Part shown: piece by piece, positions 1-64,000 of the stretch | How positions within the stretch are numbered: position 1 is the stretch's first letter | Layout of the letters: each line of letters starts with the position of its first letter | DNA from: Nemertoderma westbladi | Lineage: Eukaryota > Animalia > Xenacoelomorpha | DNA: 64,000 bases | Direction of reading: 5' to 3' | Assembly: GCA_032718475.1 (NCBI GenBank) | Contig: JAUCBJ010008884.1 | Location: 32,670 to 96,669, forward strand | Notes under the pieces: generated by a model | The model's database searches: none | Seen by the model: only the letters and a program-made list of their open reading frames with translations | What the model was told of the DNA's origin: nothing | Made by a program: the position numbers and the translations under genes

Positions 1-3000
1 AGTCTAGAACTATAAAGTTATTGAGATAGTGGGCCAGTAGATAGGAGTCTAAAACTATATAAAGTTATTGAGATAGTAGACCAGTAGATAGGAGTCTAGA
101 ACTATAAAGTGATTGAGATAGTGGGCCAGTAGATAGGAGTCTAGAACTATAAAGTTATTGAGATAGTGGGTCAGTAGATAGGAGTCTAGAACTATAAAGT
201 TATTGAGATAGTGGATCAGTAGATAGGAGTCTAGAACTATAAAGTTATTGAGATAGTGGGTCAGTAGATAGGAGTCTAGAACTATAAAGTTATTGAGATA
301 GTGGGTCAGTAGATAGGAGTCTAGAACTATAAGAACTATAAAGTTATTGAGATAGTGGGTCAGTAGATAGGAGTCTAGAACTATAAAGTTATTGAGATAG
401 TGGGTCAGTAGATAGGAGTCTAGAACTATAAAGTTATTGAGATAGTGGGTCAGTAGATAGGAATCTAGAACTATAAATTTATTGAGATAGTGGGTCAGTA
501 GATAGGAGTCTAGAACTATAAAGTGATTGAGATAGTGGGCCAGTAGATAGGAGTCTAGAACTATAAAGTTATTGAGATAGTGGGTCATTAGATAGGAGTC
601 TAGAACTATAAAGTTATTGAGATAGTGGCCGTCAGTAGATAGGAGTCTAGAACTATATAAAGTTATTGAGATAGTGGGCCAGTAGATAGGAGTCTAGAAC
701 TATATAAAGTTATTGAGATAGTGGGCTAGTAGATAGGAGTCTAGAACTACAAAGTTATTGAGATAGTGGGCCAGTAGATAGGAGTCTAGAACTATAAAGT
801 GATTGAGATAGTGGGTCAGTAGATAGGAGTCTAGAAATATAAAGTTATTGAGATAGTGGGTCAGTAGATAGGATTCTAGAACTATAAAGTTATTGAGATA
901 GTGGGTCAGTAGATAGGAGTCTAGAACTATAAAGTGATTGAGATAGTGGGTCAGTTGATAGGAGTGTAGAACTATAAAGTTATTGAGATAGTGGGTCAGT
1001 AGATAGGAGTCTAGAACTATAAAGTTATTGAGATAGTGGGTCAGTAGATAGCAGTCTAGAACTATAAAGTTATTGAGATAGTGGGCCAGTAGATAGGAGT
1101 CTAGAACTATACAGTTATTGAGATAATGGGTCAGTAGATAGGAGTCTAGAACTATAAAGTGATTGAGATAGTGGGTCAGTAGATAGGAGACTAGAACTAT
1201 AAAGTTATTGAGATAGTGGGCCAGTAGATAGGAGTCTAGAACTATAAAGTGATTGAGATAGTGGGTCAGTAGATAGGAGTCTAGAACTATATAAATTTAT
1301 TGAGATAGTGGGCCAGTAGATAGGAGTCTAGAACTATAAAGTTATTGAGATTGGGCGTCATTAGATAGGAGTCTAGAACTATAAAGTTATTGAGATAGTG
1401 GGTCAGTAGATAGGAGTCTAGAACTATAAAGTTATTGAGATAATGGGTCAGTAGATAGGAGTCTAGAACTATATAAAGTTATTGAGATAGTGGGCCAGTA
1501 GATAGGAGTCTAGAGCTACAAAGTTATTGAGATAGTGGGCCAGTAGATAGGAGTCTAGAACTATAAAGTGATTGAGATAGTGGGTCAGTAGATAGGAGTC
1601 TAGAACTATAAAGTTATTGAGATAATGGGTCAGTAGATAGGAGTCTAGAACTATATAAAGTTATTGAGATAGTGGGCCAGTAGATAGGAGTCTAGAACTA
1701 TAAAGTTATTGAGATAGTGGGCCAGTACATAGGAGTCTAGAACTATAAAGTTATTGAGATAGTGGGTCATTAGATAGGAGTCTAGAACTATAAAGTTATT
1801 GAGATAGTGAGTCAGTAGATAGGAGTCTAGAACTATAAAGTTATTGAGATAGTGGGTCAGTAGATAGGAGTCTAGAACTATAAAGTTATTGAGATAGTGG
1901 GTCAGTAGATAAGAGTCTAGAACTATAAAGTTATTGAGATAGTGGGCCAGTAGATAGGAGTCTAAAACTATATAAAGTTATTGAGATAGTAGACCAGTAG
2001 ATAGGAGTCTAGAACTATAAAGTGATTGAGATAGTGGGCCAGTAGATAGGAGTCTAGAACTATAAAGTTATTGAGATAGTGGGTCAGTAGATAGGAGTCT
2101 AGAACTATAAAGTTATTGAGATAGTGGATCAGTAGATAGGAGTCTAGAACTATAAAGTTATTGAGATAGTGGGTCAGTAGATAGGAGTCTAGAACTATAA
2201 AGTTATTGAGATAGTGGGTCAGTAGATAGGAGTCTAGAGCTACAAAGTTATTGAGATAGTGGGCCAGTAGATAGGAGTCTAGAACTATAAAGTGATTGAG
2301 ATAGTGGGTCAGTAGATAGGAGTCTAGAACTATAAAGTTATTGAGATAATGGGTCAGTAGATAGGAGTCTAGAACTATATAAAGTTATTGAGATAGTGGG
2401 CCAGTAGATAGGAGTCTAGAACTATAAAGTTATTGAGATAGTGGGCCAGTACATAGGAGTCTAGAACTATAAAGTTATTGAGATAGTGGGTCATTAGATA
2501 GGAGTCTAGAACTATAAAGTTATTGAGATAGTGAGTCAGTAGATAGGAGTCTAGAACTATAAAGTTATTGAGATAGTGGGTCAGTAGATAGGAGTCTAGA
2601 ACTATAAAGTTATTGAGATAGTGGGTCAGTAGATAAGAGTCTAGAACTATAAAGTTATTGAGATAGTGGGCCAGTAGATAGGAGTCTAAAACTATATAAA
2701 GTTATTGAGATAGTAGACCAGTAGATAGGAGTCTAGAACTATAAAGTGATTGAGATAGTGGGCCAGTAGATAGGAGTCTAGAACTATAAAGTTATTGAGA
2801 TAGTGGGTCAGTAGATAGGAGTCTAGAACTATAAAGTTATTGAGATAGTGGATCAGTAGATAGGAGTCTAGAACTATAAAGTTATTGAGATAGTGGGTCA
2901 GTAGATAGGAGTCTAGAACTATAAAGTTATTGAGATAGTGGGTCAGTAGATAGGAGTCTAGAACTATAAGAACTATAAAGTTATTGAGATAGTGGGTCAG

Positions 3001-6000
3001 TAGATAGGAGTCTAGAACTATAAAGTTATTGAGATAGTGGGTCAGTAGATAGGAGTCTAGAACTATAAAGTTATTGAGATAGTGGGTCAGTAGATAGGAG
3101 GCTAGAACTATAAAGTTATTGAGATAGTGGGTCAGTAGATAGGAATCTAGAACTATAAATTTATTGAGATAGTGGGTCAGTAGATAGGAGTCTAGAACTA
3201 TAAAGTGATTGAGATAGTGGGCCAGTAGATAGGAGTCTAGAACTATAAAGTTATTGAGATAGTGGGTCATTAGATAGGAGTCTAGAACTATAAAGTTATT
3301 GAGATAGTGGCCGTCAGTAGATAGGAGTCTAGAACTATATAAAGTTATTGAGATAGTGGGCCAGTAGATACGAGTCTAGAACTATATAAAGTTATTGAGA
3401 TAGTGGGCTAGTAGATAGGAGTCTAGAACTACAAAGTTATTGAGATAGTGGGCCAGTAGATAGGAGTCTAGAACTATAAAGTGATTGGGATAGTGGGTCA
3501 GTAGATAGGAGTCTAGAAATATAAAGTTATTGAGATAGTGGGTCAGTAGATAGGATTCTAGAACTATAAAGTTATTGAGATAGTGGGTCAGTAGATAGGA
3601 GTCTAGAACTACAAAGTTATTGAGATAGTGGGCCAGTAGATAAGAGTCTAGAACTATAAAGTTATTGAGATAGTGGGTCAGTAGATAGGAGTCTAGAACT
3701 ATTTAAAGTTATTGAGATAGTGGGTCAGTAAATAGGAGTCTAGAACTATATAAAGTTATTGAGATAGTGGGCCAGTAGATAGGAGTCTAGAACTATAAAG
3801 TTATTGAGATAGTGGGTCAGTAGATAGGAGTCTAGATCTATAAAGTTATTGAGATAGTGGGCCAGTAGATACGAGTCTAGAACTATATAAAGTTATTGAG
3901 ATAGTGGGCCAGTAGATAGGAGTCTAGAACTATAAAGTTATTGAGATAGTGGGTCAGTAGCTAGGAGTCTAGAACTATAAAGTTATTGAGATAGTGTGTC
4001 AGTAGCTAGGAGTCTAGAACTATAAAGTTATTGAGATAGTGGGCCAGTAGATAGGAGTCTAGAACTATATAAAGTTATTGAGATAGTGGGCCAGTAGATA
4101 AGAGTCTAGAACTATAAAGTTATTGAGATAGTGGGTCAGTAGCTAGGAGTCTAGAACTATAAAGTTATTGAGATAGTGTGTCAGTAGCTAGGAGTCTAGA
4201 ACTATAAAGTTATTGAGATAGTGGGCCAGTAGATAGGAGTCTAGAACTATAAAGTTATTGAGATAGTGGGTCAGTAGCTAGGAGTCTAGAACTATAAAGT
4301 TATTGAGATAGTGTGTCAGTAGCTAGGAGTCTAGAACTATAAAGTTATTGAGATAGTGTGTCAGTAGCTAGGAGTCTAGAACTATAAAGTTATTGAGATA
4401 GTGGGCCAGTAGATAGGAGTCTAGAACTATAAAGTGATTGAGATAGTAGGTCAGTAGATAGGAGTCTAAAACTATAAAGTTATTGAGATAGTGGGTCAGT
4501 AGATAAGAGTCTAGAACTATAAAGTTATTGAGATAGTGGGCCAGTAGATAGAAGTCTAGAACTACTTAGTTATTGAGATAGAGGGGCCAGTAGATAGGAG
4601 TCTAGAACTATAAAGTTATTGAGATAGTGGTCCAGTAGATAGGAGTCTAGAACTATAAAGTGATTGAGATAGTGGGTCAGTTGATAGGAGTGTAGAACTA
4701 TAAAGTTATTGAGATAGTGGGTCAGTAGATAGGCGTCTAGAACTATAAAGTTCTTGAGATAGTGGGTCAGTAGATAGGAGTCTAGAACTATAAAGTTATT
4801 GAGATAGTGGGCCAGTAGATAGAAGTCTAGAACTATAAAGTTATTGAGATAGTGGGCCAGTAGATAGGAGTCTAGAACTACAAAGTTATTGAGATAGTGG
4901 GCCAGTAGATAGGAGTCTAGAACTATAAAGTGATTGAGATAGTGGGTCAGTAGATAGGAGTCTAGAAATATAAAGTTATTGAGATAGTGGGTCAGTAGAT
5001 AGGATTCTAGAACTATAAAGTTATTGAGATAGTGGGTCAGTAGATAGGAGTCTAGAACTACAAATTTATTGAGATAGTGGGCCAGTAGATAAGAGTCTAG
5101 AACTATAAAGTTATTGAGATAGTGGGTCAGTAGATAGGAGTCTAGAACTATTTAAAGTTATTGAGATAGTGGGTCAGTAAATAGGAGTCTAGAACTATAT
5201 AAAGTTATTGAGATAGTGGGCCAGTAGATAGGAGTCTGGAAATATATAAAGTTATTGAGATAGTGGGTCAGTAAATAGGAGTCTAGAACTATATAAAGTT
5301 ATTGAGATAGTGGGCCAGTAGATAGGAGTCTAGAACTATAAAGTTATTGAGATTGCGCGTCATTAGATAGGAGTCTAGAACTAAATAAAGTTATTGAGAT
5401 AGTGGGTCAGTAGATAGGAGTCTAGAACTAAATAAAGTTCTTGAGATAGTGGGTCAGTAGATAGGAGTCTAGAACTATAAAGTTATTGAGATAGTGGGCC
5501 AGTAGATAGAAGTCTAGAACTATAAAGTTATTGAGATAGTGGGCCAGTAGATAGGAGTCTAGAACTACAAAGCTATTGAGATAGTGGGCCAGTAGATAGG
5601 AGTCTAGAACTATAAAGTGATTGAGATAGTGGGTCAGTAGATAGGAGTCTAGAAATATAAAGTTATTGAGATAGTGGGTCAGTAGATAGGATTCTAGAAC
5701 TATAAAGTTATTGAGATAGTGGGTCAGTAGATAGGAGTCTAGAACTACAAAGTTATTGAGATAGTGGGCCAGTAGATAAGAGTCTAGAACTATAAAGTTA
5801 TTGAGATAGTGGGTCAGTAGATAGGAGTCTAGAACTATTTAAAGTTATTGAGATAGTGGGTCAGTAAATAGGAGTCTAGAACTATATAAAGTTATTGAGA
5901 TAGTGGGCCAGTAGATAGGAGTCTAGAAATATATAAAGTTATTGAGATAGTGGGTCAGTAAATAGGAGTCTAGAACTATATAAAGTTATTGAGATAGGGG

Positions 6001-6772
6001 GTCAGTAGATAGGAGTCTAGAACTATAAAGTTATTGAGATAGTGGGTCAGTAAATAGGAGTCTAAAACTATATAAAGTTATTGAGATAGTGGGTCAGTAG
6101 ATAGGAGTCTAGAACTATATAAAATTATTGAGATAGTGGGTCAGTAGATAGGAGTCTAGAACTAAATAAAGTTATTGAGATAGTGGTTCAGTAGATAGGA
6201 GTCTAGAAGTATATAAAGTTATTGAGATAGTGGGTCAGTAGATAGGAGTCTAGAACTATAAAGTTATTGAGATTGGGCGTCATTAGATAGCAGTCTAGAA
6301 CTATAAAGTTATTGAGATAGTGGTTCAGTAGATAGGAGTCTAGAATTATATAAAGTTATTGAGATAGTGGGCCAGTAGATAGGAGTCTAGAACTATAAAG
6401 TTATTGAGATAGTGGGTCAGTAGATAGGAGTCTAGAACTATAAAGTTATTGTGATAGTGGGTCAGTAGATAGGAGTCTAGAACTATATAAAGTTATTGAG
6501 ATAGTAGATAGGAGTCTAGAACTATAAAGTGATTGAGATAGTGGGTCAGTAGATAGGAGTCTAGAACTATAAAGTTATTGAGATAGTGGGTCAGTAGATA
6601 GGAGTCTAGAACTATATAAAGTTATTGAGATAGTGGGCCAGTAGATAGGAGTCTAGAACTATAAAGTGATTGAGATAGTGGGCCAGTAGATAGGAGTCTA
6701 GAACTATATAAAGTTATTGAGATAGTGGGCCAGTAGATAGGAGTCTAGAACTATAAATTTATTGAGATAGTG
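1..6772. repeat. 45-bp tandem satellite (about 150 monomers), consensus AGTCTAGAACTATAAAGTTATTGAGATAGTGGGTCAGTAGATAGG
   Basis: Continuous head-to-tail monomers, nearly all with one XbaI site (TCTAGA). Common variants are +TA (47 bp), GGGCCAG/GGGTCAG and a 9-bp AGAACTATA duplication. The array runs off the left edge. Confidence 0.98.
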
Positions 6773-7966
6773 TGTTCGCGCTTTCAGACCTTTGGCAGTT
6801 TAACCCGCCAAATTAGGATGTCTTCTAGATAATAAATCGCTTTAGCCTCTAACAAGTATTTGATTCACTACACTAGTTGAAACCAATCTGTGCGCGATCA
6901 TTCACCCGTTGGATATACCCGGGAGATTGACTTCGACGGCTTAATCGTATTGCTATGTAAGCCTAATGTATTATTCGACTGACAGTATTATATAATCTCT
7001 GACAATATTATTCACCTTCGGGGAATATTAACAGTTCCTTTAGGACGTGGCGCTCTATCTATATAAACAGAGTTATGACTTAAACTACTCACAACGATAT
7101 GGCTTAGTTACAATTCACATATATGGCGCATTCTTTAGGAAATGCTTCGTTATCAGTCTCACTCATACACAATGCTGCACAATACTGCACACTGATCTGC
7201 CGATCTTCACTGATTTTAGTCACATATAAAAGGAACACGGACCGAATCATGTAGGGTCTATCAAATAACATTAGATTCACTTCAAACCACTTTAACATAA
7301 GTCACAATCGTTATATGTAACCTTTCTCTCTTACCTTCGGTATATCAAGAATATTGGGTTTCGGGGTTATTTCTCGTTATTCCAAATATAATAATTCATC
7401 AACCATATTATGAAGAACCGACAGTAAATAGCAGTATAACAATATAAAAGTATGCACAGGTTGTTTGATTAGGTATGGTATGTTATGTTTGATAACGGAT
7501 ATATGTCCTTATAATTAAGCCTACTAGTGTAAGGCTAAAGCAGAAAAGCACAAAATACTCCAAAGCCGTTCTTCCTTGGCTCAGGACTGAATGATAACAC
7601 TGCCCATAATGCATTACGTGATTTCTCGGAAATTTCTGTACAAGAGCCATAAAAACGCTCTGATTGGTTGACTGAACTGAGAGATGCCGTAGAACAAAGA
7701 AAATCGACACGTATGAATATCAGCTGTTAACCGTCGTCATAGTAACTACTGTTCAAGAGTATCTCGCCTCTTTTGCGTCATAGAATTGCCATGGAACCAC
7801 CAACCATGTCTTCCAAAGTACACATACGGAAGAAATAGCTCTTAGGTCCTCTAAAAAACACCGATACAGCAATAATACGGCCTCTTACGCCTACTAAACC
7901 AACTACAGAGTATTTTACGGGAAAAATAAGGAAAAATAACCGGGCAATTCCGCAAAAGCTTTTACA
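6773..7966 (-). repeat. 3' LTR of element A (1194 bp)
   Basis: TGTTCGCG...GCTTTTACA on the plus strand. Matches 25366-26559 with one difference seen by eye (ACAGTAAATA vs ACAGTGAATA). Confidence 0.96.
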
Positions 7967-7974
7967 CCGCTCCC
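7967..7974 (-). other. Short polypurine tract of element A (GGGAGCGG)
   Basis: Purine-rich run immediately upstream of the 3' LTR on the minus strand. Confidence 0.55.
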
Positions 7975-8459
7975 AGAAAATGGGATTTTCAGTCTATAAA
8001 ATATAAAAATCACAGTTTCTAAAACATAAAGATACTCTAAACAGTTAGTTTTTCTTGCGCGGACGGCGTTCACGCAGTTTCCCGAGGCCAGCAAGAGTCC
8101 TTTTCACTTTGGGGCGAGCCACTTTACTAGAAAGGCTATAACTCCTGGGTAAAGGGTGCAATACAATTGCATTAGAAGGTTTGGGTATACGGTCGGAGCC
8201 TCGTCCATTTCGATATGCTTCTCCTCGAGCTGATTTTCCTCCGCTTGTCATGGGATACGTTCGTCCAAAACTTTCGCAGAGAATAGGGTTTTCTAAGCTT
8301 GATATCTTCTTAGAGATTCGAGATTTCCCAATCGAACTGAGATAAGGCCAATTCGTTTATCGATTGGACTTACTGTTATAACTTACGTTTATCTGAACAA
8401 ACGCAGGTTTCTTTTTTGATCTTTATAGAATAGCGTTTAACTCGTTTCGTACAACGCTC

Positions 8460-9354
8460 TCCTTCACCTTGATGAAGGGTTGTATCGCGTTAAACGGGGA
8501 CGACCATACGGTTGGATAGTGATATTAGGTGTCCGCGTCACAATCCGGCTAGGTAATATGGGCGACTAGCTAGAAATCACTGTCGGAGTGTTACTGATTA
8601 ATTGTTAGGGTAGCACTAGATCTTTGAACAGTGAATACAGTCCGCGAGGATCCGCGACACCACCAGGATCGCAGGTCTGAGGACCAACTAAGGAATGAGG
8701 AGGTTTGACCGAGTATTCCGGGACTCTGATCGTAGGTTTACTCCAGGATCGTTCGAGCCGAGTGAGCATAGGTGATACGTCAAACAAGTTTCGCTCGAAA
8801 CTCCAGTAAATATAACGAACACAACTGTGTTTAACACAACGTTTCCGTTGATGTTTATGTCTTTCCGTTTATTGGCTGGGTCTAGGGCATTTATCGTAAT
8901 AATACCAAAGACGCACGTCTTGAAGGGGAAACGTGGGTGATATTTATTTGTTGTTACAATGCTTCTATCAAGAATTCCAAATATATGTTGGAGTTACCGC
9001 GTTTATTTGTTTCTTTAATGTCTTTTCTTTCGAGTCGATTTCGAATAGGATTTTCGCATTAGAAATTTGGTTTATCGTTTCGACTCCTCTGGGTAGGATA
9101 TGTTCGACATAGTCCGTATCGTGTAAATTGATAGAATGGCCAATGGTTAAGAAGTCCATATACATACCATTACAATGCGTGTAGCGAGCGGTGAATTTTC
9201 CATAGTCCAATTCACGCGTAAGTTACTTCCAGGAAATCGTAGGTTCGATATAACGACCATCATCCTTCGTAGTAGTTGGACTAGTATCACCGCGTATCAA
9301 GCTATCAACAAACGCTTGAAAGTAGAGTATATCGCTCCCTGATACCAAGACCAT
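8460..9354 (-). pseudogene. Possible decayed accessory ORF in the 3' region of element A
   Basis: An ATG at 9354 and ORF-track fragments 8968-9210 and 8605-8787 share one frame, interrupted by several stops. No recognisable motif. Confidence 0.25.
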
Positions 9355-11027
9355 CTTCTATCAACTCCGTCATATCAGCTATATATGAGTTTATTAATAT
9401 TATAATGAGTTTATATTTAGGCTAGCGAGCGTCGCTGCCTACCACAATCAGCCCCCGGACAGTGCGAGATCCTCAGCGCCGATGTGTCGTCGCCGCTGTA
9501 CTTTCGCCAACGACGTAGCCGCACAACGACAACGACAACCGGCACAAGTCACTCGACTGTCCGTCCCAAAGGCTTAGATACACCTCAGGTTCTTACTGGA
9601 GAGTTAGGGTTACTTTCACAATTGCGACTCGCTACTGTAAACACACCTTAGTAGTAACATTCGCCTATAAACTCACAAATACCACACACACAACTTGTCA
9701 CAAATTACACATAATCGGGCCATTTGTCCGTTAGTCAATGCCTTACAGAATGTCACGTTATTATTATCTATGTACTAGCAGTGCGCTATTTATTCCCTAT
9801 GCTATTCAATGGGACAAGCTTTCTATTGTTCTTTTAACTCACTTCTAATTCTAGCGTGGTTGTTGCTATGGTGACATTATGCAAAGCTAGCGGTAGAATT
9901 AGGGTAATTCCAATGCATACAGATCTGGGATGTTATTTAATAGTAATTCTTTAATGGTCAATGTCCTGTTTTATACATGGCTTTATGAATTTTATCGGCT
10001 ATTGACTATGTTTGGGAGACTTTCGCACACTCATACGCATAATAAGATAAATCTCCGCTCCCTTGATCTATTAATTAATGGAATTTTGGGAATGTTATAA
10101 ATTGCGTAAAAATGGCAATTTATTAAATTCATTAAAAGGCATGAATTTAAATTTATTCCCTGAAATTTTATTATTTGGTAATTAAATTGACATATTTTGA
10201 TTCTAGAACATGTCTGGGGACACAAGATCCTTAATTCTATGACAATTGTCTTTTTAAGAATATCGGTAAATGCTACGATATCTTAATTGACTAGAATTGT
10301 TGAAGGATCTGAATTTTACAGATTTTGATTTATTGGATTTGCAAATATTAAATAATTAATATTTGAGATGGGCACCGATTTATTCCAGAACTTGTCTGGG
10401 GACGTTAACCACTGATTCTAGAATTTGTCTTTCAAGTATATCGGTGGGTGCCGCGATATCTTAATCGACTAGAATTACAGATGGTCAAAGGGTTTAACAG
10501 ATTTATTTTGCGTTATACGCTACTGTTAAAGGGACATCACGCTACTATATGTATTATTTAATATACGGTATGAGAGCAATATCGCACGAAGCAATGTCAG
10601 TGTGAAGAGGCAAGTCGTTTCCAAGGTCTACCCAGAGCTTGGTTTAGCCGAGACACGAGGATCTGAACTTTTCATTCCTAATACTCTGCCTACCAATAAT
10701 ACTTAAATATAATAGTGGCTTTATTGTACTTTAATAAGTACGGACATTTCATCTTACTGTAGTCACGTATTTATAATATGATACGGACAGTAAGGAAAGA
10801 GAAAAAAGAATTATTTCTTGCCGTCGCATTAAATATAATATATACGTAATTAAGTAATAAACGCGAATATATATTGCACTAATCTACTAAATAATCGCTA
10901 AAATAACATTCTACTGAATAAAATTAAAGAAAACGATTATAATAAAATTACATAGTAATACATACAGAAATATAAAAATAATAAAATAATATAAAATAAT
11001 AGAGTCACACACCCACTCCATATGTTG

Positions 11028-14000
11028 TTACGTTATGGAGTCCCTAGATGTTTGAAGGATTAGGGAGGTGGTCGTGGGAAGAGAATCTTGCCTTCCACAG
11101 TTTCCGGAGAGTCCTCCATTCCCTTCCGGTAAACACAAACGACCGACTGGGTGATTGAGTCGCTGCATCCCGAATACAATTCCAGATTTCCTCTTCGTCC
11201 TGGAATAGTGGCGATAGAAACATCGCTCTAAGTACACGACGGCCTTACAAAGCCGATTCCAGGAGCTATAGTGGTCCGTCGCTCCCTGCAGGAGAGGTGA
11301 GAGACCCTGCGAGACGTCTGATGTTCCAGAGCTCCAATCGCTCTCTCTGATCTTCATGAAGGATCCACTCGCGGTGGGGAGGTCCAGATCCACGGCGTCG
11401 TCCCTGGCAATATGTAATACCGACAGATCTATCCCGGGTTCAAATAACTCCGCTCCACCCGTCCGGGTTTTAGGTTTAACTTTCTCCGCTCCCTTGGCTG
11501 GTCTAATCTCAGTCGGAGTAAGATGGGGAGGCCATTCATCCTCCTTACTCAGAAAGTCGGGTTCACCTAACCGGTCTGTAGTATCTGTCAGTTCTTGAGG
11601 AGTTGCTCCTCTGGAAGCGATGTCAGTTGGATTAAACTTCTTGGGGCAATATCTCCATTGATCTACATTGGAGCTAATATCGTCATTATCTGAGGAGTAT
11701 GGTGTTCCCTCAGTTGGGTCGTCTCCCTCACTAGTATCATCTTCCCATTCACTCACCTGGCAGACGCGATCTTGAAGCAGTCTTTCTCTGAGCGTTCTTC
11801 GGGAAGGTCCAGTAAGGTACCAACCTACTCTAGTTCTTACCGCATAGGTCTGAAGTGGTTGCGGTTGAGCAGGTCGTTTCTCCAATGTCTCCAGCGCCTC
11901 ATGCGCGTTTTGACCGATTAATATTTGTACTCCAGGATAATCGGTGTCGAATCTAGGAATGTTAAGTTGTTGGGCATGATCATCTTCGTCCCAATTATAA
12001 GGTTCCACTTGGGTGGTAGCGAAGTTCTTTATTGCCACCATTTTGACTGACCTTATACTGTGTTCTCCTAGTTTATCCTGTGGAGTGGACAACTCACCTA
12101 TATAATAGTCGGCAGCCACAGCAGATTTCCAAACCTGCATGATCCCTGACATGCTTAGCTTGGTTCGGAACTTGGGTTGTCCAGCAAAGAGGTCTTCGGC
12201 TAGTTCTTTATCGATGAATGTTCCTGTGCTGCCGGAGTCCAGGAGGGCGTTCACTATATAGCTCTTCTGAGGTCCGTGGACCCGTATCTGGACTACAGAA
12301 AATTCTTGGATTCCTATATTGGAAGTTGGCGCTTTCCAAGATGGTTGTTGATCAGAAGTAGTTAAGGTAAGGTCGCTGTCTGGGTCTTTCTCATGCACGA
12401 GTGCTCGATACACTGCGGTGGTGTTTATTAGGTAACAGGATTCGTTTTGGTCGGTGAACTCGTCCGTATAGAATCCTTCCATCTCAGATTGATCAGTGTC
12501 GTTCACATCACTGAATTGGACATGTAGTTTGGACTCACTTACCTGACTCGGGCTGTTTCGTTCGAATTCCGTGTGCAACAAGATATGATGTTTTGCGCCG
12601 CACTTTGCACACCTTGCGTCGGAGTAACAGGTTCGCCGTTGGTGTCCTCGTCTGAGGCAATTATAACACAACCGCTTATCCCACATGACTTCATGTCTAT
12701 CCTTTAGTGATTTCCTCAGGAATTTATCACACGCATTTAAACGGTGGGGCCCGTCGCACAGCACACATTTGGGTTTGATGTTACTTACTTTAACCTGTGC
12801 TATGTGGTGCACATTCGTTCTTTCCTCGGGCTTTCTCACCTGAATTCTCTTGGGAGACGTAGGAGGAGTTTTTCTTACCTGTTCTCTCCTGTCATTGGTT
12901 CGAGACTTGAATTTACTTACCTGGTCTTTAGGCGTTTTATTGACATAATAAGATCTTTCAGTGTCTTTCCCGCTATCCTCTCCTTGAGAAGTCTGGCTTT
13001 CGCCGTCGTCTGTATAACACACTGGTGTTACCCTTCTCCTAGAAACGGGTTTCTCACTTACCTTACTTTCCTCTGTCTTCTCTCTGGACTGCTTTATGAG
13101 CTGTAATTTCACCTCGCTATCCAAGAATGACATGAGATCAGCCATGGTAGGGTCTCGTTGTTGTTGTTCCATCATGTATAACACTTTCTTGTCCCAGCGT
13201 GTACCTACTCCACCCTTCGGTAAAGTAGAAGCCACTGCTCTAATAACCATAGCACTCTGATACTCATGAGACTTACCTAGCCAATCTAATTGTCTGCAGA
13301 TCTCCTGAATTTCATCGGAAAACTCTATAATCCCGCTGCTAATAAACTTTCGGGGCGCTACCAACTTTGCATACAAATACCCAGCTATGTTATTCCTATT
13401 ACCATACCTGATGTTTAGTGTATCCCAAACTTGTCTTAATCCGTCTGGATGTCCAATAAACCTTAACGCCATTAACTTGGGAGATCCTTCCAAGCACTCG
13501 ATGAGGAATCTAAGTTTCTCTCCATTAGATAGTACAGAGTTCTGTATGTTATCTTTGTAATATTCATTAAAAGGTAACCATTTCATCTCACCTCCATTGA
13601 ACTTGACGATCTCTCCCACCTTTACCGCTTGCCGGGCTTCGGTTCTAGCCATTTGACGTGTAAAACTTTCTTGGGCCATCGTGTTATTTAATATCGAGTT
13701 ATCGGTATATAAATTTCTCGGATTATGATCCGTTCTATATGGAATATCATTATCAACAGGTCTATAATTACCCTTAATAGGGTTCACTATAGGAGTTTCT
13801 ACTTCGCTAGCAGTATAGATGCGTGTAGGCTCCACACCTTGCGCATGCGATACTTCAGACCTAACAGGTTGACACATTGTTACAGAGGGTGGTGGTATAC
13901 CCTTTTGTGTATTTACTAATTTATCGCGTTCTAGCGCGATACTTTGCTGCACTTCTTGCAACTCTAGCCTACTTTCCCTTACTGTGCCTTTGAATTGTTG

Positions 14001-15521
14001 AACAGTCTCCTGCATCTGTCCGAGCAGGAGATCCATCCCCCGTCGTCTCTCGTCCACCCATTCGACCGCCGAAGCGGGAGTCGCCAACGTTGTAGCGGGC
14101 GGACGAGGGACAACGGGCGACAAATCATGAATATTTCGCTCGGGGTCCAGGACCTGAACTGTCTCCTGGGCAGTTCTACGGGGCACAGGTAGCTTAGTGC
14201 TATGCAGAGGGAATTTAGAGGTAGTTTCAGGGAGCACAGGTGTGTCTATCACCGAAGGGGTGATTTCAAGAACAGGCCTAATTATTTCAGGCTCATCTAC
14301 TATAGTAGGGAGTCTTTCTATTTTAATTGTTTGGTCTGTGGGTTCTGTACTACCTAAGTTGGTGTTATTTAGTTGCCTTCTAACAGCTGGAGGCAAATCA
14401 GGCAATTTCTGACGGTGGAATGTTCTTTTACGTCTGCTTAGACGAGATCTATTTCCTTTGCCTTCAGTATCGGTGGTATCGCCTTCCTCAGATGATGTAT
14501 ATCCCTGTCTTTTGGGAGTAGATCGATTCATCATCTGCATATTACTAGCTGTTAACTGTTTATTTATGCAGTCTTGATTCTCCTGAATGTTTTCCAATTC
14601 TAATTGGGTGATTTCTTCCGCCGCTCTACGTTCTGCTTCTGCCACTGCCATTTCCGCCTTTCTTTTCATTTCGGCTGCTTTTCTTTTCGCTTCTGCCTCT
14701 GCCGCTGTCGCTGCCGCTTTTGCCTCTGCCGCTGCCGCCTTTGCTTCTGCTGCTGTCGCTGCCGCTTTTCTTTCCATCTCGGCTGCTTTACTTTCCTCTT
14801 CGGCTGCTTTCCTTTCCGCTTCGGCAGCTGCTACTGCTGCTTTCTTTCTGTCTTCTATACGTTTTTTCTTTACTTGTTCTTCTTGGACTCGTGTCAGGCG
14901 GAGTTGTTCATCAAATTTAGCCTGATTCGCAGCCCTCATATCCACATCGATGGCATCCAACACAAGCTTGGTTCCTTCACTATTAGGGCTAAGTCCCTCT
15001 AACCTTCTCCTCAACTCGTCATCACCTAAAAAACGTTGATAGTCTGACAGATAGATGTCAATGGCATCCCTCTTATGCGGTTTCTCTGCTGTCACTTCGC
15101 TTTCTTCTTGAGAAGAAGTGGCGTCGGTTGATTCTTCATAGGTTGGCCGCTCATCATAAACCTTATCCACCATCTTCACTCCGCGTTCGGGCGTCCGCTC
15201 ATCAGTATCCGAACTACTGGAGCTATCGGGCCGCTGAAAACTAGGTTCTTGGCTAGGATGTTGCTGCTGTTTGACAGCTGCTTCTTGATCCCGCTTGACT
15301 TGGGTCCGAGTGCCGATGATAGACCTACGATGTTGGACTAGCCTAGGATCTGACACTACTTCTGTAGGGATGGCCTTTCTCACAGCAGGAGGTGACTTAG
15401 ACTTGGATCTAGGATGTTCTCTACTTGGATCTGGGTCACTGATCTTTTTAAGACACTGTCTAACAGTCATTCTAACACTATCTAGGAGACTATCCGACAG
15501 TGATTGGGTTGTGTCAGACAT
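11028..15521 (-). CDS. gag: BEL/Pao Gag-protease polyprotein (1497 aa) ending in RNase H and integrase remnants; no RT
   Basis: Ala/Glu/Lys coiled-coil; DUF1759-like capsid (KFNGGEMKWLPF...EKLRFLIECLEG); three Cys/His knuckles (CVLCDGPH, CYNCLRRGH, CAKCGAKHHILLH); protease ALLDSGS...ILIGQN...RTRVGWYLTGP; then the Pao RNase H C-terminal motif QWRYCPKKFNPTDIASRG and YSSWNRLCKAV. Confidence 0.92.
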   Translation of the reverse strand: MSDTTQSLSDSLLDSVRMTVRQCLKKISDPDPSREHPRSKSKSPPAVRKAIPTEVVSDPRLVQHRRSIIGTRTQVKRDQEAAVKQQQHPSQEPSFQRPDSSSSSDTDERTPERGVKMVDKVYDERPTYEESTDATSSQEESEVTAEKPHKRDAIDIYLSDYQRFLGDDELRRRLEGLSPNSEGTKLVLDAIDVDMRAANQAKFDEQLRLTRVQEEQVKKKRIEDRKKAAVAAAEAERKAAEEESKAAEMERKAAATAAEAKAAAAEAKAAATAAEAEAKRKAAEMKRKAEMAVAEAERRAAEEITQLELENIQENQDCINKQLTASNMQMMNRSTPKRQGYTSSEEGDTTDTEGKGNRSRLSRRKRTFHRQKLPDLPPAVRRQLNNTNLGSTEPTDQTIKIERLPTIVDEPEIIRPVLEITPSVIDTPVLPETTSKFPLHSTKLPVPRRTAQETVQVLDPERNIHDLSPVVPRPPATTLATPASAVEWVDERRRGMDLLLGQMQETVQQFKGTVRESRLELQEVQQSIALERDKLVNTQKGIPPPSVTMCQPVRSEVSHAQGVEPTRIYTASEVETPIVNPIKGNYRPVDNDIPYRTDHNPRNLYTDNSILNNTMAQESFTRQMARTEARQAVKVGEIVKFNGGEMKWLPFNEYYKDNIQNSVLSNGEKLRFLIECLEGSPKLMALRFIGHPDGLRQVWDTLNIRYGNRNNIAGYLYAKLVAPRKFISSGIIEFSDEIQEICRQLDWLGKSHEYQSAMVIRAVASTLPKGGVGTRWDKKVLYMMEQQQRDPTMADLMSFLDSEVKLQLIKQSREKTEESKVSEKPVSRRRVTPVCYTDDGESQTSQGEDSGKDTERSYYVNKTPKDQVSKFKSRTNDRREQVRKTPPTSPKRIQVRKPEERTNVHHIAQVKVSNIKPKCVLCDGPHRLNACDKFLRKSLKDRHEVMWDKRLCYNCLRRGHQRRTCYSDARCAKCGAKHHILLHTEFERNSPSQVSESKLHVQFSDVNDTDQSEMEGFYTDEFTDQNESCYLINTTAVYRALVHEKDPDSDLTLTTSDQQPSWKAPTSNIGIQEFSVVQIRVHGPQKSYIVNALLDSGSTGTFIDKELAEDLFAGQPKFRTKLSMSGIMQVWKSAVAADYYIGELSTPQDKLGEHSIRSVKMVAIKNFATTQVEPYNWDEDDHAQQLNIPRFDTDYPGVQILIGQNAHEALETLEKRPAQPQPLQTYAVRTRVGWYLTGPSRRTLRERLLQDRVCQVSEWEDDTSEGDDPTEGTPYSSDNDDISSNVDQWRYCPKKFNPTDIASRGATPQELTDTTDRLGEPDFLSKEDEWPPHLTPTEIRPAKGAEKVKPKTRTGGAELFEPGIDLSVLHIARDDAVDLDLPTASGSFMKIRESDWSSGTSDVSQGLSPLLQGATDHYSSWNRLCKAVVYLERCFYRHYSRTKRKSGIVFGMQRLNHPVGRLCLPEGNGGLSGNCGRQDSLPTTTSLILQTSRDSIT

Positions 15522-15631
15522 GTTTGATGGTACAGTTGAATGCCTACTGCTATATTACAGTTAAAGCAAGTCTAGTAATTCAGTATCACTGTTAGCCTAG
15601 TAATTAATTACCGATACTGCTACTCAGTGTA

Positions 15632-16182
15632 TGTGACGGGATCCGAGAGGATCCCGGTTTATCCGGTGTGTTTCGTACGCGTCCCCGCCCCGCCGTGTGA
15701 ATGGAAAAGGTAATAATTGTTCTAGTGTCGTTGTCGAACTCTGATAACGTTGAGATAATAAATGATGAGTGATACAGATAGCACAGTAGATAAAGCTAAT
15801 ATACCGGTAATATGGTGACGGTGGCGACGACGGTCTTAACAGTCACCGTACTGCCTTACTGTACTGGGATAGCTGACTGAGTAAACTGAATGATATGATT
15901 ACAGGTTACTGGTTATATTGCACGGTGGCCTTATTGCTACTCAATCGATGCCATTCCCCCCTCTGATTGGTTAATACCCTTGTTGGCGCCCCGTGGAGTA
16001 TTCCCGTTCACTCCACCTGTTCTCCTTGGGTTAGGGGTTTGGCCCCTGACCTTCTATTGTGTGCTTCCTTCCCACTCTTATTGGGATGGCACGAGTTGGT
16101 TAATTGCCCAATCTCGTGGCTCCCAATATTGCTTATCGGCTAATAACTTTATGGGGTGTTGGCGGGATTGAATAAGCTAACA
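15632..16182 (-). repeat. 3' LTR of element B (551 bp)
   Basis: Direct repeat of 22722-23272 with one difference seen (ATCTCGTGG vs ATCTTGTGG). Confidence 0.96.
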
Positions 16183-16191
16183 CTCCCCCCC
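16183..16191 (-). other. Polypurine tract of element B (GGGGGGGAG)
   Basis: Abuts the TG start of the 3' LTR on the minus strand. Confidence 0.85.
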
Positions 16192-16781
16192 ATGCTATCT
16201 TCCCGGTAAGAAGATAGCATCAACCAAAAAGTGCGTTACAATCCCGCTGGATCCCGATCTAGCATCGGGTGTGGGGTGGAAATCTTTTCTCTCGGAGTCG
16301 GCTTTCCAGGCCGCTCCCTCTGGGTATGATGTCACTACCCTCTGGCGTCTCGTGTCGGGCCGATCGTGCGCTTCTCTCACACAATTTTTGTTTCCCCAAC
16401 ACTCTCGCCACTCTAACTTCGCTCTCTAACTCAACTCGCTCTCTCCCCACTCTTACACTCTCCCCACACCTGAATCGCACTCTAACTTCTCGCCAACAGC
16501 TCTTCTCACTATCTCCTCTCTACTCTCTGCCACTCCCTAAGGCCCTAATCTCCAATGCTACCCCTGTGCTATCATACTATCTACCTTATCTAACTTACTA
16601 ACACTAACTATCTAACTCTACTAACTACTAACTCTGCTCTCTGCTAACTCTTACTACTTTTAGCTCTAACTAAAAGCCTCTAACTTTCTACTAACTCTAA
16701 CTAGAACTCTCTAACTCTACTACTAACTCTACTAACTCTTTTCTAACTCTGACTAAAATCCTCCAACTAACTCTATCTCTA

Positions 16782-17400
16782 TCTACGTGGCGCTAACGGT
16801 GCCCACAACCACAACCGGTACTACGTACCCTCTTACTAACTCTACCTCCATCTACGTGGCGCTAACGGTGCCCACAACCACAACCGGTACTATGTACCCT
16901 CTTACTAACTCTACCTCCATCTACGTGGCGCTAACGGTGCCCACAACCACAACTGGTACTACGTACCCTCCTACTAACTCTACCTCCATCTACGTGGCGC
17001 TAACGGTGCCCACAACCACTCTACTATCTACCCTCTACTACTCTACTACCTGGCACCCTATGTGCCCTCTCTACTACCTCTAACACTCTAACTCTACTAC
17101 TAACTCTAACTATACTTAGTCTACCCCTTTCTACTCTCTACGTGGCGCTTGCGGTGCCCACAACCACTCTTTCACCACCTCTATCTACGTGGCGCTTGCG
17201 GTGCCCACAACCTATCTCTGCTACTACTTTCTACGTGGCGCTTCCGGTGCCCACAACCCCTCTCTTACTACTTTCTACGTGGCGCTAACGGTGCCCACAA
17301 CCTCTCTCTTACCACTACTTTCTACGTGGCGCTTCCGGTGCCCACGACCCCCCTACTACTACTCCTTTCTACGTGGCGCTTACGGTGCCCACAACCCCAC
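16782..17400. repeat. Ten copies of CTACGTGGCGCT(AAC/TGC/TCC/TAC)GGTGCCCAC in the 3' UTR of element B
   Basis: Four copies at 69-bp period (16787, 16856, 16925, 16994) and six at about 44-47 bp (17142, 17189, 17235, 17279, 17326, 17373). Confidence 0.9.
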
Positions 17401-17628
17401 TACTACTACTCGTGGCATGACAATATGCCACTCTCCCTTACCCCGCCGCCTTCTAACCTACTCTCCTTCTACCTAACTTCTAACTGCTACTTCTTACTAT
17501 CCTCTACTAATTATTATTTAATTATTTTTATTATTTGTTTTTTAATTAAATAATTATTTTCTTGTGGGAAGGGCGTCTCGCCCACATTCCCACCCCCCTC
17601 AGTCCAAAATATTGGACGACTAAACCTC

Positions 17629-18093
17629 TTAACTAGGGCGATTCTTCCAACAGGCACTCTCCCACTGCTGATCTTGTAGGTCCTGTAGGATTCGCCGCAC
17701 TCTCTTTGCCAATTCCATCTCACCAGGAATTGGTTCTCCCTCTTCTGCCACCCTGAAATCGGGTCTCTCCGCCGCCTTCTTAACTATCTCGCCCTCTGGC
17801 GTCAAAATGCCACCTCCCTCCTTGTTGTCTCCCGCCGGCAGAATGAATAGAAAGTGAAAGAACAGGCAAAACAGAAGGTAGAATAATAGTCCTATCCCTT
17901 TCCATCCTGCCTTCCTTCTCGACTTCCCCCTTGTCGGTATGCCTCCAAACCGGACCTGCGTCTCTTCCGGACACTCCTCTGGACACTCCCCCGGAGTGTT
18001 GTCCTCCGGACACCTCGCCGTCCGCTCCGCTCCATCTCCATACCGATGCTTGCTGGGAAACCTACTCTCCTCTGCCCACTTTCTTACTGTCAC
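17629..18093 (-). CDS. Possible small ORF (154 aa) downstream of element B gag-pro, with one hydrophobic segment
   Basis: ORF track. Begins 5 nt after the gag-pro stop in another frame with a GTG start; contains GIGLLFYLLFCLFFHFLFILP. Coding status uncertain. Confidence 0.25.
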   Translation of the reverse strand: MTVRKWAEESRFPSKHRYGDGAERTARCPEDNTPGECPEECPEETQVRFGGIPTRGKSRRKAGWKGIGLLFYLLFCLFFHFLFILPAGDNKEGGGILTPEGEIVKKAAERPDFRVAEEGEPIPGEMELAKRVRRILQDLQDQQWESACWKNRPS

Positions 18094-18097
18094 CTCC

Positions 18098-21088
18098 CTA
18101 TCTGGATCTACTATCTCCTGTTTCTCCTCTTCGTTCCTCTGCGCCTGCGGTGCCTGGTAACATGCACCCTGATGTCTCTGTCACACTGCATGGGATCTTA
18201 GTTTTAACTGGGCCGCTAAGCATCCATCCGAACGGCGTGAGGATCGCCGTCGGGTCCCGCTGCCTGTCTTCGCCGAAGACCGTCTTCGTTCTCTCGTGGG
18301 CCGTCGGGCAGTCCATCCCTACTATAATGGACACCTTCCTAACGTCCACCTTTGGTATTGAGAAATCGATACCGTCCAGGAATCTATATTGTTCGACCTC
18401 AATGTTGGTTGGTCGCCTGGCGTTGATGTTTATCGATTCTATGACGTGGATGGGGTCGATCGTCGCCCCATAGTCGTATCCCGGTGCAATCGCTGCTATC
18501 CTGCACCGCCCCGCCCTCGTCTCCAGGACCTCATCTTTACTCGAGACGGTAGTCACCGCCATTCTATTCGGCCTTGTCTTTAGCCCTATCTCTTCGGCCA
18601 CCCAGTTCTCCACCAGCGTGAAGGCTGCTCCGCTGTCGACCAGCATTAATGTCGTTACTGATCGACCGCCCTCTCCTGATATCTTTACTGGTACTACCCC
18701 GAGTAGTACTTTTCTCTTCTTCTCCTCTTCTGTCGTGCTTGTGGCCATTGCCTGGCCTCCAGTCTCGGACTCTCTAACTGCTGTTTCTCTACACTCTCCG
18801 GATCTGTGTCCTTCTACCACACATCGATGACATAGTCCGTTCGCGTCTGTGTAGGCTATACGATCTTGTTTGGGCAACGCTTGCCAGTGCTTACAACTCC
18901 TGGTCTTATGTGTTCCATCCCGATGTAATTGACATTCGAATCCTGGATCATAGCGTTCCCTGTATAGTCCCTCACGTATCGCGCCTAGGTTTATATGTAC
19001 CGATTTAGTGTTTTGGTTGTCTGTATTCGGCCTACTGGGTACATTGGGATTATGTTTATTTATGGTGTTATTTTCTTTCTGTCCCCGCCACGGTGTGGCC
19101 CTACTACCAGCTAACTGTGGACTAGCAGTCCCCTGTGTGGCCGCATGTGGTAGTGATTGTCCTACTCTCGGGAGTGGATCTGCAGGATCGTGTTCGGGTT
19201 TATGGCTTGTCCCCAAACTATCCTCGCTATAGACTGGGTCTGTTATTAATTCGGCTTCATAGTTGAGGAAGCTCGACATCTCTTCTAAGCCCGGTTCCGC
19301 ACCCTTCTTCTCCCGTGTGGAGAAGGCTATCTTCCTCCACTTCCTTCGTAACCAGATCGGCAGTGCCTGCGCTATCGTGGTGATGTTGTTAGACGCGTTG
19401 AGTTCGTATGGTGCGTCTAGCGTCTTTAACACGATTAACGCCTTCTCGACCTTGTTTGCAAAGGTCCTTATGCTAACGGGATTGTCCTGTAGGCCATCCG
19501 ATGTTATGCCTCTCAGGGTTTGCCGGATGATCTTGGCCGGGTGCCCGTATTCCCTATCTAGCGCCCGCCATGCTGTCGTGAAGCCGCCCTCGATGCCCTG
19601 GTATTGCCTCACGATGTCGTATGCTGGGCCTCCTGTATATACTTGCAGATATTTTAGGCACTCCGCCTGCGTCAAGTTCTTACTTAATATTTCGTTACTA
19701 TACATGCGCCGAAACTGTAGATATTCTTCCGGCCTACTCCCATCGAATTTAAATGGTTCCACAGGTGGTAACTCGATCCTAGTTTTTAACGCATCGATCA
19801 ATGTGGCCATTCCCATCGCTTGCGCTTCTAATGGGTTCGATGGATGTTGTATAGTTTCTCCTGCTGGGTACGGTCCGTCCGTCCTATTTGTTGTTGACTT
19901 TATTTGTTGCGTCGGATATATCATTGGGGGTAACGGCCCCCTCCATATTTCCGTGTCGCACGATCTGTTCTCGTCCAAGGGGTTCGATGTTCTCGCTCCT
20001 ATTGGGGTATATTGTTGATATTGTGATGGGGGAATGTCACCCTGTCCCCCCCCCACCGGTATGTTTGGTACTGGGGTTGATGTTAATATATTGGGGCCCA
20101 TACATCTATCTACAATAACTCTCCCCTCCCCTGGATATATGTTATGTCCCTGTGTATTATAGTCATGCTGCTGTACCGATATAGGCCTACCTACCTCTCG
20201 CCTACCTACCGGTATGTACTCCGCGACTTCCGGGTTTAATCCCGTCGTTCGCGCTACCCTATCGCCTACTCTATCTCTCCCAGCATGGCCTATAATAGTA
20301 TGTGCAGTAAGGCCTACAGTATGTCCTGCAGTCTGCATGTGCCCTTCCGAACCGAAGTTTATTCTTCGCGAATCTCGAATCTCCCCGCGACTACCGTACT
20401 CTCGATCGGCAGCTATATCACGTCGGGAAGTTTCCCTTCGATCCCCTATCCTGCTCTCGTCTTCATATCGGTACGTCCTGTACCCCTCTCTTAGCGTGCG
20501 GTGCGTTTCTCCGGGGCGACGGCAATCTCCCGAAGTTCGACCCCACTGACTCCCTAACTCCATCTCTACTATCGACGGCTCGCTATCCGTCCTCGCTCTC
20601 CGGTTGCTCCTAGCAACGACTCTTCTATTATCTTCACTTCTTCTTTCTTCGACCTCTCGGCTAAACTCTACTAATCTTCTTCTATCTTCGACCTCTCTAT
20701 TAAACTCTACTAATCTTCTCTCTTCTGACTGGGCTCGACGTTCCGTCGCCCGCCCTCTCGCGACGTCAACCTGTCTCTCTCTGCTCGATCGCACGCCGCT
20801 GGGGATACTCGCAATCCCCCTATTACTCTCCGTCGCCGGGTGTTGCGGTTTACCTAATTCGGCCCGCGCATTATCCGCCGACGCCTGTGGGACACTCCCT
20901 GCCCCCCCTCTCTCGCTACTAATCTCTCGCGGTAGGGTGCCCGTAGCCCCCCCCCACCCGCTACTTCTAACTTCACTATCTCTTACTACACTTCTGCGTC
21001 CCTCTTGTGGGGCATTCTCTGCCCCCCCTCTCTCGCCACTAATCTTCTGTGGTGGGGCGCCCGTAGCCCCCCCCCCCACCCGCCACAT
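18098..21088 (-). CDS. gag: Element B Gag-protease, C-terminal part
   Basis: DUF1759-like ELPPVEPFKFDGSRPEEYLQF...LKYLQVYTGGPA; knuckles CQLHRDGTHKTRSC and CHRCVVEGHRSGEC; protease LVDSGAAFTLV...IIVGMD...TPFGWMLSGP; stops before any RT. Confidence 0.9.
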   Translation of the reverse strand: MWRVGGGATGAPPQKISGERGGAENAPQEGRRSVVRDSEVRSSGWGGATGTLPREISSERGGAGSVPQASADNARAELGKPQHPATESNRGIASIPSGVRSSRERQVDVARGRATERRAQSEERRLVEFNREVEDRRRLVEFSREVEERRSEDNRRVVARSNRRARTDSEPSIVEMELGSQWGRTSGDCRRPGETHRTLREGYRTYRYEDESRIGDRRETSRRDIAADREYGSRGEIRDSRRINFGSEGHMQTAGHTVGLTAHTIIGHAGRDRVGDRVARTTGLNPEVAEYIPVGRREVGRPISVQQHDYNTQGHNIYPGEGRVIVDRCMGPNILTSTPVPNIPVGGGQGDIPPSQYQQYTPIGARTSNPLDENRSCDTEIWRGPLPPMIYPTQQIKSTTNRTDGPYPAGETIQHPSNPLEAQAMGMATLIDALKTRIELPPVEPFKFDGSRPEEYLQFRRMYSNEILSKNLTQAECLKYLQVYTGGPAYDIVRQYQGIEGGFTTAWRALDREYGHPAKIIRQTLRGITSDGLQDNPVSIRTFANKVEKALIVLKTLDAPYELNASNNITTIAQALPIWLRRKWRKIAFSTREKKGAEPGLEEMSSFLNYEAELITDPVYSEDSLGTSHKPEHDPADPLPRVGQSLPHAATQGTASPQLAGSRATPWRGQKENNTINKHNPNVPSRPNTDNQNTKSVHINLGAIREGLYRERYDPGFECQLHRDGTHKTRSCKHWQALPKQDRIAYTDANGLCHRCVVEGHRSGECRETAVRESETGGQAMATSTTEEEKKRKVLLGVVPVKISGEGGRSVTTLMLVDSGAAFTLVENWVAEEIGLKTRPNRMAVTTVSSKDEVLETRAGRCRIAAIAPGYDYGATIDPIHVIESININARRPTNIEVEQYRFLDGIDFSIPKVDVRKVSIIVGMDCPTAHERTKTVFGEDRQRDPTAILTPFGWMLSGPVKTKIPCSVTETSGCMLPGTAGAEERRGETGDSRSR

Positions 21089-22626
21089 CTAACTTCAATA
21101 TCTCTTACTTCGTCTCTACACCCCTCTCTAGTCGACACACTGTCTCTACTGCGGCCGGGTCTATTCACCCCCGCCTCTCTCTCTACTACTGCGTGGCCTA
21201 CCAGGCCCACCTCGGGTTGGCTCAACCCCGCTACCTCCTGCCTACCAACTACGTGGCCTACCAGGCCGCCGTCGGGTTGGCGCAACCCCGCCACTTCCTG
21301 CCTACTAACTACGTGGCCTACCAGGCCGCCGTCTGCCGGGCTATACACGTCTGACACGTTCATATTAATAGCACCATTCCCAATATTATTTGTTAAATCA
21401 ATTGAATTATTAGAATTTGAAACGGAATTATTTAAATTATTTAAATTAGAGTTGTTATTATTTTCAAAATTTAAATTGCTATTCGAATTATTTGAATTAT
21501 TTTGATAATTCTGAACATTTGAATTAATATTATTATTTGAATTTAAACTTAAATTACTACTACCGGGTAAAATATTTCCTGTAATAAAGGGATTAGGGTT
21601 ATTTACTACGGTACTATTAATACCAATATTTCCTAACGCACTACTACTACCCCCCTCACCCGTACGATTGCTGTACGTACTGTACGTGTACCGCACGCTC
21701 TGTTCTCTTGCCTCACGCTCTTCGCGTTCACTCTCTCGCTCCTTCCTTCCCCTCAGTCGCCACTCTAATTCTTCAATTTTTAATTTATATGCAGCCAGAT
21801 TTATCTCCTGCACCCTTCTTTCTTTTGCGGAGGATGTAGCAGACTTATCGGTTGCGACGGACTCCCGCCGCCCCTCCGTCCTACCAACTTTCCCCCGCTT
21901 TCCGGGGTCCTCGCTGACCGACGAGACCGAATCCTCGGAGCTAACCTCGGATTCGCCCTCGTGCGGTCCCGCCCAACCCACTAACTTAACTTCCCTGGCA
22001 TCGACTAAGTATGGCCCTATGTACACTACACCAGGCCCCATACCCCTACGTTCCCATAGCCCAAACAGTTCGATGGCAACCCCTCTCGCTCTCTCGCTGG
22101 CTAGTTCTCCCTGCCCAGAACGCACTAGGTAATCAAAGTATCTGTTCGACTCACCTAGTCGTCTCCTCAACTTCACCTGGTCTATCTCAGCCCCTCCTCT
22201 AGCTTCCTTCAGTTGTTCCCGGGTCGCGGCGTAGGCTCGTCGAAGTCGATCAGAAACCCCGACATCCTCGTCGCCGACCTCTCCTCTCTCCCTCCGGGTT
22301 CGGCGTCGTACCGTCGGCTCCACCGTTGCCGTTCCGGTGGGCCGTTCGTCGCCCTCGGTCTGTGGCTGACCGGCGACATCGGCATATCGACCGCCGCCCT
22401 GTGTCGACTCGTCTCTCTCCTCCCCCGTCTCGCTCTCTCCTCTACTCGACTCGCTCTCTCGCTGTAGACGACCCCCCACATCTTGGTTCGCCGGGTTGCT
22501 CGTTATCGACGTGGTCGACGTAGCATCGACCGGCGTCGTGGGTCCGTATCGTCTCGCCGTGGCCTCGCGGATCGTTAGATCGTCGTCCGGGGTCCGCGGC
22601 GGTGTCGTTCCTCTCTCTCGACTCAT
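20986..22626 (-). CDS. gag: Element B Gag, N-terminal part (joins the next ORF if a G11 homopolymer at 21067-21077 is corrected)
   Basis: First long ORF after the 5' LTR; low-complexity with an Asn-rich tract and 20-aa repeats. The frame switch lies in a G run that is 9 nt long in the sister repeat at 20947-20955. Confidence 0.8.
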   Translation of the reverse strand: MSRERGTTPPRTPDDDLTIREATARRYGPTTPVDATSTTSITSNPANQDVGGRLQRESESSRGESETGEERDESTQGGGRYADVAGQPQTEGDERPTGTATVEPTVRRRTRRERGEVGDEDVGVSDRLRRAYAATREQLKEARGGAEIDQVKLRRRLGESNRYFDYLVRSGQGELASERARGVAIELFGLWERRGMGPGVVYIGPYLVDAREVKLVGWAGPHEGESEVSSEDSVSSVSEDPGKRGKVGRTEGRRESVATDKSATSSAKERRVQEINLAAYKLKIEELEWRLRGRKERESEREEREAREQSVRYTYSTYSNRTGEGGSSSALGNIGINSTVVNNPNPFITGNILPGSSNLSLNSNNNINSNVQNYQNNSNNSNSNLNFENNNNSNLNNLNNSVSNSNNSIDLTNNIGNGAINMNVSDVYSPADGGLVGHVVSRQEVAGLRQPDGGLVGHVVGRQEVAGLSQPEVGLVGHAVVEREAGVNRPGRSRDSVSTREGCRDEVRDIEVRCGGWGGGLRAPHHRRLVAREGGQRMPHKRDAEV

Positions 22627-22712
22627 CTTCGTCTTTGGTAGCCGTCAGTCACAGCTCGGCAGGCCTAGTGTTAAGACTGTGACGGGCAGTTACAGTTCAG
22701 GCAATTCTCAGA

Positions 22713-22721
22713 TGTTAAGAC
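22713..22721 (-). other. Non-canonical primer-binding site of element B (GTCTTAACA), complementary to its own LTR segment 22923-22931
   Basis: Directly follows the 5' LTR; lacks TGG; exact 9-nt reverse complement lies inside the LTR. Confidence 0.7.
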
Positions 22722-23272
22722 TGTGACGGGATCCGAGAGGATCCCGGTTTATCCGGTGTGTTTCGTACGCGTCCCCGCCCCGCCGTGTGAATGGAAAAGG
22801 TAATAATTGTTCTAGTGTCGTTGTCGAACTCTGATAACGTTGAGATAATAAATGATGAGTGATACAGATAGCACAGTAGATAAAGCTAATATACCGGTAA
22901 TATGGTGACGGTGGCGACGACGGTCTTAACAGTCACCGTACTGCCTTACTGTACTGGGATAGCTGACTGAGTAAACTGAATGATATGATTACAGGTTACT
23001 GGTTATATTGCACGGTGGCCTTATTGCTACTCAATCGATGCCATTCCCCCCTCTGATTGGTTAATACCCTTGTTGGCGCCCCGTGGAGTATTCCCGTTCA
23101 CTCCACCTGTTCTCCTTGGGTTAGGGGTTTGGCCCCTGACCTTCTATTGTGTGCTTCCTTCCCACTCTTATTGGGATGGCACGAGTTGGTTAATTGCCCA
23201 ATCTTGTGGCTCCCAATATTGCTTATCGGCTAATAACTTTATGGGGTGTTGGCGGGATTGAATAAGCTAACA
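22722..23272 (-). repeat. 5' LTR of element B (551 bp)
   Basis: Upstream of gag on the minus strand; direct repeat of 15632-16182. Confidence 0.96.
22973..23060 (-). promoter_or_regulatory. Putative LTR promoter of element B: CCAATCAGAG box, TATAA, Inr-like TCAGTT
   Basis: CCAAT starts at 23060, TATAA at 23007 and the A of TCAGTT is at 22977, giving spacings of -83 and -30. The same CCAATCAGAG occurs in the LTRs of A and D. Confidence 0.5.
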
Positions 23273-23294
23273 GTGTAGCGTGATATATATATAA

Positions 23295-23560
23295 TATATT
23301 AAAATACCGGTATGCTTATGGTATATATAAGTATTATTACAGACTAGGTTTTTCACAGAAACCGGTATATAATTTTAGCACAAATATATATAAATATATA
23401 ATAGGCCTATCGTGGATACCGGTATGCAGTTTACACTTATAGTATATATAAGTATAATTACAGACTAGAATTAATTACAGAATACCGGTATGATTTCAAC
23501 CTAAAATTTATAGAAATAAATATAATAAGCCTATTTTAAATACCGGTATGTCAATTATTT
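23295..23560. repeat. AT-rich degenerate ~57-bp repeats, each centred on the palindrome (T)ACCGGTA, in the 5' UTR of element A
   Basis: ACCGGT at 23306, 23361, 23418, 23484 and 23542; the five copies are also present in element D (about 61900-62155). Confidence 0.75.
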
Positions 23561-24499
23561 TAAATAATTAAATTTCTGAATTTTAAGGGTTACTTGGTTA
23601 CTTTAACTTACTTTATTACCGTTATTTAAGCAGTAGTCCAACTGATATTGAGACCTAATGGTTGGATGGTAGGCCTACTATTTATAAATCGTTAGATTTG
23701 ATTTATAATATATATATACCCGTTTTAATGGGTTTTGTCAATGTTTGAAATAAATGTTATTATTTCTGGGGAGTAATCACTACACAAAGCGGTGCGCTTT
23801 CAGTGGAGTGCTACTTGTTAGACACTAAAACAAATAATTCTAATTTACCTAAGTTACTTAGTACTACAAATTACGTACAATTCGGGTGAGATTACAATTT
23901 CTAAATAAACACAAAAATTTACAAAAACACAAAATACGAATTTTCAGGGTAATTTTACAAGAAGTCTACAAACCAGCCTAACAAAGGGTTAGTATCTGGT
24001 TATTACAACGGACAGGGTACTGCGGTATTTGAAAATAATACATAGTAGTAAATACACTGCATTGTCCAGATAGGAAAATACCACCGCCTGACGACCTATA
24101 GCCGTATCGCTATAGGTACTACGTTATGTATCACGGAGTGTTCCTACCTAGAAGTTAATAGAGCTAATCGAACGTGCCTATCAACCACTTTACAACACAA
24201 ATATAATGCCTACACTAATTAATCTCGGAAAGCACTGTACACTAAACCCTAAATTAGGTACGAGTACTTGTACAACATATAATCAGTAGTTAAATATACT
24301 TGAACAGCTAAAAGAACCACGGCATCTGCTGGAGTGACCGGTGCACAAAATCACCAGTCTTTACCTACGCCAAGCAGCCCGTGTAGTACCGGGGTTAATT
24401 TAACTATAGCGGTATGTATAACAAACACAATTATTGTAGGAACAAACTTGGGGAATGAATGTTGCGAATAATCGCATAAACTCCGAATAATAAATATTA

Positions 24500-25075
24500 C
24501 GCTACGCGTACAAACCGCTCAAACAAAATGCAGACCAAATACTGACAGACTACTATCAAGCCTAAATAAACTACAGGACATACAGACTCCGAAATGATTA
24601 GGTAGTATGCGTTCTAAACCAGTAGTACGACTTATTCTTTAGTTGGGGGTTTACCTTACAGCATTGGCTGCCCCTACTTCCTAACCGTTCTTTATCGGAC
24701 AGAGGCTCTACACACACTGCAATCCGTTCAGACCTAATAACAGCCAGACAACTATCCAGCCTACAAATTATCTAAATAAATATTATACGCTACCCGTACA
24801 GACTTACACAAACAAAGTACAGACTAAACGATGGCAGACTACTCTCAAGCCTAAATAAACTACAGGACATGCAGACTCCGAAATGATTAGGTAGTATGCG
24901 TTCTAACCCAGTAGTACGACTTATTCTTTAGTTGGGGGTTTACCTTACAGCATTGGCTGCCCCTACTTCCTAACCGTTCTTTATCGGACAGGTGATCTAC
25001 ACACACTGCAATCCGTTCAGACTTAACAACAATCAGACAACAGCTCAGCCTACAAATTGTCTGTACAATCTGATC
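24500..25075. repeat. 289-bp tandem duplication in the 5' UTR of element A
   Basis: Anchors 24558/24847, 24661/24950 and 24720/25009 are each 289 bp apart; the same duplication is in D at about 60395-60970. Confidence 0.9.
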
Positions 25076-25354
25076 AGGCTTACACGCCTTCTGTTCAATA
25101 CTGGCCTACAAACAAATAAAACTTGACAGAAATAAGTAAAAATCTCAATAAAAAACCAGGGCGGGCCCTCCCTGATTAATTATTAAGGCCTACCGGTATA
25201 TAACTATCAAAATCGAATAATACTGCTGTACCTGTACTGTAAGTACCGGTTCGGATGATCAGGCAGTCAGGCCTACTGGTTACAGCAGTACAGGTTACCG
25301 TTTGACCGGTACCGGTACTTTAGACTTGATTGCTTACGCCGCAATCCAGAAGCA

Positions 25355-25365
25355 ATATCCGTTAT
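25355..25365 (-). other. Non-canonical primer-binding site of element A (ATAACGGATAT), complementary to its own LTR segment 26085-26095 (7492-7502 in the 3' LTR)
   Basis: Directly follows the 5' LTR; lacks TGG; exact 11-nt reverse complement ATATCCGTTAT is on the LTR sense strand. Confidence 0.8.
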
Positions 25366-26559
25366 TGTTCGCGCTTTCAGACCTTTGGCAGTTTAACCCG
25401 CCAAATTAGGATGTCTTCTAGATAATAAATCGCTTTAGCCTCTAACAAGTATTTGATTCACTACACTAGTTGAAACCAATCTGTGCGCGATCATTCACCC
25501 GTTGGATATACCCGGGAGATTGACTTCGACGGCTTAATCGTATTGCTATGTAAGCCTAATGTATTATTCGACTGACAGTATTATATAATCTCTGACAATA
25601 TTATTCACCTTCGGGGAATATTAACAGTTCCTTTAGGACGTGGCGCTCTATCTATATAAACAGAGTTATGACTTAAACTACTCACAACGATATGGCTTAG
25701 TTACAATTCACATATATGGCGCATTCTTTAGGAAATGCTTCGTTATCAGTCTCACTCATACACAATGCTGCACAATACTGCACACTGATCTGCCGATCTT
25801 CACTGATTTTAGTCACATATAAAAGGAACACGGACCGAATCATGTAGGGTCTATCAAATAACATTAGATTCACTTCAAACCACTTTAACATAAGTCACAA
25901 TCGTTATATGTAACCTTTCTCTCTTACCTTCGGTATATCAAGAATATTGGGTTTCGGGGTTATTTCTCGTTATTCCAAATATAATAATTCATCAACCATA
26001 TTATGAAGAACCGACAGTGAATAGCAGTATAACAATATAAAAGTATGCACAGGTTGTTTGATTAGGTATGGTATGTTATGTTTGATAACGGATATATGTC
26101 CTTATAATTAAGCCTACTAGTGTAAGGCTAAAGCAGAAAAGCACAAAATACTCCAAAGCCGTTCTTCCTTGGCTCAGGACTGAATGATAACACTGCCCAT
26201 AATGCATTACGTGATTTCTCGGAAATTTCTGTACAAGAGCCATAAAAACGCTCTGATTGGTTGACTGAACTGAGAGATGCCGTAGAACAAAGAAAATCGA
26301 CACGTATGAATATCAGCTGTTAACCGTCGTCATAGTAACTACTGTTCAAGAGTATCTCGCCTCTTTTGCGTCATAGAATTGCCATGGAACCACCAACCAT
26401 GTCTTCCAAAGTACACATACGGAAGAAATAGCTCTTAGGTCCTCTAAAAAACACCGATACAGCAATAATACGGCCTCTTACGCCTACTAAACCAACTACA
26501 GAGTATTTTACGGGAAAAATAAGGAAAAATAACCGGGCAATTCCGCAAAAGCTTTTACA
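25366..26559 (-). repeat. 5' LTR of element A (1194 bp)
   Basis: Direct repeat of 6773-7966; upstream of gag on the minus strand. Confidence 0.96.
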
Positions 26560-27514
26560 TAGTGGGTCAGTAGATAGCAGTCTAGAACTATAAAGTTATT
26601 GAGATAGTGGGTCAGTAGATAGGAGTTTAGAACTATATAAAGTTATTGAGATAGTGGGCCAGTAGATAGGAGTCTAGAACTATACAGTTATTGAGATAAT
26701 GGGTCAGTAGATAGGAGTCTAGAACTATAAAGTTATTGAGATAGTGGGCCAGTAGATAGGAGTCTAGAACTATAAAGTTATTGAGATAGTGGGTCAGTAG
26801 ATAGGAGTCTAGAACTATATAAAGTTATTGAGATAGTGGGTCAGTAGATAGGAGTCTAGAACTATAATGTTATTGAGATAGTGGGTCAGTAGATAGGAGT
26901 CTAGAACTATATAAATTTATTGAGATAGTGGGCCAGTAGATAGGAGTCTAGAACTATAAAGTGATTGAGATAGTGGGTCAGTAGATAGGAGTGTAGAACT
27001 ATAAAGTTATTGAGATAATGGGTCAGTAGATAGGAGTCTAGAACTATATAAATTTATTGAGATAGTGGGCCAGTAGATAGGAGTCTAGAACTATAAAGTG
27101 ATTGAGATAGTGGGCCAGTAGATAGGAGTCTAGAACTATATAAAGTTATTGAGATAGTGGGTCAGTAGATAGGAGTCTAGAACTATAAAGTTATTGAGAT
27201 AATGGGTCAGTAGATAGGAGTCTAGAACTATATAAATTTATTGAGATAGTGGGCCAGTAGATAGGAGTCTAGAACTATAAAGTGATTGAGATAGTGGGCC
27301 AGTAGATAGGAGTCTAGAACTATATAAAGTTATTGAGATAGTGGGTCAGTAGATAGGAGTCTAGAACTATAAAGTTATTGAGATAATGGGTCAGTAGATA
27401 GGAGTCTAGAACTATATAAAGTTATTGAGATAGTGGGCCAGTACATAGGAGTCTAGAACTATAAAGTTATTGAGATAGTGGGTCAGTAGATAGGAGTCTA
27501 GAACTATAAAGTTA
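26560..27514. repeat. 45-bp satellite (about 21 monomers)
   Basis: Same monomer and orientation; resumes in register after the TSD. Confidence 0.97.
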
Positions 27515-28457
27515 CTACTACTACTAGGATCGGCATGCTGCGTTGCAGCTGCATTTTTAAGAATGCTGTGCCGGCTTGTCAACAAAATTGCACCGCCACA
27601 ACTCCCTATCACCCATGACATTTGCTAGATCATCTGCATCTTTAAGGCCAGTGTCCTTTAAGATGCGTCTCAAGAAAGTCATGGGCTGTCCACCATGCTT
27701 ATTCACTCCATGAGGCTGCCAAAGTACAAGATTATGCACTGGCTGGTCCTCACGGCGAAAGCAATGTCCTGCAAAGCGGAGGCGATTTTGTTCTAGTGTC
27801 AAGCTTGGGGGAACCAATGAGACACCTCCAATGTTATATAGTGTCTGGTTGGAGATGTGTGCATTGTACTTGACACAATGAACCCGGCGTAGCATTCTTG
27901 TGAATGTGCCATCCAGAGATTTGGTGTCCTCAGCAGTTAGAGCCCAGCATGGACTCCCATAGAGGAGTACTGGAACTACTGCTGCTCTAAATAATCGGAC
28001 CTTAAGTTTCCGATTAATTCTCGGTGACTTCCAAATCCTGGAAAGCCTATTCAAGGCTGCCCATGCCTTTCCCTTACGTATTCGAAGGTCCTCACCTGAC
28101 TTCCGGATCCATGATCCCAGGTAACAGAAGTCGTCCACATGCTCAAGCATACCATCCTTTGAACTTATGCTCATCCGATCAGAGACTTGCTGAGGACTTT
28201 CAAAGTTAACTGTCAGAATTTTGGTCTTTCTGGAGTTAATAAAAAGACCAACACTAGAAGCAGCATGTTCTAATGAGCTGAGGAGCCGTTGGGCTCCTTC
28301 TAATGATTCTGAGAGTACTCCTAAGTCATCAGCAAAGTCTAGATCAGTTAGGTACTTGGCAGGATTTCCTCGACTTCTGGAGCCAGTAGGTGGAGTTATC
28401 ATCACCCCATCATCATTATGATGATCTAAGGACATGCGTAGAACATAGTCAACCACA
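27515..28457 (-). mobile_element. Element C: 5'-truncated non-LTR retrotransposon (RTE-like LINE)
   Basis: RT C-terminal ORF, ~40-nt 3' UTR ending in a (TAG)4 tail, and a 13-15-bp TSD AGAACTATAAAGT(TA) (27500-27514 and 28468-28482). An extra AGAACTATAC sits at the 5' junction. Confidence 0.92.
27557..28456 (-). pseudogene. C-terminal 299 aa of a LINE reverse transcriptase (5'-truncated, frame still open)
   Basis: LDFADDL catalytic motif, GLFINSRKTK, FCYLGS, LLYGSPCW and RLRFAGH are typical of RTE-clade ORFs. The start codon in the track is only the truncation point. Confidence 0.9.
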
Positions 28458-31400
28458 AGAACTATACAGAACTATAAAGTTATTGAGATAGTGAGTCAGT
28501 AGATAGGAGTCTAGAACTATAAAGTTATTGAGATAGTGGGTCAGTAGATAGGAGTCTAGAACTATAAAACTATTGAGATAGTGGGTCAGTAGATAAGAGT
28601 CTAGAACTATAAATTTATTGAGATAGTGGGCCAGTAGATAGGAGTCTAAAACTATATAAAGTAATTGAGATAGTGGACCAGTAGATAGGAGTCTAGAACT
28701 ATGAAGTGATTGAGATAGTGGGCCAGTAGATAGGAGTCTAGAACTATAAAGTTATTGAGATAGTGGGTCAGTAGATAGGAGTCTAGAACTATAAAGTTAT
28801 TGAGATAGTGGATCAGTAGATAGGAGTCTAGAACTATAAAGTTATTGAGATAGTGGGTCAGTAGATAGGCGTCTAGAACTATAAAGTTATTGAGATAGTG
28901 GGTCAGTAGATAGGAGTCTAGAACTATAAAGTGATTGAGATAGTGGGCCAGTAGGTAGGAGTCTAGGACTATAAAGTTCTTGAGGTAGTGGGTCAGTAGA
29001 TAGGAGTCTAGAACTATAAAGTTATTGAGATAGTGGGTCAGTAGATAGGAGTCTAGAACTATAAAGTTATTGAGATAGTGGGTCAGTAGATAGGAGTCTA
29101 GAACTATAAAGTTATTGAGATAGTGGGTCAGTAGATAGGAGTCTAGAACTATAAGAACTATAAAGTTATTGAGATAGTGGGTCAGTAGATAGGAGTCTAG
29201 AACTATAAAGTTATTGAGATAGTGGGTCAGTAGATAGGAGTCTAGAACTATAAAGTTATTGAGATAGTGGGTCAGTAGATAGGAGGCTAGAACTATAAAG
29301 TTATTGAGATAGTGGGTCAGTAGATAGGAATCTAGAAATATAAATTTATTGAGATAGTGGGTCAGTAGATAGGAGTCTAGAACTATATAAAGTTATTTAG
29401 ATAGTGGGTCAGTAGATAGGAGTCTAGAACTATAAAGTGATTGAGATAGTGGGCCAGTAGATAGGAGTCTAGAACTATAAAGTTATTGAGATAGTGGGTC
29501 ATTAGATAGGAGTCTAGAACTATAAAGTTATTGAGATAGTGGCCGTCAGTAGATAGGAGTCTAGAACTGTAAAGTTATTGAGATAGTGGGTCAGTAGATA
29601 GGAGTCTAGAACTATAAAGTTATTGAGATAGTGGGTCAGTAGATAGGAGTCTAGAACTATAAAGTGATTGAGATAGTGGGCCAGTAGATAGGAGTCTAGA
29701 ACTATAAAGTTATTGAGATAGTGGGTCATTAGATAGGAGTCTAGAACTATAAAGTTATTGAGATAGTGGCCGTCAGTAGATAGGAGTCTAGAACTATATA
29801 AATTTATTGAGATAGTGGGCCAGTAGATAGGAGTCTAGAACTATAAAGTTATTGAGATAGTGGGTCAGTAGATAGGAGTCTAGAACTATAAAGTTATTGA
29901 GATAGTGGGTCAGTAGATAGGAGTCTAGAACTATAAAGTGATTGAGATAGTGGGCCAGTAGATAGGAGTCTAGAACTATAAAGTTATTGAGATAGTGGGT
30001 CAGTAGATAGGAGTCTAGAACTATAAAGTTATTGAGATAGTGGGTCAGTAGATAGGAGTCTAGAACTATAAAGTTATTGAGATAGTGGGTCAGTAGATAG
30101 GAGTCTAGAACTATAAAGTGATTGAGATAGTGGGCCAGTAGATAGGAGTCTAGAACTATAAAGTTATTGAGATAGTGGGTCATTAGATAGGAGTCTAGAA
30201 CTATAAAGTTATTGAGATAGTGGCCGTCAGTAGATAGGAGTCTAGAACTATATAAATTTATTGAGATAGTGGGCCAGTAGATAGGAGTCTAGAACTATAT
30301 AAAGTTATTGAGATAGTGGGCTAGTAGATAAGAGTCTAGAACTACAAAGTTATTGAGATAGTGGGCCAGTAGATAGGAGTCTAGAACTATAAAGTGATTG
30401 AGATAGTGGGTCAGTAGATAGGAGTCTAGAAATATAAAGTTATTGAGATAGTGGGTCAGTAGATAGGATTCTAGAACTATAAAGTTATTGAGATAGTGGT
30501 TCAGTAGATAGGAGTCTAGAACTACAAAGTTATTGAGATAGTGGGCCAGTAGATAAGAGTCTAGAACTATAAAGTTATTGAGATAGTGGGTCAGTAGATA
30601 GGAGTCTAGAACTATTTAAAGTTATTGAGATAGTGGGTCAGTAAATAGGAGTCTAGAACTATATAAAGTTATTGAGATAGTGGGCCAGTAGATAGGAGTC
30701 TAGAAATATATAAAGTTATTGAGATAGTGGGTCAGTAAATAGGAGTCTAGAACTATATAAAGTTATTGAGATAGTGGGCCAGTAGATAGGAGTCTAGAAC
30801 TATAAAGTTATTGAGATTGCGCGTCAATAGATAGGAGTCTAGAACTAAATAAAGTTATTGAGATAGTGGGTCAGTAGATAGGAGTCTAGAACTAAATAAA
30901 GTTATTGAGATAGTGGGTCAGTAGATAGGAGTCTAGAACTATATAAAATTATTGAGATAGTGGGTCAGTAGATAGGAGTCTAGAACTAAATAAAGTTATT
31001 GAGATAGTGGTTCAGTAGATCGGAGTCTAGAAGTATATAAAGTTATTGAGATAGTGGGTCAGTAGATAGGAGTCTAGAACTATAAAGTTATTGAGATTGG
31101 GCGTCATTAGATAGGAGTCTAGAACTATAAAGTTATTGAGATAGTGGGTCAGTAGATAGGAGTCTAGAAATATATAAAGTTATTGAGATAGTGGGCCAGT
31201 ACATAGGAGTCTAGAACTATAAAGTTATTGAGATAGTGGGTCAGTAGATAGGAGTCTAGAACTATAAAGTTATTGAGATAGTGGGTCAGTAGATAGGAGT
31301 CTAGAACTAAAAAGTTATTGAGATAGTGGGTCAGTAGATAGGAGTCTAGAACTATAAATTTATTGAGATAGTGGGTCAGTAGATAAGAGTCTAGAACTAT

Positions 31401-34400
31401 AAAGTTATTGAGATAGTGGGACAGTAGATAGGAGTCTAAAACTATATAAAATTATTGAGATAGTGGACCAGTAGATAGGAGTTTAGAACTATAAAGTGAT
31501 TGAGATAGTGGGCCAGTAGATAGGAGTCTAGAACTATAATGTTATTGAGATAGTGGGTCAGTAGATAGGAGTCTAGAACTATAAAGTTATTGAGATAGTG
31601 GATCAGTAGATAGGAGTCTAGAACTATAAAGTTATTGAGATAGTGGGTCAGTAGATAGGCGTCTATAACTATAAAGTTATTGAGATAGTGGGTCAGTAGA
31701 TAGGAGTCTAGAACTATAAAGTTATTGAGATAGTGGGTCAGTAGATAGGAGTCTAGAACTATAAAGTGATTGAGATAGTGTGCCAGTAGATAGGAGTCTA
31801 GAACTATAAAGTTATTGAGATAGTGGGTCAGTAGATAGGAGTCTAGAACTATAAAGTTATTGAGATAGTGGGTCAGTAGATAGGAGTCTAGAACTATAAA
31901 GTTATTGAGATAGTGGGTCAGTAGATAGGAGTCTAGAACTATAAGAACTATAAAGTTATTGAGATAGTGGGTCAGTAGATAGGAGTCTAGAACTATAAAG
32001 TTATTGAGATAGTGGGTCAGTAGATAGGAGTCTAGAACTATAAAGTTATTGAGATAGTGGGTCAGTAGATAGGAGTCTAGAACTATAAAGTTATTGAGAT
32101 AGTGGGTCAGTAGATAGGAATCTAGAACTATAAAGTTATTGAGATAGTGGGTCAGTAGATAGGAGTCTAGAACTATAAAGTGATTGAGATAGTGGGCCAG
32201 TAGATAGGAGTCTAGAACTATAAAGTTATTGAGATAGTGGGTCAGTAGATAGGAGTCTAGAACTATAAAGTTATTGAGATAGTGGGTCAGTAGATAGGAG
32301 TCTAGAACTATATAAAGTGATTGAGATAGTGGGCCAGTAGATAGGAGTCTAGAACTATAAAGTTATTGAGATAGTGGGTCAGTAGATAGGAGTCCAGAAC
32401 TATAAAGTTATTGAGATAGTGGGTCAGTAGATAGGAGTCTAGAACTATAAACTTATTGAGATAGTGGGTCAGTAGATAGGAGTCTAGAACTATAAAGTTA
32501 TTGAGATAGTGGGTCAGTAGATAGGAGTCTAGAACTATAAAGTTATTGAGATAGTGGGTTAGTAGATAGGAGTCTAGAACTATAAAGTTATTGAGATAGT
32601 GGGTCAGTAGATAGGAGTCTAGAACTATAAAGTGATTGAGATAGTGGGCCAGTAGATAGGAGTCTAGAACTATAAAGTTATTGAGATAGTCTAGAACTAT
32701 AAACTTATTGAGATAGTGGGTCAGTAGATAGGAATCTAGAACTATAAAGTTATTGAGATAGTGGGTCAGTAGATAGGAGTCTAGAACTATAAAGTTATTG
32801 AGATAGTGGGTTAGTAGATAGGAGTCTAGAACTATAAAGTTATTGAGATAGTGGGTCAGTAGATAGGAGTCTAGAACTATAAAGTGATTGAGATAGTGGG
32901 CCAGTAGATAGGAGTCTAGAACTATAAAGTTATTGAGATAGTGGGTCAGTAGATAGGAGTCTAGAACTATAAAGTTATTGAGATAGTGGGTCAGTAGATA
33001 GGAGTCTAGAACTATAAAGTTATTGAGATAGTGGGTCAGTAGATAGGAGTCTAGAACTATAAAGTTATTGAGATAGTGGGTCAGTAGATAGGAATCTAGA
33101 ACTATAAAGTTATTGAGATAGTGGGTCAGTAGATAGGAGTCTAGAACTATAAAGTGATTGAGATAGTGGGCCAGTAGATAGGAGTCTAGAACTATAAAGT
33201 TATTGAGATAGTGGGTCAGTAGATAGGAGTCTAGAACTATAAAGTTATTGAGATAGTGGGTCAGTAGATAGGAGTCTAGAACTATATAAAGTGATTGAGA
33301 TAGTGGGCCAGTAGATAGGAGTCTAGAACTATAAAGTTATTGAGATAGTGGGTCAGTAGATAGGAGTCTAGAACTATATAAAGTTATTGAGATAGTGGGC
33401 CAGTAGATAGGAGTCTAGAACTATAAACTTATTGAGATAGTGGGTCAGTAGATAGGAGTCTAGAACTATAAAGTTATTGAGATAGTGGGTCAGTAGATAG
33501 GAGTCTAGAACTATAAAGTTATTGAGATAGTGGGTCAGTAGATAGGAGTCTAGAACTATAAAGTTATTGAGATAGTGGGTCAGTAGATAGGAGTCTAGAA
33601 CTATAAAGTGATTGAGATAGTGGGCCAGTAGATAGGAGTCTAGAACTATAAAGTTATTGAGATAGTCTAGAACTATAAACTTATTGAGATAGTGGGTCAG
33701 TAGATAGGAATCTAGAACTATAAAGTTATTGAGACAGTGGGTCAGTAGATAGGAGTCTAGAACTATAAAGTTATTGAGATAGTGGGTTAGTAGATAGGAG
33801 TCTAGAACTATAAAGTTATTGAGATAGTGGGTCAGTAGATAGGAGTCTAGAACTATAAAGTGATTGAGATAGTGGGTCAGTAGATAGGAGTCTAGAAATA
33901 TAAAGTTATTGAGATAGTGGGTCAGTAGATAGGATTCTAGAACTATAAAGTTATTGAGATAGTGGTTCAGTAGATAGGAGTCTAGAACTACAAAGTTATT
34001 GAGATAGTGGGCCAGTAGATAAGAGTCTAGAACTATAAAGTTATTGAGATAGTGGGTCAGTAGATAGGAGTCTAGAACTATTTAAAGTTATTGAGATAGT
34101 GGGTCAGTAAATAGGAGTCTAGAACTATATAAAGTTATTGAGATAGTGGGCCAGTAGATAGGAGTCTAGAAATATATAAAGTTATTGAGATAGTGGGTCA
34201 GTAAATAGGAGTCTAGAACTATATAAAGTTATTGAGATAGTGGGCCAGTAGATAGGAGTCTAGAACTATAAAGTTATTGAGATTGCGCGTCAATAGATAG
34301 GAGTCTAGAACTAAATAAAGTTATTGAGATAGTGGGTCAGTAGATAGGAGTCTAGAACTAAATAAAGTTATTGAGATAGTGGGTCAGTAGATAGGAGTCT

Positions 34401-37400
34401 AGAACTATATAAAATTATTGAGATAGTGGGTCAGTAGATAGGAGTCTAGAACTAAATAAAGTTATTGAGATAGTGGTTCAGTAGATCGGAGTCTAGAAGT
34501 ATATAAAGTTATTGAGATAGTGGGTCAGTAGATAGGAGTCTAGAACTATAAAGTTATTGAGATAGTGGGCCAGTAGATAGGAGTCTAGAACTATAAAGTT
34601 ATTGAGATAGTGGGTCAGTAGATAGGAGTCTAGAACTATATAAAGTGATTGAGATAGTGGGCCAGTAGATAGGAGTCTAGAACTATAAAGTTATTGAGAT
34701 AGTGGGTCAGTAGATAGGAGTCTAGAACTATATAAAGTTATTGAGATAGTGGGCCAGTAGATAGGAGTCTAGAACTATAAACTTATTGAGATAGTGGGTC
34801 AGTAGATAGGAGTCTAGAACTATAAAGTTATTGAGATAGTGGGTCAGTAGATAGGAATCTAGAACTATAAAGTTATTGAGATAGTGGGTTAGTAGATAGG
34901 AGTCTAGAACTATAAAGTTATTGAGATAGTGGGTCAGTAGATAGGAGTCTAGAACTATAAAGTGATTGAGATAGTGGGCCAGTAGATAGGAGTCTAGAAC
35001 TATAAAGTTATTGAGATAGTCTAGAACTATAAACTTATTGAGATAGTGGGTCAGTAGATAGGAATCTAGAACTATAAAGTTATTGAGATAGTGGGTCAGT
35101 AGATAGGAGTCTAGAACTATAAAGTTATTGAGATAGTGGGTTAGTAGATAGGAGTCTAGAACTATAAAGTTATTGAGATAGTGGGTCAGTAGATAGGAGT
35201 CTAGAACTATAAAGTGATTGAGATAGTGGGCCAGTAGATAGGAGTCTAGAACTATAAAGTTATTGAGATAGTGGGTCAGTAGATAGGAGTCTAGAACTAT
35301 AAAGTTATTGAGATAGTGGGTCAGTAGATAGGAGTCTAGAACTATAAAGTTATTGAGATAGTGGGTCAGTAGATAGGAGTCTAGAAATATAAAGTGATTG
35401 AGATAGTGGGCCAGTATATAGGAGTCTAGAACTATAAAGTTATTGAGATAGTGGGTCAGTAGATAGGAGTCTAGAACTATAAAGTTATTGAGATAGTGGG
35501 TCAGTAGATAGGAGTCTAGAACTATAAAGTTATTGAGATAGTGGGTCAGTAGATAGGAGTCTAGAACTATAAAGTTATTGAGATAGTGGGTCAGGAGATA
35601 GGAATCTAGAACTATAAAGTTATTGAGATAGTGGGTCAGTAGATAGGAGTCTAGAACTATATGAAGTTATTGAGATAGTGGGTCAGTAGATAGGAGTCTA
35701 GAACTATAAAGTTATTGAGATAGTGGGTCAGTAGATAGGAGTCTAGAACTATAAAGTTATTGAGATAGTGGGTCAGTAGATAGGAGTCTAGAACTATAAA
35801 GTTATTGAGATAGTGGGTCAGTAGATAGGAGTCTAGAACTATAAAGTTATTGAGATAGTGGGTCAGGAGATAGGAGTCTAGAACTATAAAGTTATTGAGA
35901 TAGTGGGTCAGTAGATAGGAGTCTAGAACTATATGAAGTTATTGAGATAGTGGGTCAGTAGATAGGAGTCTAGAACTATAAAGTTATTGAGATAGTGGGC
36001 CAGTAGATAGGAGTCTAGAACTATATAAAGTTATTGAGATAGTGGGCCAGTAGATAGGAGTCTAGAACTATAAACTTATTGAGATAGTGGATCAGTAGAT
36101 AGGAGTCTAGAACTATAAAGTTATTGAGATAGTGGGTCAGTAGATAGGAGTCTAGAACTATAAATTTATTGAGATAGTGGGTCAGTAGATAGGAGTCTAG
36201 AACTATAAAGTTATTGAGATAGTGGGTCAGTAGATAGCAGTCTAGAACTATAAAGTTATTGAGATAGTGGGTCAGTAGATAGGAGTTTAGAACTATATAA
36301 AGTTATTGAGATAGTGGGCCAGTAGATAGGAGTCTAGAACTATAAAGTTATTGAGATAATGGGTCAGTAGATAGGAGTCTAGAACTATAAAGTGATTGAG
36401 ATAGTGGGTCAGTAGATAGGAGTCTAGAACTATAAAGTTATTGAGATAGTGGGTCAGTAGATAGGAGTCTAGAACTATATAAATTTATTGAGATAGTGGG
36501 CCAGTAGATAGGAGTCTAGAACTATAAAGTGATTGAGATAGTGGGTCAGTAGATAGGAGTCTAGAACTATAAAGTTATTGAGATAATGGGTCAGTAGATA
36601 GGAGTCTAGAACTATATAAAGTTATTGAGATAGTGGGCCAGTAGATAGGAGTCTAGAACTATAAAGTTATTGAGATAGTGGGCCAGTACATAGGAGTCTA
36701 GAACTATAAAGTTATTGAGATAGTGGGTCAGTAGATAGGAGTCTAGAACTATAAAGTTATTGAGATAGTGGGTCAGTAGATAGGAGTCTAGAACTATAAA
36801 GTTATTGAGATAGTGGGTCAGTAGATAGGAGTCTAGAACTATAAAGTTATTGAGATAGTGGGTCAGTAGATAAGAGTCTAGAACTATAAAGTTATTGAGA
36901 TAGTGGGCCAGTAGATAGGAGTCTAAAACTATATAAAGTTATTGAGATAGTGGACCAGTAGATAGGAGTCTAGAACTATAAAGTTATTGAGATAGTGGGA
37001 CAGTAGATAGGAGTCTAGAACTATAAAGTTATTAAGATAGTGGGTCAGTAGATATGAGTCTAGAACTATAAAGTTATTGAGATAGTGGGTCAGTAGATAG
37101 GAGTCTAGAACTATAAAGTTATTGAGATAGTGGGTCAGTAGATAGGAGTCTAGAACTATAAGAACTATAAAGTTATTGAGATAGTGGGTCAGTAGATAGG
37201 AGTTTAGAACTATAAAGTTATTGAGATAGTGGGTCAGTAGATAGGAGTCTAGAACTATAAAGTTATTGAGATAGTGGGTCAGTAGATAGGAGTCTAGAAC
37301 TATAAAGTGATTGAGATAGTGTGCCAGTAGATAGGAGTCTAGAACTATAAAGTTATTGAGATAGTGGGTCAGTAGATAGGAGTCTAGAACTATAAAGTTA

Positions 37401-40400
37401 TTGAGATAGTGGGTCAGTAGATAGGAGTCTAGAACTATATAAAGTTATTGAGATAGTGGGCCAGTAGATAGGAGTCTAGAACTATATAAAGTTATTGAGA
37501 TAGTGGGCCAGTAGATAGGAGTCTAGAACTATAAAGTTATTGAGATAGTGGGTCAGTAGATAGGAGTCTAGAACTATAAAGTTATTGAGATAGTGGGCCA
37601 GTAGATAGGAGTCTAGAACTATAAAGTTATTGAGATAATGGGTCAGTAGATAGGAGTCTAGAACTATAAAGTTATTGAGATTGGGCGTCATTAGATAGGA
37701 GTCTAGAACTATAAAGTTATTGAGATAGTGGGTCAGTAGATAGGAGTCTAGAAATATATAAAGTTATTGAGATAGTGGGCCAGTACATAGGAGTCTAGAA
37801 CTATAAAGTTATTGAGATAGTGGGTCAGTAGATAGGAGTCTAGAACTATAAAGTTATTGAGATAGTGGGTCAGTAGATAGGAGTCTAGAACTAAAAAGTT
37901 ATTGAGATAGTGGGTCAGTAGATAGGAGTCTAGAACTATAAAGTTATTGAGATAGTGGGTCAGTAGATAAGAGTCTAGAACTATAAAGTTATTGAGATAG
38001 TGGGCCAGTAGATAGGAGTCTAAAACTATGTAAAATTATTGAGATAGTGGGTCAGTAGATAGGAGTCTAGAACTATAAAGTTATTGAGATAGTGGATCAG
38101 TAGATAGGAGTCTAGAACTATAAAGTTATTGAGATAGTGGGTCAGTAGATAGGCGTCTATAACTATAAAGTTATTGAGATAGTGGGTCAGTAGATAGGAG
38201 TCTAGAACTATAAAGTTATTGAGATAGTGGGTCAGTAGATAGGAGTCTAGAACTATAAAGTGATTGAGATAGTGTGCCAGTAGATAGGAGTCTAGAACTA
38301 TAAAGTTATTGAGATAGTGGGTCAGTAGATAGGAGTCTAGAACTATAAAGTTATTGAGATAGTGGGTCAGTAGATAGGAGTCTAGAACTATAAAGTTATT
38401 GAGATAGTGGGTCAGTAGATAGGAGTCTAGAACTATAAGAACTATAAAGTTATTGAGATAGTGGGTCAGTAGATAGGAGTCTAGAACTATAAAGTTATTG
38501 AGATAGTGGGTCAGTAGATAGGAGTCTAGAACTATAAAGTTATTGAGATAGTGGGTCAGTAGATAGGAGTCTAGAACTATAAAGTTATTGAGATAGTGGG
38601 TCAGTAGATAGGAATCTAGAACTATAAAGTTATTGAGATAGTGGGTCAGTAGATAGGAGTCTAGAACTATAAAGTGATTGAGATAGTGGGCCAGTAGATA
38701 GGAGTCTAGAACTATAAAGTTATTGAGATAGTGGGTCAGTAGATAGGAGTCTAGAACTATAAAGTTATTGAGATAGTGGGTCAGTAGATAGGAGTCTAGA
38801 ACTATAAAGTTATTGAGATAGTGGGTCAGTAGATAAGAGTCTAGAACTATAAAGTTATTGAGATAGTGGGCCAGTAGATAGGAGTCTAAAACTATGTAAA
38901 ATTATTGAGATAGTGGACCAGTAGATAGGAGTTTAGAACTATAAAGTGATTGAGATAGTGGGCCAGTAGATAGGAGTCTAGAACTATAAAGTTATTGAGA
39001 TAGTGGGTCAGTAGATAGGAGTCTAGAACTATAAAGTTATTGAGATAGTGGATCAGTAGATAGGAGTCTAGAACTATAAAGTTATTGAGATAGTGGGTCA
39101 GTAGATAGGCGTCTATAACTATAAAGTTATTGAGATAGTGGGTCAGTAGATAGGAGTCTAGAACTATAAAGTTATTGAGATAGTGGGTCAGTAGATAGGA
39201 GTCTAGAACTATAAAGTGATTGAGATAGTGTGCCAGTAGATAGGAGTCTAGAACTATAAAGTTATTGAGATAGTGGGTCAGTAGATAGGAGTCTAGAACT
39301 ATAAAGTTATTGAGATAGTGGGTCAGTAGATAGGAGTCTAGAACTATAAAGTTATTGAGATAGTGGGTCAGTAGATAGGAGTCTAGAACTATAAGAACTA
39401 TAAAGTTATTGAGATAGTGGGTCAGTAGATAGGAGTCTAGAACTATAAAGTTATTGAGATAGTGGGTCAGTAGATAGGAGTCTAGAACTATAAAGTTATT
39501 GAGATAGTGGGTCAGTAGATAGGAGTCTAGAACTATAAAGTTATTGAGATAGTGGGTCAGTAGATAGGAATCTAGAACTATAAAGTTATTGAGATAGTGG
39601 GTCAGTAGATAGGAGTCTAGAACTATAAAGTGATTGAGATAGTGGGCCAGTAGATAGGAGTCTAGAACTATAAAGTTATTGAGATAGTGGGTCAGTAGAT
39701 AGGAGTCTAGAACTATAAAGTTATTGAGATAGTGGGTCAGTAGATAGGAGTCTAGAACTATAAAGTTATTGAGATAGTGGGTCAGTAGATAGGAGTCTAG
39801 AACTATAAAGTTATTGAGATAGTGGGTCAGGAGATAGGAATCTAGAACTATAAAGTTATTGAGATAGTGGGTCAGTAGATAGGAGTCTAGAACTATATGA
39901 AGTTATTGAGATAGTGGGTCAGTAGATAGGAGTCTAGAACTATAAAGTTATTGAGATAGTGGGTCAGTAGATAGGAGTCTAGAACTATAAAGTTATTGAG
40001 ATAGTGGGTCAGTAGATAGGAGTCTAGAACTATAAAGTTATTGAGATAGTGGGTCAGTAGATAGGAGTCTAGAACTATAAAGTTATTGAGATAGTGGGTC
40101 AGGAGATAGGAGTCTAGAACTATAAAGTTATTGAGATAGTGGGTCAGTAGATAGGAGTCTAGAACTATATGAAGTTATTGAGATAGTGGGTCAGTAGATA
40201 GGAGTCTAGAACTATAAAGTTATTGAGATAGTGGGCCAGTAGATAGGAGTCTAGAACTATATAAAGTTATTGAGATAGTGGGCCAGTAGATAGGAGTCTA
40301 GAACTATAAACTTATTGAGATAGTGGATCAGTAGATAGGAGTCTAGAACTATAAAGTTATTGAGATAGTGGGTCAGTAGATAGGAGTCTAGAACTATAAA

Positions 40401-43400
40401 TTTATTGAGATAGTGGGTCAGTAGATAGGAGTCTAGAACTATAAAGTTATTGAGATAGTGGGTCAGTAGATAGCAGTCTAGAACTATAAAGTTATTGAGA
40501 TAGTGGGTCAGTAGATAGGAGTTTAGAACTATATAAAGTTATTGAGATAGTGGGCCAGTAGATAGGAGTCTAGAACTATAAAGTTATTGAGATAATGGGT
40601 CAGTAGATAGGAGTCTAGAACTATAAAGTGATTGAGATAGTGGGTCAGTAGATAGGAGTCTAGAACTATAAAGTTATTGAGATAGTGGGTCAGTAGATAG
40701 GAGTCTAGAACTATATAAATTTATTGAGATAGTGGGCCAGTAGATAGGAGTCTAGAACTATAAAGTGATTGAGATAGTGGGTCAGTAGATAGGAGTCTAG
40801 AACTATAAAGTTATTGAGATAATGGGTCAGTAGATAGGAGTCTAGAACTATATAAAGTTATTGAGATAGTGGGCCAGTAGATAGGAGTCTAGAACTATAA
40901 AGTTATTGAGATAGTGGGCCAGTACATAGGAGTCTAGAACTGTAAAGTTATTGAGATAGTGGGTCAGTAGATAGGAGTCTAGAACTATAAAGTTATTGAG
41001 ATAGTGGGTCAGTAGATAGGAGTCTAGAACTATAAAGTTATTGAGATAGTGGGTCAGTAGATAGGAGTCTAGAACTATAAAGTTATTGAGATAGTGGGTC
41101 AGTAGATAAGAGTCTAGAACTATAAAGTTATTGAGATAGTGGGCCAGTAGATAGGAGTCTAAAACTATATAAAGTTATTGAGATAGTGGACCAGTAGATA
41201 GGAGTCTAGAACTATAAAGTTATTGAGATAGTGGGACAGTAGATAGGAGTCTAGAACTATAAAGTTATTAAGATAGTGGGTCAGTAGATATGAGTCTAGA
41301 ACTATAAAGTTATTGAGATAGTGGGTCAGTAGATAGGAGTCTAGAACTATAAAGTTATTGAGATAGTGGGTCAGTAGATAGGAGTCTAGAACTATAAGAA
41401 CTATAAAGTTATTGAGATAGTGGGTCAGTAGATAGGAGTTTAGAACTATAAAGTTATTGAGATAGTGGGTCAGTAGATAGGAGTCTAGAACTATAAAGTT
41501 ATTGAGATAGTGGGTCAGTAGATAGGAGTCTAGAACTATAAAGTTATTGAGATAGTGGGTCAGTAGATAGGAGTCTAGAACTATAAAGTTATTGAGATAG
41601 TGGATCAGTAGATAGGAGTCTAGAACTATAAAGTTATTGAGATAGTGGGTCAGTAGATAGGCGTCTATAACTATAAAGTTATTGAGATAGTGGGTCAGTA
41701 GATAGGAGTCTAGAACTATAAAGTTATTGAGATAGTGGGTCAGTAGATAGGAGTCTAGAACTATAAAGTGATTGAGATAGTGTGCCAGTAGATAGGAGTC
41801 TAGAACTATAAAGTTATTGAGATAGTGGGTCAGTAGATAGGAGTCTAGAACTATAAAGTTATTGAGATAGTGGGTCAGTAGATAGGAGTCTAGAACTATA
41901 AAGTTATTGAGATAGTGGGTCAGTAGATAGGAGTCTAGAACTATAAGAACTATAAAGTTATTGAGATAGTGGGTCAGTAGATAGGAGTCTAGAACTATAA
42001 AGTTATTGAGATAGTGGGTCAGTAGATAGGAGTCTAGAACTATAAAGTTATTGAGATAGTGGGTCAGTAGATAGGAGTCTAGAACTATAAAGTTATTGAG
42101 ATAGTGGGTCAGTAGATAGGAATCTAGAACTATAAAGTTATTGAGATAGTGGGTCAGTAGATAGGAGTCTAGAACTATAAAGTGATTGAGATAGTGGGCC
42201 AGTAGATAGGAGTCTAGAACTATAAAGTTATTGAGATAGTGGGTCAGTAGATAGGAGTCTAGAACTATAAAGTTATTGAGATAGTGGGTCAGTAGATAGG
42301 AGTCTAGAACTATAAAGTTATTGAGATAGTGGGTCAGTAGATAGGAGTCTAGAACTATAAAGTTATTGAGATAGTGGGTCAGGAGATAGGAATCTAGAAC
42401 TATAAAGTTATTGAGATAGTGGGTCAGTAGATAGGAGTCTAGAACTATATGAAGTTATTGAGATAGTGGGTCAGTAGATAGGAGTCTAGAACTATAAAGT
42501 TATTGAGATAGTGGGTCAGTAGATAGGAGTCTAGAACTATAAAGTTATTGAGATAGTGGGTCAGTAGATAGGAGTCTAGAACTATAAAGTTATTGAGATA
42601 GTGGGTCAGTAGATAGGAGTCTAGAACTATAAAGTTATTGAGATAGTGGGTCAGGAGATAGGAGTCTAGAACTATAAAGTTATTGAGATAGTGGGTCAGT
42701 AGATAGGAGTCTAGAACTATATGAAGTTATTGAGATAGTGGGTCAGTAGATAGGAGTCTAGAACTATAAAGTTATTGAGATAGTGGGCCAGTAGATAGGA
42801 GTCTAGAACTATATAAAGTTATTGAGATAGTGGGCCAGTAGATAGGAGTCTAGAACTATAAACTTATTGAGATAGTGGATCAGTAGATAGGAGTCTAGAA
42901 CTATAAAGTTATTGAGATAGTGGGTCAGTAGATAGGAGTCTAGAACTATAAATTTATTGAGATAGTGGGTCAGTAGATAGGAGTCTAGAACTATAAAGTT
43001 ATTGAGATAGTGGGTCAGTAGATAGCAGTCTAGAACTATAAAGTTATTGAGATAGTGGGTCAGTAGATAGGAGTTTAGAACTATATAAAGTTATTGAGAT
43101 AGTGGGCCAGTAGATAGGAGTCTAGAACTATAAAGTTATTGAGATAATGGGTCAGTAGATAGGAGTCTAGAACTATAAAGTGATTGAGATAGTGGGTCAG
43201 TAGATAGGAGTCTAGAACTATAAAGTTATTGAGATAGTGGGTCAGTAGATAGGAGTCTAGAACTATATAAATTTATTGAGATAGTGGGCCAGTAGATAGG
43301 AGTCTAGAACTATAAAGTGATTGAGATAGTGGGTCAGTAGATAGGAGTCTAGAACTATAAAGTTATTGAGATAATGGGTCAGTAGATAGGAGTCTTGAAC

Positions 43401-46400
43401 TATATAAAGTTATTGAGATAGTGGGCCAGTAGATAGGAGTCTAGAACTATAAAGTTATTGAGATAGTGGGCCAGTACATAGGAGTCTAGAACTATAAAGT
43501 TATTGAGATAGTGGGTCAGTAGATAGGAGTCTAGAACTATAAAGTTATTGAGATAGTGGGTCAGTAGATAGGAGTCTAGAACTATAAAGTTATTGAGATA
43601 GTGGGTCAGTAGATAGGAGTCTAGAACTATAAAGTTATTGAGATAGTGGGTCAGTAGATAAGAGTCTAGAACTATAAAGTTATTGAGATAGTGGGCCAGT
43701 AGATAGGAGTCTAAAACTATATAAAGTTATTGAGATAGTGGACCAGTAGATAGGAGTCTAGAACTATAAAGTTATTGAGATAGTGGGACAGTAGATAGGA
43801 GTCTAGAACTATAAAGTTATTAAGATAGTGGGTCAGTAGATATGAGTCTAGAACTATAAAGTTATTGAGATAGTGGGTCAGTAGATAGGAGTCTAGAACT
43901 ATAAAGTTATTGAGATAGTGGGTCAGTAGATAGGAGTCTAGAACTATAAGAACTATAAAGTTATTGAGATAGTGGGTCAGTAGATAGGAGTTTAGAACTA
44001 TAAAGTTATTGAGATAGTGGGTCAGTAGATAGGAGTCTAGAACTATAAAGTTATTGAGATAGTGGGTCAGTAGATAGGAGTCTAGAACTATAAAGTGATT
44101 GAGATAGTGTGCCAGTAGATAGGAGTCTAGAACTATAAAGTTATTGAGATAGTGGGTCAGTAGATAGGAGTCTAGAACTATAAAGTTATTGAGATAGTGG
44201 GTCAGTAGATAGGAGTCTAGAACTATATAAAGTTATTGAGATAGTGGGCCAGTAGATAGGAGTCTAGAACTATATAAAGTTATTGAGATAGTGGGCCAGT
44301 AGATAGGAGTCTAGAACTATAAAGTTATTGAGATAGTGGGTCAGTAGATAGGAGTCTAGAACTATAAAGTTATTGAGATAGTGGGCCAGTAGATAGGAGT
44401 CTAGAACTATAAAGTTATTGAGATAATGGGTCAGTAGATAGGAGTCTAGAACTATAAAGTTATTGAGATTGGGCGTCATTAGATAGGAGTCTAGAACTAT
44501 AAAGTTATTGAGATAGTGGGTCAGTAGATAGGAGTCTAGAAATATATAAAGTTATTGAGATAGTGGGCCAGTACATAGGAGTCTAGAACTATAAAGTTAT
44601 TGAGATAGTGGGTCAGTAGATAGGAGTCTAGAACTATAAAGTTATTGAGATAGTGGGTCAGTAGATAGGAGTCTAGAACTAAAAAGTTATTGAGATAGTG
44701 GGTCAGTAGATAGGAGTCTAGAACTATAAAGTTATTGAGATAGTGGGTCAGTAGATAAGAGTCTAGAACTATAAAGTTATTGAGATAGTGGGCCAGTAGA
44801 TAGGAGTCTAAAACTATGTAAAATTATTGAGATAGTGGGTCAGTAGATAGGAGTCTAGAACTATAAAGTTATTGAGATAGTGGATCAGTAGATAGGAGTC
44901 TAGAACTATAAAGTTATTGAGATAGTGGGTCAGTAGATAGGCGTCTATAACTATAAAGTTATTGAGATAGTGGGTCAGTAGATAGGAGTCTAGAACTATA
45001 AAGTTATTGAGATAGTGGGTCAGTAGATAGGAGTCTAGAACTATAAAGTGATTGAGATAGTGTGCCAGTAGATAGGAGTCTAGAACTATAAAGTTATTGA
45101 GATAGTGGGTCAGTAGATAGGAGTCTAGAACTATAAAGTTATTGAGATAGTGGGTCAGTAGATAGGAGTCTAGAACTATAAAGTTATTGAGATAGTGGGT
45201 CAGTAGATAGGAGTCTAGAACTATAAGAACTATAAAGTTATTGAGATAGTGGGTCAGTAGATAGGAGTCTAGAACTATAAAGTTATTGAGATAGTGGGTC
45301 AGTAGATAGGAGTCTAGAACTATAAAGTTATTGAGATAGTGGGTCAGTAGATAGGAGTCTAGAACTATAAAGTTATTGAGATAGTGGGTCAGTAGATAGG
45401 AATCTAGAACTATAAAGTTATTGAGATAGTGGGTCAGTAGATAGGAGTCTAGAACTATAAAGTGATTGAGATAGTGGGCCAGTAGATAGGAGTCTAGAAC
45501 TATAAAGTTATTGAGATAGTGGGTCAGTAGATAGGAGTCTAGAACTATAAAGTTATTGAGATAGTGGGTCAGTAGATAGGAGTCTAGAACTATAAAGTTA
45601 TTGAGATAGTGGGTCAGTAGATAAGAGTCTAGAACTATAAAGTTATTGAGATAGTGGGCCAGTAGATAGGAGTCTAAAACTATGTAAAATTATTGAGATA
45701 GTGGACCAGTAGATAGGAGTTTAGAACTATAAAGTGATTGAGATAGTGGGCCAGTAGATAGGAGTCTAGAACTATAAAGTTATTGAGATAGTGGGTCAGT
45801 AGATAGGAGTCTAGAACTATAAAGTTATTGAGATAGTGGATCAGTAGATAGGAGTCTAGAACTATAAAGTTATTGAGATAGTGGGTCAGTAGATAGGCGT
45901 CTATAACTATAAAGTTATTGAGATAGTGGGTCAGTAGATAGGAGTCTAGAACTATAAAGTTATTGAGATAGTGGGTCAGTAGATAGGAGTCTAGAACTAT
46001 AAAGTGATTGAGATAGTGTGCCAGTAGATAGGAGTCTAGAACTATAAAGTTATTGAGATAGTGGGTCAGTAGATAGGAGTCTAGAACTATAAAGTTATTG
46101 AGATAGTGGGTCAGTAGATAGGAGTCTAGAACTATAAAGTTATTGAGATAGTGGGTCAGTAGATAGGAGTCTAGAACTATAAGAACTATAAAGTTATTGA
46201 GATAGTGGGTCAGTAGATAGGAGTCTAGAACTATAAAGTTATTGAGATAGTGGGTCAGTAGATAGGAGTCTAGAACTATAAAGTTATTGAGATAGTGGGT
46301 CAGTAGATAGGAGTCTAGAACTATAAAGTTATTGAGATAGTGGGTCAGTAGATAGGAATCTAGAACTATAAAGTTATTGAGATAGTGGGTCAGTAGATAG

Positions 46401-49400
46401 GAGTCTAGAACTATAAAGTGATTGAGATAGTGGGCCAGTAGATAGGAGTCTAGAACTATAAAGTTATTGAGATAGTGGGTCAGTAGATAGGAGTCTAGAA
46501 CTATAAAGTTATTGAGATAGTGGGTCAGTAGATAGGAGTCTAGAACTATAAAGTGATTGAGATAGTGGGTCAGTAGATAGGAGTCTAGAACTATATCAAG
46601 TTATTGAGATAGTGGGCCAGTAGATAGGAGTCTAGAACTATATAAAGTTATTGAAATAGTGGGCCAGTAGATAGGAGTCTAGAACTATAAACTTATTGAG
46701 ATAGTGGGTCAGTATATAGGAGTCTAGAACTATATAAAGTTATTGAGATAGTGGGCCAGTAGATAGGAGTCTAGAACTATAAACTTATTGTGATAGTGGG
46801 TCAGTAGATAGGAGTCTAGAACTATATAAAGTGATTGAGATAGTGGGTCAGTAGATAGGAGTCTAGAACTATATCAAGTTATTGAGATAGTGGGCCAGTA
46901 GATAGGAGTCTAGAACTATATAAAGTTATTGAAATAGTGGGCCAGTAGATAGGAGTCTAGAACTATAAACTTATTGAGATAGTGGGTCAGTAGATAGGAG
47001 TCTAGAACTATATAAAGTTATTGAGATAGTGGGCCAGTAGATAGGAGTCTAGAACTATAAAGTTATTGAGATAGTGGGTCAGTAGATAGGAGTCTAGAAC
47101 TATAAAGTTATTGAGATAGTGGGTCAGTAGATAGGAGTCTAGAACTATAAAGTGATTGATATAGTGGGTCAGTAGATAGGAGTCTAGAACTATATCCAGT
47201 TATTGAGATAGTGGGCCAGTAGATAGGAGTCTAGAACTATATAAAGTTATTGAAATAGTGGGCCAGTAGATAGGAGTCTAGAACTATAAACTTATTGAGA
47301 TAGTGGGTCAGTAGATAGGAGTCTAGAACTATAAAGTTATTGAGATAGTGGGTCAGTAGATAGGAGTCTAGAACTATAAAGTTATTGAGATAGTGGGTTA
47401 GTAGATAGGAGTCTAGAACTATAAAGTTATTGAGATAGTGGGTCAGTAGATAGGAGTCTAGAACTATAAAGTGATTGAGATAGTGGGCCAGTAGATAGGA
47501 GTCTAGAACTATAAACTTATTGAGATAGTGGGTCAGTAGATAGGAGTCTAGAACTATAAAGTTATTGAGATAGTGGGTCCATAGATAGGAGTCTAGAACT
47601 ATAAATTTATTGAGATAGTGGGTCAGTAGATAGGAGTCTAGAACTATAAAGTTATTGAGATAGTGAGTCAGTAGATAGCAGTCTAGAACTATAAAGTTAT
47701 TGAGATAGTGGGTCAGTAGATAGGAGTTTAGAACTATATAAAGTTATTGAGATAGTGGGCCAGTAGATAGGAGTCTAGAACTATAAAGTTATTGAGATAA
47801 TGGGTCAGTAGATAGGAGTCTAGAACTATAAAGTGATTGAGATAGTGGGTCAGTAGATAGGAGTCTAGAACTATAAAGTTATTGAGATAGTGGGTCAGTA
47901 GATAGGAGTCTAGAACTATATAAATTTATTGAGATAGTGGGCCAGTAGATAGGAGTCTAGAACTATAAAGTTATTGAGATAGTGGGCCAGTAGATATAAG
48001 TCTAGAACTATAAAGTTATTGAGATAGTGGGCCAGTAGATAGGAGTCTAGAACTATAAAGTGATTGAGATAGTGGGTCAGTAGATAGGAGTCTAGAACTA
48101 TAAAGTTATTGAGATAATGGGTCAGTAGATAGGAGTCTAGAACTATATAAAGTTATTGAGATAGTGGGCCAGTAGATAGGAGTCTAGAACCATAAAGTTA
48201 TTGAGATAGTGGGCCAGTACATAGGAGTCTAGAACTATAAAGTTATTGAGATAGTGGGTCAGTAGATAGGAGTCTAGAACTATAAAGTTATTGAGATAGT
48301 GGGTCAGTAGATAGGAGTCTAGAACTATAAAGTTATTGAGATAGTGGGTCAGTAGATAGGAGTCTAGTACTATAAAGTTATTGAGATAGTGGGTCAGTAG
48401 ATAGGAGTCTAGAACTATAAAGTTATTGAGATAGTGGGTCAGTAGATAGGAGTCTAGAACTATATAAAGTTATTGAGATAGTGGACCAGTAGATAGGAGT
48501 CTAGAACTATAAAGTTATTGAGATAGTGGGCCATTAGATAGCAGTCTAGAACTATAAAGTTATTAAGAAGGTGGGTCAGTAGATAGGAGTCTAGAACTAT
48601 AAAGTTATTGAGATAGTGGGTCAGTAGATAGGAGTCTAGAACTATAAAGTTATTGAGATAGTGGGTCAGTAGATAGGAGTCTAGAACTATAAGAACTATA
48701 AAGTTATTGAGAAAGTGGGTCAGTAGATAGGAGTTTAGAACTATAAAGTTATTGAGATAGTGGGTCAGTAGATAAGAGTCTAGAACTATAAAGTTATTGA
48801 GATAGTGGGTCAGTAGATAGGAGTCTAGAACTATAAAGTGATTGAGATAGTGTGCCAGTAGATAGGAGTCTAGAACTATAAAGTTATTGAGATAGTGGGT
48901 CAGTAGATAGGAGTCTAGAACTATAAAGTTATTGAGATAGTGGGTCAGTACATAGGAGTCTAGAACTATAAAGTTATTGAGATAGTGGGTCAGTAGATAG
49001 GAGTCTAGAACTATAAAGTTATTGAGATAGTGGGTCAGTAGATAGGAGTCTAGAACGATAAAGTTATTGAGATAGTGGGTCAGTAGATAAGAGTCTAGAA
49101 CTATAAAGTTATTGAGATAGTGGGCCAGTAGATAGGAGTCTAAAACTATATAAAGTTATTGAGATAGTGGACCAGTAGATAGGAGTCTAGAACTATAAAC
49201 TTATTGAGATAGTGGGTCAGTAGATAGGAGTCTAGAACTATAAAGTTATTGAGATAGTGGGTCAGTAGATAGGAGTCTAGAACTATAAACTTATTGAGAT
49301 AGTGGGTCAGTAGATAGGAGTCTAGAACTATAAAGTTATTGAGATAGTGGGTCCGTAGATAGGAGTCTAGAACTATAAATTTATTGAGATAGTGGGTCAG

Positions 49401-52400
49401 TAGATAGGAGTCTAGAACTATAAACTTATTGAGATAGTGGGTCAGTAGATAGGAGTCTAGAACTATAAAGTTATTGAGATAGTGGGTCAGTAGATAGGAG
49501 TCTAGAACTATAAACTTATTGAGATAGTGGGTCAGTAGATAGGAGTCTAGAACTATAAAGTTATTGAGATAGTGGGTCAGTAGATAGGAGTCTAGAACTA
49601 TAAAGTTATTGAGATAGTGGGTTAGTAGATAGGAGTCTAGAACTATAAAGTTATTGAGATAGTGGGTCAGTAGATAGGAGTCTAGAACTATAAAGTGATT
49701 GAGATAGTGGGCCAGTAGATAGGAGTCTAGAACTATAAACTTATTGAGATAGTGGGTCAGTAGATAGGAGTCTAGAACTATAAAGTTATTGAGATAGTGG
49801 GTCCGTAGATAGGAGTCTAGAACTATAAATTTATTGAGATAGTGGGTCAGTAGATAGGAGTCTAGAACTATAAAGTTATTGAGATAGTGAGTCAGTAGAT
49901 AGCAGTCTAGAACTATAAAGTTATTGAGATAGTGGGTCAGTAGATAGGAGTTTAGAACTATATAAAGTTATTGAGATAGTGGGCCAGTAGATAGGAGTCT
50001 AGAACTATAAAGTTATTGAGATAATGGGTCAGTAGATAGGAGTCTAGAACTATAAAGTGATTGAGATAGTGGGTCAGTAGATAGGAGTCTAGAACTATAA
50101 AGTTATTGAGATAGTGGGTCAGTAGATAGGAGTCTAGAACTATATAAATTTATTGAGATAGTGGGCCAGTAGATAGGAGTCTAGAACTATAAAGTTATTG
50201 AGATAGTGGGCCAGTAGATATAAGTCTAGAACTATAAAGTTATTGAGATAGTGGGCCAGTAGATAGGAGTCTAGAACTATAAAGTGATTGAGATAGTGGG
50301 TCAGTAGATAGGAGTCTAGAACTATAAAGTTATTGAGATAATGGGTCAGTAGATAGGAGTCTAGAACTATATAAAGTTATTGAGATAGTGGGCCAGTAGA
50401 TAGGAGTCTAGAACCATAAAGTTATTGAGATAGTGGGCCAGTACATAGGAGTCTAGAACTATAAAGTTATTGAGATAGTGGGTCAGTAGATAGGAGTCTA
50501 GAACTATAAAGTTATTGAGATAGTGGGTCAGTAGATAGGAGTCTAGAACTATAAAGTTATTGAGATAGTGGGTCAGTAGATAGGAGTCTAGAACTATAAA
50601 GTTATTGAGATAGTGGGTCAGTAGATAGGAGTCTAGAACTATAAAGTTATTGAGATAGTGGGTCAGTAGATAGGAGTCTAGAACTATATAAAGTTATTGA
50701 GATAGTGGACCAGTAGATAGGAGTCTAGAACTATAAAGTTATTGAGATAGTGGGCCAGTAGATAGGAGTCTAGAACTATAAAGTTATTAAGATAGTGGGT
50801 CAGTAGATAGGAGTCTAGAACTATAAAGTTATTGAGATAGTGGGTCAGTAGATAGGAGTCTAGAACTATAAAGTTATTGAGATAGTGGGTCAGTAGATAG
50901 GAGTCTAGAACTATAAGAACTATAAAGTTATTGAGAAAGTGGGTCAGTAGATAGGAGTTTAGAACTATAAAGTTATTGAGATAGTGGGTCAGTAGATAAG
51001 AGTCTAGAACTATAAAGTTATTGAGATAGTGGGTCAGTAGATAGGAGTCTAGAACTATAAAGTGATTGAGATAGTGTGCCAGTAGATAGGAGTCTAGAAC
51101 TATAAAGTTATTGAGATAGTGGGTCAGTAGATAGGAGTCTAGAACTATAAAGTTATTGAGATAGTGGGTCAGTACATAGGAGTCTAGAACTATAAAGTTA
51201 TTGAGATAGTGGGTCAGTAGATAGGAGTCTAGAACTATAAAGTTATTGAGATAGTGGGTCAGTAGATAGGAGTCTAGAACGATAAAGTTATTGAGATAGT
51301 GGGTCAGTAGATAAGAGTCTAGAACTATAAAGTTATTGAGATAGTGGGCCAGTAGATAGGAGTCTAAAACTATATAAAGTTATTGAGATAGTGGACCAGT
51401 AGATAGGAGTCTAGAACTATAAAGTTATTGAGATAGTGGGCCAGTAGATAGGAGTCTAGAACTATAAAGTTATTAAGATAGTGGGTCAGTAGATAGGAGT
51501 CTAGAACTATAAAGTTATTGAGATAGTGGGTCAGTAGATAGGAGTCTAGAACTATAAAGTTATTGAGATAGTGGGTCAGTAGATAGGAGTCTAGAACTAT
51601 AAGAACTATAAAGTTATTGAGAAAGTGGGTCAGTAGATAGAAGTTTAGAACTATAAAGTTATTGAGATAGTGGGTCAGTAGATAGGAGTCTAGAACTATA
51701 AAGTTATTGAGATAGTGGGTCAGTAGATAAGAGTCTAGAACTATAAAGTTATTGAGATAGTGGGCCAGTAGATAGGAGTCTAAAACTATATAAAGTTATT
51801 GAGATAGTGGACCAGTAGATAGGAGTCTAGAACTATAAATTTATTGAGATAGTGGGCCAGTAGATAGAAGTCTAGAACTATAAAGTTATTGAGATAGTGG
51901 GCCAGTAGATAGGAGTCTAGAACTATAAAGTGATTGAGATAGTGGGTCAGTAGATAGGAGTCTAGAACTATAAAGTTATTGAGATAATGGGTCAGTAGAT
52001 AGGAGTCTAGAACTATATAAAGTTATTGAGATAGTGGGCCAGTAGATAGGAGTCTAGAACCATAAAGTTATTGAGATAGTGGGCCAGTACATAGGAGTCT
52101 AGAACTATAAAGTTATTGAGATAGTGGGTCAGTAGATAGGAGTCTAGAACTATAAAGTTATTGAGATAGTGGGTCAGTAGATAGGAGTCTAGAACTATAT
52201 AAAGTTATTGAGATAGTGGGCCAGTAGATAGGAGTCTAGAACTATAAAGTTATTGAGATAGTGGGCCAGTAGATAGGAGTCTAGAACTATAAAGTTATTG
52301 AGATAGTGGGTCAGTAGATAGGAGTCTAGAACTAAAAAGTTATTGAGATAGTGGGTCAGTAGATAGGAGTCTAGAACTATAAAGTTATTGAGATAGTGGG

Positions 52401-55400
52401 TCAGTAGATAAGAGTCTAGAACTATAAAGTTATTGAGATAGTGGGCCAGTAGATAGGAGTCTAAAACTATATAAAATTATTGAGATAGTGGACCAGTAGA
52501 TAGGAGTCTAGAACTATAAAGTTATTGAGATAGTGGGTCAGTAGATAGGAGTCTAGAACTATAAAGTTATTGAGATAGTGGGTCAGTAGATAGGAGTCTA
52601 AAACTATATAAAGTTATTGAGATAGTGGACCAGTAGATAGGAGTCTAGAACTATAAAGTTATTGAGATAGTGGGCCAGTAGATAGGAGTCTAGAACTATA
52701 AAGTTATTAAGATAGTGGGTCAGTAGATAGGAGTCTAGAACTATAAAGTTATTTAGATAGTGGGTCAGTAGATAGGAGTCTAGAACTATAAAGTTATTGA
52801 GATAGTGGGTCAGTAGATAGGAGTCTAGAACTCTAAGAACTATAAAGTTATTGAGAAAGTGGGTCAGTAGATAGGAGTTTAGAACTATAAAGTTATTGAG
52901 ATAGTGGGTCAGTAGATAAGAGTCTAGAACTATAAAGTTATTGAGATAGTGGGTCAGTAGATAGGAGTCTAGAACTATAAAGTGATTGAGATAGTGTGCC
53001 AGTAGATAGGAGTCTAGAACTATAAAGTTATTGAGATAGTGGGTCAGTAGATAGGAGTCTAGAACTATAAAGTTATTGAGATAGTGGGTCAGTAGATAGG
53101 AGTCTAGAACTATATAAAGTTATTGAGATAGTGGGTCAGTAGATAGGAGTCTAGAACTATAAAGTTATTGAGATAGTGGGTCAGTACATAGGAGTCTAGA
53201 ACTATAAACTTATTGAGATAGTGGGTCAGTAGATAGGAGTCTAGAACTATAAAGTTATTGAGATAGTGGGCCAGTAGATAGGAGTCTAGAACTATAAAGT
53301 TATTGAGATAATGGGTCAGTAGATAGGAGTCTAGAACTTTAAAGTTATTGAGATTGGGCGTCATTAGATAGGAGTCTAGAACTATAAAGTTATTGAGATA
53401 GTGGGTCAGTAGATAGGAGTCTAGAAATATATAAAGTTATTGAGATAGTGGGCCAGTACATAGGAGTCTAGAACTATAAAGTTATTGAGATAGTGGGTCA
53501 GTAGATAGGAGTCTAGAACTATAAAGTTATTGAGATAGTGGGTCAGTAGATAGGAGTCTAGAACTAAAAAGTTATTGAGATAGTGGGTCAGTAGATAGGA
53601 GTCTAGAACTATAAAGTTATTGAGATAGTGGGTCAGTAGATAAGAGTCTAGAACTATAACGTTATTGAGATAGTGGGCCAGTAGATAGGAGTCTAAAACT
53701 ATATAAAATTATTGAGATAGTGGACCAGTAGATAGGAGTTTAGAACTATAAAGTGATTGAGATAGTGGGCCAGTAGATAGGAGTCTAGAACTATAAAGTT
53801 ATTGAGATAGTGGGTCAGTAGATAGGAGTCTAGAACTATAAAGTTATTGAGATAGTGGGTCAGTAGATAGGAGTCTAGAACTATAAAGTTATTGAGATAA
53901 TGGGTCAGTAGATAGGAGTCTAGAACTATATAAAGTTATTGAGATAGTGGGCCAGTAGATAGGAGTCTAGAACCATAAAGTTATTGAGATAGTGGGCCAG
54001 TACATAGGAGTCTAGAACTATAAAGTTATTGAGATAGTGGGTCAGTAGATAGGAGTCTAGAACTATAAAGTTATTGAGATAGTGGGTCAGTAGATAGGAG
54101 TCTAGAACTATAAAGTTATTGAGATAGTGGGTCAGTAGATAGGAGTCTAGAACTATAAAGTTATTGAGATAGTGGGTCAGTAGATAAGAGTCTAGAACTA
54201 TAAAGTTATTGAGATAGTGGGCCAGTAGATAGGAGTCTAAAACTATATAAAGTTATTGAGATAGTGGACCAGTAGATAGGAGTCTAGAACTATAAAGTTA
54301 TTGAGATAGTGGGCCAGTAGATAGGAGTCTAGAACTATAAAGTTATTAAGATAGTGGGTCAGTAGATAGGAGTCTAGAACTATAAAGTTATTGAGATAGT
54401 GGGTCAGTAGATAGGAGTCTAGAACTATAAAGTTATTGAGATAGTGGGTCAGTAGATAGGAGTCTAGAACTATAAGAACTATAAAGTTATTGAGAAAGTG
54501 GGTCAGTAGATAGGAGTTTAGAACTATAAAGTTATTGAGATAGTGGGTCAGTAGATAGGAGTCTAGAACTATAAAGTTATTGAGATAGTGGGTCAGTAGA
54601 TAGGAGTCTAGAACTATAAAGTGATTGAGATAGTGTGCCAGTAGATAGGAGTCTAGAACTATAAAGTTATTGAGATAGTGGGTCAGTAGATATGAGTCTA
54701 GAACTATAAAGTTATTGAGATAGTGGGTCAGTAGATAGGAGTCTAGAACTATATAAAGTTATTGAGATAGTGGGCCAGTAGATAGGAGTCTAGAACTATA
54801 TAAAGTTATTGAGATAGTGGGCCAGTAGATAGGAGTCTAGAACTATAAACTTATTGAGATAGTGGGTCAGTAGATAGGAGTCTAGAACTATAAAGTTATT
54901 GAGATAGTGGGCCAGTAGATAGGAGTCCAGAACTATAAAGTTATTGAGATAATGGGTCAGTAGATAGGAGTCTAGAACTTTAAAGTTATTGAGATTGGGC
55001 GTCATTAGATAGGAGTCTAGAACTATAAAGTTATTGAGATAGTGGGTCAGTAGATAGGAGTCTAGAAATATATAAAGTTATTGAGATAGTGGGCCAGTAC
55101 ATAGGAGTCTAGAACTATAAAGTTATTGAGATAGTGGGTCAGTAGATAGGAGTCTAGAACTATAAAGTTATTGAGATAGTGGGTCAGTAGATAGGAGTCT
55201 AGAACTAAAAAGTTATTGAGATAGTGGGTCAGTAGATAGGAGTCTAGAACTATAAAGTTATTGAGATAGTGGGTCAGTAGATAGGAGTCTAGAACTATAA
55301 AGTTATTGAGATAGTGGGTCAGTACATAGGAGTCTAGAACTATAAAGTTATTGAGATAGTGGGTCAGTAGATAGGAGTCTAGAACTATAAAGTTATTGAG

Positions 55401-58400
55401 ATAGTGGGTCAGTAGATAGGAGTCTAGAACGATAAAGTTATTGAGATAGTGGGTCAGTAGATAAGAGTCTAGAACTATAAAGTTATTGAGATAGTGGGCC
55501 AGTAGATAGGAGTCTAAAACTATATAAAGTTATTGAGATAGTGGACCAGTAGATAGGAGTCTAGAACTATAAACTTATTGAGATAGTGGGTCAGTAGATA
55601 GGAGTCTAGAACTATAAAGTTATTGAGATAGTGGGTCAGTAGATAGGAGTCTAGAACTATAAACTTATTGAGATAGTGGGTCAGTAGATAGGAGTCTAGA
55701 ACTATAAAGTTATTGAGATAGTGGGTCCGTAGATAGGAGTCTAGAACTATAAATTTATTGAGATAGTGGGTCAGTAGATAGGAGTCTAGAACTATAAACT
55801 TATTGAGATAGTGGGTCAGTAGATAGGAGTCTAGAACTATAAAGTTATTGAGATAGTGGGTCAGTAGATAGGAGTCTAGAACTATAAACTTATTGAGATA
55901 GTGGGTCAGTAGATAGGAGTCTAGAACTATAAAGTTATTGAGATAGTGGGTCAGTAGATAGGAGTCTAGAACTATAAAGTTATTGAGATAGTGGGTTAGT
56001 AGATAGGAGTCTAGAACTATAAAGTTATTGAGATAGTGGGTCAGTAGATAGGAGTCTAGAACTATAAAGTGATTGAGATAGTGGGCCAGTAGATAGGAGT
56101 CTAGAACTATAAACTTATTGAGATAGTGGGTCAGTAGATAGGAGTCTAGAACTATAAAGTTATTGAGATAGTGGGTCCGTAGATAGGAGTCTAGAACTAT
56201 AAATTTATTGAGATAGTGGGTCAGTAGATAGGAGTCTAGAACTATAAAGTTATTGAGATAGTGAGTCAGTAGATAGCAGTCTAGAACTATAAAGTTATTG
56301 AGATAGTGGGTCAGTAGATAGGAGTTTAGAACTATATAAAGTTATTGAGATAGTGGGCCAGTAGATAGGAGTCTAGAACTATAAAGTTATTGAGATAATG
56401 GGTCAGTAGATAGGAGTCTAGAACTATAAAGTGATTGAGATAGTGGGTCAGTAGATAGGAGTCTAGAACTATAAAGTTATTGAGATAGTGGGTCAGTAGA
56501 TAGGAGTCTAGAACTATATAAATTTATTGAGATAGTGGGCCAGTAGATAGGAGTCTAGAACTATAAAGTTATTGAGATAGTGGGCCAGTAGATATAAGTC
56601 TAGAACTATAAAGTTATTGAGATAGTGGGCCAGTAGATAGGTGTCTAGAACTATAAAGTGATTGAGATAGTGGGTCAGTAGATAGGAGTCTAGAACTATA
56701 AAGTTATTGAGATAATGGGTCAGTAGATAGGAGTCTAGAACTATATAAAGTTATTGAGATAGTGGGCCAGTAGATAGGAGTCTAGAACCATAAAGTTATT
56801 GAGATAGTGGGCCAGTACATAGGAGTCTAGAACTATAAAGTTATTGAGATAGTGGGTCAGTAGATAGGAGTCTAGAACTATAAAGTTATTGAGATAGTGG
56901 GTCAGTAGATAGGAGTCTAGAACTATAAAGTTATTGAGATAGTGGGTCAGTAGATAGGAGTCTAGAACTATAAAGTTATTGAGATAGTGGGTCAGTAGAT
57001 AGGAGTCTAGAACTATAAAGTTATTGAGATAGTGGGTCAGTAGATAGGAGTCTAGAACTATATAAAGTTATTGAGATAGTGGACCAGTAGATAGGAGTCT
57101 AGAACTATAAAGTTATTGAGATAGTGGGCCAGTAGATAGGAGTCTAGAACTATAAAGTTATTAAGATAGTGGGTCAGTAGATAGGAGTCTAGAACTATAA
57201 AGTTATTGAGATAGTGGGTCAGTAGATAGGAGTCTAGAACTATAAAGTTATTGAGATAGTGGGTCAGTAGATAGGAGTCTAGAACTATAAGAACTATAAA
57301 GTTATTGAGAAAGTGGGTCAGTAGATAGGAGTTTAGAACTATAAAGTTATTGAGATAGTGGGTCAGTAGATAAGAGTCTAGAACTATAAAGTTATTGAGA
57401 TAGTGGGTCAGTAGATAGGAGTCTAGAACTATAAAGTGATTGAGATAGTGTGCCAGTAGATAGGAGTCTAGAACTATAAAGTTATTGAGATAGTGGGTCA
57501 GTAGATAGGAGTCTAGAACTATAAAGTTATTGAGATAGTGGGTCAGTACATAGGAGTCTAGAACTATAAAGTTATTGAGATAGTGAGTCAGTAGATAGCA
57601 GTCTAGAACTATAAAGTTATTGAGATAGTGGGTCAGTAGATAGGAGTTTAGAACTATATAAAGTTATTGAGATAGTGGGCCAGTAGATAGGAGTCTAGAA
57701 CTATAAAGTTATTGAGATAATGGGTCAGTAGATAGGAGACTAGAACTATAAAGTGATTGAGATAGTGGGTCAGTAGATAGGAGTCTAGAACTATAAAGTT
57801 ATTGAGATAGTGGGTCAGTAGATAGGAGTCTAGAACTATATAAATTTATTGAGATAGTGGGCCAGTAGATAGGAGTCTAGAACTATAAAGTTATTGAGAT
57901 AGTGGGCCAGTAGATATAAGTCTAGAACTATAAAGTTATTGAGATAGTGGGCCAGTAGATAGGAGTCTAGAACTATAAAGTGATTGAGATAGTGGGTCAG
58001 TAGATAGGAGTCTAGAACTATAAAGTTATTGAGATAATGGGTCAGTAGATAGGAGTCTAGAACTATATAAAGTTATTGAGATAGTGGGCCAGTAGATAGG
58101 AGTCTAGAACCATAAAGTTATTGAGATAGTGGGCCAGTACATAGGAGTCTAGAACTATAAAGTTATTGAGATAGTGGGTCAGTAGATAGGAGTCTAGAAC
58201 TATAAAGTTATTGAGATAGTGGGTCAGTAGATAGGAGTCTAGAACTATAAAGTTATTGAGATAGTGGGTCAGTAGATAGGAGTCTAGAACTATAAAGTTA
58301 TTGAGATAGTGGGTCAGTAGATAGGAGTCTAGAACTATAAAGTTATTGAGATAGTGGGTCAGTAGATAGGAGTCTAGAACTATATAAAGTTATTGAGATA

Positions 58401-58903
58401 GTGGACCAGTAGATAGGAGTCTAGAACTATAAAGTTATTGAGATAGTGGGCCAGTAGATAGGAGTCTAGAACTATAAAGTTATTAAGATAGTGGGTCAGT
58501 AGATAGGAGTCTAGAACTATAAAGTTATTGAGATAGTGGGTCAGTAGATAGGAGTCTAGAACTATAAAGTTATTGAGATAGTGGGTCAGTAGATAGGAGT
58601 CTAGAACTATAAGAACTATAAAGTTATTGAGAAAGTGGGTCAGTAGATAGGAGTTTAGAACTATAAAGTTATTGAGATAGTGGGTCAGTAGATAAGAGTC
58701 TAGAACTATAAAGTTATTGAGATAGTGGGTCAGTAGATAGGAGTCTAGAACTATAAAGTGATTGAGATAGTGTGCCAGTAGATAGGAGTCTAGAACTATA
58801 AAGTTATTGAGATAGTGGGTCAGTAGATAGGAGTCTAGAACTATAAAGTTATTGAGATAGTGGGTCAGTACATAGGAGTCTAGAACTATAAAGTTATTGA
58901 GAT
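28458..58903. repeat. 45-bp satellite array (about 670 monomers) with multi-kb internal duplications
   Basis: Uninterrupted monomers; rare variants recur in the same order, for example at a 6788-bp offset (37482/44270 and 35592/42380). Confidence 0.98.
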
Positions 58904-60132
58904 TGTAAAAGCTTTTACTGAATTGTCCGGTTATTTTTCCTTATTTTTCCCGTAAAGTACTCTGTAGTTGGTTTACCGGGCATGGAAAGGCCGTGTCCTT
59001 GCTGTACTGGTGTTTTAGCGGACATAAGAGCTATTTCTTCTGTATTTGTACTTTAGAGGACATAATCCGTAATTCCGTGACGTAAAAGCTCGATACTCTT
59101 GAAAACAGTGTCGCTACCATGACGACGGCTAGCAGCTGATATTGCCACGTCGACGTTTCTTTGTTTCTCTGTTCTCTCGTTGTTCAGGTTGACCAATCAG
59201 AGCGTTTGTTGTCTTTGTGTTGGAGGTATATACAGAAACTCAGTAGTTCAGTGTTATGTTTTTGTCCAGAGCCTAAGAACCGGCTTTGGCACCTCCGTGT
59301 TTTAGTTTTTAGTCTTACACTAGTAGGTTTAATTATAAAGGGCATATATCCTTTAACGCACCTACCTGACTCATGGAATCACTGCATACTGATGACTGAT
59401 GTCTGCATACTGCAGTACTGCATACACTGCATACTGTGTAACATTGTGCATACCTTTATATTGTTATACTGCTATTTACCGTCAGTTCTTCATAATATGG
59501 TTGATGAATAATTATATTTGGAATAACGATAAACAACCCCGAAACCCAATGTTCTTGATATACCGAAGGTAAGAGAGAAGGGTTACAGATAAACGATTGT
59601 GACTTATGTTAAAGTGGTTTGAAGTGAATCTAATGTTATTTGATAGACCCTACATGAGCCAGTCTGTGTTCCTTATATATGTGACTAAAATCAGTGAAGA
59701 TCGGCAGATTAGTGTGCAGTATTGTGCAGCATTGTGTATGAGTGAGTCTGTTAAAGAAGCATTCCTAAAGAATGCGCCATATATGTGAATTATAATTAAG
59801 CCATATCGTTGTGAGTGGTTTAAGTCATAACTCTGTTTATATAGATAAAGCGCCACGTCCTAAAGGAACTGTTAATATTCCCGAAGGTGAATAATATTGT
59901 CAGAGATTATATAATACTGTCAGTCGAATAATACATTAGGCTTACATAGCAATAAAATTAAACCGTCGAACCCAATCTCCCGGGAATTTCCAGCGGGTGA
60001 ATGGTCGCGCACGGATTGGTTTCGACTAGTGTAGTGAATCAAATACTTGTCATAGACTAAAAAACTGATTTAATATCTAGAAGACATCTTAATTTGGTGG
60101 GTTAAACTGCCAAAGGTCTGAAAGCGCGAACA
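58904..60132 (+). repeat. 5' LTR of element D (1229 bp)
   Basis: TGTAAAAGC...GCGCGAACA termini identical to those of the A LTR. Confidence 0.93.
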
Positions 60133-60143
60133 TTAAAGGATAT
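60133..60143 (+). other. Non-canonical primer-binding site of element D (TTAAAGGATAT), complementary to its own LTR segment 59346-59356
   Basis: Directly follows the LTR; exact 11-nt reverse complement ATATCCTTTAA lies at the position homologous to that in A. Confidence 0.82.
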
Positions 60144-62286
60144 TGCTTCTTTATTGCAGTAAGCAATAAAGTCGAAAGTACCGGTCGACCGGTAACCAGT
60201 AGGCCTGACTGCCTGATCATCCGGACCGGTACCTACAGCAGTATTATTCGATTTTGATTGTTATATACCAGTAGGTCTTAATAATTAATCGGGGACGCCT
60301 GGTTTTTATTGAGATTTTACTTATTTCTGTCAAGTTTTATTTATTTGTAGGCCAGTATTGAACAGAAGGCGTGTAAGCCTGATCAGATTGTACAGACAAT
60401 TTGTAGGCTGAGCTGTTGTCTGATTGCTGTTAAGTCCGAACGAATTGCAGTGTGTGTAGAGCACTTGTCCGATTAAGTACGGTTAGGAAGTAGGGGCAGT
60501 GAACACTGTAAGGTAAACCCCCAACTAAAGAATAAGTCGCACTACTGGGTTAGAGCGCATACTCCCTAATCATTTCGGAGTCTGCATGTCCTGTAGTTTA
60601 TTTAGGCTTGAGAGTAGTCTGCCATCGTTTAGTCTGTACTTTGTTTGTGTAAGTCTGTACGGGTAGCGTATAATTTTATTTAAATAATTTGTAGGCTGGA
60701 TAGTTGTCTGGCTGTTATTAGGTCTGAACGGATTGCCGCGTGTGTAGATCATCTGTCCGATTAAGTACGATTAGGCAGTAGGGGCAGTGAACACTGTAAG
60801 GTAAACCCCCAACTAAAGAATAAGTCGCACTACTGGGTTAGAGCGCATACTCCCTAATCATTTCGGAGTCTGCATATACCGTAGTTTGTTTAGGCTTGAT
60901 AGTAGTCTGTCAGTGTTCGGTCTGTATTTTGTTTGAGTAGTTTGTACGCGTAGCGTAATATTTATTATTCAGAGGTTATGCGATTATTCGCAACATTCAA
61001 GTCCCTAAGTTTGTTCCTACAGTAATTGTGTTTGTTATACATACCGTTATAGTTAAATTAACCCCGGTACTACACGGGCTGCTCGGCGTAGGTAAAGACT
61101 GGTGATTTTGTGCATCGGTCACTCCAGCAGATGCCGTGGTTCTTTTAGCTGTTCAAGTATATTTAACTGCTGATTATTTGTTGTACAAGTACTCGTACCT
61201 AATTTAGGGTTTAGTGTACAGTGCTTTCCTGAAGTAATTAGTGTAGACATTATATCTGTGTTGTAAAGTGGTTGATAGGCATATTCGATTAGCTCTATTA
61301 ACTTCTAGGTAGGAACACTCCGTGATACATAACGTAGAACCTATAGCGATACGGCTATAGGTCGTCAGGCGGTGGTATTTTCCTATCTAGACAACGCAGT
61401 GTATTTACTACTACTTATTATTTCAAATACCGTAGTACCCTGTCCGCTGTAATAATCAGTTTTCTAATCCTTTGTTAGGCTGGTTTGTAGACTTCTTGTA
61501 AAATTACCCTAAAAATTCGTATTTGCGTTTTTGTAAATTTTTGCATTTATTTAGAGATTGTAATCTCACCCGAATTGTACGTAATTTGTAGTATTAAGTA
61601 ACTTAGGTAAATTAGAATTATTTGTTTTAGTGTCCTATACGTAACACTTCACTGAAAGCGCACCGCTTTGTGTAGTGATTACTCCCCAGAAATAATAACA
61701 TTTATTTCAAACATTGACAAAACCCACTAAAACGGGTATATATATATTATAAATCAAATCTAACGATTTATAAATCGTAGGCCTACCATACAACCATTAG
61801 GTCTCAATATCAGTTGGATTACTGCTCAAATAACGGTAATAAAGTAAGTTAAAGTAACCAAGTAACCCTAAAATACAGAAATTCAATTATTTAAAATAAT
61901 TGATATACCGGTATTTACGATAGGCCTATTATCTTTATTTTTATAAATCTAGGTTGAAATTATACCGGTACTTGTAATTAATTCTATTTCAGAATTATAT
62001 ATCCTACAAACTGTAAGCTGTATACCGGTATTCCGATAGGCCTATTATATATTTATATATATTTGTGCTAAAATTATACCGGTATTCTGTGATAAACCTA
62101 GTCTGTAATAATACTTATATAGTTATATATACTATAAGTATACCGGTATTCTAATATATTATATATATATCACGCTACACTGAGTAGCAGTAACGGTAAT
62201 TAATTACTAGGCTAGCAGTTCATACTGAGTTATTAGACTTACTCAGACTGTAATACAGCAGTAGACATTCAACGGTATACATAGTC

Positions 62287-64000
62287 ATGTCTGATACTAA
62301 GCAGAACCTGTCAGACAGTTTATTAGATGTAACTATCTGCGACTCAGATAGAGACGTACAAACGTCTGGTCGTAAATCCAGTTCACCTCCCACTGTGAGG
62401 AAGGTCATCCCTCCAGTAGTAATAACAGAACCTAGGCTAGTCCAACATCGTAGGTCTATCATAGGCACTCGAGCTCAGGTCAAGCGGGACCAAAAGGCAG
62501 CGGAACAGCAACAACCCGCTAGTCAAGAACTTATTCCTCAGCGGCCCAGCAGCTCCAGTAGTGAGGATACTGTAGAGCTGACACCAGAGAGCGGAGCAGA
62601 GATGACGGATGCGGTTTATACGGATCCCCTTCTCATCCTTCCTGCAGCCGTGCTCGCTGGGTTATTGATCGCGGTGGAAGAACACCAGATCGATTGGGCG
62701 AGAAGTCAACGGTCAACTAGAGATAGCTACGCGGGCTACACTAGTGAAGAACTGAAGTCTATTGTCGAGTCGCAATGGAACTTCCCCGGACCCGGACTCC
62801 CGTTTGATTTATCAGAAGCTGCCTGGGAAGACATACACCGGATGGGAGTAGCCAAGGAAACCATCGATCCAGCTGTGTGGAAGAGGTCCGCAGCCGGATA
62901 CGCACAGGGATTCTTCAGCTCTATGGAGCGAATAGAAAAGCAACTTTTTCAACAACCTCAAGGACCTCAAGAGCAGGGATCGCTGCTTTATCAAGTTAGA
63001 GAAAGAGTTCTGCGGATTAGGCTAATCTTATCCGCCTTTGAGGAGGCTTCTAAAAGAAGGCAAGACACGTCGTTGCAAGTTGCCGTAAAGACTTGGTTTC
63101 AACGGGTGAGTTGCCAGGTTCAAGGAGCAGCTCAGTGGAAGGCTCAGTTGGAGGAGCGCTCAACCCATGGAGAATCAACAGACGCTACTTTTTCCCAAGT
63201 GGAAAGTGAAGCGACGGCAGAGAAACCGCATAAGAAGGATGCCATTGATATCTATCTGTCAGACTATCAGCGTTTTGTGGGAGATGAAGAGTTGAGGAGA
63301 AGGCTAGAGGGACTTAGCCCTAATAGTGAAGGAGCCCAGCGTGTGTTAGATGCAATTGATGTGGATAGGTTAGCGGCGAACCAAGCTAAATTCGATGAAC
63401 AACTCCGCATCGCTAGAGAAAAGGAAGAACAAGTAAAGAAAAAACGTATAGAAGACAGAAAGGCAGCGGCAGTAGCAGCAGCAGTGGCAGCTGCAGAAGC
63501 AGAAACAAAGGCGGCAGCGGCAGAGGCAGCGGCAGAGGCAAAAGCGGCAGCGGCAGAGGCAATGGCAGAGGCAAAAGCGGCAGCGGCAGAGGCAGCGGCA
63601 GAGGCAAAAGCGGCAGAAGCAGAAAGAAAGGCGGCAATGGCAGCGGCCGAAGCGGAAAGAAAGGCGGCAGAGGCAGTGGCAGAAGCAGAACGGAGGGCAT
63701 CTGAAGAGGCAACCCAACTAGAGTTGGAAAATCTTCAAGAGAGGCAAGACAACTTCAATAAACAGTTAACAGCGAGCAATATGCAGATGATGAGTCGATC
63801 TACTCCCAAAAGACAAGGGTATACCTCATCTGAGGAAGGCGATACCACCGACACTGAAGGCGGAAGAAATCGATCTCGCCTAAGCAGACGTAAAAGAACA
63901 TTCCACCGGCAGAAATTGCCTGATTTGCCTCCAGCTGTTAGAAGGCAACTAAATAACACCAACTTAGGTAGTACAGAGCCCACAGACCAAATAATTACAA
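62287..64000 (+). CDS. gag: Gag of element D, N-terminal ~571 aa (runs off the window)
   Basis: Hand translation MSDTKQNLSDSLLD...RLVQHRRSIIGTR...DAIDIYLSDYQRF matches A Gag. No stop was seen, and the ORF is absent from the track, consistent with running off the window. Confidence 0.9.
   Translation, partial: MSDTKQNLSDSLLDVTICDSDRDVQTSGRKSSSPPTVRKVIPPVVITEPRLVQHRRSIIGTRAQVKRDQKAAEQQQPASQELIPQRPSSSSSEDTVELTPESGAEMTDAVYTDPLLILPAAVLAGLLIAVEEHQIDWARSQRSTRDSYAGYTSEELKSIVESQWNFPGPGLPFDLSEAAWEDIHRMGVAKETIDPAVWKRSAAGYAQGFFSSMERIEKQLFQQPQGPQEQGSLLYQVRERVLRIRLILSAFEEASKRRQDTSLQVAVKTWFQRVSCQVQGAAQWKAQLEERSTHGESTDATFSQVESEATAEKPHKKDAIDIYLSDYQRFVGDEELRRRLEGLSPNSEGAQRVLDAIDVDRLAANQAKFDEQLRIAREKEEQVKKKRIEDRKAAAVAAAVAAAEAETKAAAAEAAAEAKAAAAEAMAEAKAAAAEAAAEAKAAEAERKAAMAAAEAERKAAEAVAEAERRASEEATQLELENLQERQDNFNKQLTASNMQMMSRSTPKRQGYTSSEEGDTTDTEGGRNRSRLSRRKRTFHRQKLPDLPPAVRRQLNNTNLGSTEPTDQIIT

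Follow-up and report, generated by a model that had tools for sequence, protein, structure and literature searches.

Tf1 is a demonstrated self-priming LTR retrotransposon, and some gypsy and copia lineages are predicted to be self-priming as well. In Tf1 of Schizosaccharomyces pombe, the RNA's initial 11 bases anneal to the PBS, with RNase H cleaving between bases 11 and 12 (PMC7175516); Tf2 (PMC5341516) and Tj1 of S. japonicus (PMC4600332) are related self-priming systems. In plants, self-priming was predicted for Tcn1 (gypsy) and for TAR/Houba/Osr-1 (copia) from an LTR complement of at least 10 nt that starts 0-5 nt after the LTR (PMC6317226). Within BEL/Pao, the Achilles element of the olive fly has a tRNA-Tyr PBS (PMC4580426). 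The main text of three BEL/Pao papers (PMC554778, PMC3118150 and PMC6238403), as far as available, makes no mention of PBS, tRNA or priming, and the available portions of three other sources (PMC13524379, PMC11042837 and PMC3286476) hold nothing on BEL/Pao self-priming. It is likewise unreported in the titles and abstract openings found, a scope that left out subscription journals and Repbase entries, so an earlier mention is possible. LTR evolution is covered in PMC3601003, and TRIMs without a PBS occur in bivalves (PMC6934838).

The window, that is, the whole 64-kb stretch of DNA analysed here, has a ground plan of a 45-bp satellite array with inserts. The satellite stretches (1-6772, 26559-27514 and 28468-58903) host elements A and D and one LINE piece, and the A/D family may be frequent within the array. 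At 27515-28467 on the minus strand lies a 5'-truncated non-LTR retroelement fragment with RVT_1 and DUF6451 (each E ~1e-5), which ends in a (TAG)n tail. Element A spans 26559-6773 on the minus strand. Its 5' LTR (25366-26559, 1194 bp) and 3' LTR (6773-7966, with a weak polypurine tract just before it) show a single difference over 1193 compared positions (26559-25366 versus 7966-6773), terminate in ...GAACA and are flanked on both sides by the 5-bp duplication (TSD) CACTA. Its gag-protease ORF (11028-15521, minus strand) encodes DUF1759, three zinc knuckles and, at its end, a short RNase H remnant; the 3 kb between this ORF and the 3' LTR (7967-11027, minus strand) contain stop-free frames of at most 103 codons and no integrase match. 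Element B (23272-15632, minus strand; TSD TACAC) is nested inside the leader of A. Its 5' LTR (22722-23272, 551 bp) is unrelated to the A and D LTRs and differs at one position from its 3' LTR (15632-16182), and its ORFs (18098-22644, minus strand) encode gag (DUF1759) and an aspartic protease. Element D lies on the plus strand and continues beyond the window edge, with its 3' end outside; its 5' LTR (58904-60132, 1229 bp, TGT...ACA) is 81% like that of A with identical termini, and the 5' part of its gag ORF (62287-64000) is still open at the window end.

Three zinc knuckles are typical of the gag of BEL/Pao elements (Belpaoviridae). The order found here, DUF1759 and three zinc knuckles followed by an aspartic protease, is that of BEL/Pao gag-protease, and the LTRs have the TG...CA ends and short TSDs of this superfamily, 5 bp long in A and B. 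PF03564 (gag) was detected in both A and B, the protease by Pfam in B and by alignment in A, and the Pao domains PF05380 and PF03564 are both present in six of seven homologues of the A gag-protease. The RNase H remnant of A, possibly of the Pao type (PF05380), matches three full proteins over only 45-60 residues (E 6e-4 to 0.01); this region was not found in B, and neither RT nor integrase was found in A, in B or in the visible part of D. The initial annotation had placed the elements in BEL/Pao, a placement that is supported by gag, knuckles, protease and RNase H remnant but not by RT, which the elements lack. A and B share ~24% identity, over short stretches only, and form long branches without placement in a gag-protease tree. 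Given the near-identical LTRs and the TSDs of A and B, their LTR ends were functional recently. Judged by sequence, A and B are non-autonomous, recently mobile BEL/Pao-type elements, with enzymes presumably provided in trans.

The D PBS (60133-60143, plus strand, TTAAAGGATAT) begins flush with the LTR end and is the exact reverse complement of a candidate self-primer core inside the LTR (59346-59356, plus strand, ATATCCTTTAA), which is preceded by CAT and followed by a hypervariable stretch. The A PBS (25355-25365 on the minus strand; 25365-25355 reads ATAACGGATAT), also flush, is the exact reverse complement of the A core (26085-26095, minus strand; 26095-26085 reads ATATCCGTTAT), of which a second copy lies in the 3' LTR at 7492-7502. 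Re-reading the letters bore out what the initial annotation had described: each PBS is a perfect complement of an 11-mer in its own LTR, the two positions that differ between the A and D PBSs are each mirrored in the LTR partner, the match opens at the first post-LTR base and spans 11 nt, so that the duplex ends at the LTR boundary, and the first 8 nt of both PBSs lack a tRNA-type TGG. The mirrored differences represent one divergence event covering two positions, not two independent events. With the partners swapped (A LTR with D PBS, D LTR with A PBS), only 5 nt match. Anchored matches this long occurred in 25 of 20000 Markov-resampled LTRs for A and 20 of 20000 for D, and internal positions used as mock PBSs reached the same length in 3 of 9722 and 2 of 3830 cases, respectively. 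The chance level first put at ~3e-4 remains low, with the figure itself now at 3e-4 to 1e-3 and thus slightly weaker. The LTR-PBS match of A and D is real and far from chance. Right after the D core, at 59357-59450, the LTR varies most (33 aligned bases of which 16 are identical, and a 55-nt indel, against ~94% identity in the flanks), and a splice-donor-like AAG/GTAAG motif is conserved in U5 downstream of the primer (~59570 in D; 25930-25923, minus strand, in A).

Element B shows a shorter version of the same arrangement. Its PBS (22713-22721, minus strand), flush with the LTR end, is the complement of positions 342-350 of its LTR, a 9-nt candidate core at 22923-22931 (minus strand) that reaches 11 nt with a one-base bulge. 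This match was equalled in 26 of 20000 resampled LTRs and at 10 of 6509 mock PBS sites; the core is short and the PBS helix weak in folding, with a probability of 0.35 at best. None of the three window elements has TGG in its PBS, and in none of the A, D and B LTRs does a splice junction equal or better the contiguous match; on these sequences, all three are assigned to an intron-less primer type.

A PBS complementary to ~11 nt of the element's own LTR RNA, with no match to a tRNA CCA end, is what A and D have in common with Tf1/Tf2, Tj1 and the Tf1/sushi group of Ty3/gypsy. Unlike in that group, the proteins are of the BEL/Pao type, with BEL/Pao polyproteins as homologues and no chromovirus signature, the pairing runs on upstream beyond a bulge, and the distance on the U5 side is up to 776 nt. 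The complement used for the plant predictions is present in A and D but not in B (9 nt); the plant elements belong to other superfamilies and other hosts, and the available text of that report describes no splice-built primer or masking helix. Achilles, of the same superfamily as A, B and D, shares their LTR, DUF1759 gag, knuckle and protease make-up, yet is tRNA-primed. On present evidence, we consider it likely, with a probability of about 75%, that the RT-less BEL/Pao-type elements A, D and B prime minus-strand DNA with their own LTR RNA as Tf1 does, from the 5' LTR copy, while standing outside the Tf1/sushi group. What sets them apart from that group is the different superfamily, the frequently splice-built primer of the relatives and, in A and D, a covarying predicted anti-primer helix.

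RT-coding relatives were collected with an alignment of 12 full-length BEL/Pao proteins as query, which yielded 68 metagenome loci (drawn from 551 confirmed stretches, of which the best 80 were taken) and 17 from genome contigs. For 60 of these 85 loci neither an LTR end nor an LTR start could be placed, since an LTR pair was missing, repeats stood at contig ends only, or the repeats were of another kind; these loci fell outside the PBS test. LTR ends were set by the 5'/3' LTR pair in 13 loci, with L041 and L064 shifted by 1-2 nt to CA. A match had to lie at an offset of 0-6 nt from the LTR end and to be contiguous or to run across a GTRAG...AG junction; this rule (offset, donor and acceptor filters) was set after first looks at the data, and controls were run under the identical rule. 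A self-match over 10-13 nt was present in 12 of the 13 loci (8 spliced, 4 contiguous), compared with 1 of 238 cross pairs reaching 10 nt and 0 of 16 wrong-strand tests reaching 9 nt. L064, with pair-defined ends, had no self-match, and neither had L023. In a second set, with a known LTR start and 300 ACA sites scanned, 12 hits were found in 11 of 12 loci (two in L072), where the cross rate predicts roughly one hit by chance. Omitting L002, L017 and L063 as near-copies of L001, L016 and L060, 20 of 22 non-redundant RT-coding loci match, 14 across a junction and 6 contiguously; the self-priming signature, initially claimed for A and D, is therefore broader, including element B and these loci.

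The 22 non-redundant loci are 35-77% identical in RT-RNase H (median 51) and each has a different PBS. In a FastTree phylogeny of RT-RNase H, the relatives form one group (27 rows, 98% local support); A and B are 21-29% identical to the tested loci and are not placed in their clade. Since the query is biased toward the tested group, these counts carry no inference for the insect BEL/Pao clades. A 24-nt LTR-end pattern gave no matches in the metagenome contigs, and two scans of viral contigs returned no relative. The 17 contigs of L069-L085, which encode BEL/Pao-like polyproteins, are filed under prokaryote genome records and are probably host contamination. Only 4 of the 12 relatives have the match flush with the LTR end, the other 8 having spacers of 1-6 nt. 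Common to L011, L042, L054 and L057 are a TCA spacer plus GGTG after the core; by eye, their pairing could run across the LTR end if a single A is bulged out. The three bases that follow the core in L001 could pair with the opening three bases of its spacer. Sister loci in the RT tree can differ in primer type (intron-less versus intron-containing), namely L057 versus L011, and L020 and L009 versus L001; this pattern suggests that the LTR intron was lost or gained repeatedly.

The splice junctions bear directly on how the match arises. Of the 12 matching loci with pair-defined ends, 8 match only across a GT-AG (GTRAG...AG) junction inside the LTR. Such a junction is present only in RNA, so the pairing takes place at the RNA level, and a PBS that fits the exon-exon joint excludes a DNA fold-back artefact for those families. 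This largely refutes the reading of the match as a functionless by-product at the DNA level (fold-back or template switch in replication), given that 14 of the 20 matching relatives pair only over a junction absent from DNA. That A, D and B are all defective copies would suit such a by-product or a chance match, as would the local rearrangement seen in the B leader, where the last 9 nt of the LTR and the 9-nt PBS are repeated at 22669-22686 (minus strand), 44 nt downstream of the true site. With a chance of ~1e-3 per element and near-identical LTRs and TSDs in A and B also against it, this explanation is very improbable.

The LTR DNA of the junction-type families retains the intron, so the 3' RNA copy that templates that part is unspliced, and we infer that either the 5' copy or a short transcript made separately would supply the primer. 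The latter is part of an alternative in which an element-encoded primer acts in trans or derives from the RNA 3' end: the PBS would be bound by a short transcript of an LTR, such as a solo LTR, or by the 3' R, with no Tf1-like cut in the same molecule. The complementarity data fit this equally well, and the TATAAA 12 nt upstream of the D core could be a poly(A) signal variant, although A reads TATAAG at that place. Were the 3' end spliced, progeny LTRs would lose the intron, which they have in fact retained, and the RNA 3' end was downgraded as primer for this reason; a short separate transcript is unaffected by this argument. As a whole, we regard the alternative as unlikely compared with self-priming from the 5' LTR copy.

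If the RNA folds onto the PBS as that reading has it, the pairing would include more than the core. In A, D and B, the perfect match halts at the LTR boundary at one end, and the predicted pairing runs on upstream of the core beyond a bulge. The upstream extension in the relatives has a median of -6.4 kcal/mol, against -4.1 in 504 (non-independent) cross pairs. In 14 of 23 cases, A and D among them, CA stands 14/13 nt upstream of the 3' end of the primer (background 0.05); this CA, two bases upstream of the core, is compatible with a transcript start or with a bulge. The modelled upstream pairing suggests an RNA longer than the first 11 nt. Of the likeness to Tf1 first drawn, the pairing of ~11 nt of the element's own RNA is retained, and a primer that is simply the first 11 nt is probably not, as the pairing continues upstream past a bulge.

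Further structure became apparent when all helices of at least 6 bp common to A and D were scanned, a comparison of two sequences only. Eighteen helices contain a double change, and 4 contain at least two, against 7 in total over 30 block shuffles. These four are the primer:PBS helix, a primer:U5 helix, 59307-59315/60054-60062 (2 double changes between A and D) and 59221-59226/59292-59297 (at least 2, in a poorly aligned region). A helix at 59326-59334/59956-59964 has one double change, and the conserved block upstream of the D primer (59307-59334, plus strand) holds arms of two covarying helices. The hairpin just downstream of the D PBS (60149-60171, plus strand) has one compensatory change relative to A. 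An Rfam scan of 6700-28500 gave 2 sub-threshold hits and no ribozyme. In the primer:U5 helix, an anti-primer site in the U5 of D (59749-59756, plus strand; homologous to 25741-25748, minus strand, in A) is predicted to pair with 59351-59358 and shows both mirrored changes again. Because they share bases, the primer:PBS and primer:U5 helices are mutually exclusive. The covariation had initially been ascribed to copying of the primer into the PBS, which is not required, given that the U5 site mirrors the same two changes and other helices covary; the U5 site is not refreshable by primer copying, so mirrored changes also arise by selection on RNA structure.

In folding predictions, the primer:PBS helix of A and D has a probability of 0.94-0.95 if the RNA starts no more than 15 nt from the core, and of at most 0.07 from 20 nt on, where the U5 anti-primer helix forms instead, as it does in the whole LTR alone. 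As the folding program does not handle pseudoknots, an alternative role of the long-range helices might be to span the 700-nt U5 and join primer and PBS. Masking was rejected as a general rule for intron-less primers: only 3 of 9 (A, D and L057) are unusually paired in the whole LTR.

That other helices of the A and D LTRs covary equally, and that structural selection alone can mirror changes, agrees with an LTR-PBS helix that serves as a regulatory or packaging structure (an arm of an RNA switch), with a host tRNA fragment or another host RNA priming at or near the site. Priming by host RNA has a precedent in one insect BEL element with a tRNA-Tyr PBS (PMC4580426), and TGG occurs in the first 8 nt of the PBS in one of 13 relatives (L078, at offset 1, within its self-match). 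TGG is absent from the other 15 of the 16 PBSs tested, however, and more than 20 distinct PBSs would each need their own host RNA that also matches the LTR of that element; the length of ~11 nt and the position at the LTR end also recur across families. Such a combination of structural helix and host primer is, on balance, quite improbable. Within the 64-kb window no tRNA was found, and three 8-nt core pieces are absent from a possibly incomplete list of metazoan tRNA 3' ends (supplement file 2 of PMC13524379), as expected for its CCA-ended entries, tRNA halves being outside the list.

Self-priming from the 5' LTR copy could proceed as follows. The 5' part of the element RNA would fold onto the PBS as an 11-bp helix with its bulged upstream extension, and a nuclease, probably the RNase H of an autonomous partner that also supplies RT, would cut where the helix ends on its 3' side, opposite the terminal CA of the LTR. 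RT would extend the new 3'-OH through U5, and a primer that is retained and copied later could refresh the PBS. The RNA's 5' LTR copy would be the source of the primer: among most relatives, the primer would exist only once the LTR intron is spliced, the intron staying in the LTR DNA, and in A and D, which have no such intron, the U5 helix (59749-59756) would mask the primer bases whenever the upstream RNA is longer, which is the case in the 3' LTR copy. More tentatively, and at somewhat less than even odds, a broad BEL/Pao lineage may have left tRNA priming, with the self-primer available only in the 5' RNA copy through splicing of an LTR intron (most families) or through a folding switch that masks the 3' copy (A and D).

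If self-priming holds, it would extend to a third LTR superfamily, in animals, and would answer how marine-type BEL/Pao elements are primed. A primer that is spliced or gated by an RNA switch would couple reverse transcription to host RNA processing, and such elements would presumably escape control by tRNA fragments. PBS filters based on tRNAs would miss them, and a self-complement test that allows splicing locates LTR ends.

Population contigs of two runs, compared with D, showed variants in the PBS at 60137 (position 5; 24-29% of depth) and in U5 at 59751 (18-26%). None of the expected mirror changes at 59352, 59356, 59755 and 60133 reached 8%, in contigs that are unphased and with a depth at the primer that is a fraction of that in U5; for these reasons, covariation is neither confirmed nor clearly refuted by these contigs. 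At 60144, where D has T, A makes up 87-92% of contig depth and would give a twelfth pair with 59345; the minority base at this position is common to elements A and D.
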